Assembly (NCBI GenBank): GCA_033764315.1
Contig: JANRJA010000222.1
Location: 1 to 64,000, forward strand
DNA: 64,000 nt
Direction of reading: 5' to 3'
Origin: Oculatellaceae cyanobacterium bins.114
GTDB taxonomy: Bacteria > Cyanobacteriota > Cyanobacteriia > Elainellales > Elainellaceae
Shown here: positions 1 to 64,000 of the stretch, piece by piece
How positions within the stretch are numbered: the first letter of the stretch is position 1
Layout: every line of letters starts with the position of its first letter
Made by a program: the position numbers and the translations under genes
Notes under the pieces: generated by a model
What the model was told of the DNA's origin: nothing
What the model saw: only the letters and a program-made list of their open reading frames with translations
Database searches by the model: none

Positions 1-162
1 GTTTTCTCATCTCCATTGTCCGCCAGCTTGCCTTCCGCACCATTCCTCAAGGAGTGCGTGCCCTCACCAACCAACTCAAACAGGTTTACGCGATCCTTAC
101 CCAAGGCTTTCCTCCACCTAAATGAAACCACCCTGCTTGCCGCTGAAATCAGGTACACCAGC

Positions 163-308
163 AGCCCAGCGAATAAATTCGCGGCTACCAGAGCAAAGTC
201 CGCTTTCGCGGACTACTAAAATCAAAGGTTTACTGAACCGACGCAGGTCGGTTTTGCTCACATAGTAGCGGTTTCAACCGCCAAAATCCTTATCCCGAAC
301 TCAGGTTA
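163..308. repeat. REPIN/SDR-like multi-hairpin dispersed repeat (family A, copy 1)
   Basis: Series of short inverted repeats (gcgaataaattcgc; agtccgc-tttc-gcggact; aaccgac-gcag-gtcggtt; gcggtt-tc-aaccgc). A similar copy lies at about 6070-6183. Confidence 0.75.
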
Positions 309-436
309 CTTAGTACTGCTTTTCACAGATAGGGTTCGGAAATAAAACCAAGGGGGTGTGGGGGCTGCGCCCCCAGCCAAGGGTTTCACCCCTGCACCCC
401 AAATTCCCACCCCTATTTACGACGAGTTGTACTTAG
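309..436. repeat. MITE-like element with GGGGGCTGCGCCCCC core (family E-related)
   Basis: Bounded by cttagtac...gtacttag. The internal ccaagggggtgtgggggctgcgcccccag...cccctgcacccc core resembles 2239-2358 and 48294-48375. Confidence 0.6.
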
Positions 437-604
437 GAACGTGAGGTGGAAAATTGATTTGATAAAAGATTTCGTAAATCGGTAAAAGTATGACGGGCAT
501 TTTGCCCGCGAGCGAGACGCCTGCTCTACAAAGTTGCCGAATTATGTCCTTAACCTCCATAAAGGGGAGATTTGGGGAGATTAAAACCTGCGTTTATTAA
601 AGTA

Positions 605-713
605 ACGCGATGTGCAACTTAGAGATTTAGATCCCGGTTGCTCGTTCAGCATTCTCAAAGTAGTCTGATTGGCGTCACAGCAACCGGGGATCTGGGGAAA
701 GTCGCACATGGGG
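605..713 (+). repeat. MITE-like repeat (family C, copy 1)
   Basis: Ends atgtgcaactt / aagtcgcacat form an imperfect terminal IR, with internal IR agatcccggttgct...agcaaccgggatct. Inverted copy at 52544-52653 and partial copy at 56551-56591. Confidence 0.75.
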
Positions 714-742
714 AAAGTAGCTCTTCGATAAATGACAGCGGT

Positions 743-1030
743 TTATAAATCTCTATCAATCGCAACGCTTATCACCTCAACTGCATGCTCCGCTTCTACC
801 CGCACAAGGTCTGCTTGCCGTTCGGCAGACTGCTTCATTTGGTTTCGCCAAGCGATGATCCCCGGTAGTGCTTCCCAGTTAGGGGCAAAGGGTGGGATCG
901 CCAATGAACAGGACTTCCAGGCACCTTGAACCTCGGCACAGAGTTGTTGACAGTACCCTCCTCGTCGTCCTTCTGCCCGGTAATATTGACAGTGGCGACA
1001 AACTGAAACGCCGAGGTTAGGAGTGTTCAT
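743..1030 (-). CDS. Small Cys-rich hypothetical protein
   Basis: 95-aa ORF with ATG start and motif CRHCQYYRAEGRRGGYC...WKSC, resembling a cyanobacterial conserved hypothetical family. Confidence 0.75.
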   Translation of the reverse strand: MNTPNLGVSVCRHCQYYRAEGRRGGYCQQLCAEVQGAWKSCSLAIPPFAPNWEALPGIIAWRNQMKQSAERQADLVRVEAEHAVEVISVAIDRDL

Positions 1031-1411
1031 GATGAGCAGTTCTAATAAATATCTTTATATCCATTCTCATCTTTGTGATTTTGCCCAAAAAACCATAAAA
1101 AATGACCAAACCTCTTCTCTTAAAGGAGGTTTGGCGATCCCAACGATAAAACAAGTTTCAAGTTGTTTTTATATTTCTCTTAAAAAACGGACACATTAAA
1201 AATACAAATACTATTTTTTCAATACTTTAGGCAGATGTACTGATTTCAATTAAAACAAGATGGGGATCAAGAAGAACCTGAAGCGATCGCTCATCTCCAT
1301 GTGTTTTACTTTTATAAAAAAATAGAGTTTTCTCTACATTTAATTTCAGCAACCTACGCTACATCTCATCCCAAGATTTTTAGATCGTAATATTGCGTTT
1401 AATGAAGTCAA

Positions 1412-1984
1412 TTAGGATTCTTTTCGCTGCCATTGCTTAGTCGCACACAGAGCACAGACCGACCATCGCTTTAACTCTCCAGTTGGGGTTGGGCATTGGC
1501 ACTGAGGACACAGGGGCAAATGATGGGAGCGCGATCGCATCATTTCAGACCACTGTTGAAATACTTCAACTGGGTCAGTCCCCATTCCCGTTTTGGTTGG
1601 CCTCACCTCAGTCAATTCTCCATCAATTCGGCTGGGATGCTCTTGCCAGGTCACTGTGGTGCTATCAGGTTTGTCTTGTTTTGGCGCATCTGAATACCAC
1701 TGAGCTGTTGAAAATCGAATGTCTGTGAACTGGCTGCCTAACTGAGTGTTTAACTTTTCTAAAATGCGGCGACGCTCAAACACTAAATTTTGCGCCCAAG
1801 CAGGGCTAGACGTTGCCACCTGCAACACCTGCCGTTGAATCTTAACAGGACGAGTATGCGCTGCCACAACTGGGCCGACAACCTCAAACCAACACCCCAA
1901 CAGTTTTTGGAACTGTTGTTGAGCTTGCCATGCATCTTGGTTGTCAAAGGAACTAAAGAGTTGATGGAGTGATTTAAAAGACAT
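1412..1984 (-). CDS. DUF721/DciA-family protein with C-terminal Zn ribbon
   Basis: W.EVVG..VA.HTRP..I...VL.VAT.SPAWAQNL motif and C-terminal CPQC...CALC. Start placed at internal ATG 1984 (MSFKSL). Confidence 0.85.
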   Translation of the reverse strand: MSFKSLHQLFSSFDNQDAWQAQQQFQKLLGCWFEVVGPVVAAHTRPVKIQRQVLQVATSSPAWAQNLVFERRRILEKLNTQLGSQFTDIRFSTAQWYSDAPKQDKPDSTTVTWQEHPSRIDGELTEVRPTKTGMGTDPVEVFQQWSEMMRSRSHHLPLCPQCQCPTPTGELKRWSVCALCATKQWQRKES

Positions 1985-2238
1985 GGCTATGAGACTAAGG
2001 GAATCTGCCAGAATTGGCAACCAAAAAACCCCTCTACAAAATCTACAAAAAAAGGAGGGGCGATCGCTCAGAAAATCCTGTTCTCAGCTCCTCCTCCTTT
2101 CAAAACTTAACAAACCTTGCTCAAGCTGTCAGGTGCCTACTGGTTTCAAATGCTCGACTAGGTAAACGATTGAGCAAGAGCGTTGTGGGAAACGCCCTTA
2201 CAAAACCGTTTATCGGGATCTCAACTGGAAAGATACAC

Positions 2239-2358
2239 AGCAACTGTTGAGGTAGTTGATCCAAGAGGGTTTGGGGGCTTTGCCTCCAGTTAGCTTTCGA
2301 CCTGAGCACTCAAGCCGCAGCCCTTGCACCCCGTCCTAACCAACTCTTTCGTTGCTAT
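2239..2358 (+). repeat. MITE-like repeat (family E)
   Basis: agcaac...gttgcta ends; aligns by eye with the reverse complement of 48294-48375 (agttgat...gcaccccgtcct..caactctt). Confidence 0.65.
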
Positions 2359-2362
2359 AGGA

Positions 2363-3031
2363 TTACTCGTTGGCCCAAAGGAATGCATCCCGTTTGGCGT
2401 GAATGCTTTTGACGTGCTTTTTAACCGTGTCAATGGCAATATGCAACTCAGCGGCGATCGCCTTATAAGTGCAATTTGCACGGCGCAATAGCCAGACCTC
2501 TGCTTCTCGCGGAGTTAGGTTATATTTGCGAGCTTCGGCCACGACTACATCCTTAAGCGATTGGCTCCGATCTTCCAACATCACCAATAGATATGGGCGA
2601 TTGGTTTCCTCGACCTCAATCCAACGAGCACGAATCCGAATGATACTGGTCTTGCCGCTCGTGATTTCATCCTCAATAGTGACCACTCGATCAGGAAATT
2701 GCTCCCGACTATCAATCAATGCCTCGCAAATCCGCCAAATTTGTTGAGGCACTTGAGAGGTTGTAGGTTGATCTTGCATAAACTGACGGCAAATTCGCAG
2801 AGCGTAGTTGTTGGCGTTCACTAGTTTACCGTTGTCCGTCAGAATCAAGACTCCATCCATTAAACTCTCCAAAACGCCTAATAAGAGCGTAGTCGATTGA
2901 TTACTTTGAAATGAGAAGGTCGTGTGGGATTGAGTAGCAAGTTGAATCTCAGCTTGCAGCGTAGACAGCGATAGACTCGGTTGTGAAACCGATGCAGGAG
3001 TTTGTTTTGATTTGTTAATGAGTTTGTTCAT
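2363..3031 (-). CDS. LuxR/NarL-type HTH transcriptional regulator with PAS-like N-terminal domain
   Basis: C-terminal LTPREAEVW..RRAN.TYKAIAAELHIAIDTVKKHVKSI is a LuxR HTH. LESLMDGVLIL...ANN resembles a PAS start. No receiver domain. Confidence 0.9.
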   Translation of the reverse strand: MNKLINKSKQTPASVSQPSLSLSTLQAEIQLATQSHTTFSFQSNQSTTLLLGVLESLMDGVLILTDNGKLVNANNYALRICRQFMQDQPTTSQVPQQIWRICEALIDSREQFPDRVVTIEDEITSGKTSIIRIRARWIEVEETNRPYLLVMLEDRSQSLKDVVVAEARKYNLTPREAEVWLLRRANCTYKAIAAELHIAIDTVKKHVKSIHAKRDAFLWANE

Positions 3032-3497
3032 TTTGGGGGCTCGAATGAACTACTAAATCCTCACTACCAAATGCTAAATGCTATAGCTTCAAGGGCTTTC
3101 AAAAGGTTGGATTGGTTTGCATTGGCATTGGTAGTTGAGGATGCTTCTATAGAAATCCACGCAAGTTTGTGTAGCAGTTTGCTTTATGCCACTACATCAA
3201 CTGATCGGAAAATTTCGGTAGTACTATCGCCCTGACGTTGTTGTAGACACCCATTAAACTTGGCGATCGCCTTGATAGGGCGACCATCGCACCAATTCAT
3301 TGAGCAATTCCGGACGAGCATCTAAATATTGATCCACTTCTATAACTGGTTATTGTCATATCGGGTATTAGCACGAATCTTGCATCACCAAATACGGCTC
3401 AACGCGGTTGTAAATATCAATCGGCAAAAGGGCAACCGATTATGCAAACGTATCTGAGTCATGTGGCATCAAACTATTTTGAAGTACACAAACCCTT

Positions 3498-3567
3498 CTA
3501 TAGCAGTCCTAAATCATTTGTGAGATTGGCAGGTGGTGAGAGCACAACCCCTTTGGGATTGCTATAG
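3498..3567. mobile_element. Non-autonomous MITE (family B, copy 1) with TA-flanked terminal IRs
   Basis: ctatagcagtcctaaat...tttgggattgctatag; related copies at 29497-29543 and 49076-49169. Confidence 0.75.
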
Positions 3568-3595
3568 ATTTCCTTTTTCTTTCAGCGCAAACAAG

Positions 3596-3614
3596 AGTAC
3601 CCACCCTGGGTACT
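3596..3614. promoter_or_regulatory. Perfect inverted repeat AGTACCCA-CCC-TGGGTACT, candidate LuxR/NarL-type operator
   Basis: Sits in the divergent intergenic region, about 30 bp upstream of a possible extended -10 (TGC-CATGAT, 3633-3641) for the 3752 gene. Function is inferred. Confidence 0.55.
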
Positions 3615-3751
3615 GTGAGAGAGAAATCCATTTGCCATGATTGCTGTAGTTGACAAGCAACCGACTAGAGCAAATCGAACAAACACTCAAACGTTGCTCT
3701 TCATCGATTTGTTAACTCCACCACTTAGTAACAACTACGAGGATTCATTTC

Positions 3752-4300
3752 ATGGCTGACACAATTACGTCTATGACATCTGCTCCTGCTACACCTGTAG
3801 TCGGTTCTCAAGCTCGCGGTCAAATCTCCGCAACTGAAACTTACTCCAGAGCAGTGTTGGGTCCTGTCTTTTATGAACTACACAACTTGCGTGTTGCAGG
3901 TAGTGCTGGTGTTCCTGCGTTCCCTGACTATGTAGCTCCTAGCCAATCTCCTTACATCGTGATGGAAGACGAAGAGTTCACCATCAGCGTAGATGTGAAG
4001 TACAACAACACCCCGTTGACTCGCTTGTTGCTCTGTTTAGGCATCAAGATGGAAGCTAACTTTGCGGTAGAAGGTATCGGTGCCAAAGCCGCAGAATTGG
4101 ATTTGAGTGAGAGTGTTATCACGGTTAAGGATCAGTTCACCTACACCATCACCTGGAAAGGTACTCCTAAGTACGCCAAGATGACTCCTGGTTTCTATGC
4201 GATCGCTGGTGTTGTGAATGTTGGGCCTGCGGATCACCCTTGCGGTCAATTCCTGTTGGGTTGCGGTTACATCGCTGGTGTCTTCCTGCAAGTTTGCTAG
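3752..4300 (+). CDS. Hypothetical beta-rich protein (182 aa), probably highly expressed
   Basis: GAGGA RBS and ATG start. Frequent GGT/AAC/TAC/ATC/TTC codons and alternating hydrophobic strand patterns. Confidence 0.85.
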   Translation: MADTITSMTSAPATPVVGSQARGQISATETYSRAVLGPVFYELHNLRVAGSAGVPAFPDYVAPSQSPYIVMEDEEFTISVDVKYNNTPLTRLLLCLGIKMEANFAVEGIGAKAAELDLSESVITVKDQFTYTITWKGTPKYAKMTPGFYAIAGVVNVGPADHPCGQFLLGCGYIAGVFLQVC

Positions 4301-4384
4301 GAGTTACGACTCTAGCGTAGCGGTTTAGAGGCTTAGCCCTCCCCTGAAGGCTGGCTCTAAAAACACACTCCAGTAAACCTGATG

Positions 4385-4414
4385 AACTGGTAGGTTCCTT
4401 AACACCTACCAGTT
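4385..4414 (+). terminator. Intergenic stem-loop (terminator or 3' stabiliser)
   Basis: aactggtaggt-8 nt-acctaccagtt, a perfect 11-bp stem with only a short T run. Confidence 0.55.
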
Positions 4415-4477
4415 TCCTCGTCTCAACCGTGAGAGCAATACCGAAGTTAGAGCAATATCAAAGGTGGATCAGTACCG

Positions 4478-5416
4478 ATGACAAAACCATCAACCCGAAA
4501 GGAGCTTAAAAATTTCCCCCGACGGCAACGTAAAAACTCGGCTCAAAAACAAGCGATCGCCCCTGTACAGCCGTCTGATTCTAAAGAGGGGATTGCTCCA
4601 TTAGCTGAACATCGGGATGCCCTGGCTGTATCAAATGCTTTGGTTACGATGCCTGAGACCGCATCAGAACCAGCATTGGAACTAGCGTTGGATGACCCCA
4701 CTCAACTCAACCCAGAGCCACTCACAGAAGGGGCGATCGCTGAAAAAATCAGTGCCCCTTCTTCAGTATCTAGATCAGAATGGCACTCTGCCGCTTCATT
4801 TACAGTTACCGTACAACACCGACTGATTGAAGGCCAGCGTGCCTATCAAACTGTGGTACAACACCTTGACTCTGGTGAAACCGAAACCTGGTCAGAGCTT
4901 AAAACCAGCCAACTGCAAAACTGGATTGAAACGCGTCTGACACCACTTGATGCAGATTCCACACCACCCTCTACGCCACCTGCACCAGAATGGCTCTTTG
5001 AGACCCAAACTCTCAGGGTAAAAGTTAACCAACTTCAGATCACGCAGCCCAGTCAAACAGCTAGCGTGATGGTGATTGATCAAACCCATCAAGCCTTCCT
5101 TAACTCCATTCAGAGTGGACATCCCTTTGCCTTGGGCGTTGCATTTGAGATAGTCGGTTTAGAGAGTGTTCACCCCACTACTCCTTTTACTTATGTGGCA
5201 CAGGTATATGCTCGTCACCGCCACACTGGGTTAACCTTGCCTTTAAGTAGCGTCGAAGTGACTGAGTTAGCAGGACAAGGTCCTTACTATCAAGCATCAT
5301 TTCCTCAGGTGATGTTTGAAGAACCGGGGCTATATCGACTACAAATATTAGTGAGCTTACGCCAGGTAAAAGCTCCATCCGGTTTCTTTGAGATACCCCT
5401 GCTACAGGTGATCTAA
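4478..5416 (+). CDS. Hypothetical protein (312 aa): disordered N-terminus, small middle domain, C-terminal domain resembling the upstream protein
   Basis: Long ORF with ATG. C-terminus PGLYRLQILV...GFFEIPLLQVI parallels PGFYAIAGVV...GYIAGVFLQVC of 3752-4300. Confidence 0.8.
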   Translation: MTKPSTRKELKNFPRRQRKNSAQKQAIAPVQPSDSKEGIAPLAEHRDALAVSNALVTMPETASEPALELALDDPTQLNPEPLTEGAIAEKISAPSSVSRSEWHSAASFTVTVQHRLIEGQRAYQTVVQHLDSGETETWSELKTSQLQNWIETRLTPLDADSTPPSTPPAPEWLFETQTLRVKVNQLQITQPSQTASVMVIDQTHQAFLNSIQSGHPFALGVAFEIVGLESVHPTTPFTYVAQVYARHRHTGLTLPLSSVEVTELAGQGPYYQASFPQVMFEEPGLYRLQILVSLRQVKAPSGFFEIPLLQVI

Positions 5417-5519
5417 ATAAAAACCCGTCTTTATTTAAATTTCCTTTAAGTTTTTCATAATCTCTAACAATAACCGGGTCTTTTAAGGCACTCTATTTCT
5501 AATTCTCATGAACCTGATT

Positions 5520-5556
5520 AGAAGCCAGTAGATGGTTAACCTGTCTGCTGGCTTCT
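5520..5556 (+). terminator. Stem-loop downstream of 4478-5416
   Basis: agaagccag...ctggcttct imperfect hairpin about 100 nt after the stop codon. Confidence 0.45.
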
Positions 5557-5716
5557 CTCAGGACATCTCTAACTCAACGCCAGAAGCCGTCCTTGCTTCA
5601 ATTTCTACCAATTGAAGGAAGGCTTTTGCGTAGGCGTGCATCCTTTTTATAGATGTATTCCCCATCGAGTAAAGATACGTTGAGAAGGTGATGTAGCGTT
5701 GTTAAGAGAAGCTTGT

Positions 5717-6028
5717 ATGAAAGACTCAGTTGGCAGTGCCTATCCGATGCGAGCATTGGTGAGACATAAAGCAAAAGCAAAACTTTTAGAGGGGGTTGAG
5801 CTTCAGGATGACTGCCCTCTAGTAGACGAAGCCCTGCTGCGAGACTTAGCAACGACTCTATTTCAATCTAACCAGGCTCAGGAACTCTATGCTCAGTGCC
5901 ATTCTCGTCAAGAGGCAGATGAGGTTGAAAATCGCTTTGCAGCAGAACTGGTAGACATATATCAACAGATCAAGCGGCAGAAGACTGATCCTCTGGTGCA
6001 GCTATTAAATGAGTTGTACGAACGCTAG
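5717..6028 (+). CDS. Hypothetical helical protein (about 100 aa)
   Basis: Open frame with ATG at 5717 (alternative 5747), amphipathic helical composition, no overlap with larger genes. Confidence 0.65.
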   Translation: MKDSVGSAYPMRALVRHKAKAKLLEGVELQDDCPLVDEALLRDLATTLFQSNQAQELYAQCHSRQEADEVENRFAAELVDIYQQIKRQKTDPLVQLLNELYER

Positions 6029-6069
6029 GTTTTGGGATGGGTTAGTGTCGTGTCACTCATGCTGTAAGA

Positions 6070-6183
6070 GAGCAACCTTTGCGGACTACCTGTCAAAGGT
6101 TTGCTGCCCAACCGACGCAGGTCGGTTTCGTTTGTATAGCTACGGTTTTAACCGCCACAATTTTTATCCTAAACTCCCGTTAG
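6070..6183. repeat. Family A repeat, copy 2 (left-truncated)
   Basis: gcggactac...tcaaaggttt...aaccgacgcaggtcggttt...cggttttaaccgcca...ttatcctaaactc matches 205-308. Confidence 0.75.
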
Positions 6184-6239
6184 ATTAACTTCGTCTCTCG
6201 TTGAGCTTTAATTCTAGTCCTAGCCCTAACCATAAATAA

Positions 6240-6266
6240 GGGCTTTGCATGCAAAGCCCCTACAAC
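6240..6266 (-). repeat. REP-like palindrome between convergent genes
   Basis: Minus strand reads gtaggggctttgcatgcaaagccc, a GTAG-headed palindrome. Confidence 0.5.
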
Positions 6267-6298
6267 AAAATGAGATAACGTGTGTCTAGAATCGGTTG

Positions 6299-8245
6299 CT
6301 AGATGCTTTGAGTCACCAGTTGCTTTTCTGGAAGAGGGGTATATTCTGCAACGATTTTGCGGAACTGTTCTCCTTCAATGGTTTCCTGTTCTAGCAAGAT
6401 GTCTACTAAGCGGTCAACCAAGAGTCGATGTTCGCGAATCATCCGTCGAGCTTCGGAATAACACCGAGTGGCGATCGCTCGTACCTGATGATCGACCTTT
6501 ACCGCAACTTCCTCAGAATATTCTGAGCGGGCCATCCAATCTCGACCTAAAAAGACCTCATTATTGCCGCTTTCCAGGGCAAAGGGGCCAAGGTCAGACA
6601 TGCCATAACGTGTCACCATTTCACGCGCCATATCGGCGACAACCCGGATGTCATTTCCAGCCCCAACCGTAATTTCAGCATCGCCAAACACTTCTTGTTC
6701 AGCGGCGCGTCCACCAAGGGCGATCGTGATCCGATCGAGCAGCCACGAACGGGTATAAAGACCACTATCAATCATCTCTTCGTTAAAGGTTTGCTGAGCA
6801 AACCCACCAACCCCACCAGAGCGAGGAATAATCGTTACTTTGTTGAGGGGGTCAGAATTCTTTAACAGCGTCATCAGCAGAGCATGACCCACTTCATGAT
6901 AAGCAATCAGCCGCTTTTTCTTGCTGTCCATCAGGGGTGCCAACGTCATGCCCGTTGTAACGCGATCGATCGCATCATCCACTTCCAGCATGGTGACTGC
7001 ATCCTTACGGCGACGAGCCGTTAAAATCGCCGCTTCATTTAGCATATTGGCGAGTTCAGCTCCCGAAAAGCCTGGTGTGCGACGGGCGACCGCTTCTAAA
7101 GACACATCTTGAGATAGTTTTTTGTTACGAGCATGGACTTGCAAAATCCCCAAGCGTCCTTTGTAACTAGGCAAATCGACCATCACCTGACGGTCGAACC
7201 GACCAGGACGCAAAAGAGCAGAATCCAAAACATCAGGACGGTTAGTTGCCGCGATGATAATAATTCCTGTGTTGCCTTCAAACCCATCCATCTCAGTCAG
7301 CAACTGGTTTAGGGTTTGCTCTCGCTCATCGTTACCACCCCCGATGCCAGCACCCCGTTGCCGTCCGACTGCATCGATTTCGTCAATGAACACAATACAG
7401 GGAGCATTTTCTTTGGCTTTCTTAAATAGATCGCGAACCCGTGAAGCCCCCACCCCAACAAACATCTCGACAAATTCAGAACCTGAGATGCTAAAGAACG
7501 GAACCCCTGCTTCTCCAGCGATCGCCTTTGCCAACAAGGTTTTTCCAGTACCAGGAGGGCCGATCAACAACACCCCTTTAGGAATCTTGGCTCCAATGGC
7601 AGTAAATTTCTCAGGCTTCTTTAAAAAGGTGACAACCTCTTGCAGTTCTTCCTTGGCTTCTTCAATTCCGGCGACGTCATCAAACATCACACCCGTCTTG
7701 GCTTCCATTTGAAATCGTGCCTTTGACTTGCCGAAATTCATGGCTTGCCCAGAGGCATTGCTCGATCGCCGCAGAATCATCAGCAACCCAAGAATAATCA
7801 GAAATGCTAACAATGCATGGGTAACAAACCAGGCAATAGCACCACTGCTCGCCGAGGGACGGACTCCTAAATCAACATCATTTTGACGGGCAGCTTCAAC
7901 GAGTTCAGGGTTGCGATCTTCGGTAAACAGAGTTACTTCTTGAGGTTGAGCGTTGCGGGGCTGATCCTTGAGGTAAACCTCAGCCACACTGCGAACCGGG
8001 TCAATTTCAATCTTGCTCACCTGACCTGACTCAATGCGGTCTAACAATTCAGTGTAGGTAAGTGAATTGTTACGGGCGGGTGAACTACTAGTTTGTGCCA
8101 CAGCAGGTGCACTGACCAACACCGTTTGCAACATCATCCAGAGGGCGGTTACAGCTCCCATTGCTACAGGGCTGGTCTTGGGCGATCGCGCCGGCTGAGT
8201 CAATGACGCTTGATCCATCGATCCCTCATGAGTAGGTCGCTTCAT
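6299..8245 (-). CDS. ftsH: ATP-dependent zinc metalloprotease FtsH
   Basis: N-terminal TM segments, Walker A GPPGTGKT, Walker B VFIDEID, second region of homology [14 protein letters not shown] zinc motif. Confidence 0.98.
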
Positions 8246-8404
8246 AACTTTAAAATGTCCTTTCCGTTGCCGTCACCTAATGTTGGTCTATAAAAATTGA
8301 GTTGGATGAAGTCCAATCAGCTCTTCATTTAAAGACTGCAATTAAAGCAGTAGAGGATGCCTCTGTCACTAGTGTAACCTTACCTATCCTAACCAGTGCG
8401 TTGA

Positions 8405-9289
8405 TTAATTGGGATTCTTCGTTGGCATGGAATTGAGAATGAGAGCTACCAAAATCAGAACAATGCCAATCCATTCAGTCATGCTAGGAACTTCATTGAG
8501 TTGTATCCAGGCTGCCAACACCCCAACGACTGGAATTGCTAAAGTGCCCAAACTAGCAACCCCAGTGGGCAACTGATTTAAGGCATAGAACCAGAGCAAC
8601 CAAGCGATCGCACTACCTGGAATAATGTTGTAAATCAGGGCCACTATAAAAGAGGGAGTCCAGTGGATCGGGGCAGATGGAACAGCGATCGCCACCAAAA
8701 TCAGCGGAATACTGCCAAAGAGCATCTGCCAAGCGGTAAACGATAGCAAATCAAAGGAAGCCCGCTGGTTGATTTTTTTGAGCACAATGGCACTCATCGC
8801 CCAGCTAATACCCGCTGCAACTGCCAATGCCTCGCTCAGCATGTCTCCTATAAAACTCAGCGGCATTAAGACAAACCCCAAGCCCACCAGAGATAGTGCC
8901 ACACTCAGCCACTGTCGTCCGTGCAATCGCTCTTTTAAGAAAATCCATGCCAGAATCAGGGCCCAAAAAGGCATTGTGTAATTGAGAACAGCCGTTTTGC
9001 CTGCACCACCACTAACTAATGCCCAGGTGACTAACCCGATCACCCCCGTGGTTTGCAACACCCCACACAGCACGGTCAGGGCGATCGCAGTGGGTTTGAT
9101 CGGTTTACGTAACCACAGCATGATGAGAAATAAGCTCAACGCTCCAAAAAACGCCCGAATAGCTGCAAAGTCAAACGGAGCCGCATCTCGAAGTGCTATT
9201 TTCATCACGACCCAGTTGTATCCCCAAATGGCTGCCAAAGCAATGAGGGCAAGAATAGCAACCTGAGAAGAATCGCGTTTGGATGTCAC
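8405..9289 (-). CDS. EamA/DMT family transporter
   Basis: About 10 hydrophobic segments, IWGYNWVVMK start motif, duplicated EamA pattern. Confidence 0.93.
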   Translation of the reverse strand: MTSKRDSSQVAILALIALAAIWGYNWVVMKIALRDAAPFDFAAIRAFFGALSLFLIMLWLRKPIKPTAIALTVLCGVLQTTGVIGLVTWALVSGGAGKTAVLNYTMPFWALILAWIFLKERLHGRQWLSVALSLVGLGFVLMPLSFIGDMLSEALAVAAGISWAMSAIVLKKINQRASFDLLSFTAWQMLFGSIPLILVAIAVPSAPIHWTPSFIVALIYNIIPGSAIAWLLWFYALNQLPTGVASLGTLAIPVVGVLAAWIQLNEVPSMTEWIGIVLILVALILNSMPTKNPN

Positions 9290-9600
9290 TGGAATCTTTA
9301 TATCCTATTAAATGGATCGCCCTACAGACATGTTCCCAGACATCAGTAGACGAATGACATTAGATTGAGCTAGAAATTGGGCTAAAAATTTTTTGGGGAT
9401 TTGGTCTTGCTCAGCCCGATCAAGCCAGTTTGGGCGGTGAGTGGTTTGTCTTGCTCTGGTCGAATGGCAGTCGAAGCGCATTCGTAGGATTCATCTCGTC
9501 CACCGATTGAGCGTGGAGGGTGCACTACAGCGTGATGCAGACACCCTACCCGGAATATCGGCTTTTTACATCGCCAAGTGAGTCATCACCTGCGATCGCG

Positions 9601-10302
9601 TTAGGGATTTTGCAGCGTTGCTGCGGTTTGCCCAAACAAAATTTTCTTGCTCTCTTCGGTCATGGTGGCTGAATTTCTAAAAGATTCTCCTTTTTCATAG
9701 GCTTGCACCACACCTGGACGAGAGCGCATCTGTTCAAACCACCGCCGCAGGTTAGGAAAATCTTCTAAGTTTTGCTGTTGCCGCTCATAGGGCACAATCC
9801 AGGGATAAGATGCCATATCTGCGATCGAGTATTCCCCGGCAATATAGTCGCGCCCTTGAAGTTGGCGATCGAGCACTCCATATAAACGGTTTGTTTCTCG
9901 CACATATCGGTCGATCGCATAGGGCAACTTTTCTGGTGCATATTGCACAAAGTGGTGATTTTGACCTGCCATTGGCCCTAACCCACCCATTTGCCAAAAT
10001 AGCCACTCTGTTACTGTTTTGCGTCCACGCACAGTAGTGGGCAAAAACTGACCTGTTTTTTCAGCAAGATACAGCAAGATAGCTCCCGACTCAAACACCG
10101 AGATAGGGTCTCCTGCATCGGCTGGGCTGTGATCCACAATCGCAGGCATACGATTATTAGGGGCAATTTTAAGAAAATCAGGTTTAAATTGATCGCCTGC
10201 TCCAATATTGACGGGTACGATGCGATATTCAAGCCCTGCTTCTTCTAAAAAAATCGTGATTTTGTGGCCGTTTGGGGTCGCCCAGTAATAGAGATCGATC
10301 AT
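9601..10302 (-). CDS. Glutathione S-transferase, YfcG/Nu-class-like
   Basis: MIDLYYWATPNGHK, PNNRMPAIVD, FESGAIL, WQMGGLGPMAGQ motifs. Confidence 0.95.
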   Translation of the reverse strand: MIDLYYWATPNGHKITIFLEEAGLEYRIVPVNIGAGDQFKPDFLKIAPNNRMPAIVDHSPADAGDPISVFESGAILLYLAEKTGQFLPTTVRGRKTVTEWLFWQMGGLGPMAGQNHHFVQYAPEKLPYAIDRYVRETNRLYGVLDRQLQGRDYIAGEYSIADMASYPWIVPYERQQQNLEDFPNLRRWFEQMRSRPGVVQAYEKGESFRNSATMTEESKKILFGQTAATLQNP

Positions 10303-10451
10303 GATGGCTCCTAGCAATTCATCCCTGAAACTACTCTAAGTCTAGATGAATAGCTAGCCCAGCCATTTAGATCACCTTTTATGGGGTAGACCTCTTACCC
10401 AAATCGATAGCAGTCTCAGATAGTCAGAGGCGATCGCTCCCTAAATTTGCT

Positions 10452-10754
10452 CTATCCTTGAAAATTTCTCAGCGAGTAATAGAGTGATTCATATTCAACC
10501 TGTGAAATCACATCTTTCTCATATACCTCAGATAACCACCGCTCAACAGCGATAGAAACCATTTCAATCCTGACAAATTGCTTGGCCGCTAAATAAGCCT
10601 GTGAGGAGGTGCCATAAATACAGCCATCGTCAAACACATCAAACAAAAACGGAACGGGGGGCTTGACCTGAAATGAAAAGCCTCCGTCCTCTAAATACAG
10701 ATTGATTTCCCAACCTCTAAAGGTTTTAGGCTCTAATATTGGAGTTTTCATCAC
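10452..10754 (-). CDS. Hypothetical protein (100 aa)
   Basis: Isolated ORF with globular composition and no competing long ORF. Confidence 0.65.
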   Translation of the reverse strand: MMKTPILEPKTFRGWEINLYLEDGGFSFQVKPPVPFLFDVFDDGCIYGTSSQAYLAAKQFVRIEMVSIAVERWLSEVYEKDVISQVEYESLYYSLRNFQG

Positions 10755-11639
10755 GCTTCCAGGGGCTGAATTTGGTTAGACTGACGTTCACTATATTGCG
10801 CTCCATTAATGGGTAATTCCTCAGCACTTTAACGCAGGATTTTGAGGTTCATGGGGGTTGATCACCGAGAAACTACGGAGGCAAGCTCTTAGAGATGATG
10901 GAGTAGGGCTGCCCCTTTCCTCAATGACGTACCTTTCCTCAGTAACCTGGTAGAAGTGACTTATGTAAAGGACTCAGGGGTGCAGCTCAATTTTTCAATA
11001 TCTAGTCATACTGCCTAACTGCAACTCAGAAATAGGATGTAAGATAACTCTTCAATTTTCGTTAAATCCCTTAGCACAACGGACGTAGAGCAAACATTTT
11101 TAACTTTTCAATGGAAAATAAACGCTCGCTAATCTCGCTAATTAATGACATTTACATTTATGGGTAAGCAACCCTGGAAAACAAAATACTCTGAGCAGAA
11201 ATAAATCGTTTGTGATCCTGAGATATGTCATTGTGGGACGCAACGGTTTAGATCCTGTTTTTGAGAGTTCTTAAAAATAGAGAGTTTTTTAGAAATTTTT
11301 AGAAATATTGTTGGCCCGATCGTTAGCGCAAGGTGGGTAACTTGTAAAAACAAAATTCTGAGATGAAATGAGAAGAGATGAGTAACGATGAGCATGCAGA
11401 ATTTTAAAAGTCCAAAAAAATTTAGCTGAAGCAAAAAGTTTTGTACCTGATCTAAAGATAGATTCTTGGAAATAAGTATTGATTTCTCTATTTCTTGAAA
11501 TACACTAAATTCATGATTGGTCGCTATAGTGCTGCTATTTGCATTACATGTCGGCATCACACAACGTAAGAGATCGTTTTAACCTCAAACGTATAAATTC
11601 AGTAGCCATCTTCCATCTTGTATATACTGTGCTTCACCA

Positions 11640-12254
11640 ATGACTACATCAAAAAAACGCTCATCCGTTACCGTTTCTAAAACATCAATTGATCAAGCTA
11701 CTCAAACACTACAAAGTCTTCCAGAAAAACCTAAGCAAGGGTGGTCTCTGCGAGAAGCGATTGATCAAATGAATGATGTGATTTCAATCGCGATTAGCAA
11801 AGGCTATAGCTACGAAGAATTGGTTGAGTTGTTGCGAGATCAAGGCATTGAAATTAGCGTTTCTTCCCTGAAAAACTATCTCACTCGCAGCAAGCGAGAG
11901 AATAGTGCTGCATCAACACCAAAAGCATCCGGCAAACCGAGAGGTCGTAGACCCAAATCGGCTCAAGCAGATGTACCGCCAGAGACTCAATCTAAGGCTT
12001 CGATGGATGCTGCATCTGAGATGGAGGGCGATCGCTCTGATCATGAACCATCTGCGGATGAAACAGCTCCGTCAGACACCTCATCCCCTTCTAAGTCTGC
12101 TGGGACTCCCGCTAAAAAAGGTAGACGCACTCGCTCATCCTCTGCCAAAACGATGGCTAAAACTCAAGCAGGGGCTAATCAAGCCAAAATTAGCAGCCCC
12201 TCTAATGGTCGAAAAACTCGCCGTAAAAAGGATGAATCGTCGTTAGCCTCTTAA
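11640..12254 (+). CDS. Hypothetical protein with HTH-like N-terminal domain and Ser/Lys/Arg-rich disordered tail
   Basis: SLREAI...AISKGYSYEELVELLRDQGIEISVSSLKNYL helical domain followed by a low-complexity basic tail. Confidence 0.8.
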   Translation: MTTSKKRSSVTVSKTSIDQATQTLQSLPEKPKQGWSLREAIDQMNDVISIAISKGYSYEELVELLRDQGIEISVSSLKNYLTRSKRENSAASTPKASGKPRGRRPKSAQADVPPETQSKASMDAASEMEGDRSDHEPSADETAPSDTSSPSKSAGTPAKKGRRTRSSSAKTMAKTQAGANQAKISSPSNGRKTRRKKDESSLAS

Positions 12255-12657
12255 GCACAGGTTAGTTGGATCAATGGCTTAGTGTTTTTAGCAAAGACGG
12301 ACAAGATGATGGGGATGCCATTAGTGCTTGGGTCAGACCAGGCAGAATTTGAGTATCTATCTCTCATTCGTTAACAGCTTCAACTAACCCAAGGATCTCT
12401 TATAGGGTTGTCTAACCTCAGTCATGATTGCGGTCGAAGCGACTGCGGTAGAATGGAGTGGTTAAATTAAGCTTTGCCTTCAGATCCGATGGGTTGCCTT
12501 GGCTTTTGTCCCTGGTTAAGGGGAGCAAAAAACCTCTTGATAGGCTGCACTAAAAGCGATATAGCTGTCTATTCGCGTGAAGATGCCTGCCCTGCTAAGA
12601 CTGGTGTAAGCCACTGCAATCTAGACATCCGATCTGGAGGCAGCGATCTGGAACCCT

Positions 12658-13923
12658 ATGTGGAAACCTGAACTGCTCGCCCCGGCTAAAAATCTAGACC
12701 GTTTATATGTCGCGATCGCCTATGGAGCAGATGCGGTATATTTGGGCGGACAAAAATATGGTTTACGGGCACGAGCCGATAACTTTACCGATGATGACTT
12801 AGCCCAGAGTGTGCGATTTGCGCATCAGCACAACGCCAAAATTTACGTTACCCTCAATGCTTTCTTGCATGATGATGATTTTGAGGGATTAGGAGAGTAT
12901 TGCCAGTTTCTAGAGGCGATTGGCGTTGATGCGGTGATTGTCTCCGATCTAGGAGTCATTCGCAGAGTTCAGGCTAGCTCAAACCTCACCATTCACCTCT
13001 CGACTCAAGCCTCTTGTCTCAATGCTTATGCTGCCCAAGTGTGGTCAGCGTTAGGGGTAAAGCGTTTGATTGTGGGTCGAGAGCTCAGTATTGCAGAGGC
13101 GGGGCAGATTCGACAGCACACGGGCATAGATGTGGAGATGTTTACCCACGGTGCTATGTGCATGGCATATTCAGGGCATTGCACCATCTCTAACTTCACC
13201 GCAGGGCGAGACTCTAACCGGGGTGGATGCATTCAATCGTGTCGATTGCCGTATCATTTGCCAACGGATGCAGCTATTAAACAATCGCAACCCGCAGAGT
13301 TGGTGGCATTTATGTCATCTAAAGACCTGTGGGGAATTTCTCAAATGGGTGAATTTTTCAAGCACCAGATCTGCTCATTAAAGATTGAAGGGCGGATGAA
13401 ATCATCTTTTTATGTGGCGATGACGTGCAAAATCTATCGTCAACTGATTGATGCTTATGCCAATGGCACGTTAGATGCTGCATTGATGGCTCAGGCTGCC
13501 GCAGAGCTACACTCGTTTCCGCATCGAGACTATACGGCTGCATCGCTAGAAACTCCTGCCGATCGCACCTCGGTGTTTGAGCGGTTACATGGCATGAACA
13601 CAGGCAGTCATCACTATATTGGACAGGTGTTAGAAATCACACCCGAAACAGCAATTTTGCGATTGTTTGAGCCATTAAAGGTGGGCGATCGCTTAGAGAT
13701 TGTGCCGTTTGTGGGTGAGCCAATTACTTGGACTGTGCAACACCTTGTCTCAATTCTTGGAGAGCCAATTCAAGCGATGCGGCAAGACAGTGTAGTTTGC
13801 ATTCCCAGACCCCCTGCATTAGAACGATGGAACGCGATCGCCAAATTGAATGTTGCTCGTCTTGCAGTTGATTCCCCATCTCTCAAGGCCCAGTCTGCGG
13901 CTGAGGCAGTAGGCATCGTTTAG
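12658..13923 (+). CDS. trhP: Peptidase U32-family Fe-S protein, TrhP/YegQ/YrrO-like tRNA U34 hydroxylation subunit
   Basis: PELLAPA, GADAVYLGG, HLSTQA, HGAMCMAYSGHC...NRGGCIQSCR (four Cys), SLKIEGRMKS; in an operon with cmoA/cmoB. Confidence 0.85.
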   Translation: MWKPELLAPAKNLDRLYVAIAYGADAVYLGGQKYGLRARADNFTDDDLAQSVRFAHQHNAKIYVTLNAFLHDDDFEGLGEYCQFLEAIGVDAVIVSDLGVIRRVQASSNLTIHLSTQASCLNAYAAQVWSALGVKRLIVGRELSIAEAGQIRQHTGIDVEMFTHGAMCMAYSGHCTISNFTAGRDSNRGGCIQSCRLPYHLPTDAAIKQSQPAELVAFMSSKDLWGISQMGEFFKHQICSLKIEGRMKSSFYVAMTCKIYRQLIDAYANGTLDAALMAQAAAELHSFPHRDYTAASLETPADRTSVFERLHGMNTGSHHYIGQVLEITPETAILRLFEPLKVGDRLEIVPFVGEPITWTVQHLVSILGEPIQAMRQDSVVCIPRPPALERWNAIAKLNVARLAVDSPSLKAQSAAEAVGIV

Positions 13924-13928
13924 AACCT

Positions 13929-15110
13929 ATGCAATTTAACACGTTTGCCTCATCTAGTCGCGATCTTGAGCGGTGTGCTAATGCGCCTCAGTTACAGGAG
14001 GTGTTGTTGGAACCAGCTTTATTAGCCCGTCAAGGAAAACTAGGAGAGGCTGAGGTGCAATCTCTGGCATTAGAAGCCACTCAACGAGGATTGCATCCCG
14101 TCTTGGTATGGGACATCGTTATGACAGAGCGGATGTTGTCAGGGGTGGGCGATCGCCTCCAACAGTGGGACTTAAACCGATTTTCTGCCATTCGAGTCTG
14201 TGATATTGGGGCGGCACATTGGCTCAAAACTTACGTTCCAGAGATACCGCTGCATCTAATTGTTGAGACAGGCAACCACAATCTTGAGGCGTTGCAGGGG
14301 TGGTGTGAGGTTTTTGCAGGCTCGCTAGAACGGTTAGTGTTGTCGATCGAGCTGCCTGAAAAACAGTTAATTAAATACTGCCAAACCCTACCGATCGCCT
14401 GTGAGTTGTTGGGCGTTGGGCAAATTTTGCTGTTTTACTCACCGCGATCGCTCCTCTCAACCCACATCTCTGCTCAAGACGAGAGTGATGAGATACCCTA
14501 CCTAGAAACCACGGTCGCCTTTGAAGAGACTCCTCAACGCCCCTTCCCCACGATAGAGACTGCCCACGGCACATTGATGTTTCTCGACAAAGATCAGTTC
14601 ATTCTCGATCGCTTAGAGACACTCAAATTAGCCGGATTACACACCGTCCGTTTAGATCTGCGCCATCTGGGTCACGCTGGAGATGTGGCGGTCGATGTCG
14701 ATCGCATTTGTCAGCAAATTTTGGATGATCCCTTGGCACTGCGACAACAGTGGGTTCGAGACACCCGTGCTCCGTTTTTTAATGCCAACCGCACCACATC
14801 GTTGTTTGCTCGGTTGAAATCAAAACTGTCTGACTATGCCACTCCAGAGCAACTTGCTGAAGTCGTTGCTGCCGAAAAAGGTCAATACACCGTTTTTTAC
14901 ACGACGCGATCGTTTCATGTTTCGCACGTCAAAGGCATTGTGCTAACCACCGGAGAAGAACTGCCACTGCCACCTAATTTTGAGCTACGCACCGTGAACA
15001 ACGAACCCATAGAGGCGATCGCCTCTCATCAATTAATAGTCACGGATGCGATCAAAAAAGTGGTATCTGGTTCGTTGTTGATTGGCAGGATTGAAAAGAG
15101 CCATGACTGA
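13929..15110 (+). CDS. Divergent U32-family partner subunit (YrrN-like) lacking the Cys cluster
   Basis: U32-like pattern (DIGA, ETGNHN, RLVLSIEL, LFYSPRSLLS, ETAHGT, GLHTVRLDLR); starts 5 nt after the first U32 gene. Confidence 0.7.
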   Translation: MQFNTFASSSRDLERCANAPQLQEVLLEPALLARQGKLGEAEVQSLALEATQRGLHPVLVWDIVMTERMLSGVGDRLQQWDLNRFSAIRVCDIGAAHWLKTYVPEIPLHLIVETGNHNLEALQGWCEVFAGSLERLVLSIELPEKQLIKYCQTLPIACELLGVGQILLFYSPRSLLSTHISAQDESDEIPYLETTVAFEETPQRPFPTIETAHGTLMFLDKDQFILDRLETLKLAGLHTVRLDLRHLGHAGDVAVDVDRICQQILDDPLALRQQWVRDTRAPFFNANRTTSLFARLKSKLSDYATPEQLAEVVAAEKGQYTVFYTTRSFHVSHVKGIVLTTGEELPLPPNFELRTVNNEPIEAIASHQLIVTDAIKKVVSGSLLIGRIEKSHD

Positions 15111-15876
15111 CCCACTGGATACAGAGCTTTATCGCACAGCACTCTATCTGAACCCCGACAAAGACGACTTATTTGACACCGGACCCTGGCCCAAACCCTT
15201 TGTCTTCAACGAAGAAGTGGTGCGTGTCTTTGATAATATGGTGTCTCGCTCAGTGCCGCTTTACCGAGAGGTATTGGCTTGTGCGGTACATTGGGCCCGT
15301 GACTACTATCAACCCAACACGCAAATTGTCGATATTGGGTGCTCAACGGGTACGTTTTTGGAACTGCTAGGACGGTTTCTCAAACAACCCGCTCAGTTAG
15401 TTGGCGTTGATAACTCTCAAGCCATGTTAGAAAAGGCACGTGAGAAGTTAACTGAGACTCAACAAATTCATCAGGTGACATTAATCTGCGCTAATGCAGA
15501 AGAAGTTTCATTGGCTAATAGTAGTGTGATTGTGATCAACTACACGTTGCAATTTTTACCAGTAAAGCAGCGTCAGAACCTGTTGCGATCGCTCTATCAA
15601 AGTTTAGTTCCGGGTGGCTTATTGTTTCTCAGCGAAAAGGTTAAATCACCTCATCCTCGACTGCAAGAAACTGTTACGTTGCACTATGAATCCTTTAAAA
15701 CCCGAAACGGCTATGCTCGCACTGAGATTGAACGCAAAAAAGAAGCGTTAGAGAATGTGCTGGTTCCCTTAACGGAACAGCAACAAATTCAGATGTTGCG
15801 CGACACTGGGTTTGAGTATATCGATACTCTGATCAAACTACACAATTTTGTGTCACTGGTAGCCCTCAAGTCATAG
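15103..15876 (+). CDS. cmoA: Carboxy-S-adenosyl-L-methionine synthase CmoA
   Basis: FVFNEEVVRVFDNMVSRSVPLY, DIGCSTG, VDNSQAM, NYTLQFL, LSEK, FK..NGY...ALENVL, NFVSLVALK. ATG at 15103 overlaps the upstream stop. Confidence 0.92.
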   Translation: MTDPLDTELYRTALYLNPDKDDLFDTGPWPKPFVFNEEVVRVFDNMVSRSVPLYREVLACAVHWARDYYQPNTQIVDIGCSTGTFLELLGRFLKQPAQLVGVDNSQAMLEKAREKLTETQQIHQVTLICANAEEVSLANSSVIVINYTLQFLPVKQRQNLLRSLYQSLVPGGLLFLSEKVKSPHPRLQETVTLHYESFKTRNGYARTEIERKKEALENVLVPLTEQQQIQMLRDTGFEYIDTLIKLHNFVSLVALKS

Positions 15877-15899
15877 TAACCCTCAAGTAACCGTTGCCT

Positions 15900-16883
15900 A
15901 TGTTGTCTGACGCGATCGCCTACACAGCCCCCGATTACCTCGACCAATATGGCAGTGAAATTCATCAAGATGCGATCGCAACTGTGCGGCAAGAGCGGCT
16001 TGCCAAATTAATTGAACCGTCTGTGAAGCCGTATATTGAGGCAGTGCAATCCGTTCGAGAACTGCAAAGTGAGTGGTTCGACTTTGCGGGAGATGTCGTC
16101 AAGATAGGTCGGGCTGACGAGTTATCGGTCAACCAGCAACAACAGTTTTATCAAGCTCTACAAACCTTTTGTCCCTGGAAAAAAGGGCCCTTTGAGCTAT
16201 TTGGAGTGGCGATCGATGCTGAGTGGCGATCAGACTGGAAATGGTCTCGCATTTTGCCTCAGATTCAACCGTTGGGCGATCGCAAAGTGGCCGACATTGG
16301 CTGTCACAACGGCTATTTTATGTTTCGGATGGCAGATCAAAAACCCGCCTGTGTGATTGGGTTTGAACCCGTTGCCAAACATTTTTGGAATTTTCAGCTT
16401 CTGCAAAATATTACTCAACAGAGCCAGTTGGCGTTTGAGCTATTGGGCGTAGAGCATATTCACTTCTATCCCCAATTTTTTGACACCATCTTTTGTTTAG
16501 GAATTTTGTATCACCACACTGACCCCATTGGTTTATTAAATAAACTGCGCGATGCCCTTGCCCCTAAAGGTGAGTTGATCATCGATTGTCAGGGCATTCC
16601 TGGTGACATGCCTGTAGCTCTGACGCCACGCAAACGCTATGCCCAGGCGCGTGGCATCTGGTTTTTGCCGACACAATCGTGTCTTGAACACTGGCTGACT
16701 CGGGCTGGCTTCTCAACCGTTCATTGTTTTTTTGCAGCCTCCCTCTCTGTTGAAGAGCAACGCCGCACCCCTTGGGCAAATATTGATAGCCTCCAAGACT
16801 TTCTTGATCCCCACGATCGCGCGCTCACCTGTGAAGGCTATCCTGCTCCCTGGCGTTATTACCTGATAGCCCGCAGGGATTAA
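15900..16883 (+). CDS. cmoB: tRNA U34 carboxymethyltransferase CmoB
   Basis: PWKKGPF, IDAEWRSDWKW, DIGCHNGY, LGILYH, EEQRRTPW, EGYPAPWR motifs. Confidence 0.95.
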   Translation: MLSDAIAYTAPDYLDQYGSEIHQDAIATVRQERLAKLIEPSVKPYIEAVQSVRELQSEWFDFAGDVVKIGRADELSVNQQQQFYQALQTFCPWKKGPFELFGVAIDAEWRSDWKWSRILPQIQPLGDRKVADIGCHNGYFMFRMADQKPACVIGFEPVAKHFWNFQLLQNITQQSQLAFELLGVEHIHFYPQFFDTIFCLGILYHHTDPIGLLNKLRDALAPKGELIIDCQGIPGDMPVALTPRKRYAQARGIWFLPTQSCLEHWLTRAGFSTVHCFFAASLSVEEQRRTPWANIDSLQDFLDPHDRALTCEGYPAPWRYYLIARRD

Positions 16884-17189
16884 ATTGAGTTGTTTTCCAA
16901 ATTAACCCAATGCCTTTCACGGAGAGGATTAAGCCCTTAAAAAATCTTTAACATCTGTTAAAAATATCTGTTTGCTAGAACACGCCCTTGCTACACACAT
17001 TTAATCTACAGGCAGAATTATTACAACAGTTTTTTTGCTTCATGTTTTCGTTATTACAATTTTAGTGATCAGGGTTAAATGCTTTCAGCTAAATAGTGGC
17101 TCTAGGTCAAACATAAAGATGCTTAAGAGACATTCGCCTAAAAAGTTTGAAGAGCAAAATTTTGAGCACGATTTAGATAGCACATTCAG

Positions 17190-18377
17190 GTGGAGTTAAT
17201 GGATATTGAATCTTTTTCACGGCAGTTAAACGCCATGCGCAATCGCATTTTTACATTAATGAACCGTGCCTATTCTGAGCCGTCTTTAGATCTAATTCCT
17301 TTTTCATTAAAAGAGCTTGGTGTCGCTTCTGAAGAATTGGAAGTCACTTTAGAAGCGTTGCAGGAACAAAACCAGGCATTAAGTCATGCGTTGATAGCCG
17401 CAGAACGAGAACGTCAGCAATATCAAGACTTGTTTGAATCGGCTCCAGAAGCGTATTTAGTTACGAATATGGATGCCACAATTCAGGAGGCAAACCAGTC
17501 AGCCGCAAACCTTTTGGGTGTGTCGGCTAAATTTTTGGTGGGCAAACCGTTAGCCGTATTTATGGATGAAAAAGAGCGTTCTCAATTGCGATCGCGCTTG
17601 TCACAATTGACGAATGGTTGTCCACAAACCTGGGAAATTTCGATTCATCCGCGCGATCGCAAACCTTTTGATGTTGAGTGCGTTGTAGGCATCGCTCAAC
17701 ATAAAGGAACACTGCGTTGGTTAATTCGAGATATCACGAATCGCAAACATTTAGTTTCTATTAATTACAATAATCACAATACCCATCAGCCCATTGCAGA
17801 TTACATTCAAATCCTTCAAGAAAATCGTTTTGTTCACGCTTACAATCGCCGTGAGTTAATTTCTCTAGAGCCTGAAAAGCTTTGGTTGGTAGTGCAAGGA
17901 TTAGTCAAGTTAACAACTCCTATTGACGGTAATTCAGATATTGTGACAGGACTGATTGGGCCAGGGATGGTGTTTGGGGCTTATCTGACTTCGTTGTCAC
18001 TCTATCAAGCTGCTGCTTTATCAGATGTTCAACTGGTTGCTATCTCGTTAGATGAAATTGCCAATTCTCCTCAGTTGGCTCAACTCTTTTTTGTAATGAA
18101 TGCACGTCGATTGCGACAAGCCGAAGCATTATTGGCGATCGCTGGAGAACGTCATATCAAAGATCGGTTATATCGTTTGTTAGAACTGCTGAAAAAAGAA
18201 ATGAGTGAAACTAATGCAGCGGGATCACGGCTCAATGTTCGTTTGACCCATGAAGATCTGGCCAATGCCTGCGGTAGCACTAGAGCTACGATTACTCGGT
18301 TAATGGGAGAACTGCAACAACAAAAAAAAGTAATCGTTGACGATAAGGGGCACATCATCCTAAAGGAAGGTTTGTAA
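17190..18377 (+). CDS. Coiled-coil/PAS-Crp/Fnr-type transcriptional regulator
   Basis: YQDLFESAPEAYLVT PAS domain, cNMP-fold-like LWLVVQGLVKL, HTH LTHEDLANACGSTRATITRLMG. Start is GTG 17190 or ATG 17199. Confidence 0.9.
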   Translation: MELMDIESFSRQLNAMRNRIFTLMNRAYSEPSLDLIPFSLKELGVASEELEVTLEALQEQNQALSHALIAAERERQQYQDLFESAPEAYLVTNMDATIQEANQSAANLLGVSAKFLVGKPLAVFMDEKERSQLRSRLSQLTNGCPQTWEISIHPRDRKPFDVECVVGIAQHKGTLRWLIRDITNRKHLVSINYNNHNTHQPIADYIQILQENRFVHAYNRRELISLEPEKLWLVVQGLVKLTTPIDGNSDIVTGLIGPGMVFGAYLTSLSLYQAAALSDVQLVAISLDEIANSPQLAQLFFVMNARRLRQAEALLAIAGERHIKDRLYRLLELLKKEMSETNAAGSRLNVRLTHEDLANACGSTRATITRLMGELQQQKKVIVDDKGHIILKEGL

Positions 18378-18587
18378 CTCAAACGAACAGAATTTGAGTT
18401 TCATTATTCCATTAGGTTAACTAGATAATAAAGCCGAGGTCATTGCTTGCTAATTCTTCTCTGATCAGTTTTGTAGTAATTTCAGGATTTGGGTTTTTAT
18501 ACCAGAATTCAAAATTCTTTAAATCGTTGAAATTCAATTTAGGAAGAATTTTCAAGTGTTAGCTTGCACTTTATGTACGGCCAAATT

Positions 18588-18688
18588 GGGCATTGCTGAT
18601 CGAATGTATAAATTTTGTCAGGACATTTCGCGGAAAGCCCCTGCTGACATGATCAGTGTTTATAAGTCATGCCTACATTCAGCAACTC
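18588..18688. repeat. Dispersed repeat (family D)
   Basis: ggcattgctga...ttcagcaac ends. The left part resembles about 52668-52725 (gtgttgctga..aatgt..gaatt...gg.c.tttcgc..aa.gcc). Confidence 0.45.
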
Positions 18689-18974
18689 TTTAAATTGAAT
18701 CTAGACTAGAAGATTAGATGTGGTATCTTCTAAGCAACCTAATGTAAACTAATGCTTTTCCTGACCTTTGTTTTTTTGTGTTTGAATCTTAAAAAGGATT
18801 CTTTTGATTAAATCAAATGGTTTGAGAGACTCAATCTTAAAGAAGATGTAATGTAGTGAAGGCAAAGGCGATCCTTAGAAGATTACTAGCAGCAAACCTG
18901 TGTCATCCCTGAATTTTTTCATCACCCCTTTTTATCCACTCAAACCAATTATTTAACCTGTTCTTTTAATAAAA

Positions 18975-20321
18975 ATGGCTAATCACAAAGAGAACAATTT
19001 TTTTTTATACCACTTAGACACAGTGCATCATCGCATGGAACAGTTACATCAAACTGCTAGAGAGACATCCTGGCAACAACCAGAGTTAGTAACTGCTTGC
19101 TTACATGAGCTTCAGGTAGCATTAGAAGAATTGCAAATTGCTGAAGAAGAACTGTACAAACAAAATGAGCAACTCCTGACGGCTCGTCAGTCAGCTGAAG
19201 CGGAACAACAGCGTTACCAGGATTTATTTGAGTTTGCCCCTGATGGCTATTTGGTCACTGACCTTTACAGCACAATACGGGAAGCCAATCGAGTAGCTGC
19301 CTCTTTGCTGAATATTCATAGTAAATATCTGATCGGCAAGGCTTTAGCGTCTTTTGTCCCAGAAGTAGAGCGACGTGGTTTTCGGATGATGCTGAATCAA
19401 CTCCCTAGCATTGGTCGTGTGCAAGAGTGGGAGATCAAGTTGATGGCACGAAACCAACAGTTGTTTGATGCCGCATTAACGATTGAAACGGTGCGTGATG
19501 ATCAAGGACAAGCGATCGCTCTAAGGTGGCTATTGCGAGATATTACGGCTCGCAAGCTGGCAGAAGAGCAATTGCATCAGGTGCAACTGCAAAATCTGCA
19601 ATTGATCGAGGCCGATCGGCTCAAAAATCAGTTCATTGCCATGCTCTCTCATGAGCTAAGAACTCCCATGAATGCCATTTTGGGGTTCTCACAACTGTTG
19701 CTGCGACAGTTTCATCAGGAGTATGATCCCCAGATTATTCATATGGTCGAGCGCATTTTTAGCAACGGTCAGCACCTCCTCAAGCTGATCGAAGAGATGT
19801 TGGACTTTTCTAAACTCAAGGGAGATCACCTGGAACTGTGCTGCGAATCTTTTGATCTGGTTGAGCTGATTACAACCGCTACGCATGAATTGCAAGCATT
19901 GGCAGAACAAAAAAACTTGATGTTTCAGGTCAATTTATCTGCTCAATCCTCTATCTCAGTCGTAAACGATCGCACCCGATTGCGTCAGGTGTTGATTAAT
20001 CTATTAGCCAATGCAATCAAATTCACCGAGGCGGGTGGAGTATTTGTCGAAGTCTTTGAATTACCCGAAGGACGAGTAGTGATTGTCGTGCGTGATACCG
20101 GCATTGGCATTGATCCTCAAAACCAACATTTAGTTTTTCGAGAGTTTTGGCAAGTCAATCAAACGTTGACCCGCCGACACAGTGGCACTGGTTTAGGACT
20201 CCCCATCACCCAGGCTCTGGTCAGGCTTATGAAAGGCAGCATTGCCTTAGAGAGCCAGTCAGGGGTAGGCTCCATCTTTCGAGTAGAGTTGCCGCGTGAT
20301 GTGAGTGCGGTGAAAGCATAG
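18975..20321 (+). CDS. Coiled-coil/PAS sensor histidine kinase
   Basis: PAS YQDLFEFAPDGYLVTD; H box SHELRTPMN; N box NLLANAIKFT; G boxes DTGIGI and GTGLGL. Confidence 0.95.
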   Translation: MANHKENNFFLYHLDTVHHRMEQLHQTARETSWQQPELVTACLHELQVALEELQIAEEELYKQNEQLLTARQSAEAEQQRYQDLFEFAPDGYLVTDLYSTIREANRVAASLLNIHSKYLIGKALASFVPEVERRGFRMMLNQLPSIGRVQEWEIKLMARNQQLFDAALTIETVRDDQGQAIALRWLLRDITARKLAEEQLHQVQLQNLQLIEADRLKNQFIAMLSHELRTPMNAILGFSQLLLRQFHQEYDPQIIHMVERIFSNGQHLLKLIEEMLDFSKLKGDHLELCCESFDLVELITTATHELQALAEQKNLMFQVNLSAQSSISVVNDRTRLRQVLINLLANAIKFTEAGGVFVEVFELPEGRVVIVVRDTGIGIDPQNQHLVFREFWQVNQTLTRRHSGTGLGLPITQALVRLMKGSIALESQSGVGSIFRVELPRDVSAVKA

Positions 20322-20355
20322 TGTGACTGTAATCGTGACTGTAACGTTTAACTAG

Positions 20356-20727
20356 AGAAGTCCTTCAACCCTAACTTGCCCTTATTGTGGCGGGGTTTTA
20401 TGGGAGGTGCAGGATGGCAACTTGATTTGGTTTCGTTGCCATGTCGGGCAAGCCTATTCTAGCGGCAGTCTCCTATCGTTGCAGGCAGGCGATATTGAAA
20501 AGGGCTTGTGGTTAGCGATTCGGGCACTCGAAGAAAAAGCAGATCTGGCTCGCCGAATGGCATTTCAAGCTCGACAACAGAATCGGATGTTGTCTGAGGT
20601 GCAATTTTTAGAACGGGCACAAGAAGCACAGTCTCATGCTGATATGGCCGTAGCCACATTCAATGGGGCGGAGGCGAGTCAGAAAGCTTTCCCAGAATCA
20701 GGATTTGAGCCATTGCCTTTGCCTTAA
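20356..20727 (+). pseudogene. N-truncated remnant of a CheB-like methylesterase C-terminal domain
   Basis: Frame reads PSTLTCPYCGGVLWEVQDG..IWFRCHVGQAYS...LWLAIRALEEKA. In-frame TAG at 20353-20355 and no start codon before the CPxC motif. Confidence 0.7.
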
Positions 20728-20831
20728 GCTTTCTGACCAAAGCTATATTGTGCGTCAGGTGGTGATGAAACAGAAGGATGCTAGTAGTTAGTGCAAGTTA
20801 AAGCAGATATGAATGGGTTAGCTGAGATCGC

Positions 20832-21659
20832 CTAAGGCAACTCCGACTGCAATACCTCTGTCAGTTGGTCAGCAAACTCAGGACGAGCACCCAGAGGTTG
20901 AGCCATATAAAAGCAAACAGCGGGATGCTGGATACTTAATGCATTCACTTGCTGAGCGATCGCATCTGTGATCCCCCCGGCAAACAGGAAGTAAGGTAAA
21001 ACCGCAATATCACGACATCCTGCTTCTATCACCATCATGACTTGAGTTTCTAACCGGGGTTCCCGTGACCAATAAGCTGTCACTGCTCCAATCCGTTGAG
21101 CGATCGCCTCGACCAGATCATTGCCTTGCGATCGCCGACTACCATGCGCCACCAAAACCTTAGTTGCATGTGCAGGCACCTCACAGGCATTGACAATCAG
21201 CTGCTGAATCTGAGGATAGTGACCCACATGCAGGCATTGCTCAAGTGTGATGCGATGCTCTAAGCTCCGTTGGGCGATCGCCACCTCAGCGGGAATATCA
21301 TCGATCACATGTACCCCAGCTAACAAAAACAGGGGCAAAATCTTGACTGAGCCATAACCCAGAGCGATCGCCTGCTCAGCAAATTGCTGAATTTGTTGGT
21401 GCAAGGGCAATGGATGTAGCTCTAATACTGCTGTAGCAATGAGAGGAACAGGGGCAATGGCAGGTTCTATCACTTGTTGAGCGATTCCTGAGCGATCGCG
21501 CTTGACTGGATGCAACTCCCGCCCCTGTAACTCAGGCTCAAACAGCTCAAAGGACTGCAACCGAGCCGCCATTAGACTAGCTAGCGCATCCATTGCCTTT
21601 TGAGGTCGTGGATCACGACTACCATGCGAGACAAGGAGATAAGCAGAGGGATGTTTCAA
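20832..21659 (-). CDS. Sirohydrochlorin chelatase (CbiX/SirB family)
   Basis: LVSHGSRDP, LPLFLLAGVHV, second HGSR repeat, PYFLFAG; TTG start. Confidence 0.9.
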   Translation of the reverse strand: MKHPSAYLLVSHGSRDPRPQKAMDALASLMAARLQSFELFEPELQGRELHPVKRDRSGIAQQVIEPAIAPVPLIATAVLELHPLPLHQQIQQFAEQAIALGYGSVKILPLFLLAGVHVIDDIPAEVAIAQRSLEHRITLEQCLHVGHYPQIQQLIVNACEVPAHATKVLVAHGSRRSQGNDLVEAIAQRIGAVTAYWSREPRLETQVMMVIEAGCRDIAVLPYFLFAGGITDAIAQQVNALSIQHPAVCFYMAQPLGARPEFADQLTEVLQSELP

Positions 21660-21728
21660 GGTCGCTAGAAATAAAAAGATGATTCACTCTAGCAACCATG
21701 ATAGATAACTTTACTCCTCCATCGGGTC

Positions 21729-22283
21729 TCAATTGCCGTTGTTACTTTGAAATGCAGGGGTAAGGCTGTCGTGTGCCAGGAAATGATCGAGATGAAACGC
21801 GCGATCTTCTGTTTCTAGCAGAATCTTTTCGTACAAATAACGAGTGGCGCGATCGCCTAGACTTTCAGCTTGCCCTGCCTGCCGCCGAATCGTTTTAATA
21901 ATCTCTTGCTCTGCCGCTAAATCATGCACCACCATATCTCGGCAAGAATATACACCATCCGCTTCAGGTGCAAAACAACACAACTCTGCCAACTTGCTAA
22001 AACTAGCTGCTGGAACGCCTCCTAACCCATTTAGTCGTTCAGCCAACTCGTGCACGTGTCCCTGCACCTTGCCGTAGCTGTCTTCAAAAAATTCATGGAG
22101 TTGATAAAACTCAGCTCCTTCAACCACAAAATGATGTTTTTGATACTGTAAATACAAGGCTTGAAAGCTTGCCAATGTAATATTTAACCCCTCACAAATC
22201 GCTGGAGTAACACTTAGATCTAGTGCGATTGGGTTTTTTCGAATTTGATCAAACGGATGTAACACGACTCCACTCTCAGCCAT
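21729..22283 (-). CDS. dps: Dps-family DNA protection / mini-ferritin protein
   Basis: [21 protein letters not shown]...[12 protein letters not shown] ferroxidase pattern. Confidence 0.93.
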
Positions 22284-22562
22284 AGCGATTTCCTCTAACG
22301 CACCTAATGAATATGATGTTTGGTTAGAGTTACTGTATCTAGATTTAACAGGGGAGTCAACCTTGATTTCTCCTTAGTAAAAAAGATTCTCAACTATGGC
22401 TTTAAGAAACTTGAATGGCTTCTAAAAAATAAATATTTTCTATTTTTTTGAGTAGCGAATCTTTCATCGAGAATTCGCTATGGTCAAGCTTCTAAAGAGA
22501 CATTGTTTTTGTAACAAATATTATAGAAAATCAGAACTCTCTTCAGAGTAAGCGAATAACTC

Positions 22563-23498
22563 TCAATGCATCTCTATCTCTTCAACTTCCCCAAAAGGGT
22601 TGGTATTACTAGGTGTTAGAGTCATCAAGTCTTCAATGTTGTGTAACATAGTGGCGCAAATGGTATCTAACGGCAAATCGTTAGGATCACGCCCAAACGG
22701 ATTCTCAATCTCAATTCCAATCTCTTCAATACCAAACAGGGTAAAGCTCACTAAGGCGACAATGAGTCCAGTCCACATATTTAAATCCTTCACAAACTGG
22801 AAGGGCAATGACAGACAGTAAATCAGCAATAATTGCTTTAGATGAATCGCATAAGCAAGGGGAATTGGGGTCTTTAAAATGCGTTCGCATCCCCCTAAAG
22901 CATCTACCATTTGATTTAACAATTCTTGCATTGCGTTGAGTTGATAAATATTGAGGCGATCGCCTCGATATTGCTGTTGCAAATAATCACCAATCCAAAA
23001 GGCAATCTCTAATGGCGGATTCAACATCTCCTTTAAGGTGAAGAATCGAGACGATGATAATAATGATTTCAATTCATCACCAATGGGTTCCTGTCGTAAA
23101 TGCAGCTTCATGGCGACAGCAAATGCCACCAACAATCGCAGGGTTGCCGCTTTTTCCTGGCGGTCTTGAGGCTTCTCTTCAAGAATCACAACCCAAACCT
23201 GACGCGCTAAATTGCGAATCGCATTATTCAAATTACCCCACAGTCGGCGACCTTCCCAAAACCGCTCATAGGCGGTGTTAGTCCGAAAGACCAGCATCAA
23301 ACCCAAAACAATATTGGGGATCAAGCTTGCCAAAATTGGCATTGAAACGGGGATTCCCGCATAGTAAAAGATTGAGATTAAAGTTCCAAACCCTCCGCAG
23401 ACAAAGGTGCGAGGCAGAATAGCCGGAATCACGGAGCCTCGTAGCTGCAAGGCATATCGAAACCAATGCCGTCGATCAGATAGTCGGTTTAAACCCAT
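22563..23498 (-). CDS. Bestrophin-family ion channel
   Basis: FRTNTAYERFWEGR, CERILKTPIPLAY, IENPFG.DPNDLPLD motifs. Confidence 0.95.
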   Translation of the reverse strand: MGLNRLSDRRHWFRYALQLRGSVIPAILPRTFVCGGFGTLISIFYYAGIPVSMPILASLIPNIVLGLMLVFRTNTAYERFWEGRRLWGNLNNAIRNLARQVWVVILEEKPQDRQEKAATLRLLVAFAVAMKLHLRQEPIGDELKSLLSSSRFFTLKEMLNPPLEIAFWIGDYLQQQYRGDRLNIYQLNAMQELLNQMVDALGGCERILKTPIPLAYAIHLKQLLLIYCLSLPFQFVKDLNMWTGLIVALVSFTLFGIEEIGIEIENPFGRDPNDLPLDTICATMLHNIEDLMTLTPSNTNPFGEVEEIEMH

Positions 23499-23633
23499 AA
23501 ACCCTCAATAGCTCAGCGTTTGCAGATAGACTAGTCGAGTAGTGTCATCCACCCATCAGGATGATTTTAGGAAACGATGAATCGTTTTTAGATAAAATCA
23601 GAGATCCACTCCCTGAGAAGACATTTTGAAGTC

Positions 23634-25052
23634 ATGAGCAAAGGCACACTGTTTGATAAAGTCTGGGACTTGCACACGGTTGGTACCCTTCCATCGGGAC
23701 AAACACAGCTTTTTATTGGGCTACACCTGATTCATGAAGTGACCAGCCCTCAGGCGTTTGCCATGCTGCGGGAGCGAGGGCTAAGCGTCATGTTTCCAGA
23801 ACGAACCATCGCCACGGTCGATCATATTGTGCCCACCGAAGATCAGGCACGCCCATTTGCTGATCCTCTCGCTGAGGAGATGATGCAAGCATTAGAGCAA
23901 AATTGCAAGAGCAACCATATCACTTTCTACAACATTGGCTCTGGCAGTCAGGGAATTGTGCATGTCATTGCCCCTGAACTGGGGCTAACCCAACCCGGCA
24001 TGACGATCGCTTGTGGAGATAGCCACACTTCGACTCACGGTGCTTTTGGGGCGATCGCCTTCGGCATTGGTACCAGCCAAGTACGAGATGTGTTAGCGTC
24101 TCAAACCCTGGCATTGGCTAAGCTCAAAGTTCGCAAAATCGAGGTCAACGGCACCCTAAATCCTGGTGTTTACGCCAAAGATGTTGTTTTGCACATCATT
24201 CGCACTTTGGGGGTCAAAGGCGGAGTTGGCTATGCTTATGAGTTTGCGGGCACTACCTTTGAGCAAATGAGCATGGAAGAACGCATGACCGTTTGTAACA
24301 TGTCTATTGAGGGCGGTGCCCGATGTGGTTACGTTAACCCTGATGCTGTCACGTTTGACTATCTCAAAGGTCGCGATTTTGCCCCTCAATCCGCCGCATG
24401 GGAGCAAGCCGTCACCTGGTGGACGAGCATTCGCAGTGATGCAGATGCTGAGTACGATGATGTCGTTGTTTTTGATGCGGTTGATATTCCACCTACAGTC
24501 ACCTGGGGGATCACGCCGGGTCAAGGCATTGGGGTCAATGAAACGGTGCCTGTCCTCGACGAGTTAACAGAAGACGAACGGGCGATCGCCAACGAAGCTT
24601 ATCAATATATGGATCTGGCTCCGGGGCAACCCATTCAAGGTACTAAAGTCGATGTTTGCTTTATTGGCAGTTGCACTAATGGGCGGATTAGTGACCTGCA
24701 AGAGGCGGCCAAAATTGCCAATGGTCGGCATGTCGCTAAGGGAGTCAAAGCGTTTGTGGTGCCGGGGTCAGAACGGGTCAAGCAACAAGCCGAGGCAGAA
24801 GGACTCGACCAAATCTTTTTGGCGGCAGGGTTTGAGTGGCGGGAACCTGGTTGCTCTATGTGCCTTGCTATGAACCCAGACAAGCTGCAAGGTCGGCAGA
24901 TCAGTGCATCTTCGTCTAATCGCAACTTTAAGGGTCGTCAAGGATCTTCATCGGGTCGCACGTTGTTGATGAGTCCAGCAATGGTTGTCGCGGCTGCCGT
25001 CACTGGTGAAGTAACGGATATCCGAAAACTGCTCACTGAAGCTAACTCTTAG
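23634..25052 (+). CDS. leuC: 3-isopropylmalate dehydratase large subunit
   Basis: [45 protein letters not shown]. Confidence 0.98.
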
Positions 25053-25155
25053 ACCCAAGAGAATCCAAGCGAAAAGGAAAGCGTAGGGTTAGGGGCAAGC
25101 ATTGGCAACACGATGACCGGACTTGCCCCATGCTTTTGCCCTTGCTAGATCAGGC

Positions 25156-28100
25156 TCACACCCCTGAGCAAATTTGCTTGAGTTTCAAAACTTCGAGATT
25201 CAAGGCAATCTGCACCTGTTTAAACTCTGTCTCAATTTGCCCCACACAACTTTCCCCAGCAAATGCCCACGTTTGTAGCGATTTTTCTAACCCTTGACAA
25301 AGACGACTGAGTTTATCTGCCCCCAGTGTTGCACTACTCGATTTGAGCGTGTGAGCAGCTTGTTTGAGTGCGATCGCATTTCGCTCGATAAAAGCACTCT
25401 TGAGAGAATCAACAAGTTTGGGGGCATCTTCGAGATAACACTCAATCATCTCAATCATGAAGACGGACGCTCCTTCACCCGCAATCTGGTAAGCCGTTTC
25501 CTCTAACGTATAGCGATTTAAGGTGTTCAAAGTATCGACATTTTCAACAATAATATCTGTGAACAATGCTCTTGACTGAACAGGTTGAAATCGGCGATCG
25601 GCACGAGAAGCGTTAGCTTCAATCAAAAATTCACAATCATAACAAGCTGCTCTGGGATGAGAGGTTGGGTGACATTTTTCTAAAGCGGCAACCAATTTTT
25701 CAAGACGGATGGGTTTGCTGATATAGTCGTCCATTCCCGCTTGAAAGCACTCTTCGCGATCGCCCTGCATCGCATTGGCTGTCATGGCAATAATATGAGG
25801 ACGTAAACCCGGTTCCCAAGTTTGAGCAATCAGGCGAGTAGCACTCAAACCGTCCATCTCTGGCATTTGCACATCCATAAACACAACGTCATAGGCTTGT
25901 CGTTGCAGTGCCTCTAGTGCCTCTATACCATTGCCAGCTACATCTGCTCGATAACCCAATCGCTCTAACAACAACAGGGCAATTTTTTGATTGACCGCAT
26001 TATCTTCAACGAGCAAAATCCGCAGAGGAAGTCGTTCTGCTAGAGGCGGTTCAGTCGGTATAGAGGTTGGAGCCGTCAAAGGCGGCAGTTGATCTGCAAA
26101 AATTCCCATCAGCACATTATAAAACTGAGACTGCTTGACAGGTTGATGCAGATGCGAAGTGAAAAGAAGCTCTAACTCAGCCGCAGCCAGTTTAGGGGAA
26201 TAGTTGGAGGTCAGCAAGATGAGAGGAACGGCACTGCCTTGAGGATGTTGGCGGATTGCCGTTGTTAAGGGTTGCCCATCGGCTGCCAAAGCCTGTTGGT
26301 GAAAGATAACGGCATCAAAAGAGGGATCGGTTTGCAAACAACTCAGCACTTCTGACCCAGAGTGAGCCATTTGTACTTGAATGCCCCAGTTTTGGGCTTG
26401 CGATCGCAAGTTTTCGCGTCGTGTCACATTGTGATCTAACAGCAATAATCGTTTGCCTACCAAAGGAGAGTCAGCTGGGCTGGAAGGTGGAGTATCGGAT
26501 GAAGCTTGCACCAGAATGCAGAAGTAAAAGGTGGTTCCCCGTCCCAATTCGCTATCAACCCAAATTCGACCGCCCATCATTTCGCACAAACGCTGGCAAA
26601 TGACCAGTCCCAATCCGGTGCCCCCATGAGTGCGACTGATCGAAGAATCGACTTGCGTAAAGGGTTGAAATAGGCAGTCGAGGCGATCGGAGGGAATGCC
26701 AACGCCTGTATCTTTAACACTAAACAAAACACTATAAGTAGAGCCAGCTTCACCCTCAGTATCAGCCTGTCGCGTGAGCTTGTGAGCTTTGACTGAAATG
26801 GTTACTTCTCCTGTTGGGGTAAACTTGACCGCATTGCTAACCAAATTGACTAAAATCTGGCGTAGACGAGTGCTGTCGCTCACGACCAACTCAGGTGTAT
26901 GAGGATCCATGACATAGGCCAGTTCTAAGCCTTTTTGGTTGGCCTTAGGAGCCAGCAAATCTAACGCCTCTTCGATGCAAGTACGCAGGTTAAATGGGTG
27001 TTGCTCTAGTTCTAACTTGCCCGACTCAATTTTAGAGAAGTCTAAAATGCCGTTGATGATGGTTAAGAGAGCATCACTACTATGTCGAATAGTTTGCACT
27101 AAATCGAGTTGTTGAGCCGTCAAAGGGGTTTCTAGTAAAATTCCTGCCATCCCAATGACAGCATTCATCGGAGTCCGAATTTCATGGCTCATCATCGCTA
27201 AGAAATCGCTCTTAGCTCGATTAGCACTGTCGGCTGTATGTTTTGCTTGCTCTAATGCTAGATTTTGGGCTGTTAATTTTTCCCGTTGTTGCGTTTCTTG
27301 CTGAAGCAACCGAGCTTGCTCTAAAGCAATGCCAACCTGGTCAGCGATCGCCCCCAATAACTCAATCTCTTCAGCCGTCCAATGACGATTGTTGCTGTAA
27401 TGGTGAATGCCGATGATGCCGTTAGGTTTACCTTGATAGGAGGTCCGTACTGCCAAAGTGGATTTGAGAGCAACCGGAATGGGACAGCAGGGCATCCAGG
27501 CGAGGTCGGTCGTCAAAGGAGGTTGTAACAGTGGCTCATTTTGCACATCAGCGGAGGCAAACACCTGATCATCTGCTAAAACTCGCTCAATGTAAGGATT
27601 ATTCACAACTGAGGTTTCAAATCCGACTAAAGGGGAATACCCAGGTTCACAATACTCCGCCTTGATGGGAACACAAGGAATTGGCTCAGCTACATAGGTG
27701 TGAATCGTGCAACGGTTAACCCGAAAGGTTTCACCAATTTGGGTCGCCGTCGTTTGAACGATCTGATCGGCATCCAGACTTTCGCGAATCTGTTCTGTAA
27801 TGCGCTTTAATAGGGCTGCTTGCTCAACTTGTCGTTGCAAAGCGATCGCGACTTGTTGCTGTTCTAATTCTCCGCCACACCATTGTGCCATCAATTTTAA
27901 TAGCTCTCGATCAACCGCCTTAAACGGAGTAGAACGAGGGCAATGACTCAGAAAGCAAAGCGTCCCGTAAGCCTGTCCACCCATTAAAATTCGCATCCCA
28001 AAATAGCTTTCAAGTTGAAAAGCCGCATAAGCAGGATGATGGCACCACTCTGACTGACTGACATGACAAACACTTAAAGGGTCAAGGGATTGTAGGGTTT

Positions 28101-29124
28101 CGATGCAAAAAGTTCGTTGAGCATCAAAGCAATCACCAGCCACAATGGATTGGTCTGGCGTTTGAGCACTAATCACGGTGTAATGTCTATTTTCGATATG
28201 AGCTAAAAAGCCATACTCCATTGCAAAATGCTGACAACCCATCATCAGCAATTGTTGAAACCGCTGTTCAATGGTTAAATCAGCAGCGGTTGTAATGTCA
28301 TACAAAGCTCGAATGAGGGCTTCATTTTCTTTTGACTGTTCCTCGCTGGCTTGTAAGGCTTCGGTCTTACTCTGAATGCAATCAGCCATTTGGTTAAAAG
28401 CGATCGCAATTTGAGCTAGCTCATCGGCACCTTGTAATTGTGCCCGACGGCTCAATTCTCCACGCATCAAACTATTACTAGCTGTGACTAAGCGGGCAGC
28501 TCGTTGAGTCAGAGTTCGATTTAGAAAAAACCATGCAATCAGACAAAACAAGACCAACTTAGCTGTAAATTCAAGCGATCGCTGGATAGCATCTGCCGAG
28601 GCACGGTGCTTCAGAGCAGACATATTATATTCTAGCCAGAGAATGCCAATCTCAGGTTCAGCCTCTCCTTGCTCTGGCTTGAGCAACACGGGGTACAAGC
28701 CCGACACGGCTTGCCGATCTTTAGACAACAGCAGTTGCTCTGTATGGGTTGCTCTTACCCGCAAAAATTCTGATATATAGTTAGCCGCAGGAGTATCTTG
28801 AATGGGGCGATCGCGCCATGTTTCCTGATTTGCCAGCAAGACCCGGTTATTCTCGCCGTACAACACACTGAAGCTCAAATTGGCATCGCTTCGCATATTG
28901 CAAATAACAATCTCAGCTTGCTCGATGTCACCTTTGCGATAAAGGTATTCCAACACTTTAACCGTTTGAGCAGCCGCAGATTGGGTACTGCGAATGGCAT
29001 CTTCTTCAGCGCGTTGAAAGGATTGTGAAATTTCGCGTTGAGCGTTGGCTAACCCTAAAATTGTGCCGAGAACCAGTAAGGTCGCTGGGATTGAGACTCG
29101 CAGTGGAAATGGAAAGTGCTTCAT
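25156..29124 (-). CDS. Membrane hybrid histidine kinase (TM-HAMP-GAF-GAF-HK-degenerate REC-REC-Hpt)
   Basis: [34 protein letters not shown]; intact second REC FMDVQMP; Hpt AAHTLKSSS. Confidence 0.95.
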
Positions 29125-29496
29125 AAAGTGATGTGAGAAATAACCTCAGGAGCAGATGCCATCAAAAATGGGGTACTTAATATCCAAAAAACCGACTGAA
29201 CCCATCATTAAAATAGGTTTCCCAAAGAGCCGTTAATCTCAACGTTGATAACAGGGCAAGGATGATTTAGGCACTTGTGAATGAATTTGCGGCTATCAAG
29301 ACGAGTTGAATGGGTATTAATCGCCAAAATGCTGATCTCGGATTTACGTTAAAGTAAACTAAATACCGAGCATTGGCTCTGCTCAACCCTTTTGGAGCAC
29401 TGATTTTGAGCATTGAGCGACTCGTCTTGAGCCAGTTGAATGGGAGTCAAAAGGCGTCTTACCAATTAATTCTGCTTTCCGGCTTACTTTCTCTGG

Positions 29497-29543
29497 CTAT
29501 AGCAGTCCTAAATCATGTGTGAGATTGGCAGGTTGGGATTGCT
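29497..29543. mobile_element. Family B MITE, internally deleted copy
   Basis: ctatagcagtcctaaatcatgtgtgagattggcaggttgggattgct, near-identical to the left part and right end of 3498-3567. Confidence 0.7.
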
Positions 29544-29622
29544 TATTATGTTTGGCTCAAGTGATAACGGCTAGAGTAGGCTCAAGAAAATAACCCTTTT
29601 CTCCAGTCAAGGACACCGTATT

Positions 29623-30987
29623 ATGACATTGCCCGATGGTCCACAAACTCCTTACTGGTTGAGGGTGATTCGACTGATTGCCCAACCTTTGCAGTATCTG
29701 GAAGAGTATCAGCGTCGCTATGGCGATCTCTTTTTGATTCGTGGAACCACATCTTCAGTGGTGTATTTGAACCATCCCACTGCCATTCAAACCGTCTTTG
29801 CCGCAGAGCCAGACCAGTTTAGAAGCGGCACCGGAGGTCAGGTTTTGAAGTTTCTTTTAGGAGACTCGTCGGTCATTATGGTGGATGGCGATCGCCACCA
29901 ACAGCAGCGGCGATTATTGTTACCGCCCTTTCACGGCGATCGCTTAAAGACTTACAGCCAACTCATTTGTGATGTTACCCAGCAGGTGACAGGCGACTGG
30001 AAAGTGGGGCAACCCTTTCGAGTGCGACCTGTGATGCAGGAGATCACCCTGCGAATTATTTTGCAAGCTGTGTTTGGTTTAAGTGAGGGCGATCGCTATG
30101 ACCAGTTACAGCGTTTGTTAGGTGCTTTGCTTGATTCACTGGGTTCGTCCCTGAGTGCATCCCTGATTTTCCTCCCTGCCCTGCGCCAAGACTGGGGCAA
30201 CTGGAGTCCGTGGGGGCGGTTTGTGCGACTAAAACAACAAGTCGATCGCCTGATTTATGAGGAGATTCGCGATCGCCAGAGGCAGCACGATTCATCAAAA
30301 GCTGACATATTATCACTCTTAATGGCGGCTCGAGATGAGGCGGGGCAACCCATGTCTGAGCAAGAGTTGCGAGATGAGTTGATTACGCTGTTGCTAGCGG
30401 GTCATGAAACTACTGCTTCTGCTTTGTCCTGGGCTTTGTATTGGGTTCACAAACAGCCTGATGTAGAGGAAAAATTGCGATTGGAGTTAGACGAGTTGGA
30501 AGCCAGTGTTGAACTGGATAAAATAGCACGAGCTACGGCTTGGGGGCGATCGCCCTATTTAACTGCCGTTTGTCAGGAAACGTTGCGGATTTATCCAGTG
30601 ACTTTAACAACCGGAATACGGGTTCTGAAATCTCCTTTGGAGGTGATGGGATATCAATTAGAGGCAGGTATGGCTTTGTTTCCCTGTACTTACCTCGTCC
30701 ATCAGCGGGAGGATCTCTATCCCCAACCCAAACAATTCATGCCTGAGCGATTTTTGCAGCGACAGTTTGCCCCTCATGAATACATGCCCTTTGGGGGTGG
30801 ACACCGTTATTGTATTGGAGCCGCTTTTGCAATGCTAGAGATGAAGCTAGTGTTAGCGACCATTTTGCAACAGTGGCAGCTTTCCTTAACCTCGTCTCGA
30901 CCGATCAAACCAGTTCGTCGGGGCTTAACCATCGCCCCCCAAAGTCGGCTTGAATTGGTCGCCACAGCACGACAAACTAATGGATAG
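29623..30987 (+). CDS. Cytochrome P450 (CYP110-like)
   Basis: I-helix AGHETTA, K-helix ETLR, PERF, heme motif FGGGHRYCIG. Confidence 0.96.
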   Translation: MTLPDGPQTPYWLRVIRLIAQPLQYLEEYQRRYGDLFLIRGTTSSVVYLNHPTAIQTVFAAEPDQFRSGTGGQVLKFLLGDSSVIMVDGDRHQQQRRLLLPPFHGDRLKTYSQLICDVTQQVTGDWKVGQPFRVRPVMQEITLRIILQAVFGLSEGDRYDQLQRLLGALLDSLGSSLSASLIFLPALRQDWGNWSPWGRFVRLKQQVDRLIYEEIRDRQRQHDSSKADILSLLMAARDEAGQPMSEQELRDELITLLLAGHETTASALSWALYWVHKQPDVEEKLRLELDELEASVELDKIARATAWGRSPYLTAVCQETLRIYPVTLTTGIRVLKSPLEVMGYQLEAGMALFPCTYLVHQREDLYPQPKQFMPERFLQRQFAPHEYMPFGGGHRYCIGAAFAMLEMKLVLATILQQWQLSLTSSRPIKPVRRGLTIAPQSRLELVATARQTNG

Positions 30988-31033
30988 GTACCACGAATTT
31001 GGGATCAGGATGTTGGCGGTCTAAAGTGCCACT

Positions 31034-31072
31034 CCACTGACTGTCAGATGCACCCCACGTTAAGTCAGTGGA
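31034..31072. terminator. Hairpin between convergent genes
   Basis: tccactgact...agtcagtgga inverted repeat; could instead be a repeat-element remnant. Confidence 0.4.
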
Positions 31073-31120
31073 TACATTTGACTAGACCAACTGACTTAAA
31101 AATGCACATCTTTAACCTCT

Positions 31121-33025
31121 TCAAGGGGTATGTACGCGACATCCTTGACTCACCGCTTGAACTAATTCTTTAGCCGTGTAAGGTTTGGGTAAGAAACTTT
31201 GAATACCAGAGCTAGCCACGACTGCAATTTGAGAACTAGACACCAAGCCGCTGATAGCCACAATTTTGATCTGTGGATTAATTTTTTGTAATGCCCGAAT
31301 CGTCAGAGCACCATCCATTGAAGGCATCATAATGTCAACCAACACGAGGCTAATCTTGTCTTGATATTCGGTATAAAGCACGATCGCCTCAATGCCACTG
31401 TTAGCCGTTAAAACCTGATAATTGTATGCCTCCAACAATGCTTTATTGCTGGCACAAATTGCGGCTTCATCATCCACCACTAAAACCAACTCATTATTGC
31501 CAATTAAGATCTCTGAATCTTTGCTCTCCCAGGGTTCTGAAGCAACCACTGCCGGAAAAAAGAGATTAAAATGGGTGCCTTTACCCAATTCGCTGGAGAC
31601 ACTGACAAACCCCCCGTGGTTCTTAACGATACCAATCACTGTCGAAAGCCCCAATCCTGTGCCTTTGCCAAGCTCTTTGGTGGTAAAGAAGGGTTCAAAG
31701 ATGCGGTCGAGCACTTCTGGTGCAATGCCGCTGCCTGTGTCAGAGACACTGACCTGGATGAAGTGCCCCACTTTGGCATCCAGATTCATGCGGGCATAGT
31801 TTTCATCAATGAACAGATTTTGAGCGGCGATCGCCAGTTTGCCACCATCAGGCATAGCATCACAAGCGTTGATGCAAAGATTCATCAAAACCTGATGCAG
31901 TTGAGTGGCATTGCCTGTGATTGTCCAGAGATCTTGAGCAATTTTTAAGTCTATTTCAATCGATTTGGGGAATGTTTCCTCAACAATGTGTTGAATTTCA
32001 ATAATTAAGTGCCTCAGTTGCAAAATGGTTCGTTCTCCTTCGACCCCTCGTGCAAAAGACAACACTTGTTTAACCAACATAGCTCCTCGTTTGGCATTCA
32101 ATTCCAACATTTTCAAGAGTTGTTGATTGCGTTCGTCAGTTTTAGGAAACTTCATCTGCAATAGTTGGGCTGTAGACAAAATCGGAGTCAAAATATTGTT
32201 TAGATCATGTGCCAATCCACTTGCTAAAGTACCCAGGCTCTCCATCCGTTGAGCTCGCAAAAATTGTGTTTCTAATGTTTTCTTTTCAGTGATGTCTGTG
32301 CTTACAACGAGAATCGACTTCGGTTTATAGTCTTCATCGCGCATCAATGTCCAGCGACTTTCAACAATGATTTCTTTATCCTTTCGGCTAATTTGATGTA
32401 ACTCTCCAGACCATTCTCCTTGCTCAAATAATATCTTTTGAGCCAATTGAAATTGAGGTGAGAGTTGTTTGTACAAAATAGCTTTGGTGCGTTTCCCTAG
32501 TACTTCCTCTGCACTCCAACCGTAGAGATGTTCAGCTCCTTTATTCCAGAACACCACTCGGTTGTTTAAGTCTTCAACCAAGATGGCATCAGTTGCGATA
32601 TCGAGGAGGGCTGCCTGTTCTCGAATTTGGTGCTCGGTGCGCTTACGTTCGATCGCATACCGCACTGCCCGCACCAACAAATCTCCCGTTAATTGTCCCT
32701 TGACTAAGTAATCTTGTGCCCCTTCTTGCACTGCGGTAACTGCCATTGTTTCATCATTTAGACCCGTGATCACCACGATTGGAATCTTGCGAGCACAGCC
32801 ATGTAGTTTAGTAAACGTCTCAAATCCCTGTGTGTCAGGCAGAGAGAGATCGAGCAAAATCACATCAAAGTTATTTTCTTGTAATCGTTGTAAACCCTGA
32901 CTCAGGCGACCAACATGCTCTAGTTGAAATTTAACAGTATTTACTTCTAGCAAAAGCTCCCGTAATAGTCGGGCATCACCGGGATTATCTTCAATTAATA
33001 AAACGTGAATTGAATGCCTTTCCAT
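31121..33025 (-). CDS. Hybrid kinase REC-PAS-HK-REC
   Basis: ILLDLSLPD receiver; PAS; AHDLNNIL H box; PFFTTK..GKGTGLGL; C-terminal receiver LVDIMMP. Confidence 0.95.
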   Translation of the reverse strand: MERHSIHVLLIEDNPGDARLLRELLLEVNTVKFQLEHVGRLSQGLQRLQENNFDVILLDLSLPDTQGFETFTKLHGCARKIPIVVITGLNDETMAVTAVQEGAQDYLVKGQLTGDLLVRAVRYAIERKRTEHQIREQAALLDIATDAILVEDLNNRVVFWNKGAEHLYGWSAEEVLGKRTKAILYKQLSPQFQLAQKILFEQGEWSGELHQISRKDKEIIVESRWTLMRDEDYKPKSILVVSTDITEKKTLETQFLRAQRMESLGTLASGLAHDLNNILTPILSTAQLLQMKFPKTDERNQQLLKMLELNAKRGAMLVKQVLSFARGVEGERTILQLRHLIIEIQHIVEETFPKSIEIDLKIAQDLWTITGNATQLHQVLMNLCINACDAMPDGGKLAIAAQNLFIDENYARMNLDAKVGHFIQVSVSDTGSGIAPEVLDRIFEPFFTTKELGKGTGLGLSTVIGIVKNHGGFVSVSSELGKGTHFNLFFPAVVASEPWESKDSEILIGNNELVLVVDDEAAICASNKALLEAYNYQVLTANSGIEAIVLYTEYQDKISLVLVDIMMPSMDGALTIRALQKINPQIKIVAISGLVSSSQIAVVASSGIQSFLPKPYTAKELVQAVSQGCRVHTP

Positions 33026-33028
33026 TAT

Positions 33029-33475
33029 TTACTCCGATGGCAGCTTAACGATCGCTAGCCAAAAATTCTCAATTGACCGAATGACCTTGATAAACTGTTC
33101 TAGATCAATCGGTTTAGTAATGTAACAGTTTGCATGTAAGTCATAGGCTTTAAGGATATCTTCCTCGGCTTGAGATGTGGTTAGAACAATGACTGGAATT
33201 CGTTTCCATTGCTGATTTAATTTAATTTCAGCAAGCACTTCGCGTCCGTCTTTGCGAGGTAAGTTTAAGTCTAATAAGATTAAGTCTGGACGAGGAGCTT
33301 GGATAAAACGACCTGTTCTACACAAAAATTCAATTGCCTGTGCCCCATCTTCAACCACGTTTAAATGGTTTGATATTTTTCCATCTTTGAGCACTTCTCG
33401 CGTTAATCTGACATCACCGGGGTTATCCTCTATGAGTAAGATTTCAATTGGTCTGCCATTGGTATCACTGCTCAA
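33029..33475 (-). CDS. Single-domain response regulator (Rcp1-like)
   Basis: IEDNPGDV, PDLILLDLNLPRKDG, LTTSQAEEDI, ANCYITKP, FWLAIVKLP. TTG start overlaps the upstream TGA. Confidence 0.95.
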   Translation of the reverse strand: MSSDTNGRPIEILLIEDNPGDVRLTREVLKDGKISNHLNVVEDGAQAIEFLCRTGRFIQAPRPDLILLDLNLPRKDGREVLAEIKLNQQWKRIPVIVLTTSQAEEDILKAYDLHANCYITKPIDLEQFIKVIRSIENFWLAIVKLPSE

Positions 33476-36429
33476 AGCTGACTACTCCGTTTATCTCGTT
33501 CAGGAATTGTAAAGCAGAAGGTTGACCCGTTTCCAGGTTGAGAGTCAACCCAAATTTGGCCATTGTGACGCTCTACAATTTTTTTGCAAATGGCTAAACC
33601 GATCCCAGTACCAGCGTATTCTGTCCGATTATGTAATCGTTGAAAAATTACAAAAATTCGTTCAGCATATTGCGGATCAATACCAATGCCATTGTCTTGA
33701 ACCGAAAATAACCATTGTTCGGCTTGACGCTGAGCCGTGATGTGAACTGTGGGGCGATCAAGATTGTGGAACTTGATGGCATTGCCAATCAAATTTTGGA
33801 AAAGCTGCGTGAGTTGGATAGGGTCTACCAAGACTTCGGGCAAAGCATCCCAGGTGATGATGGCTTGTTTTTCTTCGATCGCAATTTGGAGATTGGCGAT
33901 CGCCTGCTGCATCAGCTTGGTGCAATCAGTCACCTCAAACGCCTTGCCACGAGTGCCCACCCGTGAATAAACCAGCAAATCATCAATCAGTATCTTCATG
34001 CGATTGGCACCATCCACAGCATAGGCAATAAAGTCATTGGCATCTCCATCCAACCGATCTTTATAGCGTCGCTCTAACAGTTGCAAATAACTACTAATCA
34101 TCCGTAATGGCTCTTGCAAATCGTGAGAGGCTATATAAGCAAACTGTTGCAACTCAGAGTTCGACCGAGCCAACTCTTGACGTTGACGGATTTCTTGCTC
34201 TAGCAACTGAGATTGAGTCAGGGCAATCCCAATTTGGTCTGCCAATTGTTGTAATAGATTGGTCTCAAAGCCAGTCCATTGTCGCGCAGATTTACACTGG
34301 TGGGCAATTAACAATCCCCACAGATGTTCTTTGATGAGAATAGGCACTACCAGTTTGGCTCGCACCTGAAATTGTCGAACAAAGTCAACCAAACAGGGAG
34401 ATACCGCTTCATCAACCGCCTCGACATCAGCGACCACACGCACTCGCCCTTGCTGATACAACTGTTGATAGTTTTTTGGAAAAACCTCTTCAGAGAATTG
34501 ATGGTCTAAAACGGAGGATAGTTCGGGTAAGACCGCTTCAGCCACTCCGCTGCCTGTGCCATCTGCCCAAAGCCGATAAATCAGCACGCGATCGGCTTGC
34601 AAAATTTGTTGTACCTCAGTCACCGCTGTTTGCAAAATGTCTTCTAGTTGCAGTGATTGACGAATTTTGAGCGTGACTTCAGCAAATAGTTGCGATCGCC
34701 GATGTTGTAGTTGCAATTTCTGCTCGGCTTGAGTTCGTTCTAATTCTGCCAAGGCACGGGTAGCAAAAATTTGCAACATGGCCTCTGCCATTTTGGGTTG
34801 ATGTAGTGGCTGACAACTGAGCACAACCAACAACCCCAACACCTGACCTGTGGCGTTTAACAGCGGCATGCCAATGTATCCTTCAACATTGAGCAAGACC
34901 AGCCAGGGATCATGGGGAAATAGTTGCTGCACTCCTTTGTCATAACAACACAACCCCTGTTGTAAGACAATTTCGCAAGGAGTGTCTTTCAACTCGTACT
35001 CAAAATTGTCCATTGCCTCACCTTTGCCATACACGGCTAGGGTTCTAGCGGTTGGCGAAGGAATATTGGACACGAGTTGACTAACAAAGGCGTAATCTGC
35101 ATTTAGAATCTGGGCTAGATAGTGCACCAGCGATCGCAAAAACTCATCTCCGGTTGCCGCTGAGACTCCCTCAGCCGTGTTGCGAAGCATATTTTCTAAC
35201 TGCTTTCGCTCGGTGATATCAGTCATGCCACCCACCATCTGTATCGGTCGTCCTTGCTTGTCATGGATGATGTGAGCGCGATCAATGACATCGGCAAAAG
35301 AACCATCGGCTCGTTGATAGCGATATTCATCAGTCCAGGAGATCTGACCCGTTTGGATGGCAGCATACATGCTCGATGTGACTCGTGAGCGATCGCCCGG
35401 ATGAATATGTTCGTACCACCACGTTACATCACGACCCACCTCTCCAATAGAGTAGCCAAACAGAGTTTCGATCCCCTCGCTCCACCAAACTTGATCCGTC
35501 ACAAGATTCCAATCCCAAATGGCGTCATTGGTCGCTTTGGCAATGAGTTGAAATCGTTCTTCGCTTTGACGTAGAGCCAGTTCTGACTGCTTGCGGGCTG
35601 TAATGTCTTGAAAATAAACAGATAGTCCGGTTTGAGCTGGATAGGCATGAATCGCAAACCACCGCCCTGATGGAGGATAAAACTCCTCAAATTCAATGCT
35701 GATTTGCTCAGCCATAGCTCGGTGATATTCTCTATAAAAACTAGAATTGACTGCTTCTGGAAACACTTCCCAAAAGTTTTTGTTGAGTAACTCTGCCTTA
35801 CTACGCTGCAAGAGTGGCTCTGCTTGGGGGTTGAGATAGGTACAGCACCAGTTATGATCTAACGCAAAAAAACCATCTGTAATACTCTCTAGAATGCTAA
35901 TGCTCCAGTTGCGAGCTGCCTCAGCCTCAGCCCTAGCCTGTTGCTCTTGAGCTAAGAGTTGAATCCGCTCTTCTTCGATTCGCTGACGCTCTTGAATCTC
36001 CTGCTCTAGGCGATCGTTTTGCTGTTGGAGTTGCTGCGTCAGATGTCGCAACTGCAAATGGGTTTGAATCCGAGCCAGCACTTCTTCGTGTTGCAAGGGC
36101 TTTGTGATGTAATCTACCGCCCCTAAGCTAAACCCCTTTACTTTATCGACTGTCTCTGTCAGAGCCGTCATAAAAATAATGGGAATGGGGTTTGTTGTAG
36201 CCTCTGATTTTAAGCGATAGCAGGTCTCAAACCCATCTATACCCGGCATGAGAATATCTAACAAAATCAAATCCGGCAACGCATAGCGAGCCTTTTGCAA
36301 AGCACTTTCGCCATCTTCTGCGACTAAGATCTTAAAACCAGCGTGAGTCAAGCAATCAAATAAAACTTCTAAATTGGTGGGGATATCATCCACGATCAGA
36401 ACGGTCCCCGAATGGGTTGTCTTACTCAT
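33472..36429 (-). CDS. REC-PAS-PAS-GAF-CBCR GAF-histidine kinase
   Basis: N-terminal receiver LLDILMP; last GAF has FSEEVFP...[18 protein letters not shown] (green/red CBCR signature); Cph1-type H box [12 protein letters not shown] at 36429 overlaps the upstream TGA. Confidence 0.93.
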
Positions 36430-39400
36430 GCAGACCTCTGACACTGTTGAATAAACTCTAGAATTTGACGTTCTTTAAACCCTTTTGCCAATTGGCGCAG
36501 ATGAGCCGCAAAGGGAATCCACTGGGGATCGAGGGTTTCTAAATAATCACTGTGATCGAGAATGCCCTTGAGATCTCCCATGAGAGCCAAATCAAGCAAT
36601 ATTGTAATTTCTTCTGTTGGAGGAACAAGTAGCACCGGACTGGAGGGGGGCGTTATGTCTTGAGATGGGGAATTCCAGTTGGATGGCAATGGAGGGCTTT
36701 GCTTTACCTGTGCAGGTGACTCATATATCCATTCCAGCTTGAGGTGTTGGCTTAACTGATTCAACAGTTCTGCTTCCTGGATTGGTTTTGATAGAAAACT
36801 AGTGCAGCCAACATTGCGGCTTTGTTGTTGATCCATATCAAACACACTAGCTGAGATCGCAATAATAACGGTGTGTTGTAGGGCAGGCGACAGGCGAATT
36901 TGGCGAGTCGCCTCGAAGCCATCCATCACGGGCATCACTAAATCCATCAAAATAATATCAGGCTTCACCTGATCAGCTTTGTTTAGGGCCTCTCGTCCAT
37001 TCACCGCTTCGACCACATAAAACCCCAACGGTTGTAGCAGATGAGCCAGAATATAGCGATTTTCTTCCTTGTCATCAACCACTAAAATTGTGCGGCGATC
37101 GCCCTTATATCCAATTATAGTGGGGCGATCGAGCAGTCGATCAGACTGATGGGGCACAACCGCCACGTCTAGATCGACCCAAAAAGTGCTGCCTTGCTCT
37201 GGGGTACTCTCAACCTGAATCTGGCTTTGCATTAACTGCACCAGTTGACGGCTAATAGCAAGCCCTAATCCGGTGCCCTCGGTTTGCCTGTGTCGCTCAC
37301 CTACCTGACGAAATGGCAAAAAGATTTCTTGCAGGTGGTCGGGTGTAATGCCAATGCCCGTATCTTTGATTTGAAAGCGAATTTTGGCAGTGGGCAGAGG
37401 CTCTAAGCCTGATAGTGAGGGGTTTATAGAACCCAGCACCGCTACCGTAAATGTCACCCCGCCAGTCTCTGTAAATTTCACTGCATTGCCCAACAAATTG
37501 AGTAGCACTTGCCGTAACCGCTTTTCATCTATCTGGACTAACTTAGGCAGGGGAGTGAGTGGGGTATAGGTAAATGAAATGCCCTTTTGCTCTGCTCGGA
37601 TGCGGCACATTTGCACAATGCCTTCAAGGAACTCTAAGAAGTGCACATTGTGAGGATAGAGTTCCATTTTTTGAGCTTCGATCTTGGCCAGATCTAATAC
37701 ATCGCTGATCAAAGTCAGCAAATGCTCACCACAGTGTTGAATCACGGTTAGCCCATTTTTTTGAGCTTCAGAGAGGGCTTTATCCTTTCTAAGAATTTGG
37801 GTATACCCCAAAATGCCGTTCAACGGAGTTCGCAGTTCATGGCTCATGTTAGCTAAAAATTCGCTCTTGGCACGGTTGGCAGCATCCGCTGCTTCTTCTG
37901 CTCGCTGGCGATCGCGAATTTCTTGTTGCAAGTGTAAATTTTTGTCCTGCAACTCCAATGTTCGTTCTGCTACTTTGGCCTCTAATGTGCGATTGGCTTC
38001 TTCTAAATCGGCATAAAGGCGTGCATTTTCGATCGAGATTGCGGCCTGAGACGAGAGTAGTTGCAAGACATTTAACCGCTCTGGTGTGAATGCACCTGTC
38101 ATTAAATTATTTTCTAAATATAAGGCTCCACTAAGTTTCCCTTGATGCAAGATGGGGGTACACAAAATCGACCGGGGTTGATGTTGTGTGATGAATGGGT
38201 CAAGCATAAAGGCCCCTTCATAGGAGGCGTTGTTGAGCACAATCGGTTCATGGGTGCGGATGACGTAATTTACAATCGAGGTTGGGTAGGGGCATGGTTG
38301 CGACTGAGGGGAGCGTTCTTCTGGAGTAATTGCCTTGGAGGGTTTAATCTTGACCCCCTGATCACTAATTGCTCCCACCGCAGCAACCTCCAATTCACCT
38401 GCTTTGTCGAGCAATAAAAATCCCTTTTCTGCACCTGCATTTTCAAGCACAATTTGCATAAATTTAGTTAACAGTTTCTCTAACACAATTTCGCTAGAGA
38501 GCACCTGTGATGCCTTGATGACAGTAGCGAGATCGAGGGTTTCAGATTGGTTTTTACGAGTTGGAATCGATGTATTTTGAGGAGAATGGGAAACCTCTTG
38601 TGATTGTAATTGCCCTAACACTTGAGGATAGCGGGTTTCTAAATCGTAGACTTTAGCCGTTGCCCCCCAGCGAATGTAACCGTAATAGGCTTCACTTAAA
38701 TATTCTTTGGCAAGTTTGTCTTGATGCGACGCAAAATAGAAGGTTGCTGCCCGTTCATTGGCTAGAGCCTCTTCTTGAATATACCCCGTGTCTTTAGCTG
38801 TAGCGATCGCCCGATCATACAACTCCATTGCCTCTACCGAATTTCCTAAAACTGACCCCTTTTCAGCCTCAACCAGAAGGTACTTATGCAAAAAGTTCAT
38901 CGGTGCATGCTCTGCCCAATACTGCATCTTGACTTGATTGCGATTAACCTGATCGAGAATTTTGGTTTGCTCTGTTGCAGAGCGAGAAGAATAAACAGCC
39001 AGTTGGGTCAAAGAATCGTAAAAATAAAAAATAGGGACAACTAAAAAAGCTTTGACTCCATCTAGATACTGCTCAGCTTGCGCTGCATTTTCTAACGCCT
39101 GTTGATAGTCCCCAAACAAATAACAGAGAATTAATTTATTGAAGTAAAAGTAGTGAAGCCCAGTGCGGTCATTGGCTTGCTGAAGCAGGGACAAGGAGTA
39201 CTTTTCATTGAACGCATTGCCCAATAAGCAACACACATCCTCAGAAGATGCCAATAGATTGAGTACAGCCTGTTGAAAGATTTGATTCCACATCAAGGCA
39301 TTTTCTTGCTTGAGCTGAGCCAATGTATCGCTCACGGTTTGCATGTCTGGCTCAAGCCGAGTCAACTCTTGTCCGATTAAGTAGGAGTGTTGACACTTTT

Positions 39401-42400
39401 GCACCGCCGCATAACCGCCATACTCAAACTGGCCATTCTCCAGACCACTCTGATAGCCATTCACTAATAAGGGCAACGTTTCTCGAACATGCACTTTGCC
39501 ATGCATGGTGCACGCCCCTGCTACAAAAAAGACACTGGCTTTGAGGGCTTGTGTATTAAATCGTTCGACTAAATTTAAAGCCAGCTTGCCAAATTGATAA
39601 GCTGCTTCTACCTCTTGAGCAATGCCATTGAGAATAACACCGTAACAAACATAACCATAGGCAGAGTAAGGCGAATTGCCATATTGAATAGATAAATTAA
39701 CCTGTTCACAGATCACTAAGGGAAATAATCCTGGTGCAGCTTGATAAGTTGGGGAGCCTAAACTCATTAGCATCCGAATCGCGGCTAACTTATCAACCTT
39801 TGTCATCAGTGGCAGGTTAATCAAGTCTTCAATGTTTTTGTCTACTAAATTTGTACTGGTGTGAGCCAAGGTTTGTTGAATGTCGCGATCGCTCGGTAAA
39901 GCAGGTAAGGTCATGCCTAACAGGGCTAGAGCTTGGAGTCCGATTTTAACGGCCTCAAGCTGTTTGAGTTGAGCCATGCAAGCTTGAATTTTGACCTCAT
40001 ACACTTTCATTTTGTCGATGGAGGTGTTAGCTCGGTCTAGCAAAGTGGTTGCCCACTGCTCCATTAATTCAAAATCACCCGTGAGATAGGCTGTTTCTAA
40101 TCCGGCTCCATAGAGTGATAGGGTTAGCTCATAGTGACTCTGCCAACTCTCGAATGTGAGCAAACGCACCCCTACCTTTAAGTAACGCAGTGCTGGTTCA
40201 TAGGCTGCTGCGGCTTTGGCTTTTTGCCCAGCGATCAAATTTAATTCGGCTAACTCACATTGTTGGGTTGCTGACGTCAATAGATCGATTCCATAGTTGA
40301 GATGGTTAACCAGATCAAAAATATTGTCTCGGCGTTCTTCAAGAGTCAGACTCTGCAACAATAATTGTCCAATTTTGAGGTGTGTTTCCTGTTTTTGAGA
40401 ATCTGGAATCAGAGAATAGGCGGCTTGTTGCACCCGGTCATGCAAAAATTGATAGCCCGTTTGGTCTCCTCTGATCGGTGAAGATGGATCACTCTGAGTC
40501 AGGGCTAAAACTAAACCAGCCTGGAGTGCCTCCCAGACATGCCGCGCTGTTTCAGAAAGTGAGGTTTGACTAACGATCGCCAGCACATCCAAGGTAAATT
40601 TATTGCCAATGCAAGCCGCTAATTTAAGACTCTGTTGGGTTGCTGGTGAAAGCTTTTGAATTTGATTAATCATTAACTCAACAACATTATCGGTGATGTC
40701 AAGTTCTTGCAGTGTATTGACATTCCACTGCCAAACTCCTTGATTAAAATCAAACGTTAATAGATAGTCTTCATACAGTGATTTTAGGAGTTGAGTCAAG
40801 AAAAAAGGATTGCCTTGAGTTTTCTGAAACAATAACTTTGCTAATGGCTGAACCTCTACTGAATTGGTCTGGAGAGTATCTGCAACCAGTTGATTGACAT
40901 GGTTTTCTTGGAGAGAAGAGAGAACAATATTTTGGATCGTGATACCGCTCTGACGAATCTGATCTAAGGTGTGCACTAACGGGTGAGCCGTGTTGACTTC
41001 GTGATCGCGGTAAGCCCCAATCAACAGCAAGTTTTGGTTGTCTGGGTCGGTCATAATCCGCTCAATCAATTTGAGGGAGGGGAGATCTGCCCATTGCAAA
41101 TCATCGAAAAAGACCACCAGCGGACTTTGAGGTTGACTTAAAACCCGAATAAATTGTTGAAACACTCGATTAAAGCGGTTTTGCGCTTCTGATGAGCCAA
41201 GTTGAGGGACAGGGGGCTGAGGACCAATAATTTGCTCAACCTCAGGAATCACATCAATAATGATTTGCCCATTTGAACCCAGTGCTTGCAACAAGTGCGA
41301 TCGCCAATGGGCAATGTTGTCATCATTTTCGGTCAGAAGTTGACGCATCAACGCCTGAAACGCTTGGATAAAAGACGTGTAAGGAATATTACGTTTGAAC
41401 TGATCAAATTTACCAGACGTGAAATAACCGCTCTGGCGCACGATCCAGTTGTGCACTTCGTATACCAGAGACGATTTGCCAATGCCAGAGTAGCCACTAA
41501 CCAGCACCATTTCTGGATGGCCTTGTTGAGCCCGATCGAACGCATTAAGTAATTGAGCAACTTCCGGTTCACGCCCATACAACGTGCGAGGAATGGAGAA
41601 CTGACCCCGTGAGTCTAGCTCTGCAATGACAAAGTTAGACACCTGACCCGTCTGTTGCAACCTGCTTTGACAGGTTTCAAGGTCGGCTTTGAGTCCGAGC
41701 GCACTTTGATAGCGATCGTCTGCGCTTTTAGCCAACAACTTCATGACGATGTCAGAGACCACCAGAGGAATGCTTGGATTCAGCTGCACCGGAGAGATAG
41801 GGGTTTTTGCGATGTGGCAGTGAATCAGTTCGAGCGAGTCAGTTGTTTGATAGGGCAGTTGTCCGGTTAACAATTCATAGAATGTGACGCCCAACGCATA
41901 GAAGTCAGTCCGATAGTCGATGGCTCGATTCATCCTACCGGTTTGCTCTGGAGACATGTAGGCGAGAGTGCCTTGTAGCGAATGAAGGGGATCAAGTGTC
42001 TGTCGTAGCGACAATTGTGAGGCAACCCCAAAGTTAATCAGTTTAATGTGACCCGTGACGGGGTCAATCAACAGGTTTTGTGGCTTAATGTCTTGATGAA
42101 CAATGTGATGTTGATGGAGTTGAGCGAGCGTTGAGGCGAGTTGAATGCCAAGCGTGAGGAACTGGCTTAATGAAAGAGGCTGAGCACCAACAACCTGAGG
42201 CAGCGATCGCCCTTGAAAATCAGTAAAAATTAACGCCAACCTGTTGCGATAATGCTCTAACAGCAACGGTTTTAAGACACCCTCTAGATCTAACGGTTGC
42301 AAAAGTTTAAATTCGTGTCTTAACTGAGCCAGTGCCTCCCCCGTAGGATGGTCAGTCTTAAACGCTTTAATAATGACGGACTGTTGCTCTGGCTGTTTAG

Positions 42401-42470
42401 AAGCGCGATAAAGGACGGTGCTTGCTCCCTCATCAATCATCTCTAACAGGGTATAGCCAGCAATATGCAT
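36426..42470 (-). CDS. Multidomain Ser/Thr kinase-AAA ATPase-GAF-histidine kinase-REC (HstK-like)
   Basis: [20 protein letters not shown], Walker [41 protein letters not shown], receiver LMDLVMP. Confidence 0.96.
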
Positions 42471-42695
42471 GGTGATTGATCAACCTTCCCCGGTGCGAAT
42501 CTATTCACAATAGGATCCATGATGACCCAATTCATCTGGTGTAGGAACGCTTCAAAAGAAGTTACTAAACTTTTTAAGAATTAAGCAACGTTCGTACACA
42601 AAGAGCAATTTGGGGAGATGGTAAAATCTACAGTTTTCAACCTGGATTTGGTTTAATCATCTTTGAAATTAAACAAAATTTAATAATCACAACTA

Positions 42696-42714
42696 TCTCA
42701 CATTTTTTTCACAT
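42696..42714 (+). promoter_or_regulatory. TCACA direct repeat with 11-bp period, candidate OmpR-family site
   Basis: TCACA at 42698 and 42709, upstream of the OmpR-type regulator. Short motif; function is inferred. Confidence 0.3.
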
Positions 42715-42819
42715 AGTCTTAGTAGAGTTCCTGGCTTTGGTGTTGTACGCTCCAATCGCTCGTCTATTGCATCTAAAAATCATGGTTGACAAAAAACTCG
42801 TGGATGGGGATGGAGCCTT

Positions 42820-44835
42820 GTGAGAATTTTGTTAATAGAGGATGATGAAAAACTCGCTTATCTATTGCAAAAAACATTAGCTCGCCAGCAATATCAGGTT
42901 GATTTGGCGTTGGATGGTCAACAGGGGTGGAACTTGATTGAAGCCCTACCCTATGACCTCATCGTTATGGACATTGTCTTACCTAAGCTAGATGGTATTA
43001 GCTTTTGTAAACAACTGCGATCGAGTTGTTTTGTCGATCAATCGCTCAATCAAGAAACCCCCATTTTATTAATGACAGCCCTAGATACAGCCACCAATCG
43101 AGTCATTGGTTTAGATGCTGGGGCAGACGATTACATCGTCAAACCTCTTGACCTGGAGGAATTGCAAGCCCGAGTTCGGGCTTTAGGACGCCGGAGACAA
43201 GTGCAGCGATCGCCCCAATTAAAGTGGGGAGCACTCTGCCTCTATCCTAAAAACTGCGATGTCACCTGTCACGGTAAATCGATTGTCTTAACGCTAAAAG
43301 AATATCAACTCCTAGAGCTATTTCTGCGGCACCCCAATCAAATTTTTAGTCAAAGCAGTTTAATTGAACATCTGTGGGGACTGCATGAGACCCCAACCGA
43401 AAATGCAGTGCGGGCACAAATTAAGGGGCTACGGCAGAAGCTCAAACAGGCAGGAGCAGGAGATTTGATTGAGACGCTCTATAAATTAGGATATCGCCTA
43501 CGACGACCGCATGATCAAGCCGATAGCCAGGATCTGGTTGTTCAAGTGCCTGCGGTCGAACAGTACGCTGCAACCGATCAGATTTCGGTGTCTCCACAAC
43601 CAACGGTGCCCTTAGAGTTGTGGGAGGTCTGGAAAGAGTGCCAAACGGCTTACTGCGATCGCTTAGAAATTATTGAATCTGCCATCACTGCTCTGCAAGG
43701 TGGATCGTTAACCGCCACTCTTCAGCAACAAGCCACCCAAGAAGCTCATACTCTGATTGGCTCATTGGGCAGTTTTGGCTTAGACCGAGCCTCACAACTG
43801 GCTCGTCACATTCAACAGACGCTCAAACAAAACGAGCTAACCCCGTCAAATATCAAGTACTTAACCCAATTAAGTAGGGCACTGCGACAAGAGATGGGGT
43901 GTGTCAGTCACACAGACGAAGCCAATGTAGACGAAGCCGATGTAGAGGTTAGCAGTTCTGCTTCTGCGATCTCCGTTAGCATTGCGGTGCCTGTTGCCAC
44001 TGGCTCGACTCTGCTGATCATAGATGATACGGATTTTGCCAATCAGTTGATGACAGAAGCGATCGCCTGGAATGTTCGAGCGATCGTAGCTCCTATGCAC
44101 AGCCAAGCCCGAAAAGTGATTTTAAAGGAGCAACCCCATGCCGTCATACTCCGTTTTAAGGCAACGAATGCCGAGGAAAGTACATTGGCTTTTTTGGCAG
44201 AGTTACAAAACTGGTGTCCAGAAATCCCAGTGTTGGTTCTAACATCCCCGATTGATCTGACGAGTCGAGTGCAGTTGTCTCGCTTAGGCTGCAATGGGGT
44301 GTTACAACAGCCAATTTCTCCTCGTCAGGTTTTGTTAGCAGTAGTTCAAGCCTTACAACCTCAACCAACCCATTTCAAAAGCCTCATTGTCAGCAAACAT
44401 CCCCCTCTATCCGGAATGTTGCGCCAACTGTTAGAGCCGGCGGGCTATCAACTGACTGTGACAGACAACCTTCAGCAGTTTTGGCAGATGCTAGAGCAAA
44501 CCCATCCAAATCTATTAATTTTGGAAACAGAATATTCTAGTCCTGCTCTGTCTCCGATCCACTCAATGCTGGAAGTCACCAGCTTTGACCTCTGTCAGAC
44601 CGTTCGACGTGATCTTCGTTGGAGACAACTTCCTATAATATTTCTATCAACCCAGCATGAGCCACATCTGATTGAACGTGGCTTAAAAGTTGGGGCAGAT
44701 GATGTTTTGTGTCAAGCGATCGCGCCCACCGAGTTGTTAGCGAGAGTGCAAAATCGATTAGAGCGAAGTCAAATACAACAATATGCCGTTTTAGATGCAT
44801 CTATATCTGAGCACTCTTTGATAGAGTCACCTTAA
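42820..44835 (+). CDS. Multidomain OmpR-type response regulator REC-wHTH-Hpt-degenerate REC x2 (RcaC-like architecture)
   Basis: VMDIVLP receiver; LTLKEYQLLELF...VRAQIKGLRQKL...ETLYKLGYRL winged helix; Hpt EAHTLIGSLGSFG. Confidence 0.92.
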   Translation: MRILLIEDDEKLAYLLQKTLARQQYQVDLALDGQQGWNLIEALPYDLIVMDIVLPKLDGISFCKQLRSSCFVDQSLNQETPILLMTALDTATNRVIGLDAGADDYIVKPLDLEELQARVRALGRRRQVQRSPQLKWGALCLYPKNCDVTCHGKSIVLTLKEYQLLELFLRHPNQIFSQSSLIEHLWGLHETPTENAVRAQIKGLRQKLKQAGAGDLIETLYKLGYRLRRPHDQADSQDLVVQVPAVEQYAATDQISVSPQPTVPLELWEVWKECQTAYCDRLEIIESAITALQGGSLTATLQQQATQEAHTLIGSLGSFGLDRASQLARHIQQTLKQNELTPSNIKYLTQLSRALRQEMGCVSHTDEANVDEADVEVSSSASAISVSIAVPVATGSTLLIIDDTDFANQLMTEAIAWNVRAIVAPMHSQARKVILKEQPHAVILRFKATNAEESTLAFLAELQNWCPEIPVLVLTSPIDLTSRVQLSRLGCNGVLQQPISPRQVLLAVVQALQPQPTHFKSLIVSKHPPLSGMLRQLLEPAGYQLTVTDNLQQFWQMLEQTHPNLLILETEYSSPALSPIHSMLEVTSFDLCQTVRRDLRWRQLPIIFLSTQHEPHLIERGLKVGADDVLCQAIAPTELLARVQNRLERSQIQQYAVLDASISEHSLIESP

Positions 44836-44930
44836 GCGATTGACGTGAAATCTATTGATGGACGTTGAATGGGTTGCGGAGATGTTAAATCGACATCATC
44901 CATAACAAAGAATTATTAGAGCCTAGCATC

Positions 44931-47750
44931 ATGACGGATTGTGATCAAACAAAGGAGCAATTAATTGCAGAGATAGCCGCTTTGAGGGCTGAAAATATGG
45001 CTCTGAAAAAGGCTTGCGATCAAAAATCTCTACGAGAAGCGACTTTAAGGGAACGTGCAATTCAATTTCACCAGTTGGCTGAACATTTTAATGAAGTTTT
45101 TTACCTCTACACCTTAGATTACAGTCAACTCCTCTACATCAACCCGGCCTATGAAACGGTTTGGCAGCGATCGTGCCAAAGTCTCTATGCCCACCCTCTG
45201 GAATTTGTAGAGAGCATTCACCCAGATGATCGCGATCGCATTGAGATAGAAATGCAGCCCTTGATTGAAGGAGTTTCAGACTTTCGTGGGGAATATCGAA
45301 TTATCCGCCCTGATGGTAGCGAACGCTGGATCTATGACCGCACCTTTTATATTTATGACGAAGCTGGAAACCCAACCCAAGTCGCTGGTATAGCCACCGA
45401 TATCACCGATCGCAAACAGGCAGAACTGGCCCTCCAACAACTCAACACAGAGCTTGAACAGCGGGTCATTGAACGCACTGCCGAGTTAACCCAAGTCAAC
45501 GCTCGTCTGCACCAAGAGTTGGGTGAGCGAGAACGAACTCAACAAGCCTTGAAAGCCAGCCAGCACAAATATCAAACCTTATTTAACATTTTGCCGATTG
45601 GCATTTCGATTACCGATGCACAGGGGCGTCTGATTGAGGCAAACCCAGCTTCGGAGAGAATTTTGGGATTAACCTATGATGAACAGGTGCAACGCACCTA
45701 TGATGCGGCGGATTGGCACATTATTCGGATGGATGGTACACTCATGCCTGCTGAGGAATATGCCAGTGTGCGAGCCCTCCGGGAAAATTGCTTCATTGAT
45801 GATGTGGAAAAAGGGGTGGTGCAACCGAATGGCAGTATTTGTTGGATCAGTGTCAGTGCGGCTCCCATTCCCTTAGACGACTATGGAGTTGTGATTGCCT
45901 ATGTTGATATCACCGATCGCAAACGGGCAGAAGCTTCACTACAAGCCAGTGAAGCCCGACTTAGATTTGCTCTAGAGGCATCAGGGGCGATCGCCTGGGA
46001 ACGAAATTTGCAAACCGATGAGTTGTTTTTTACCGCGACCACGACTGAGGCAATTCCCTTTACCCTGTCCTATACCGATGCCTTGGCTCAGGTTCATCCA
46101 GACGATCGCGATCGCGTCCACCAAGCCAATCAAGTGGCGATCGCTCACCAGGGTTCTTTTCAGATCGAACATCGGATTGCCGCCTCAGACCACTCTTCAG
46201 GTTGGCGATGGTTACAAGCCAATGCCAGGGTTTTATACGACAAACAGGGTAATCCTGACCGTTTAATTGGGATGTCAGTGGATATAACCACTCTCAAACA
46301 AGTTGAAGCTGCTCTGCAAGCGAGTGAAGCACAGACCAGAGCTGTTTTGACAGCCATTCCCGATCTAATCGTGCTGATCAGCCGCGATGGCATCTATCTA
46401 GACTCCATTCGCAGTAGCTCTCTGATGGATCTGATTTCAACCCATACCAATCCGATTGGCAAACACATTTATGAACTGCTTCCAAGAGCGATCGCCGAGC
46501 GTGAACTGCAAGCCATTCACCAGGCTTTAACCACTCAAGAACCCCAGATTTATGAACAACAAGTCTGGATTGGGGAGCGATTGCAATATGAAGAAATACG
46601 CATCGTAGCCTGTGGAGATAACACTGCGTTAATTATTGTTCGAGATATCAGCGATCGCAAACAAGCCGAGTTGACGTTGCAAGAATCAAATCGACGCTGG
46701 CAGTCCCTGCTCGACACGATCGAACTTGCTGTGATCGAACTGGATCGCCACGGCACCATTGAATATGCCAATCCCTTTTTACTGAACTTGATGGGGTATA
46801 CCCAGTCGGAAGTGATTGGGCAGTCCTGGTTTGACCAGTTTGTGCCCTCTTACATCAAACCTGAGGTGATTCAGGTGTTATCTGAAATGTTGGCTCAAAC
46901 CTCTACCTACGTTCACCATCAAAATCCCATCCTTACTAAATCGGGTGAAGAACGGATGATTGCCTGGAACAACACCTTATTGAAAGATACAAATGGTGCG
47001 CTCATTGGCACGATTAGTATTGGCGAAGACATTACCGATCGCGATCGCTTAGAGCAAATGAAACGCGAATTTGTTTCAGTCGTCAGCCATGAACTGCGGA
47101 CTCCGCTCACCTCTATGCAAGCTGCCCTTAGCCTGTTAGCTGAGCGCATTGTTGATCCAGCTTCTGAAGACGGACAGAGTGTGATTCAAATTGCAGCTGA
47201 AGGCGTCGATCGCCTGGTGCGTCTGGTAAATGACATTCTAGATTTAGAACGGTTAGAGTCAGGCAAGGTTCGCTTAGAGAAACAAACGTGTGACATCGCT
47301 CAGTTAATGACACGGGCAAGCGAGGAGATGCACGAGTTGGCAAAACAAGCAGGTATCACCCTCAAGGTGACACCACAAACCTGTTCAGTCTATGCAGATG
47401 GCGATCGCATTGTCCAAGTTCTCATCAACTTACTAAGCAATGCTATTAAATTTTCCTCAAGCGGCACAGTCGTCCAACTGACGGTTGCCCAACATGAAAA
47501 AGAACTGTACTTCACAGTCACAGATCAGGGGCGTGGGATACCGCTTGACAAACTCGACTACATTTTTGAACGGTTTCACCAGATCGATGCTTCTGACTCG
47601 CGAGCCAAAGGGGGCACTGGCTTGGGTTTGGCAATCTGTCGTAGCATTGTGCAACAACATGGGGGACGCATTTGGGCAGAAAGCGTTTTAGGCGCAGGCA
47701 GCGCATTTCATTTCACATTGCCCTATGCTGAAAGGTTATCCGATGGTTAA
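44931..47750 (+). CDS. Multi-PAS sensor histidine kinase
   Basis: Repeated HPDDRDR / DITDRK PAS-PAC units; [22 protein letters not shown]. Confidence 0.95.
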   Translation: MTDCDQTKEQLIAEIAALRAENMALKKACDQKSLREATLRERAIQFHQLAEHFNEVFYLYTLDYSQLLYINPAYETVWQRSCQSLYAHPLEFVESIHPDDRDRIEIEMQPLIEGVSDFRGEYRIIRPDGSERWIYDRTFYIYDEAGNPTQVAGIATDITDRKQAELALQQLNTELEQRVIERTAELTQVNARLHQELGERERTQQALKASQHKYQTLFNILPIGISITDAQGRLIEANPASERILGLTYDEQVQRTYDAADWHIIRMDGTLMPAEEYASVRALRENCFIDDVEKGVVQPNGSICWISVSAAPIPLDDYGVVIAYVDITDRKRAEASLQASEARLRFALEASGAIAWERNLQTDELFFTATTTEAIPFTLSYTDALAQVHPDDRDRVHQANQVAIAHQGSFQIEHRIAASDHSSGWRWLQANARVLYDKQGNPDRLIGMSVDITTLKQVEAALQASEAQTRAVLTAIPDLIVLISRDGIYLDSIRSSSLMDLISTHTNPIGKHIYELLPRAIAERELQAIHQALTTQEPQIYEQQVWIGERLQYEEIRIVACGDNTALIIVRDISDRKQAELTLQESNRRWQSLLDTIELAVIELDRHGTIEYANPFLLNLMGYTQSEVIGQSWFDQFVPSYIKPEVIQVLSEMLAQTSTYVHHQNPILTKSGEERMIAWNNTLLKDTNGALIGTISIGEDITDRDRLEQMKREFVSVVSHELRTPLTSMQAALSLLAERIVDPASEDGQSVIQIAAEGVDRLVRLVNDILDLERLESGKVRLEKQTCDIAQLMTRASEEMHELAKQAGITLKVTPQTCSVYADGDRIVQVLINLLSNAIKFSSSGTVVQLTVAQHEKELYFTVTDQGRGIPLDKLDYIFERFHQIDASDSRAKGGTGLGLAICRSIVQQHGGRIWAESVLGAGSAFHFTLPYAERLSDG

Positions 47751-48117
47751 GCGAGTACTGATTATTGATGACGAACCCGGAATTCGTAAGATTGTTCAAA
47801 TTTCTCTCAAGGCGATCGCTGGATGGGAGGTGTTGCAAGCCGCATCGGGTCAAGAGGGGATAGCGATCGCTCAGACTCAACACCCCGACGCCATCTTGCT
47901 CGACGTGATGATGCCAGGATTAGATGGCATCGCGACCTTTCAACAAATCCACACCAATTTAGCCTTGCAAAATATTCCCGTCATTCTGCTCACGGCTAAA
48001 GCTCAACCCAATGAACAACAACAGTTTGCCGAGTTGCAAATCGCAGGAATTATTACGAAGCCCTTTAAAGCTCCCGACTTAGTTCATCAGCTGCGACAAA
48101 TTTTGGAATGGGACTGA
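47743..48117 (+). CDS. Single-domain response regulator
   Basis: IIDDE, ILLDVMMP, LTAK, TKPF. ATG at 47743 overlaps the upstream gene end. Confidence 0.93.
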   Translation: MVKRVLIIDDEPGIRKIVQISLKAIAGWEVLQAASGQEGIAIAQTQHPDAILLDVMMPGLDGIATFQQIHTNLALQNIPVILLTAKAQPNEQQQFAELQIAGIITKPFKAPDLVHQLRQILEWD

Positions 48118-48293
48118 TGTAAATCTTGCTTCATATTCACAAAATATTCATAAATCTTATCTAAATTTAGGATGGCTCAAATCAAGAATACGTCCCTGAG
48201 AGATACATGGTTGCAAGGGACTATCCGGTGAGTGAGCCAGTGAGTACTATTTCCTGGAGTTTCGACTTCAGGAATTTCCTCTCTTTTATCCTG

Positions 48294-48375
48294 TAGCGAC
48301 TGAAGAGTTGACGAGGACGGGGTGCAGAGGTGGAGCCTCCACATCCCCCTCGTATCAACTGTCTTGATAGTGGCT
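48294..48375 (-). repeat. Family E MITE-like repeat, internally deleted copy
   Basis: Reverse complement aligns by eye with 2239-2358. Confidence 0.6.
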
Positions 48376-48411
48376 CTAAGTTAAATAATCGACCCATTTT
48401 TTCGACCGACC

Positions 48412-48855
48412 ATGCCTACCATCCTGCTGATAGAAGCTAGTGATATGACTTGCTCATCAACAAGTACCCCATTAGAGAAGGCTGGGTTTGATGTGATTGA
48501 GTCTCGAAATGGCAGTTACGCCCTCCAGGTTCTAAAAAATCTAAAACCTGATTTGGTCATCTGCAACACCCAACTTCCTGATATGAGTGGCTATGAGGTG
48601 TTAACAATATTACGAAATACCCCTTCTACTCATCGGGTTCCGTGTATTCTCTGCTCAACCAGTATTAGTTATGCCGAATGTCGAAAAGCGATGCAACTGG
48701 GAGCTAACGATTTGCTGCAAGACCCAATTCAACTTGAAGAATTGCTGGAAGCCATCCTATTGCAAATCACAGAATTTAAGACAATCGCCCCAACTGGCTT
48801 TGCATCTCTGCGGGAAATAGCGACTCTAAAGCGACCGGGAATTTTTGGAGTTTAG
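48412..48855 (+). CDS. Atypical (pseudo-)receiver protein
   Basis: Receiver-fold pattern, but PDLVICNTQLP has Asn at the phospho-Asp position and LQDPI replaces the KP motif. Confidence 0.8.
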   Translation: MPTILLIEASDMTCSSTSTPLEKAGFDVIESRNGSYALQVLKNLKPDLVICNTQLPDMSGYEVLTILRNTPSTHRVPCILCSTSISYAECRKAMQLGANDLLQDPIQLEELLEAILLQITEFKTIAPTGFASLREIATLKRPGIFGV

Positions 48856-49075
48856 TGATCAACCTATGTGAGTGCAGCGTTATCAAGGGCTATGTGTCAC
48901 TAGCCAAATTGCTTAAAGCCAGAGATCAACTTGATTGAAATCATTACCCAACATTGGTCTGAAAAGTTAATATCTTGGGGATTGATTTATAATCAACATT
49001 TCTACTTTAGTAACGATGGATCCCTTGTCTTTGACTCTCCTGATGCACAATCTCTCATCACAAACATAGCGGGTA

Positions 49076-49169
49076 TATAGCAATCCCAAATGGGTTGTGA
49101 GAAGCGCACCCCATTGGGGTGCGCTTCTCACAACACCCTAATTTCACAAATGATTTAGGACTGCTATAG
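49076..49169. mobile_element. Family B MITE, inverted, with internal perfect 20-bp palindrome
   Basis: tatagcaatcccaaa...tttaggactgctata ends; gttgtgagaagcgcacccca-t-tggggtgcgcttctcacaac at 49094-49134. Confidence 0.8.
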
Positions 49170-49453
49170 ACAGTCAAACAACGCTAGGCATCATTTCTGT
49201 TTTAGAGAACATCAAAGCTACTGGAGATAGCTGAGCCTACAAAAGAGTTAGGCTGACAATCTGGTAAAGTACTCCTGGCAAAAAGAGGTGTTACTTTGTT
49301 TCCTGAAGTTGACTCGTATAGCCAATTGAAGTAATTTTAACCGGATAGATAAAATTAGAATTTCTTATGCAAGAATATTTTTTGGCTGTCAATAGCTCAT
49401 AACACCATTATCCTTAAATTAGGGCTATTAATGAAGCGTGGATCCTATTCACT

Positions 49454-51193
49454 ATGAAAACCGGGAATCATTCTTGGGCAATAGAACCAGGTGAGAATGT
49501 CTTGGTGCTTGTAGTAGACGATGATTGCGGCTTACGACAACTACTGCGGAAGAAACTGGAGGCAGAAGGGTATCAAGTTATTGAAGCCGTCAATGGAAAA
49601 CAAGCCATTGAACTGTGCCAGCGCGATCGCCCTGAGTTGGTTTTACTAGATGCTGTGATGCCTGTAATGGATGGGTTTACCTGCTGTCAACAGCTCTCAA
49701 ATGCTGATTTAGGCTATACCCCTCTGCTATTGATCATCACTGTTTTAGAAGATGAAGCATCGATTCATCAGGCATTTCAAGCTGGGGCAGATGACTTTGT
49801 TACAAAACCGATTAATTGGGTCATTCTCAAGCAACGGGTTCGCAAACTGATTCAACAAGCTCGTCTGATGCAACAGGTGCGGCGATATAACGATGACCTT
49901 GAACAATATGCTGAAAAGTGCAATTTGATGTTGCGTCAGCAAACGGCTCAACTGGTTAAAGGACTGGAATTTGAATCGGCTTTAAAGCGCATTACCGATA
50001 AAGTGCGTAGCTCTTTAAATGAAGATCAGATTTTGCAGACAGCCGTTCAAGAGTTGGCTTGGACATTAGAAGTAGAGTGCTGTAATGCCAGTGTTTATAA
50101 CGATAAAGAGAAAACAGCTCATGTCTGCTACGAATACAGTGTCTCTATCCCAGGCTATCTCAATCGAGTGCTCAACTTAGAAGATTTTCCTGAAATTTAT
50201 CAACCTCTATTGGCAAATGAACCTGTTCAATTTTGCTCAACATTAATACATGAAGTCAGAGGTCGAGTGGCCCTGTTTGCATTTCCTATTTTTAATGGAC
50301 ATGCTGTGGGTGACTTATGGTTGATTTGTGAGAGCGATCGCGTTTTAGAAGATTTAGAAATCCGGTTAGTGCAACAGGTCGCCAACCAATGTGCGATCGC
50401 CATCCGGCAAGCACGGCTTTATCAAGAAGCGCAAAATCAGCTACAAACTCTGGAACACCTCAATCGCTTAAAAGATGATTTTTTGAGCACGGTTTCTCAT
50501 GAATTGCGGACTCCTCTGACGAGTATGCGACTGTCTATTCAGTTGCTCGAACGCTTAATTCGAGAGAGCAATGCATTTGAGGGATTACATCCCGCTCTGA
50601 CCAGGCGTTTAGCCAAAAGTGAAACTTACGTCAAAATTCTTCAGATTGAGTGCGAGCGAGAGATTGGCTTAGTCAACGATTTATTAGACTTACAACGCCT
50701 GGAAACCAATCAAGTATCGCTGAATTTAGTTGCGATCGATTTAACCACTTGGTTGCCTCAGGTTATCAAAGAACTTGACATTCAAGTACAAAATCGACAG
50801 CAAACTCTACACATTAACCTGACAGATCCTCTACCCTCGTTGCAGTCTGATCCTACTTATTTAAAACGGATTTTGTTTGAGTTGATCAACAATGCCCACA
50901 AGCATTCACCCGAAGGAGCATCCATCACTGTCGCTGCAACGGTTGAGAACACACAATTACGGTTGAGCATCACCAACACAGGGGTCGAAATTCCTCTGCA
51001 CGAGCGAGAACGAATTTTTGATAAGTTCTATCGGGCGATGGGGAACGATCCCTGGAAGCAAGGCGGAACTGGGCTGGGGCTATCTCTGGTCAAACGATTA
51101 GTCAAACGTTTGGGAGGCACTGTTGAGGTAACGGGCGAGATGGGGCAAACGTGTTTTATCGTTGAACTGCCTCTATCAGCCCCCTCAGTTTAA
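49454..51193 (+). CDS. REC-GAF-histidine kinase
   Basis: LLDAVMP receiver; GAF (ILQTAVQEL...QVANQCAIAI); [15 protein letters not shown]. Confidence 0.95.
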   Translation: MKTGNHSWAIEPGENVLVLVVDDDCGLRQLLRKKLEAEGYQVIEAVNGKQAIELCQRDRPELVLLDAVMPVMDGFTCCQQLSNADLGYTPLLLIITVLEDEASIHQAFQAGADDFVTKPINWVILKQRVRKLIQQARLMQQVRRYNDDLEQYAEKCNLMLRQQTAQLVKGLEFESALKRITDKVRSSLNEDQILQTAVQELAWTLEVECCNASVYNDKEKTAHVCYEYSVSIPGYLNRVLNLEDFPEIYQPLLANEPVQFCSTLIHEVRGRVALFAFPIFNGHAVGDLWLICESDRVLEDLEIRLVQQVANQCAIAIRQARLYQEAQNQLQTLEHLNRLKDDFLSTVSHELRTPLTSMRLSIQLLERLIRESNAFEGLHPALTRRLAKSETYVKILQIECEREIGLVNDLLDLQRLETNQVSLNLVAIDLTTWLPQVIKELDIQVQNRQQTLHINLTDPLPSLQSDPTYLKRILFELINNAHKHSPEGASITVAATVENTQLRLSITNTGVEIPLHERERIFDKFYRAMGNDPWKQGGTGLGLSLVKRLVKRLGGTVEVTGEMGQTCFIVELPLSAPSV

Positions 51194-52239
51194 ACTCGAA
51201 CATCAACAGGGTTGCCTTTGATCCAGGTACTTAAGTCGCGATCGCTCTGAGCCACATTAAACATGTGCAAGCCAAAATCTTTAGATAAATCATGACAGAC
51301 CTGAATACCACGAACACTGTTGCCTTTATCATCTAAACGGGGTGAGAAGATGCCGATGCCCAACTGACCTGGTACAACTGCCGTAATTCCTCCGCCTACG
51401 CCACTCTTAGCTGGAATGCCCACTCGACAGGCCCACTCGCCAGAGTAGTCATACATGCCAGCGGTTAACATGACACTCATGACATCTTGTACATACTGTT
51501 CATCGATTGCCCGTTCTTGAGTGATCGGGTTAACCCCTCCATTGGCAAGGGTGGCTGCCATGATGGCTAAATCACGAGCCGTGATCAAAATAGAACACTG
51601 CTGAAAATAGAGATCGAGGGTTTCTTCCAAATTGTCTGTCACTATGCCAAAGTTCAAAAGCAAAAATGCCATTGCTCGATTGCGATGTCCGGTTGCTTTT
51701 TCTGACAAAAACACAGGCATGCTGATGTCGTGGTTGTGTCCGGTATAACGTTTAAATGTGTCGAGAATACGCTTGAGGCGATCGGTAGAGTGTTGACCTT
51801 TGATCAAACTGGTGATGGCGATCGCTCCGCCATTCACCATTGGGTTATGGGGACGATTGGTTTTTTCGTCTAACATAATGGCGTTAAAAGCCTCACCTGT
51901 CGGTTCTAACCCAACTTTGGTGCTGACGTAGTCTCGCCCGTGGTCTTCGAGTGCCAACCCATAGACAAAGGCTTTAGAGATGGCCTGACTTGTAAAGAGG
52001 GTCGTGCTATCCCCCACCTCAAAAATTTGCCCATCTGTCGTAACGGCAGCAATTCCAAACCAGTTGGGATCGGCGAGGGCTAATTCTGGAATGTAATTAG
52101 CAACTACCCCATCCGTTAAGGGTTGATATTTCTCGTGTAACTCATACAAATATTGACGAAATGGGGAAGTAACAGCCGTGATAGAACTGGTCAGAGAGTG
52201 AAGATTATCAAAATGGCTCATGGCTCTCTCCTGATCCAT
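51190..52239 (-). CDS. glsA: Glutaminase-family protein with catalytic Ser replaced by Ala
   Basis: VANYIPELA, EPTGEAFN, NPMVNGGAI, YFQQCS, GMYDYSG, PAKSGVGGG are present; the SxxK motif reads QAISK. Start at 52239 or 52221. Confidence 0.9.
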   Translation of the reverse strand: MDQERAMSHFDNLHSLTSSITAVTSPFRQYLYELHEKYQPLTDGVVANYIPELALADPNWFGIAAVTTDGQIFEVGDSTTLFTSQAISKAFVYGLALEDHGRDYVSTKVGLEPTGEAFNAIMLDEKTNRPHNPMVNGGAIAITSLIKGQHSTDRLKRILDTFKRYTGHNHDISMPVFLSEKATGHRNRAMAFLLLNFGIVTDNLEETLDLYFQQCSILITARDLAIMAATLANGGVNPITQERAIDEQYVQDVMSVMLTAGMYDYSGEWACRVGIPAKSGVGGGITAVVPGQLGIGIFSPRLDDKGNSVRGIQVCHDLSKDFGLHMFNVAQSDRDLSTWIKGNPVDVRV

Positions 52240-52447
52240 TGAAAGCGAGTAGTTAACAATTGCACAGGCATCCCTCTTAAAGCAGCTCAGTTGTCTTTTG
52301 CACCATCTTTTGCATTACTTTTTGCATCAGGATGGCGATCGCTTGTCCCACGCAAGACAGCCATTCATAAACAACAGTACCTAGACTAAGGGCAACTTGT
52401 AGAACTGTACTGTCTTCATTTAGACCAACAGAGAAAAATCATTACTG

Positions 52448-52480
52448 ATACTTAAACTTGCATACTTAAACTTGCATACT
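52448..52480. repeat. Tandem 14-bp repeat (atacttaaacttgc, two copies plus partial)
   Basis: Exact duplication seen in the sequence. Confidence 0.8.
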
Positions 52481-52543
52481 CATCTGATGCTTAGCACTCA
52501 TCTCACCTGGCTGCTGAGTTGCATTGAGAAAATACAAAACCTA

Positions 52544-52653
52544 CCCTATGTGCGACTATTCCAGATCCCCGGTTTCTAGGGATGCAACGAGGCACCTTTC
52601 AGTCAGATCTAACGAGAAACCGGGGATCTAAACCCCTAAATTGCACATCGCGT
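52544..52653 (-). repeat. Family C MITE-like repeat, copy 2
   Basis: Reverse complement matches the ends of 605-713; internal IR agatccccggtttct...agaaaccggggatct. Confidence 0.75.
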
Positions 52654-52888
52654 AAAACCTATAACAGGCGGTGTTGCTGAGCAAATGTCTGAATTCCTCA
52701 GGGCGTTTCGCAAAATGCCGTTACTATCACGATTAACGTCTACAACCGGATCTAAGATAACCGTGCAAAGGATGGAGATGTGGTGCACCGCTTCTGAGAG
52801 ATGACAATTCGTCTGCCTGGATACAATTCGACAAAATTTTGTACCTTAGAATACACTCGACTAACCCAAATTACTGAGATGGGTATTA

Positions 52889-55033
52889 GTGACGTTTCTT
52901 ATGCAATGGTTAAATCGACTGAGTATCAAATCGAAACTAATCGTTATGCTGCTGACAGTCAGCAGTTGTTCTATTTTAGTCACGGCCTATCTGGGATATC
53001 GCAGTGGTCAATCAAATTTGACTGATCGCGTGTTTAGTCAACTAACGAGCTTACGAGCGTCAAAAGCCTACCAAATCGAATCCTATTTTCAAACCGTCCG
53101 CAATCACATTGAGACATTGAGTGAAGACCCTTCTGTCGTCAATGCAATGGAGGAGTTTGTCGCTGCCCATCGCCAACTAGAGACGATGCAGGGGCAAACC
53201 ACTTCAAATGAAGCCTTGATTAACTATTATCAAACAGAGTTTTTACCCCGTCTGGCTAAAACTGAGCAAGGTTCTCCAGTATTGGATTCTTTCTTGCCAG
53301 AAACGCTTGCAGGGCGATATTTGCAGTATTACTATATTGCCAGAAACCCTAACCCTGTCGGTGAAAAAGATGCTCTCGACAGTGCGAATGATGGCAGCGA
53401 ATACAGCCAGTTACATGCTCGTTACCACCCTATCTTTCGTAACATTATTGATAAGTTTGGCTACTATGATTTGTTTTTAATTGACCCACAGGGAACCATT
53501 GTTTACACCGTTTATAAAGAGACAGACTTTACCAGTAATTTAACCACCGGACCCTATAACGAGAGTAATTTGGCACGGTTGTTTGCTCAAGTTCGCCGTG
53601 CCAAAGAGAGAGACTACGCCAGAATCATCGATTTTGAAGCCTATAGTCCCTCTTATGGAGCACCTGCGGCGTTTATTGCGGCTCCCATTTATAATGACTC
53701 AGAATTTATTGGGGTGTTGGCAGTGCAATTGCCAGTCAACGAGATCAATAATGTCATGACAGGTAATGAGGATTGGCAGAGTGACGGTCTCGGCAAAACC
53801 GGAGAAACCTATCTAGTCGGCAAAGATTACTTGATGCGATCGGTGTCTCGATTTTTGGTTGAAACTCCAAATGAGTATCTGCAAGCCCTACGATTGCTGG
53901 GTGTAGATGAGAACGCTCTAAACCGTATTCAGCAATATAACACCTCCATTTTGGAACAGCGGGTACAAACCGAAGGCGTAGAAGCGGCACTGACCGGACA
54001 AGAAGGTACACAAATCATTCGAGATTATCGCAATATTCCGGTGTTGAGTTCTTACGCACCTCTCAAGATTGATGGATTGAATTGGGTGATTTTATCTGAA
54101 ATGGATCTGGCAGAAGCCTATGCGCCGATCTACTCCTTTCAACATCAGGTATTGATCTCGGCAACATTGCTGATGTTGTTGGTGACATTGGTGGCGATGC
54201 TACTAGCCTACCTATTTGTTAAACCTATTAATCACTTAATTGCAAACGCTCGCAAAGTAGAAGCAGGGGAGTTGGATGCACTCTCGGTTTTAGATACCAA
54301 AGACGAATTTGGAGAACTGGCAAAGTCGTTTAATGCAATGGTGGTGAGTTTACATGCTCAAACCAATTTGGTAGAAGAAAAGAATCGAGAAAATGAGCAG
54401 TTGTTGTTGAGTATATTTCCTGCGGCGATCGCCAAACGGTTAAAGCAAGGCGAAAAAAATATTGCTGAGAGTGTGTCTAATGTAGCAGTGTTATTTTCTG
54501 ATCTGACTGGATTCTCAAAGCTGACGGACTCTCTTACAGCTTATGAGATTGTTAGTATTTTGAATGATCTGGTGACAGCATTTGATGAAGCCGCAGACCG
54601 TTATGGCATGGAAAAGATCAAAACGATTGGAGATAGCTATATGGCAGTCTGTGGGCTGTCTGTGCCTTATTTAGATCACGACCGACGGGCGATTGATTTT
54701 GCCCTGGAGATGCAGATGATTGTCCGGCGTTATAACCATGAACGGGGCTATCAACTCAATATCAGTATTGGCATTAATTCTGGCGATATTGTCGCTGGCA
54801 TCGTCGGTCGCAATAAGTTTATTTATGACGTGTGGGGTGACACAATTAACATTGCTAGTGCTTTAAAGAACGCGTGTCTAGCAGGGGCTATTCTAGTCTC
54901 TAATGATGTTCGAGACCGACTGCAAGACCTCTATGAGTTTGAGCTAATGGAGGCAACCGTCGAAAATGGCAAAGGTCCATTAAAGGCATGGCGATTAAAA
55001 AGCATACAGCAACCCTTGCGCGTTGAAGTTTAG
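52889..55033 (+). CDS. Membrane class III adenylate/guanylate cyclase-like protein (TM-Cache-TM-HAMP-cyclase)
   Basis: VLFSDLTGF, KIKTIGDSYMAV, GINSGDIVAGIVG, YDVWGDTINIAS; HAMP DEFGELAKSFN. Confidence 0.93.
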   Translation: MTFLMQWLNRLSIKSKLIVMLLTVSSCSILVTAYLGYRSGQSNLTDRVFSQLTSLRASKAYQIESYFQTVRNHIETLSEDPSVVNAMEEFVAAHRQLETMQGQTTSNEALINYYQTEFLPRLAKTEQGSPVLDSFLPETLAGRYLQYYYIARNPNPVGEKDALDSANDGSEYSQLHARYHPIFRNIIDKFGYYDLFLIDPQGTIVYTVYKETDFTSNLTTGPYNESNLARLFAQVRRAKERDYARIIDFEAYSPSYGAPAAFIAAPIYNDSEFIGVLAVQLPVNEINNVMTGNEDWQSDGLGKTGETYLVGKDYLMRSVSRFLVETPNEYLQALRLLGVDENALNRIQQYNTSILEQRVQTEGVEAALTGQEGTQIIRDYRNIPVLSSYAPLKIDGLNWVILSEMDLAEAYAPIYSFQHQVLISATLLMLLVTLVAMLLAYLFVKPINHLIANARKVEAGELDALSVLDTKDEFGELAKSFNAMVVSLHAQTNLVEEKNRENEQLLLSIFPAAIAKRLKQGEKNIAESVSNVAVLFSDLTGFSKLTDSLTAYEIVSILNDLVTAFDEAADRYGMEKIKTIGDSYMAVCGLSVPYLDHDRRAIDFALEMQMIVRRYNHERGYQLNISIGINSGDIVAGIVGRNKFIYDVWGDTINIASALKNACLAGAILVSNDVRDRLQDLYEFELMEATVENGKGPLKAWRLKSIQQPLRVEV

Positions 55034-55039
55034 AGAGGA

Positions 55040-56509
55040 TTGAAACCAGATATGCTGCCAGCGGACTTGGGTCATCTTTTTATCTGGGCGATCGCCTTAA
55101 TCGTTGGATTTCCCTTACTCGTTATTATTCTCGGTGAGTCGATCTATCGTCTGCAACAGCGAGGTAAGCCTCTTGTAACCGCACTACGAGCAGTGCGAAA
55201 TTTAGTATTACCCGTGTTTGTGTTCATGCTGTTCACCAAACATATTCTCAAGTTGCCGCCTGACCATGACTTGGTCAAAAGTATTGAGACTTTGTTTTGG
55301 ATTTGTGTGCTGTATGCGGCACTATCGCTATTTAATGCGGTGGTGTTTGAGCAAGCAAAGGCAGACACTTGGCGGGCACGGATGCCCAAGCTGTTGATCG
55401 ACTTATTTCAACTGGTGTTGGTGCTACTCGGTGGGGCGATCGTGCTGGCTACGGTGTGGGATGCTGACTTGGCCGGGGTGGCAACTGCTCTGGGGGTGAG
55501 TTCCATTGTCATTGGTTTGGCGTTGCAAGACACCCTGGGCAGCATCATGTCGGGTATTGCACTGTTGTTTGAGCGTCCTTTTACAGTGGGTGACTGGTTG
55601 CGGGTGGGTGACTTGGTAGGTCAAGTGATTGACATCAACTGGCGATCGGTTCGCTTACACACCTTTGAACGCGAGATGGTGATTATTCCCCATAAGCTGA
55701 TCAGCAGTGAAATTATTCGCAACTTCAGTCGCCCCCTCAGCATCCATGCCGAGCGGATTCGCATTGGCTTTTCATACAACGATCCGCCCAACTTAGCAAA
55801 ACACGTCTTACGCACAACGGCTCTGGAAACTCAAGGTATTTTGACCCATCCAGAACCGCAGATTTTCACGGTTTCCTATGATGATTCTGCGATTACTTAT
55901 GAAGTCAAACTGTTTATTGAAGATTACGGTGATTTAGAAGAAATTCGCGATCGCTTTATGAGTCGGGTTTGGTATGCGGCTCAACGCAATAACTTGACAA
56001 TTCCCTTTCCAATTCGCACACTCTATCACTTTCATGGTCCAACCAGTCGTGCTGAAGGAACCTCTAAAAAGTTTGCTGAGGGATTGCAAGCCATGCCCTC
56101 ATTTGTGCCATTAGATAAACCTGAACATTTAGACTCACTATCTCAAGGCATCACGTTGCAACACTTTGGCACAGGTGAAACCGTAGTGCGTCAGGGGGCA
56201 GTGAATAATGCGCTCTATGTCATCATTTCAGGTCAAGCCGTGATGACGACCACGAATATCACCGGAGACGATCACGAGGTGTTGCCCCTCAAGGCAGGCG
56301 AGTTTTTTGGTGAGATGACGCTGTTTGCGGGAGATGTTAGCCCCATCTCAGTCACCGTGGTAGAAGATCTGGAGGTAATGATGCTCTCGGCCCCCGTTGT
56401 GAATCAGATGATCGAACGCCAACCCAGCTTTGCCCGTGAAATTAGTCAAATTTTAGAAATACGCCGACGAGCAGTGCAAACTGCCCAGCAGACTGTGACA
56501 GAGGTTTAG
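55040..56509 (+). CDS. MscS-family mechanosensitive channel with C-terminal cNMP-binding-like domain
   Basis: IGLALQDTLG...ERPFTVGDW, IPFP; C-terminal VVRQG...LYVIISG...GEFFGEM. Starts 6 nt after the cyclase stop. Confidence 0.93.
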   Translation: MKPDMLPADLGHLFIWAIALIVGFPLLVIILGESIYRLQQRGKPLVTALRAVRNLVLPVFVFMLFTKHILKLPPDHDLVKSIETLFWICVLYAALSLFNAVVFEQAKADTWRARMPKLLIDLFQLVLVLLGGAIVLATVWDADLAGVATALGVSSIVIGLALQDTLGSIMSGIALLFERPFTVGDWLRVGDLVGQVIDINWRSVRLHTFEREMVIIPHKLISSEIIRNFSRPLSIHAERIRIGFSYNDPPNLAKHVLRTTALETQGILTHPEPQIFTVSYDDSAITYEVKLFIEDYGDLEEIRDRFMSRVWYAAQRNNLTIPFPIRTLYHFHGPTSRAEGTSKKFAEGLQAMPSFVPLDKPEHLDSLSQGITLQHFGTGETVVRQGAVNNALYVIISGQAVMTTTNITGDDHEVLPLKAGEFFGEMTLFAGDVSPISVTVVEDLEVMMLSAPVVNQMIERQPSFAREISQILEIRRRAVQTAQQTVTEV

Positions 56510-56550
56510 CTTCGTTGACGCTATGGCATCTATCTTCGGGGACTGTGTTA

Positions 56551-56591
56551 CATCCCAAGAAACCGAGGATCTGGAATAGTCGCACATAGGG
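56551..56591 (+). repeat. Family C repeat, right-end fragment
   Basis: catcccaagaaaccgaggatctggaatagtcgcacatagggg is nearly identical to the reverse complement of 52544-52584. Confidence 0.7.
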
Positions 56592-56752
56592 GTCACTTGG
56601 GATTGCACTAACCCCCGTCGAAGCGGTGATCTCAATATCCGGTTTCCCTCCAGTTTATTTAAACCAGGGCATTCCAGTCATGATTCAAAGCAACACATGG
56701 GTTGACATCAAATCAGCCGGATATAATCCCATTGTCTTGATTCATCGCCATC

Positions 56753-57925
56753 ATGCAACCTAAAAACCCAAACTCCCTGCTCGTCAAAGTCACCCTATTG
56801 GTTTGCAGCAGTCTCACCGTCATGGCAGGTGCAACGATCGCCCCCTCCTTGCCCGCTATGCGCGATCACTTTGCGGCAACTCCCAATGCCGACTATTGGG
56901 TGCGTCTGGTGCTAACCGTTCCGGCCTTGTTTATTGCGATCGGGGCACTGTTCGTCGGTCCTATTATCGATCGGTTTGGTCGCAAGCCTCTGTTGGCTTT
57001 GGCCGTGTTGCTCTATGGCATCGCAGGCAGTTCTGGAGTCGTGTTAAACGCCCTTAACCTGATTTTGCTGGGTCGTGTCTTGTTGGGGTTTAGTGTGGCA
57101 GGCATTATGACGACCGCCACAGCGTTAATTGCCGACTATTACGTTGGAGCGGCTCGCGCTCAGTTTTTAGGCTTTCAAGCGGGGTTTATGGGATTGGGTG
57201 GGGTGGTTTTTCTCTCACTAGGGGGATTTTTGGCAGATCTAAACTGGAGATTACCATTTTTGATTTATCTCCTGGCACTTTTAATTCTGCCGCTGGTGCT
57301 ATTTGTCTTACCAGAACCTAGCCAAACGACCGATTCTCCACAGGCTATTGCTGAACCAAAAGGTTCCTTTCCTTGGGTAGTCGCAGGTCTAACCTATGGG
57401 GCGGCTCTGTTATCGCAGGTGGTATTCTATCTCATCCCGACGCAGTTACCGTTCTATTTAAAGCAACTGGTTAGTGCGAATGCCTCTCAAAGTGGACTGG
57501 CGATCGCCCTTGCTACGTTATTCAGTGCGGCTAGTGCCATCTCCTACAAGCAAATTAAATCTCGTCTGTCGTTCATGAGCATCTATACCCTCGCGTTTTT
57601 ATGCATGGCAGTGGGATATGTCGTCATCAGTGTTGCGGCGACCTACGGAATTGTTTTAATCGGGCTAGCGATCGCTGGAGCGGGGTTAGGGTTGCTCATG
57701 CCCAATATGAATGTTTGCTTAACCTCTGTAGCCCCTGGCAATTTGAGGGGTCGTGTCCTGGGTGGATTGACCACCGCTTTTTTTCTTGGTCAGTTTATTT
57801 CTCCCATCCTCAGTCAACCGATCAGCGGGGCACTTGGCCTAGATCTAACCTATCGACTGGCAGGAGGAGCCATGTTTGCTATGAGTGCGATCGCCCTGGG
57901 AACAGGATTGCTATGGAAACAATAA
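56753..57925 (+). CDS. MFS transporter
   Basis: About 12 TM segments, motif A GPIIDRFGRK, C-terminal RGRVLG. Confidence 0.93.
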   Translation: MQPKNPNSLLVKVTLLVCSSLTVMAGATIAPSLPAMRDHFAATPNADYWVRLVLTVPALFIAIGALFVGPIIDRFGRKPLLALAVLLYGIAGSSGVVLNALNLILLGRVLLGFSVAGIMTTATALIADYYVGAARAQFLGFQAGFMGLGGVVFLSLGGFLADLNWRLPFLIYLLALLILPLVLFVLPEPSQTTDSPQAIAEPKGSFPWVVAGLTYGAALLSQVVFYLIPTQLPFYLKQLVSANASQSGLAIALATLFSAASAISYKQIKSRLSFMSIYTLAFLCMAVGYVVISVAATYGIVLIGLAIAGAGLGLLMPNMNVCLTSVAPGNLRGRVLGGLTTAFFLGQFISPILSQPISGALGLDLTYRLAGGAMFAMSAIALGTGLLWKQ

Positions 57926-58135
57926 TTTGCACTGCACCTTAACGTAAAAAATTATTTCAAGTGAGGGTTTACTACCAAGAAAGTTTTCAGGTATTTCTAA
58001 AGCACGCTTAAGATTATATTTATAATTTCTGAGTGTCTACATAACTTCATTGTTACTTTCCTGGCAAATGTTCTAACCAAGGTTAAACCCTGAGGACGAT
58101 ACTAAATGCCTCAGCAATCAGCCGCTTAGATATTC

Positions 58136-60322
58136 ATGCAACAGCACATATCAGCCTCCCTTAAGTCAAGCTTAGAAGCCGCGATCGATCGGTCTCCACT
58201 TACCGTTGATCCTGATACATCGGTGTGGGAAGTTATCTCAACCATGAGTAAGGCGCAAGGAAGCTGTGTGCTACCAGGGTTAGAGTTATCCCTCAACCGC
58301 AACTTAAGAAACCAGGCACGCGCCACTGCCATCTGGATTGTAGATGACCATCAACTGGTAGGTGTTTTTACTGAGGCAGATGCACTGCGACTGATTGCTT
58401 CACGACAAGCTTTAACCTCGCTCAAGATCACTGAGGTGATGACCAAACCAGCGATCGCCTTGACCCTTTCAGATGATCACGATGTTTTCACAGCTCTCAC
58501 CATCCTGAGACAACACCGCACATCCAACGTTCCTGTTGTCGATGTTCAAAATCATTTAGTCGGAGTCGTTTCGATTGCGGGTATTCGCAGCACCTTGCAA
58601 CTGGATGAGCTGTTGAAATCAACCCCCTTAACCGAGATACTTTTGGCTCCCGTCCTGCAAGCCCCTACAACAACCTCTGTTTTAGATCTAGCTCGTTTAA
58701 TGAGCGAAAATCAGAGTGATTGTGTCGTGATCACTGCTTCTGACTCTGATGAATCCTCTTTGGTAGGGCTGGTTGTAGCCAAAGACGTGATTCAACTTCA
58801 GGCATTAGGCCAAGACCTATCACATCTCTCCGCTGAGGCCATTATGGGCACCCCGCTGCTCTGTTTTGCTCCAACCCAATCGGTCTTAGCAGCCTATTGG
58901 GAGATGCAACAACAACAAGTGCAACGATTTGTGGTGTCAGAAGATGGCATGCCATTGGGCGTTGTCACGCCAACGAGCTTTTTGCAAACCCTCGACCTAG
59001 CTCTCATTCAAAATTCAGTGGCAGAAGTGCAACAATCAGTTGCTCAATTTGTGACCACGAACTCTTCACCAGAAGCATCTTCAACGTTAGAACCCCTCGT
59101 TTCAACACTAGAGAATTCAGCAGATCTGCTAGAGCAACTGCAATGCAGCCGTCTCTTATCCACGATGGCACTGCACATTCGGGAATCGCTCAACCTGGAT
59201 GAAATCTTACAAACAGCTGTGGATGAGGTACGGCAATTTTTACAAACCGATCGCGTCTTAATCTACCAGTTCAATCCAGATATGAGTGGGGTTGTTATGG
59301 TTGAGTCGTTAGTACCAGGCTGGCACCCTGCCTTGCACAGCACGATTCAAGATACCTGCTTTGGCAAAAACTACGCCCAGGCTTATAAAGCAGGACGAAC
59401 TCAGGTTGTAGACGACATCTACGCCGCAGGATTGACCCAATGCCATATTGATATTCTGGTTTTGTTTAGCATCCGAGCCAGTCTTGTGGTTCCAATTTTG
59501 CAAGGAGAGCATTTGTGGGGGTTATTATGTGCCTATCACTGCTCTAACCCTCGACACTGGCGATCATTTGAGGTTGATTTACTAAAACAATTAGCCATTC
59601 ATGTGGCGATCGCCATTCAACAATCTGAGCTATATCAACAAGCTCAAATCGAATTAGCTGAACGAAAACGTGCCGAAGCAGAGCTTAAACTATCGTTAAA
59701 GGAAAAAGAATCTTTACTCAAAGAAATCCATCATCGGGTTAAAAACAACTTGCAAATCATCTCAAGTGTTCTGAGATTGCAATCTGATTACATCAAAGAT
59801 GCAAACATCTTAACTCTTTTTAATGAAAGCCAAAATCGCATTCGCTCAATGGCATTAATCCATGAAAAACTCTATCAATCTAAAGATTTATCTAGGATCA
59901 ACATGGGCGAATATATTAATGATTTAACAGATAATTTACTTCGCTCTTATGCAGCCTCTTCTCAAAATATCATACTTCAGATAGAAGCCAATGATGTTTG
60001 GATGGATATCGATACAGCTATTCCCTGTGGATTGATTATTAATGAGCTTGTTTCTAATGCGGTGAAACATGCATTTCCAAATGCAATCCATCTGGATAAA
60101 GCTCATCAAAATAATATGATTAGTGTTAGTATTAATCGCCCTACTGAAACTCAATTCAAATTAGTTGTAAGCGACAACGGTATTGGTATTCCGAAAGAAA
60201 TTGACTTCCAGAATACCGAATCTTTGGGGTTAGAACTTGTTTGTATTTTTACAGAGCAATTGGGAGGCAAGATTGAACTTGATAGTGATCAAGGGACGAG
60301 CTTCGCAATTATTTTTCCCTAA
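58136..60322 (+). CDS. CBS-domain DXCF cyanobacteriochrome HisKA_2 histidine kinase
   Basis: Tandem CBS repeats; GAF with DTCF and [15 protein letters not shown] box; [18 protein letters not shown]. Confidence 0.93.
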
Positions 60323-60363
60323 ATTACCTTCCCCTAATTAAAGACTTTATAAGGACCAGTAAC

Positions 60364-61473
60364 ATGGTTGGCGAAAAAATCCTGATAGTTGAAGACGAGC
60401 GAGTTGTCGCAAGAGATATTGAGAAAAGGCTCAAAAAGTTGGGCTATTCGGTTTCGGCATCTGTTGCCTCAGGGGAAGAAGCATTACAAAAAGCAGCCGA
60501 ATTGCGCCCTGATTTAGTATTGATGGATATCCAAATCAAAGGGGAAATGGATGGTATTGAGACGGCTGAACACATTCAAACAGAGCTAGATATTCCAGTC
60601 ATTTACTTAACGGCTTACGCTGACGAAGATACGTTGCAACGGGCAAAAGTAACCGAGCCGTTTGGCTATATTGTTAAGCCATTTGATGAAAGAGATTTGC
60701 ATGTCGCGATCGAAGTTGCGCTGCGAAGACGTTTAGCTGAAGCCGCAGTGCGGGTCGCTCTTAAAAAAGAAAAAGAACTGAGTGAACTTAAATCTCGGTT
60801 TTGGTCAATGGTCGTTCACGAATTTCGTAATCCATTGACTTCAATTTTATCGTCGGCTCAATTGCTAGAGCACCACGGACATAATGTTCCAGAAGAACGA
60901 AGGCGTGAATATTTGTATCTCATTCAAAATTCCATTCGCTCTCTTGATGCTTTATTAGACGATATTTTGCGATTATCTCAAGCTGAAAGAGAGGTCTTAG
61001 AGTTTGATCCAGAGCCTTTGGAAGTAGAAGAGTTTTGCCAACAACTAATTGAAGAAATGCTCTTTAGTACAGGTTTTTCACATCAGATTGTGTTTAACCC
61101 CCAAGGCAGTTGTCAGAATATTTGTTTAGATCGCAAATTACTCTGGCATATTCTCACCAATTTGCTTTCAAACGCTATCAAATATTCTCCTCAAGGGGGG
61201 ACTGTCTATTTGGAATTAAGTTGCCCTAACGGAGAAGTGATATTTAAAGTGAGGGATTCTGGAATCGGCATTCCCAAAGACGACCAAAAATATCTGTTTC
61301 AACCCTTTCATAGAGCTAATAATGTTGGCACTATCCCCGGAACAGGGTTAGGGTTGACTATGGTTAAAAACTGTCTAGAGCTGCATGGTGGTGAAATCCA
61401 GGTTGAAAGCGAAGTGGGCAGAGGCACCACATTTACCATCAAGCTCTTGTCAAGTTGCCGAGTTCCCAATTAA
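60364..61473 (+). CDS. REC-histidine kinase
   Basis: LMDIQI receiver; HEFRNPL; NAIKYS; GTGLGL. Confidence 0.95.
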
Positions 61474-61497
61474 ATCTGTTGTGTTAACGCTACTGCC

Positions 61498-62064
61498 CTA
61501 CTGCCTTAACAGGGTGTCTGGTAGTTGCTGAAGGATGCGTTGAAATGGGGTTGTGTCTCCTAACCCCCGTGCCAAAATCAACGCCCCTTGAATTTGCAAA
61601 ATCGCGTTTTCAGAACGGGTACGTGCCTCTGATGGCTCGATTCCTGCATCAATCAGCACTTGAGACAGAGTATCAATCCAGCGATTTAAGGCGGATTTAA
61701 CTTGGCCTTGAAACAACGTGTGAGCATCTCCTAGTGAGAGAACAGCCAACAAACAGGGATTTTGCCCCTGTTTGTATAATTGATCGACTTTAGTACTCAT
61801 GCTCTGGAGGCGATCGCTAGGAGAAGCATCTTGCCGTAAGGGTTCAAGAATGTTTTCCTCCATCCAATCATCGACGTACTCTAAAACGGCCTGTGCCATT
61901 TCTTCTTTTCCTGCCGGGAAATGGTGATACAAACTGGCTCTGCCCAAGCCAGTCGCCTCGGCAATGCGGGTTAAGGTCGCTCCCTCATAGCCATATTGCC
62001 GAAACAAGCTAAACAGGCGTTTAACCGCCTCTTCTCTCGGTTTAGTTTGTTTTTTCTCGGGCAT
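61498..62064 (-). CDS. TetR/AcrR-family transcriptional regulator
   Basis: LFRQYGYEGATLTRIAEATGLGRASLYHHFP.GKEEM HTH. Confidence 0.95.
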   Translation of the reverse strand: MPEKKQTKPREEAVKRLFSLFRQYGYEGATLTRIAEATGLGRASLYHHFPAGKEEMAQAVLEYVDDWMEENILEPLRQDASPSDRLQSMSTKVDQLYKQGQNPCLLAVLSLGDAHTLFQGQVKSALNRWIDTLSQVLIDAGIEPSEARTRSENAILQIQGALILARGLGDTTPFQRILQQLPDTLLRQ

Positions 62065-62096
62065 ATTCACAAGACGTGGGGAACTCTTTAAAGTAT

Positions 62097-62110
62097 ACCA
62101 AACGTTCGGT
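62097..62110. promoter_or_regulatory. Near-palindrome ACCAAACGTTCGGT, candidate TetR autoregulatory operator
   Basis: One mismatched pair, about 30 bp upstream of the TetR start. Confidence 0.55.
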
Positions 62111-62137
62111 TAGAGGGATGCTCTATACAGGAGTTCC

Positions 62138-63235
62138 TTATAGCCGCAGATAAGGCGATAAATCAAACGCTAGTTGAACGTAATGCACCGTTTGAGTCGG
62201 CTCCACCAAGCCCGAAATTGTAATGCCCAATAATCGCACGGCTCGATTGGCTTCCAAATGGGTCATCAGCAATTCCTCTGTCATCGTGTAAATATCGTCT
62301 GCCTTACACAGCAACGTATCTATCGTCCGGCTTCGAGTAATTTGTTGATAGTTCTCATATTTCACTTTTAGCGTTAGTGTATGGCCATAGCGTCGATGCT
62401 TATCCATTCGCTCTTGCACTTCTGCTGCGATCTGCCTGAGTTGAGCACACATCACATCCACATCACTTAAATCTTCTGCAAACGATCGCTCTGCTCCAAT
62501 AGATTTGCGAATGCGATTGGGGTTCACCGGGCGATCATCCTGCGCTCTGGCAACGTGATAATAATAATGCCCTGCTTTGCCAAAATGGTGCGTTAGAGCT
62601 TCCTCAGACCACCGCTTTAAATCAGCCCCCGTGTGAATTCCCAAATCCTTCATCTTGGTAGCGGTGGCGGTGCCTACTCCATAAAACTTCTCGATGGGCA
62701 GTGCTTCAACAAATGCCTCTGCCCGATCGGGAGCGATCAGAGTTAATCCATTTGGTTTGTTTAGACCAGAGGCAATCTTCGCCAAGAATTTGTTGATCGA
62801 CACTCCCGCCGATGCGGTGAGTTGAGTTTCTTGCAAAATAGCTTGTTTGATCTCACTGGCAACCGTCATGGCTAACGGAATATCTTGTTTATTTTGGGTG
62901 ACATCTAAATAAGCTTCATCCAGCGAGAGGGGTTCCACTAGGTCGGTGTAGTGATGAAAGATGTCTCGAATCTGTTGAGAAATCGCGCGATAGACTTCAA
63001 ACCGGGGTTTGACAAAGATCAGATGTGGACATCGTTGTAGTGCAAGGCGTGAAGGCATGGCAGAGTGGATGCCATAGTGACGGGCTTCATAACTGGCAGC
63101 GGCTACTGCGCCGCGTTGTTTGGGTGTGCCCCCCACGACAATGGGCTTGTTTCGCAGGTCTGGGCGATCGCGTTGCTCCACTGATGCAAAGAAAGCATCC
63201 ATATCGATATGAATGATTTTGCGGAGAGTAGACAT
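62138..63235 (-). CDS. dinB: DNA polymerase IV
   Basis: IHIDMDAFFASVE, AASYEAR, SLDEAYLDV, NKFLAKIAS..NKPNG, RKSIGAE, VRLLG. Confidence 0.97.
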   Translation of the reverse strand: MSTLRKIIHIDMDAFFASVEQRDRPDLRNKPIVVGGTPKQRGAVAAASYEARHYGIHSAMPSRLALQRCPHLIFVKPRFEVYRAISQQIRDIFHHYTDLVEPLSLDEAYLDVTQNKQDIPLAMTVASEIKQAILQETQLTASAGVSINKFLAKIASGLNKPNGLTLIAPDRAEAFVEALPIEKFYGVGTATATKMKDLGIHTGADLKRWSEEALTHHFGKAGHYYYHVARAQDDRPVNPNRIRKSIGAERSFAEDLSDVDVMCAQLRQIAAEVQERMDKHRRYGHTLTLKVKYENYQQITRSRTIDTLLCKADDIYTMTEELLMTHLEANRAVRLLGITISGLVEPTQTVHYVQLAFDLSPYLRL

Positions 63236-63323
63236 GGGGCGATCGCTACTGTGTCGTTATATTTGACAAAATAATGATACATTTGCTGTTTCGCAATACA
63301 CTCTAACAAAAAGCGATCGCCCT

Positions 63324-63569
63324 ATGATTTCAATCATCTACAAGATCGATACGGAAGACATTGAAAAAATTCTTGATGTACACAGACAAGGTGGCAAAAT
63401 TCTTTGTCCAATCTGCAATGCGAATTTACTTATTCTTGATACCTGGGAGTTAGCATCTAGGCACAAAAAACTACCGAGTATGTATTGTTCAACTAGTGAA
63501 ACCCATGTCTGCGGCACATTTCTGTTAGCTGACAAACATGATGAAGTTTGGCAAAGGTTTGAACAATGA
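63324..63569 (+). CDS. Small hypothetical protein with Zn-ribbon-like motif
   Basis: 81-aa ATG ORF with CPIC...C....H.C pattern. Confidence 0.6.
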   Translation: MISIIYKIDTEDIEKILDVHRQGGKILCPICNANLLILDTWELASRHKKLPSMYCSTSETHVCGTFLLADKHDEVWQRFEQ

Positions 63570-63644
63570 AAATCACAGTGTAAAACCAAAGAATAGCTCT
63601 TTGCATCCCTGGGAACATCGCAATTGAGAAGATTACTCGTCACT

Positions 63645-63986
63645 TCATAAGAGTCCGAAAATAACTAACATTAGACATGACATAAAAGCAAGGTTATCTA
63701 GCACATGTTTAATCTCTCCAACCCGTCTTCCAGGCTTTAGAATCAACTTTTGTAATAAAGGGATGTAAGGTGTGAAAACCGAAACCAATGCCATTCCAAT
63801 GAGTGCAAAGTAACCTAGAGGAATAGGGTAATTTAGAGTTGGGTAGAATTGCCCTAGAAGTATCAACGTATTCCAGAGAACAACACCCAAAATGATCGAA
63901 GACCACCGAACTGGATTACCCTGTCGATCGGGTATATTTTGTTGATCAGCCGCAGGAATAAACCCCACTTGATGAATTTGATTCAA
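63645..63986 (-). CDS. Small membrane hypothetical protein (start may lie beyond the window)
   Basis: Three hydrophobic segments in an AT-rich ORF near the window edge. Confidence 0.55.
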   Translation of the reverse strand: MNQIHQVGFIPAADQQNIPDRQGNPVRWSSIILGVVLWNTLILLGQFYPTLNYPIPLGYFALIGMALVSVFTPYIPLLQKLILKPGRRVGEIKHVLDNLAFMSCLMLVIFGLL

Positions 63987-64000
63987 AACACTATTTGCTT

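Follow-up and report, generated by a model that had tools for sequence, protein, structure and literature searches.

In Bacillus subtilis, mo5U34 is the product of the trmR-trhP2-trhP1 (yrrM-yrrN-yrrO) operon (Sakai et al., 2019, PMC6599085). E. coli reaches cmo5U34 through a single TrhP (YegQ), whose gene stands apart from cmoAB, and TrhO gives it a second route. Two other U32 systems bear comparison: RlhA (YdcP), the 23S rRNA ho5C2501 synthase, and UbiU-UbiV, the O2-independent ubiquinone hydroxylase. In cyanobacteria, the usual route to the same target, U34 to xo5U, is O2-dependent: TrhO, an enzyme unrelated to U32, works with TrmR or, in rare cases, is encoded in a trhO-cmoA-cmoB cluster, an arrangement mentioned by Sakai et al., 2019 (PMC6599085). 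That paper also reports trhP1/trhP2 orthologues in some Cyanobacteria, labels U32 proteins of Arthrospira platensis and Trichodesmium erythraeum as TrhP1 and TrhP2 (Supplementary Data 1), and scores Trichodesmium as TrhO 0, TrhP 0, TrhP1 1, TrhP2 1, CmoA 1 and CmoB 1 (Supplementary Data 2). CmoB orthologues in some Cyanobacteria were noted by Kim et al., 2015.

Here we describe an operon from a filamentous cyanobacterium that combines a TrhP1/TrhP2-like U32 pair with CmoA and CmoB and, judging from its sequence, quite probably makes cmo5U at the wobble U34 of six family-box tRNAs independently of O2. An earlier reading of the DNA without database searches (the sequence-only reading) had known of no description of cmo5U in cyanobacteria. 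This overstated the novelty of the operon, as Sakai et al., 2019 and Kim et al., 2015 already list the components; the gene set is already tabulated for a few cyanobacteria. The same reading held that finding the operon both characterised and widespread would speak against its proposal. The operon is widespread, but it is uncharacterised in any cyanobacterium.

Organization of the locus

ORF calling of the window, the whole 64,000-nucleotide stretch of DNA analysed, placed four co-oriented genes on the + strand at 12658-16883. The first encodes U32A, a 421-aa U32 'oxidase' subunit resembling TrhP1 (12658..13923, +), and the second U32B, a TrhP2-like partner subunit of 393 aa (13929..15110, +). 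These are followed by CmoA, a carboxy-S-adenosyl-L-methionine synthase (15103..15876, +; ORF 15082-15876 with an ATG at 15103), and CmoB, a tRNA U34 carboxymethyltransferase (15900..16883, +; ORF 15894-16883 with an ATG at 15900). A 5-nt gap (13924-13928) separates U32A from U32B, an 8-nt overlap (15103-15110) places the cmoA ATG within the end of U32B, and a 23-nt gap (15877-15899) precedes cmoB; the arrangement that had first been read from the letters was thus correct to the base.

The operon promoter and leader presumably lie in the 403-nt intergenic region upstream (12255..12657, +). This region contains no ORF of at least 80 aa by ORF calling and no promoter-like site, its counts not exceeding those of shuffles, and 11000-19000 gave no Rfam match with E values up to 1 considered. 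The HIP1 sequence (GCGATCGC) occurs at 97 sites in the window vs 0.73 expected from shuffles, and the closest homologues are all from named cyanobacteria; by these two measures the host is a cyanobacterium. HIP1 runs throughout the block as originally noted, with 10 sites inside 12658-16883 (2.4 per kb vs 1.5 per kb in the remaining window). The accompanying suggestion that the block is not a recent arrival fits this density, but transfer of the module between phyla has clearly taken place at some point.

Like the B. subtilis operon, the locus unites two tandem U32 genes with an ho5U-alkylating enzyme, and its route is likewise predicted to be prephenate-dependent and O2-independent. It differs in its alkylating branch, which is CmoA and CmoB (carboxymethyl) rather than TrmR (methyl), and in gene order, trhP1 preceding trhP2 instead of trhP2-trhP1. 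Unlike in E. coli, the hydroxylase here is a predicted heterodimer encoded within the cmoAB operon.

CmoA and CmoB and the predicted end product

The assignment of the third and fourth genes to the CmoA and CmoB families is strong on profile evidence, each passing curated cut-offs, in line with their first identification. CmoA scored 207.4 bits with TIGR00740 (above the 193.3 cut-off) and 151.6 bits with NF011995 (below the 285 cut-off), and shares 36% identity with E. coli CmoA across 237 columns. CmoB scored 360.2 bits with NF011650 (cut-off 209) and 358.1 bits with TIGR00452 (cut-off 275), and shares 37% identity with its E. coli counterpart. Residues K91, E104, Y200, H201 and R315 of E. 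coli CmoB are conserved as K95, E108, Y204, H205 and R319, and these five plus K110 are kept in 25/25 module-type CmoBs; K91, Y200 and R315 bind the Cx-SAM carboxymethyl group (Kim et al., 2015). With catalytic and Cx-SAM residues retained, the chemistry and the cmo5U34 end product are predicted to be identical to those of E. coli TrhP, CmoA and CmoB. Module-type CmoBs form a distinct long-branched clade (SH-aLRT 100), and TrhO-linked CmoBs fall in the E. coli-type clade, not in the module clade. A few cyanobacterial genomes (G074, G128 and G200) carry CmoA and CmoB, clustered with trhO in G200.

The hydroxylase could be as proposed and yet feed an end product that is not, or not only, cmo5U: mo5U, made by a TrmR-family enzyme or by CmoB, or mcmo5U. 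The genome contains two Methyltransf_3 (TrmR-family) genes (~260 bits), the table of Sakai et al. gives Trichodesmium TrmR = 1 alongside CmoA/B = 1, and Kim et al., 2015 describe a minor SAM-dependent mo5U activity of E. coli CmoB. In addition, the xo5U form reported from Synechocystis RNA is mo5U, unlike the cmo5U predicted for module carriers. However, the operon does contain CmoA, coupled at translation to the hydroxylase genes, CmoB keeps K91, which is required for carboxymethyl transfer, along with Y200 and R315, and Methyltransf_3 covers catechol O-methyltransferases broadly and is not specific to tRNA. As for mcmo5U, no CmoM orthologue was found in the genome, the best tblastn match having 36% identity over 115 of 261 residues. 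We consider a different end product unlikely and favor cmo5U.

A predicted heterodimer of U32 proteins

In profile searches, U32A matched Peptidase_U32 (PF01136; 229 bits, E 4.9e-68), with a weak C-terminal match to U32_C (PF16325; 21.9-25.3 bits, below the 28.2 cut-off). Among curated models it scored best with TrhP (NF011996), at 259.7 bits far below the cut-off of 534, and it aligns with E. coli TrhP over the full length at 32% identity. U32A has an exact CX6CX15CX3C motif (C168, C175, C191 and C195), which a review of U32 oxidases describes as essential and [4Fe-4S]-binding. In alignments these cysteines coincide with E. coli TrhP C170/177/193/197 and with those of RlhA, whose U32 domain carries the same motif, and they are invariant in 30/30 orthologues, bearing out the original description of a four-Cys U32 protein. 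BLASTP scores were near-equal for TrhP (192 bits), E. coli RlhA (186) and the genome's own RlhA1-like half (194); the RlhA alignment covers only the first 349 RlhA residues, and U32A has a U32_C-like tail instead. The sequence-only reading had regarded clustering with RlhA or UbiU/V as damaging. In the U32 tree, U32A forms a separate clade (support 100/100) outside the TrhP clade, but a U32A+RlhA1 grouping was not rejected (p-AU 0.21); the grouping of U32A with TrhP had support of only 74/80, and relations between the U32 clades are not resolved.

U32B proved to be the divergent partner it had been taken for. It matched PF01136 with 56.5 bits (E 3.3e-15), is 20% identical to U32A across 175 residues, and has Leu167, Ser174 and gaps in the four Cys columns, leaving it without canonical Fe-S cysteines. 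We rejected the cysteines conserved in cyanobacterial U32B as ligands because roughly half the wider family has Val/Ile/Leu in their place. Seven U32B residues, five of them polar (D62, R89, G94, N118, E159, G164 and R173), are invariant in 50/50 family members and hold down to 26% identity. The AF2 model of U32B comprises a U32 barrel and a C-terminal beta domain (pLDDT 86.2, pTM 0.70).

Modeling U32A with U32B gave an ipSAE of 0.89 in three runs, compared with 0.00 for the best of 3 controls. This mark was reached by 58/80 solved complexes and 2/110 mismatched pairs, a calibration that is only rough because our own alignments were used. The runs had at least 87% of contacts in common and a partner pLDDT of at least 87; by sequence, no similar complex was found in the PDB. 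In the modeled interface, U32A residues 169-205, the loop with the Cys motif, meet conserved D92, G94, N118, Y170, S171 and R173 of U32B. These models support the prediction that U32A and U32B form a heterodimer. As in the B. subtilis pair, a single subunit carries a C-terminal motif in addition to U32; the other has U32 only. The partner here differs in belonging to a ~390-aa family with an extra beta domain; B. subtilis YrrN has ~309 residues. UbiU and UbiV reportedly have four cluster cysteines each (Pelosi et al., 2019), and both bind a cluster, whereas only U32A has ligands here.

U32A might alternatively be the sole hydroxylase and U32B a degenerate paralogue (pseudo-enzyme), either dispensable or stabilizing or regulating, with no composite active site. 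This would agree with the missing cluster ligands of U32B, whose own conserved cysteines are not ligands, and with the ability of E. coli TrhP to work as one gene product (Sakai et al., 2019, PMC6599085). B. subtilis, however, needs both trhP1 and trhP2, single and double mutants being alike (PMC6599085), and the seven invariant residues, the retention of U32B with CmoB across genomes (see below) and an interface that sets conserved U32B residues against the U32A Cys loop all argue against a dispensable partner. There is little chance, in our view, that U32A acts alone, and we retain the two-subunit hydroxylase.

Distribution of the module and predicted target of the U32 pair

We profiled 401 genomes of the phylum, 178 of these in the class, with thresholds of E < 1e-90 for true CmoB and E <= 1e-20 for U32B. 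True CmoB was present in 20/401 genomes, and the window's CmoB type in five of these 20 (G000, G172, G274, G312 and G352). U32B occurred in exactly the same five and in 0/396 others. The TrhO N-domain was found in 159/178 genomes of the class and in 0/5 of these carriers, and TrhO was missing from 5/5 further module genomes checked, so the CmoB of these carriers would otherwise have no ho5U substrate. CmoB was also encoded elsewhere in the genome in 5/5 cases of U32B standing alone and in 4/5 non-cyanobacterial carriers of the U32 pair.

The U32 pair was counted in 158 species genomes. Most belong to filamentous cyanobacteria and some to Chloroflexota, Myxococcota and Bdellovibrionota. Of 158 related loci, the best 80 were surveyed: 59 had a U32A-type gene at most 8 kb away and 24 had all four genes, 17 of them with the order and strand seen in the window. 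The neighborhood survey suggested at the outset recovered the gene set repeatedly. The U32A stop and U32B start overlapped in 15/53 loci and were 0-60 nt apart in 22/53. An extra gene lay between U32B and CmoA in 28 of the best 80 of 158 loci, plus L050 and L051; its best model is TrmN (230-282 bits full length, cut-off 350, next model ~60). E. coli TrmN is described as the tRNA1(Val) m6A37 methyltransferase, acting on tRNA-Val(UAC).

The host genome is 90.7% complete, and TrhO and TrmN were therefore 'not found' in it rather than proven absent; Bacillus and E. coli, by comparison, both have TrhO. All six classical U34 family-box tRNAs are present (Leu-UAG, Val-UAC, Ser-UGA, Pro-UGG, Thr-UGU and Ala-UGC), and no Val-CAC or Ala-CGC tRNA was found in the genome. 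These results bear on the two genome checks, for trhO and for family-box tRNAs, that the sequence-only reading had called for. The genome also encodes an AroH-type chorismate mutase (CM_1, 160 bits) and, on contig C122, a distinct 876-aa fusion protein of the RlhA1/RlhA2 type.

It is very improbable that the pair hydroxylates a target other than U34, such as an rRNA base (like RlhA) or a quinone (like UbiU/UbiV), with cmoAB adjacent by chance: the BLASTP scores and tree described above would allow it, and UbiU-UbiV are, according to the review, likewise side-by-side U32 paralogues that form a heterodimer and draw on prephenate, but the co-occurrence with CmoB (linked or not), the lack of TrhO and the TrmN-like tRNA gene of many clusters argue against it, the genome's fused protein against an rRNA target, and model scores (UbiU 152 bits vs 440, UbiV 30 vs 275) against a quinone. 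The gene context of U32A differs from that of RlhA and the fused RlhA1/RlhA2 proteins, and it is one of tRNA modification, unlike the quinone synthesis of UbiU-UbiV. The tRNA reading of the operon is well supported.

A predicted route to cmo5U

In the pathway we propose, U32A would hold a [4Fe-4S] cluster on CX6CX15CX3C and pair barrel-to-barrel with the Cys-less U32B. By homology and context, this TrhP1/TrhP2-type heterodimer would convert U34 to ho5U with prephenate as co-substrate, the prephenate coming from the AroH-type chorismate mutase. CmoA would make Cx-SAM from prephenate and SAM, and CmoB would transfer its carboxymethyl group to ho5U, yielding cmo5U at position 34 of the Leu-UAG, Val-UAC, Ser-UGA, Pro-UGG, Thr-UGU and Ala-UGC tRNAs. 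Orthology of U32A/U32B to the tested B. subtilis TrhP1/TrhP2 rests on the labels of Sakai et al. for Arthrospira and Trichodesmium; in Arthrospira platensis PCC 7345, the only two U32 domains genome-wide are a U32A/U32B-type pair. The U32A score below the TrhP cut-off, the placement of U32A in a clade apart from TrhP, the lack of Fe-S ligands in U32B and the two Methyltransf_3 genes, which could turn some ho5U into mo5U, count against the pathway. The joining of a two-subunit hydroxylase to CmoA/CmoB for O2-independent cmo5U synthesis, first suggested by the sequence-only reading, is nonetheless supported by the protein families, Fe-S motif, Cx-SAM residues, co-occurrence, missing TrhO, chorismate mutase, six tRNAs and heterodimer model.

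The four genes of this operon are a reduced form of a commoner trhP1-trhP2-trmN-cmoA-cmoB module, a five-gene arrangement found in many filamentous cyanobacteria and a few other phyla. With no TrhO detectable in the genome, the U32 pair would be this organism's only route to ho5U.

Four co-oriented genes encode two U32 proteins, CmoA and CmoB

The predicted operon consists of four genes on the plus strand. U32A (12658-13923) encodes a 421 aa protein that matches the Pfam family Peptidase_U32 (PF01136) at 229 bits and U32_C weakly, and U32B (13929-15110) encodes a 393 aa protein that matches PF01136 at 56.5 bits. The third gene, cmoA (ORF 15082-15876), exceeds the cut-off of TIGR00740 (207.4 bits against 193.3) and falls below that of the narrower model NF011995 (151.6 against 285), while the fourth, cmoB (ORF 15894-16883), exceeds both of its cut-offs (NF011650, 360.2 against 209; TIGR00452, 358.1 against 275). 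A mechanical ORF list opens these last two genes at TTG codons upstream of the ATG codons at 15103 and 15900; with the ATG starts, the spacings are a 5-nt gap, an 8-nt overlap (U32B/CmoA) and a 23-nt gap. HIP1 sites (GCGATCGC) number 97 in the window against 0.73 expected, and ten of them fall within the operon block (2.4 per kb versus 1.5 per kb elsewhere in the window). The sequence-only reading had described this layout, these families and the HIP1 sites, and the ORFs, Pfam and NCBIfam models and HIP1 count bear out every detail.

Scanning 11000-19000 against Rfam, with E allowed up to 1, gave no match, and predicted promoters and terminators in 12200-17300 were no more numerous than in shuffles. 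The flanking genes, a 204-aa ORF (11640-12254) and a PAS-Crp regulator (17190-18377), show no conservation next to the module, with 0 and 2 weak matches, respectively, in 80 + 19 loci. The 204-aa ORF, which is rich in Ser, Lys and Pro, belongs to no Pfam or NCBIfam family, has no counterpart beside related clusters and lies in an AT-rich stretch directly upstream of the operon (10500-12300; GC 0.38-0.39 versus 0.46 for the window). Signalling genes are abundant in the rest of the window (17190-20321 and 25156-47750), among them the PAS-Crp (PtrA-like) regulator and several PAS/GAF hybrid histidine kinases; a 2014-aa protein encoded on the minus strand (36426-42470) combines Ser/Thr kinase, AAA, GAF, histidine kinase and receiver domains. 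We saw no link between the window's signalling genes and the operon.

Only one of the two U32 proteins carries the cysteine motif

For comparison we aligned U32A and U32B with the four U32 paralogues annotated in the E. coli K-12 record. U32A carries the motif C168-X6-C175-X15-C191-X3-C195, whose four cysteines line up with C170/177/193/197 in TrhP and C169/176/192/196 in RlhA and are invariant in 30/30 orthologues. According to a review of the U32 'oxidases', CX6CX15CX3C is essential and supplies the ligands for a [4Fe-4S] cluster (PMC11574389). U32B lacks the motif, with Leu167, Ser174 and two gaps at the four cysteine columns. Seven other residues of U32B (D62, R89, G94, N118, E159, G164 and R173) are invariant in 50/50 members of its family, down to 26% identity.

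Cyanobacterial U32B proteins share five other cysteines (C126, C151, C158 and C261 in 120/120 homologues, C16 in 117/120). We considered these as an alternative metal site and rejected them: each position is Cys in only 20-29 of 50 wider-family members and mostly Val, Ile or Leu in the remainder, and for this reason we do not read them as ligands.

The U32B family is compact, with 522 representatives (50% clustering, E ≤ 1e-3); among the 150 listed, lengths of 370-410 aa predominate. In the AlphaFold2 model of U32B (pLDDT 86.2, pTM 0.70), an alpha/beta barrel leads into a C-terminal domain rich in beta structure. TrhP1 as described by Sakai et al. (2019) combines the U32 motif with a C-terminal motif that TrhP also has, and TrhP2 has the U32 motif alone. 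In U32A, the C-terminal motif PF16325 is found at E 1.7e-5 and 25.3 bits, below the 28.2 cut-off; U32B matches PF01136 only, PF16325 being absent even at E 10, yet its model includes the C-terminal beta domain. Sequence searches of the PDB with U32A and U32B gave no match, and a Foldseek search of the PDB with the U32B model returned generic TIM-barrel glycosidases, the sole U32 structure, 5D88, appearing at rank 29. No structure of a TrhP1/TrhP2-type or UbiU/UbiV-type hydroxylase was present in the PDB copy searched.

U32A and U32B are predicted to form a complex

We predicted the U32A-U32B complex from our own alignments, of 30 and 20 rows, in three runs with three controls. The ipSAE score was 0.89 in each run, a mark reached by 58/80 solved complexes and 2/110 mismatched pairs (counts that are only roughly valid with a user's own alignments), and 0.00 in the best control. 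Each run gave 250-256 contacts, at least 87% of them common to the runs, and a partner pLDDT of at least 87. Sequence searches of the PDB found no similar complex, so the score is unlikely to reflect memorisation of a solved structure. The prediction supports binding of U32A and U32B to each other.

In the modelled interface, the U32A loop that bears the cysteine motif (residues 169-205, with C175 and C195 among them) packs against residues 92-98, 114-121 and 166-181 of U32B. These stretches include the conserved D92, G94, N118, Y170, S171 and R173; D62, R89 and E159 are absent from the interface list. The two genes are also close neighbours in relatives, as expected of the tandem U32 pair of TrhP1/TrhP2: among 53 loci with a full U32A ORF, they overlap by 1-13 nt in 15 and are separated by 0-60 nt in 22 (together 37/53, with the window's gap at 5 nt), by 61-300 nt in 11 and by more in four, with the opposite order in one.

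U32A and U32B may correspond to TrhP1 and TrhP2

Pairwise scores do not decide the subfamily of U32A, which matches E. coli TrhP at 192 bits over its full length, RlhA at 186 bits over the first 349 residues only, UbiU at 122 and UbiV at 35, and the RlhA1-like half of a protein of its own genome at 194. A UbiU/UbiV identity is opposed by the curated models, whose cut-offs U32A does not reach (152 against 440 for UbiU, 30.1 against 275 for UbiV); U32B scores 24.2 with UbiU. As for RlhA, our tree does not place U32A beside RlhA1, yet a topology that forces the two together is not rejected either (p-AU 0.21). RlhA combines a U32 domain with a long C-terminal region, and only residues 5-349 align with it. 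The best of the curated models is the TrhP equivalog NF011996, at 259.7 bits, far below its 534 cut-off.

The maximum-likelihood tree comprised 35 rows: E. coli TrhP, RlhA, UbiU and UbiV, 11 U32A and nine U32B proteins, five TrhP-like proteins from another phylum and three fused RlhA-type proteins. U32A (100/100), U32B (100/99), TrhP (99/99) and RlhA2 (100/100) form separate clades. The branches between the clades are not resolved; in the best tree, U32A and TrhP share one side of a branch with only 74/80 support. U32A thus sits within TrhP neither by equivalog score nor by position, and in the best tree it lies outside TrhP, RlhA and UbiU/UbiV; the tree alone gives it no name.

A name is suggested by Arthrospira platensis. 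Strain PCC 7345 has only two U32 domains genome-wide, those of the U32A and U32B orthologues, which are followed by CmoA and CmoB. In Supplementary Data 1 of Sakai et al. (2019), the A. platensis NIES-39 proteins D4ZWM0 and D4ZWL9 are labelled TrhP1 and TrhP2, as are the U32 proteins of Trichodesmium erythraeum, and fused cyanobacterial U32 proteins are labelled RlhA1/RlhA2 (PMC6599085). The labels on the A. platensis pair indirectly link U32A and U32B to TrhP1 and TrhP2. The window's genome also encodes a fused RlhA1/RlhA2-type protein of 876 aa, outside the window (contig C122:26468-29098, minus strand). Its two U32 halves are joined by a linker in which a proline-rich stretch of about 20 residues is repeated three-fold.

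Related clusters with a TrmN-like gene occur in several phyla

A 20-sequence alignment of U32B, scanned against 185,579 species genomes, found 158 relatives, of which we kept the best 80. By record title, these 80 are 63 cyanobacteria, 14 members of other phyla and three unnamed. The cyanobacterial carriers are Coleofasciculus, Microseira, Floridaenema, Phormidium, Okeania, Trichodesmium, Dapis, Lyngbya, Limnoraphis, Capilliphycus, Limnospira/Arthrospira, Leptolyngbya, Vacuolonema and others. Those from other phyla (Anaerolineae/Chloroflexota, Myxococcales, Bdellovibrionota, Planctomycetota and 'Deltaproteobacteria'/Pseudomonadota) are all MAGs, one of them a closed chromosome; leads from the ESM Atlas suggest that Bdellovibrionota, Myxococcota and Margulisiibacteriota have comparable clusters. 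Within 8 kb of U32B in these best 80 of 158, a U32A-type gene is present in 59/80 and all four genes in 24/80, and the window's order and strand recur in 17/80, including Anaerolineae, Chloroflexota and Myxococcales records; these counts are lower bounds, as many loci end at contig edges.

In 28 of the 80 loci, and in loci L050 and L051, a conserved gene of about 240 aa lies between U32B and CmoA. The 28 comprise plus-strand genes at L094:9169-9888, L063:9184-9894, L116:9366-10022 and L122:7573-8286 and those of 24 further loci (within L057-L136), and include Chloroflexota and Myxococcales clusters. Four examples were scanned against NCBIfam. All matched TrmN, the tRNA1(Val) adenine-37 N6-methyltransferase, best; the match spans the whole model and scores 230-282 bits, short of the 350 cut-off, with the next model at about 60. 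The TrmN-type enzyme of E. coli, YfiC, acts on tRNA-Val(UAC), and a cited title specifies tRNA1Val(cmo5UAC) (PMC4132733). Because a second anticodon-loop enzyme for a cmo5U tRNA appears to be embedded in the cluster, the tRNA reading gains independent support. This five-gene form, trhP1-trhP2-trmN-cmoA-cmoB, does not occur in the window, where U32B overlaps CmoA, and no TrmN orthologue was found in the window's genome (90.7% complete; best NF047853 score 35.9 bits, tblastn matches generic). The window therefore contains a reduced four-gene form.

Other genes also occur between the hydroxylase genes and cmoA: a Uma2-type endonuclease-like gene in the Lyngbya group (L079:9921-10505), an orange carotenoid protein gene in Microseira (L062:12215-13174) and a putative cyclase gene in Arthrospira (L115:9900-10610). 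Given these unrelated insertions, the cluster tolerates splitting.

In a quick tree, module-linked CmoBs group together whatever their phylum, in a single long-branched clade (SH-aLRT 100) that excludes E. coli CmoB and the phylum's other CmoBs, and thus the module appears to travel as a unit. Non-cyanobacterial copies from Anaerolineae, Chloroflexota and Myxococcales (L116, L118, L120, L122 and L126) resemble the window's nearly as closely as cyanobacterial copies do, with U32A identities of 62-71% versus 57-73% in cyanobacteria and CmoA identities of 61-72%. This similarity suggests that the module has been transferred between phyla; MAG contigs may be mis-binned, but L118 is a closed chromosome.

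The module is found in genomes without TrhO

We profiled 401 genomes sampled across the phylum, counting as true CmoB any match at E < 1e-90 (the next best match was 6e-15). True CmoB is present in 20/401 genomes. Five of these 20, the window's own (G000) and G172, G274, G312 and G352, carry a window-type CmoB that is 65-72% identical to the window's; the remaining 15 CmoBs are 38-45% identical to it. U32B (E ≤ 1e-20) occurs in exactly these five of the 401, including cases in which it is unlinked to CmoB, lying 560 kb away in G274 and on another contig in G172. Likewise, where U32B stands alone within 8 kb, CmoB was found elsewhere in the genome in 5/5 such genomes, and in 4/5 non-cyanobacterial carriers, the exception being a Planctomycetota MAG.

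The TrhO N-domain is present in 175/401 genomes. By our own count of the listing, 159/178 genomes of the window's class have TrhO, and the 19 without it include all five carriers. The sequence-only reading had raised the question of whether this genome encodes trhO; no TrhO N-domain was found in the 90.7%-complete genome, which is one of the 19. TrhO is also absent from 5/5 further carriers (Phormidium sp. R1S1, Capilliphycus salinus, an Anaerolineae chromosome, Lyngbya sp. PCC 8106 and A. platensis). These carrier counts form a pattern rather than a test statistic, since related genomes are not independent, but such a pattern would be expected if the U32 pair had replaced TrhO by non-orthologous displacement.

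Genus g21 (G074, G128 and G200) has both TrhO and CmoB. Its genome G200 displays another cyanobacterial layout for cmo5U (L045; G200:C1:3125261-3142205), in which trhO and cmoA adjoin on one strand and an E. coli-type cmoB is divergent. Proximity of yceA (trhO) to cmoA in cyanobacteria was stated by Sakai et al. (2019) (PMC6599085).

CmoB residues, prephenate supply and tRNAs of the predicted pathway

Three CmoB residues, K91, Y200 and R315, hold the carboxymethyl group of Cx-SAM in place, and its transfer requires K91 (Kim et al., 2015). The window's CmoB, which passes the curated cut-offs, keeps these three residues as well as E104, H201 and K110, as do 25/25 module-type sequences. CmoA uses prephenate and SAM (Kim et al., 2015), and the genome encodes an AroH-type chorismate mutase (160 bits). 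As to the family-box tRNAs, which the sequence-only reading had proposed to check, aragorn found the anticodons UAG, UAC, UGA, UGG, UGU and UGC in the genome and no Val-CAC or Ala-CGC tRNA. Outside the window, contig C69 holds a dense minus-strand tRNA array (26989-28835; aragorn numbers at least 21 on the contig) that includes Val-UAC, Gly-UCC, Thr-UGU, Pro-UGG, Leu-UAG and Ser-UGA, second copies of predicted cmo5U substrates.

We found no CmoM orthologue in the genome, only generic methyltransferase-core matches, and for this reason the end product is weakly predicted to be cmo5U rather than mcmo5U. Two Methyltransf_3 (TrmR-family) genes are present, and with them some mo5U may also be made.

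Discussion

We think it likely that the operon encodes an O2-independent, prephenate-dependent pathway that converts U34 to ho5U and then to cmo5U, with a TrhP1/TrhP2-type heterodimer as the hydroxylase and the Fe-S motif in only one of its subunits.

Parts of this picture have precedents. Orthologues of trhP1 and trhP2 always co-occur and are found in Firmicutes, some Tenericutes and some Cyanobacteria; forming ho5U34 by this two-subunit hydroxylase takes both genes and depends on prephenate (Sakai et al., 2019; PMC6599085). A row of the table in that study reads 'Trichodesmium_erythraeum 0 0 1 1 1 1 1 0', so the gene combination is already on record; in the accessible part of the table, all other TrhP1/TrhP2 carriers have TrmR (PMC6599085). 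CmoB orthologues have been noted in some Cyanobacteria (Kim et al., 2015), and CmoA and CmoB mainly in proteobacteria (Diwan and Agashe, 2018). For Synechocystis RNA, mo5U was detected in a study from 2026 whose text does not contain 'cmo5U' (PMC12860351). In the literature available to us on cmo5U and mo5U in cyanobacteria and on TrhP, TrhP1/TrhP2 and yrrN/yrrO, we found no report of measured cyanobacterial cmo5U or of this operon as such. The novelty claimed for the operon from its sequence was overstated, the gene set having been tabulated for Trichodesmium. New relative to the literature in that range are the arrangement of the genes as an operon and as a five-gene module, their strict complementarity with TrhO among cyanobacteria, a partner subunit that lacks the cysteines, the predicted composite interface and the spread of the module across phyla.

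A broader reading, which we put forward tentatively and at somewhat less than even odds, joins these features: the U32B family would be the cysteine-less, cluster-free half of a composite active site, carried on a self-sufficient, phylum-hopping cassette that displaced TrhO in mat-forming filamentous cyanobacteria. The invariant polar residues of U32B would be turned towards the [4Fe-4S] loop of U32A, and their ligand would be either prephenate or the anticodon loop. The cassette trhP1-trhP2-(trmN)-cmoA-cmoB would remodel the anticodon loop and would have moved among Cyanobacteriota, Chloroflexota, Myxococcota and Bdellovibrionota. The ancestral O2-dependent TrhO route that it displaced would give mo5U, as measured in Synechocystis, such that wobble-base chemistry (cmo5U replacing mo5U) and oxygen dependence would both have switched within one phylum.

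Many of the named carriers belong to genera that are mat-forming or benthic (Coleofasciculus, Lyngbya, Phormidium and Microseira). Cyanobacterial mats are said to go anoxic at night, so night-time anoxia would be a plausible ecological reason for the module.

If the predicted pathway is correct, it would be the first cyanobacterial case of cmo5U, and oxygenic phototrophs could depend solely on oxygen-independent, prephenate-dependent hydroxylation, with family-box codon decoding tied to shikimate-pathway flux rather than to O2. With the cluster motif in one U32 subunit only, the pair offers a clean system that could clarify the role of the second subunit in TrhP1/TrhP2-type and UbiU/UbiV-type hydroxylases, and hundreds of proteins named only 'U32 family peptidase' could be renamed.
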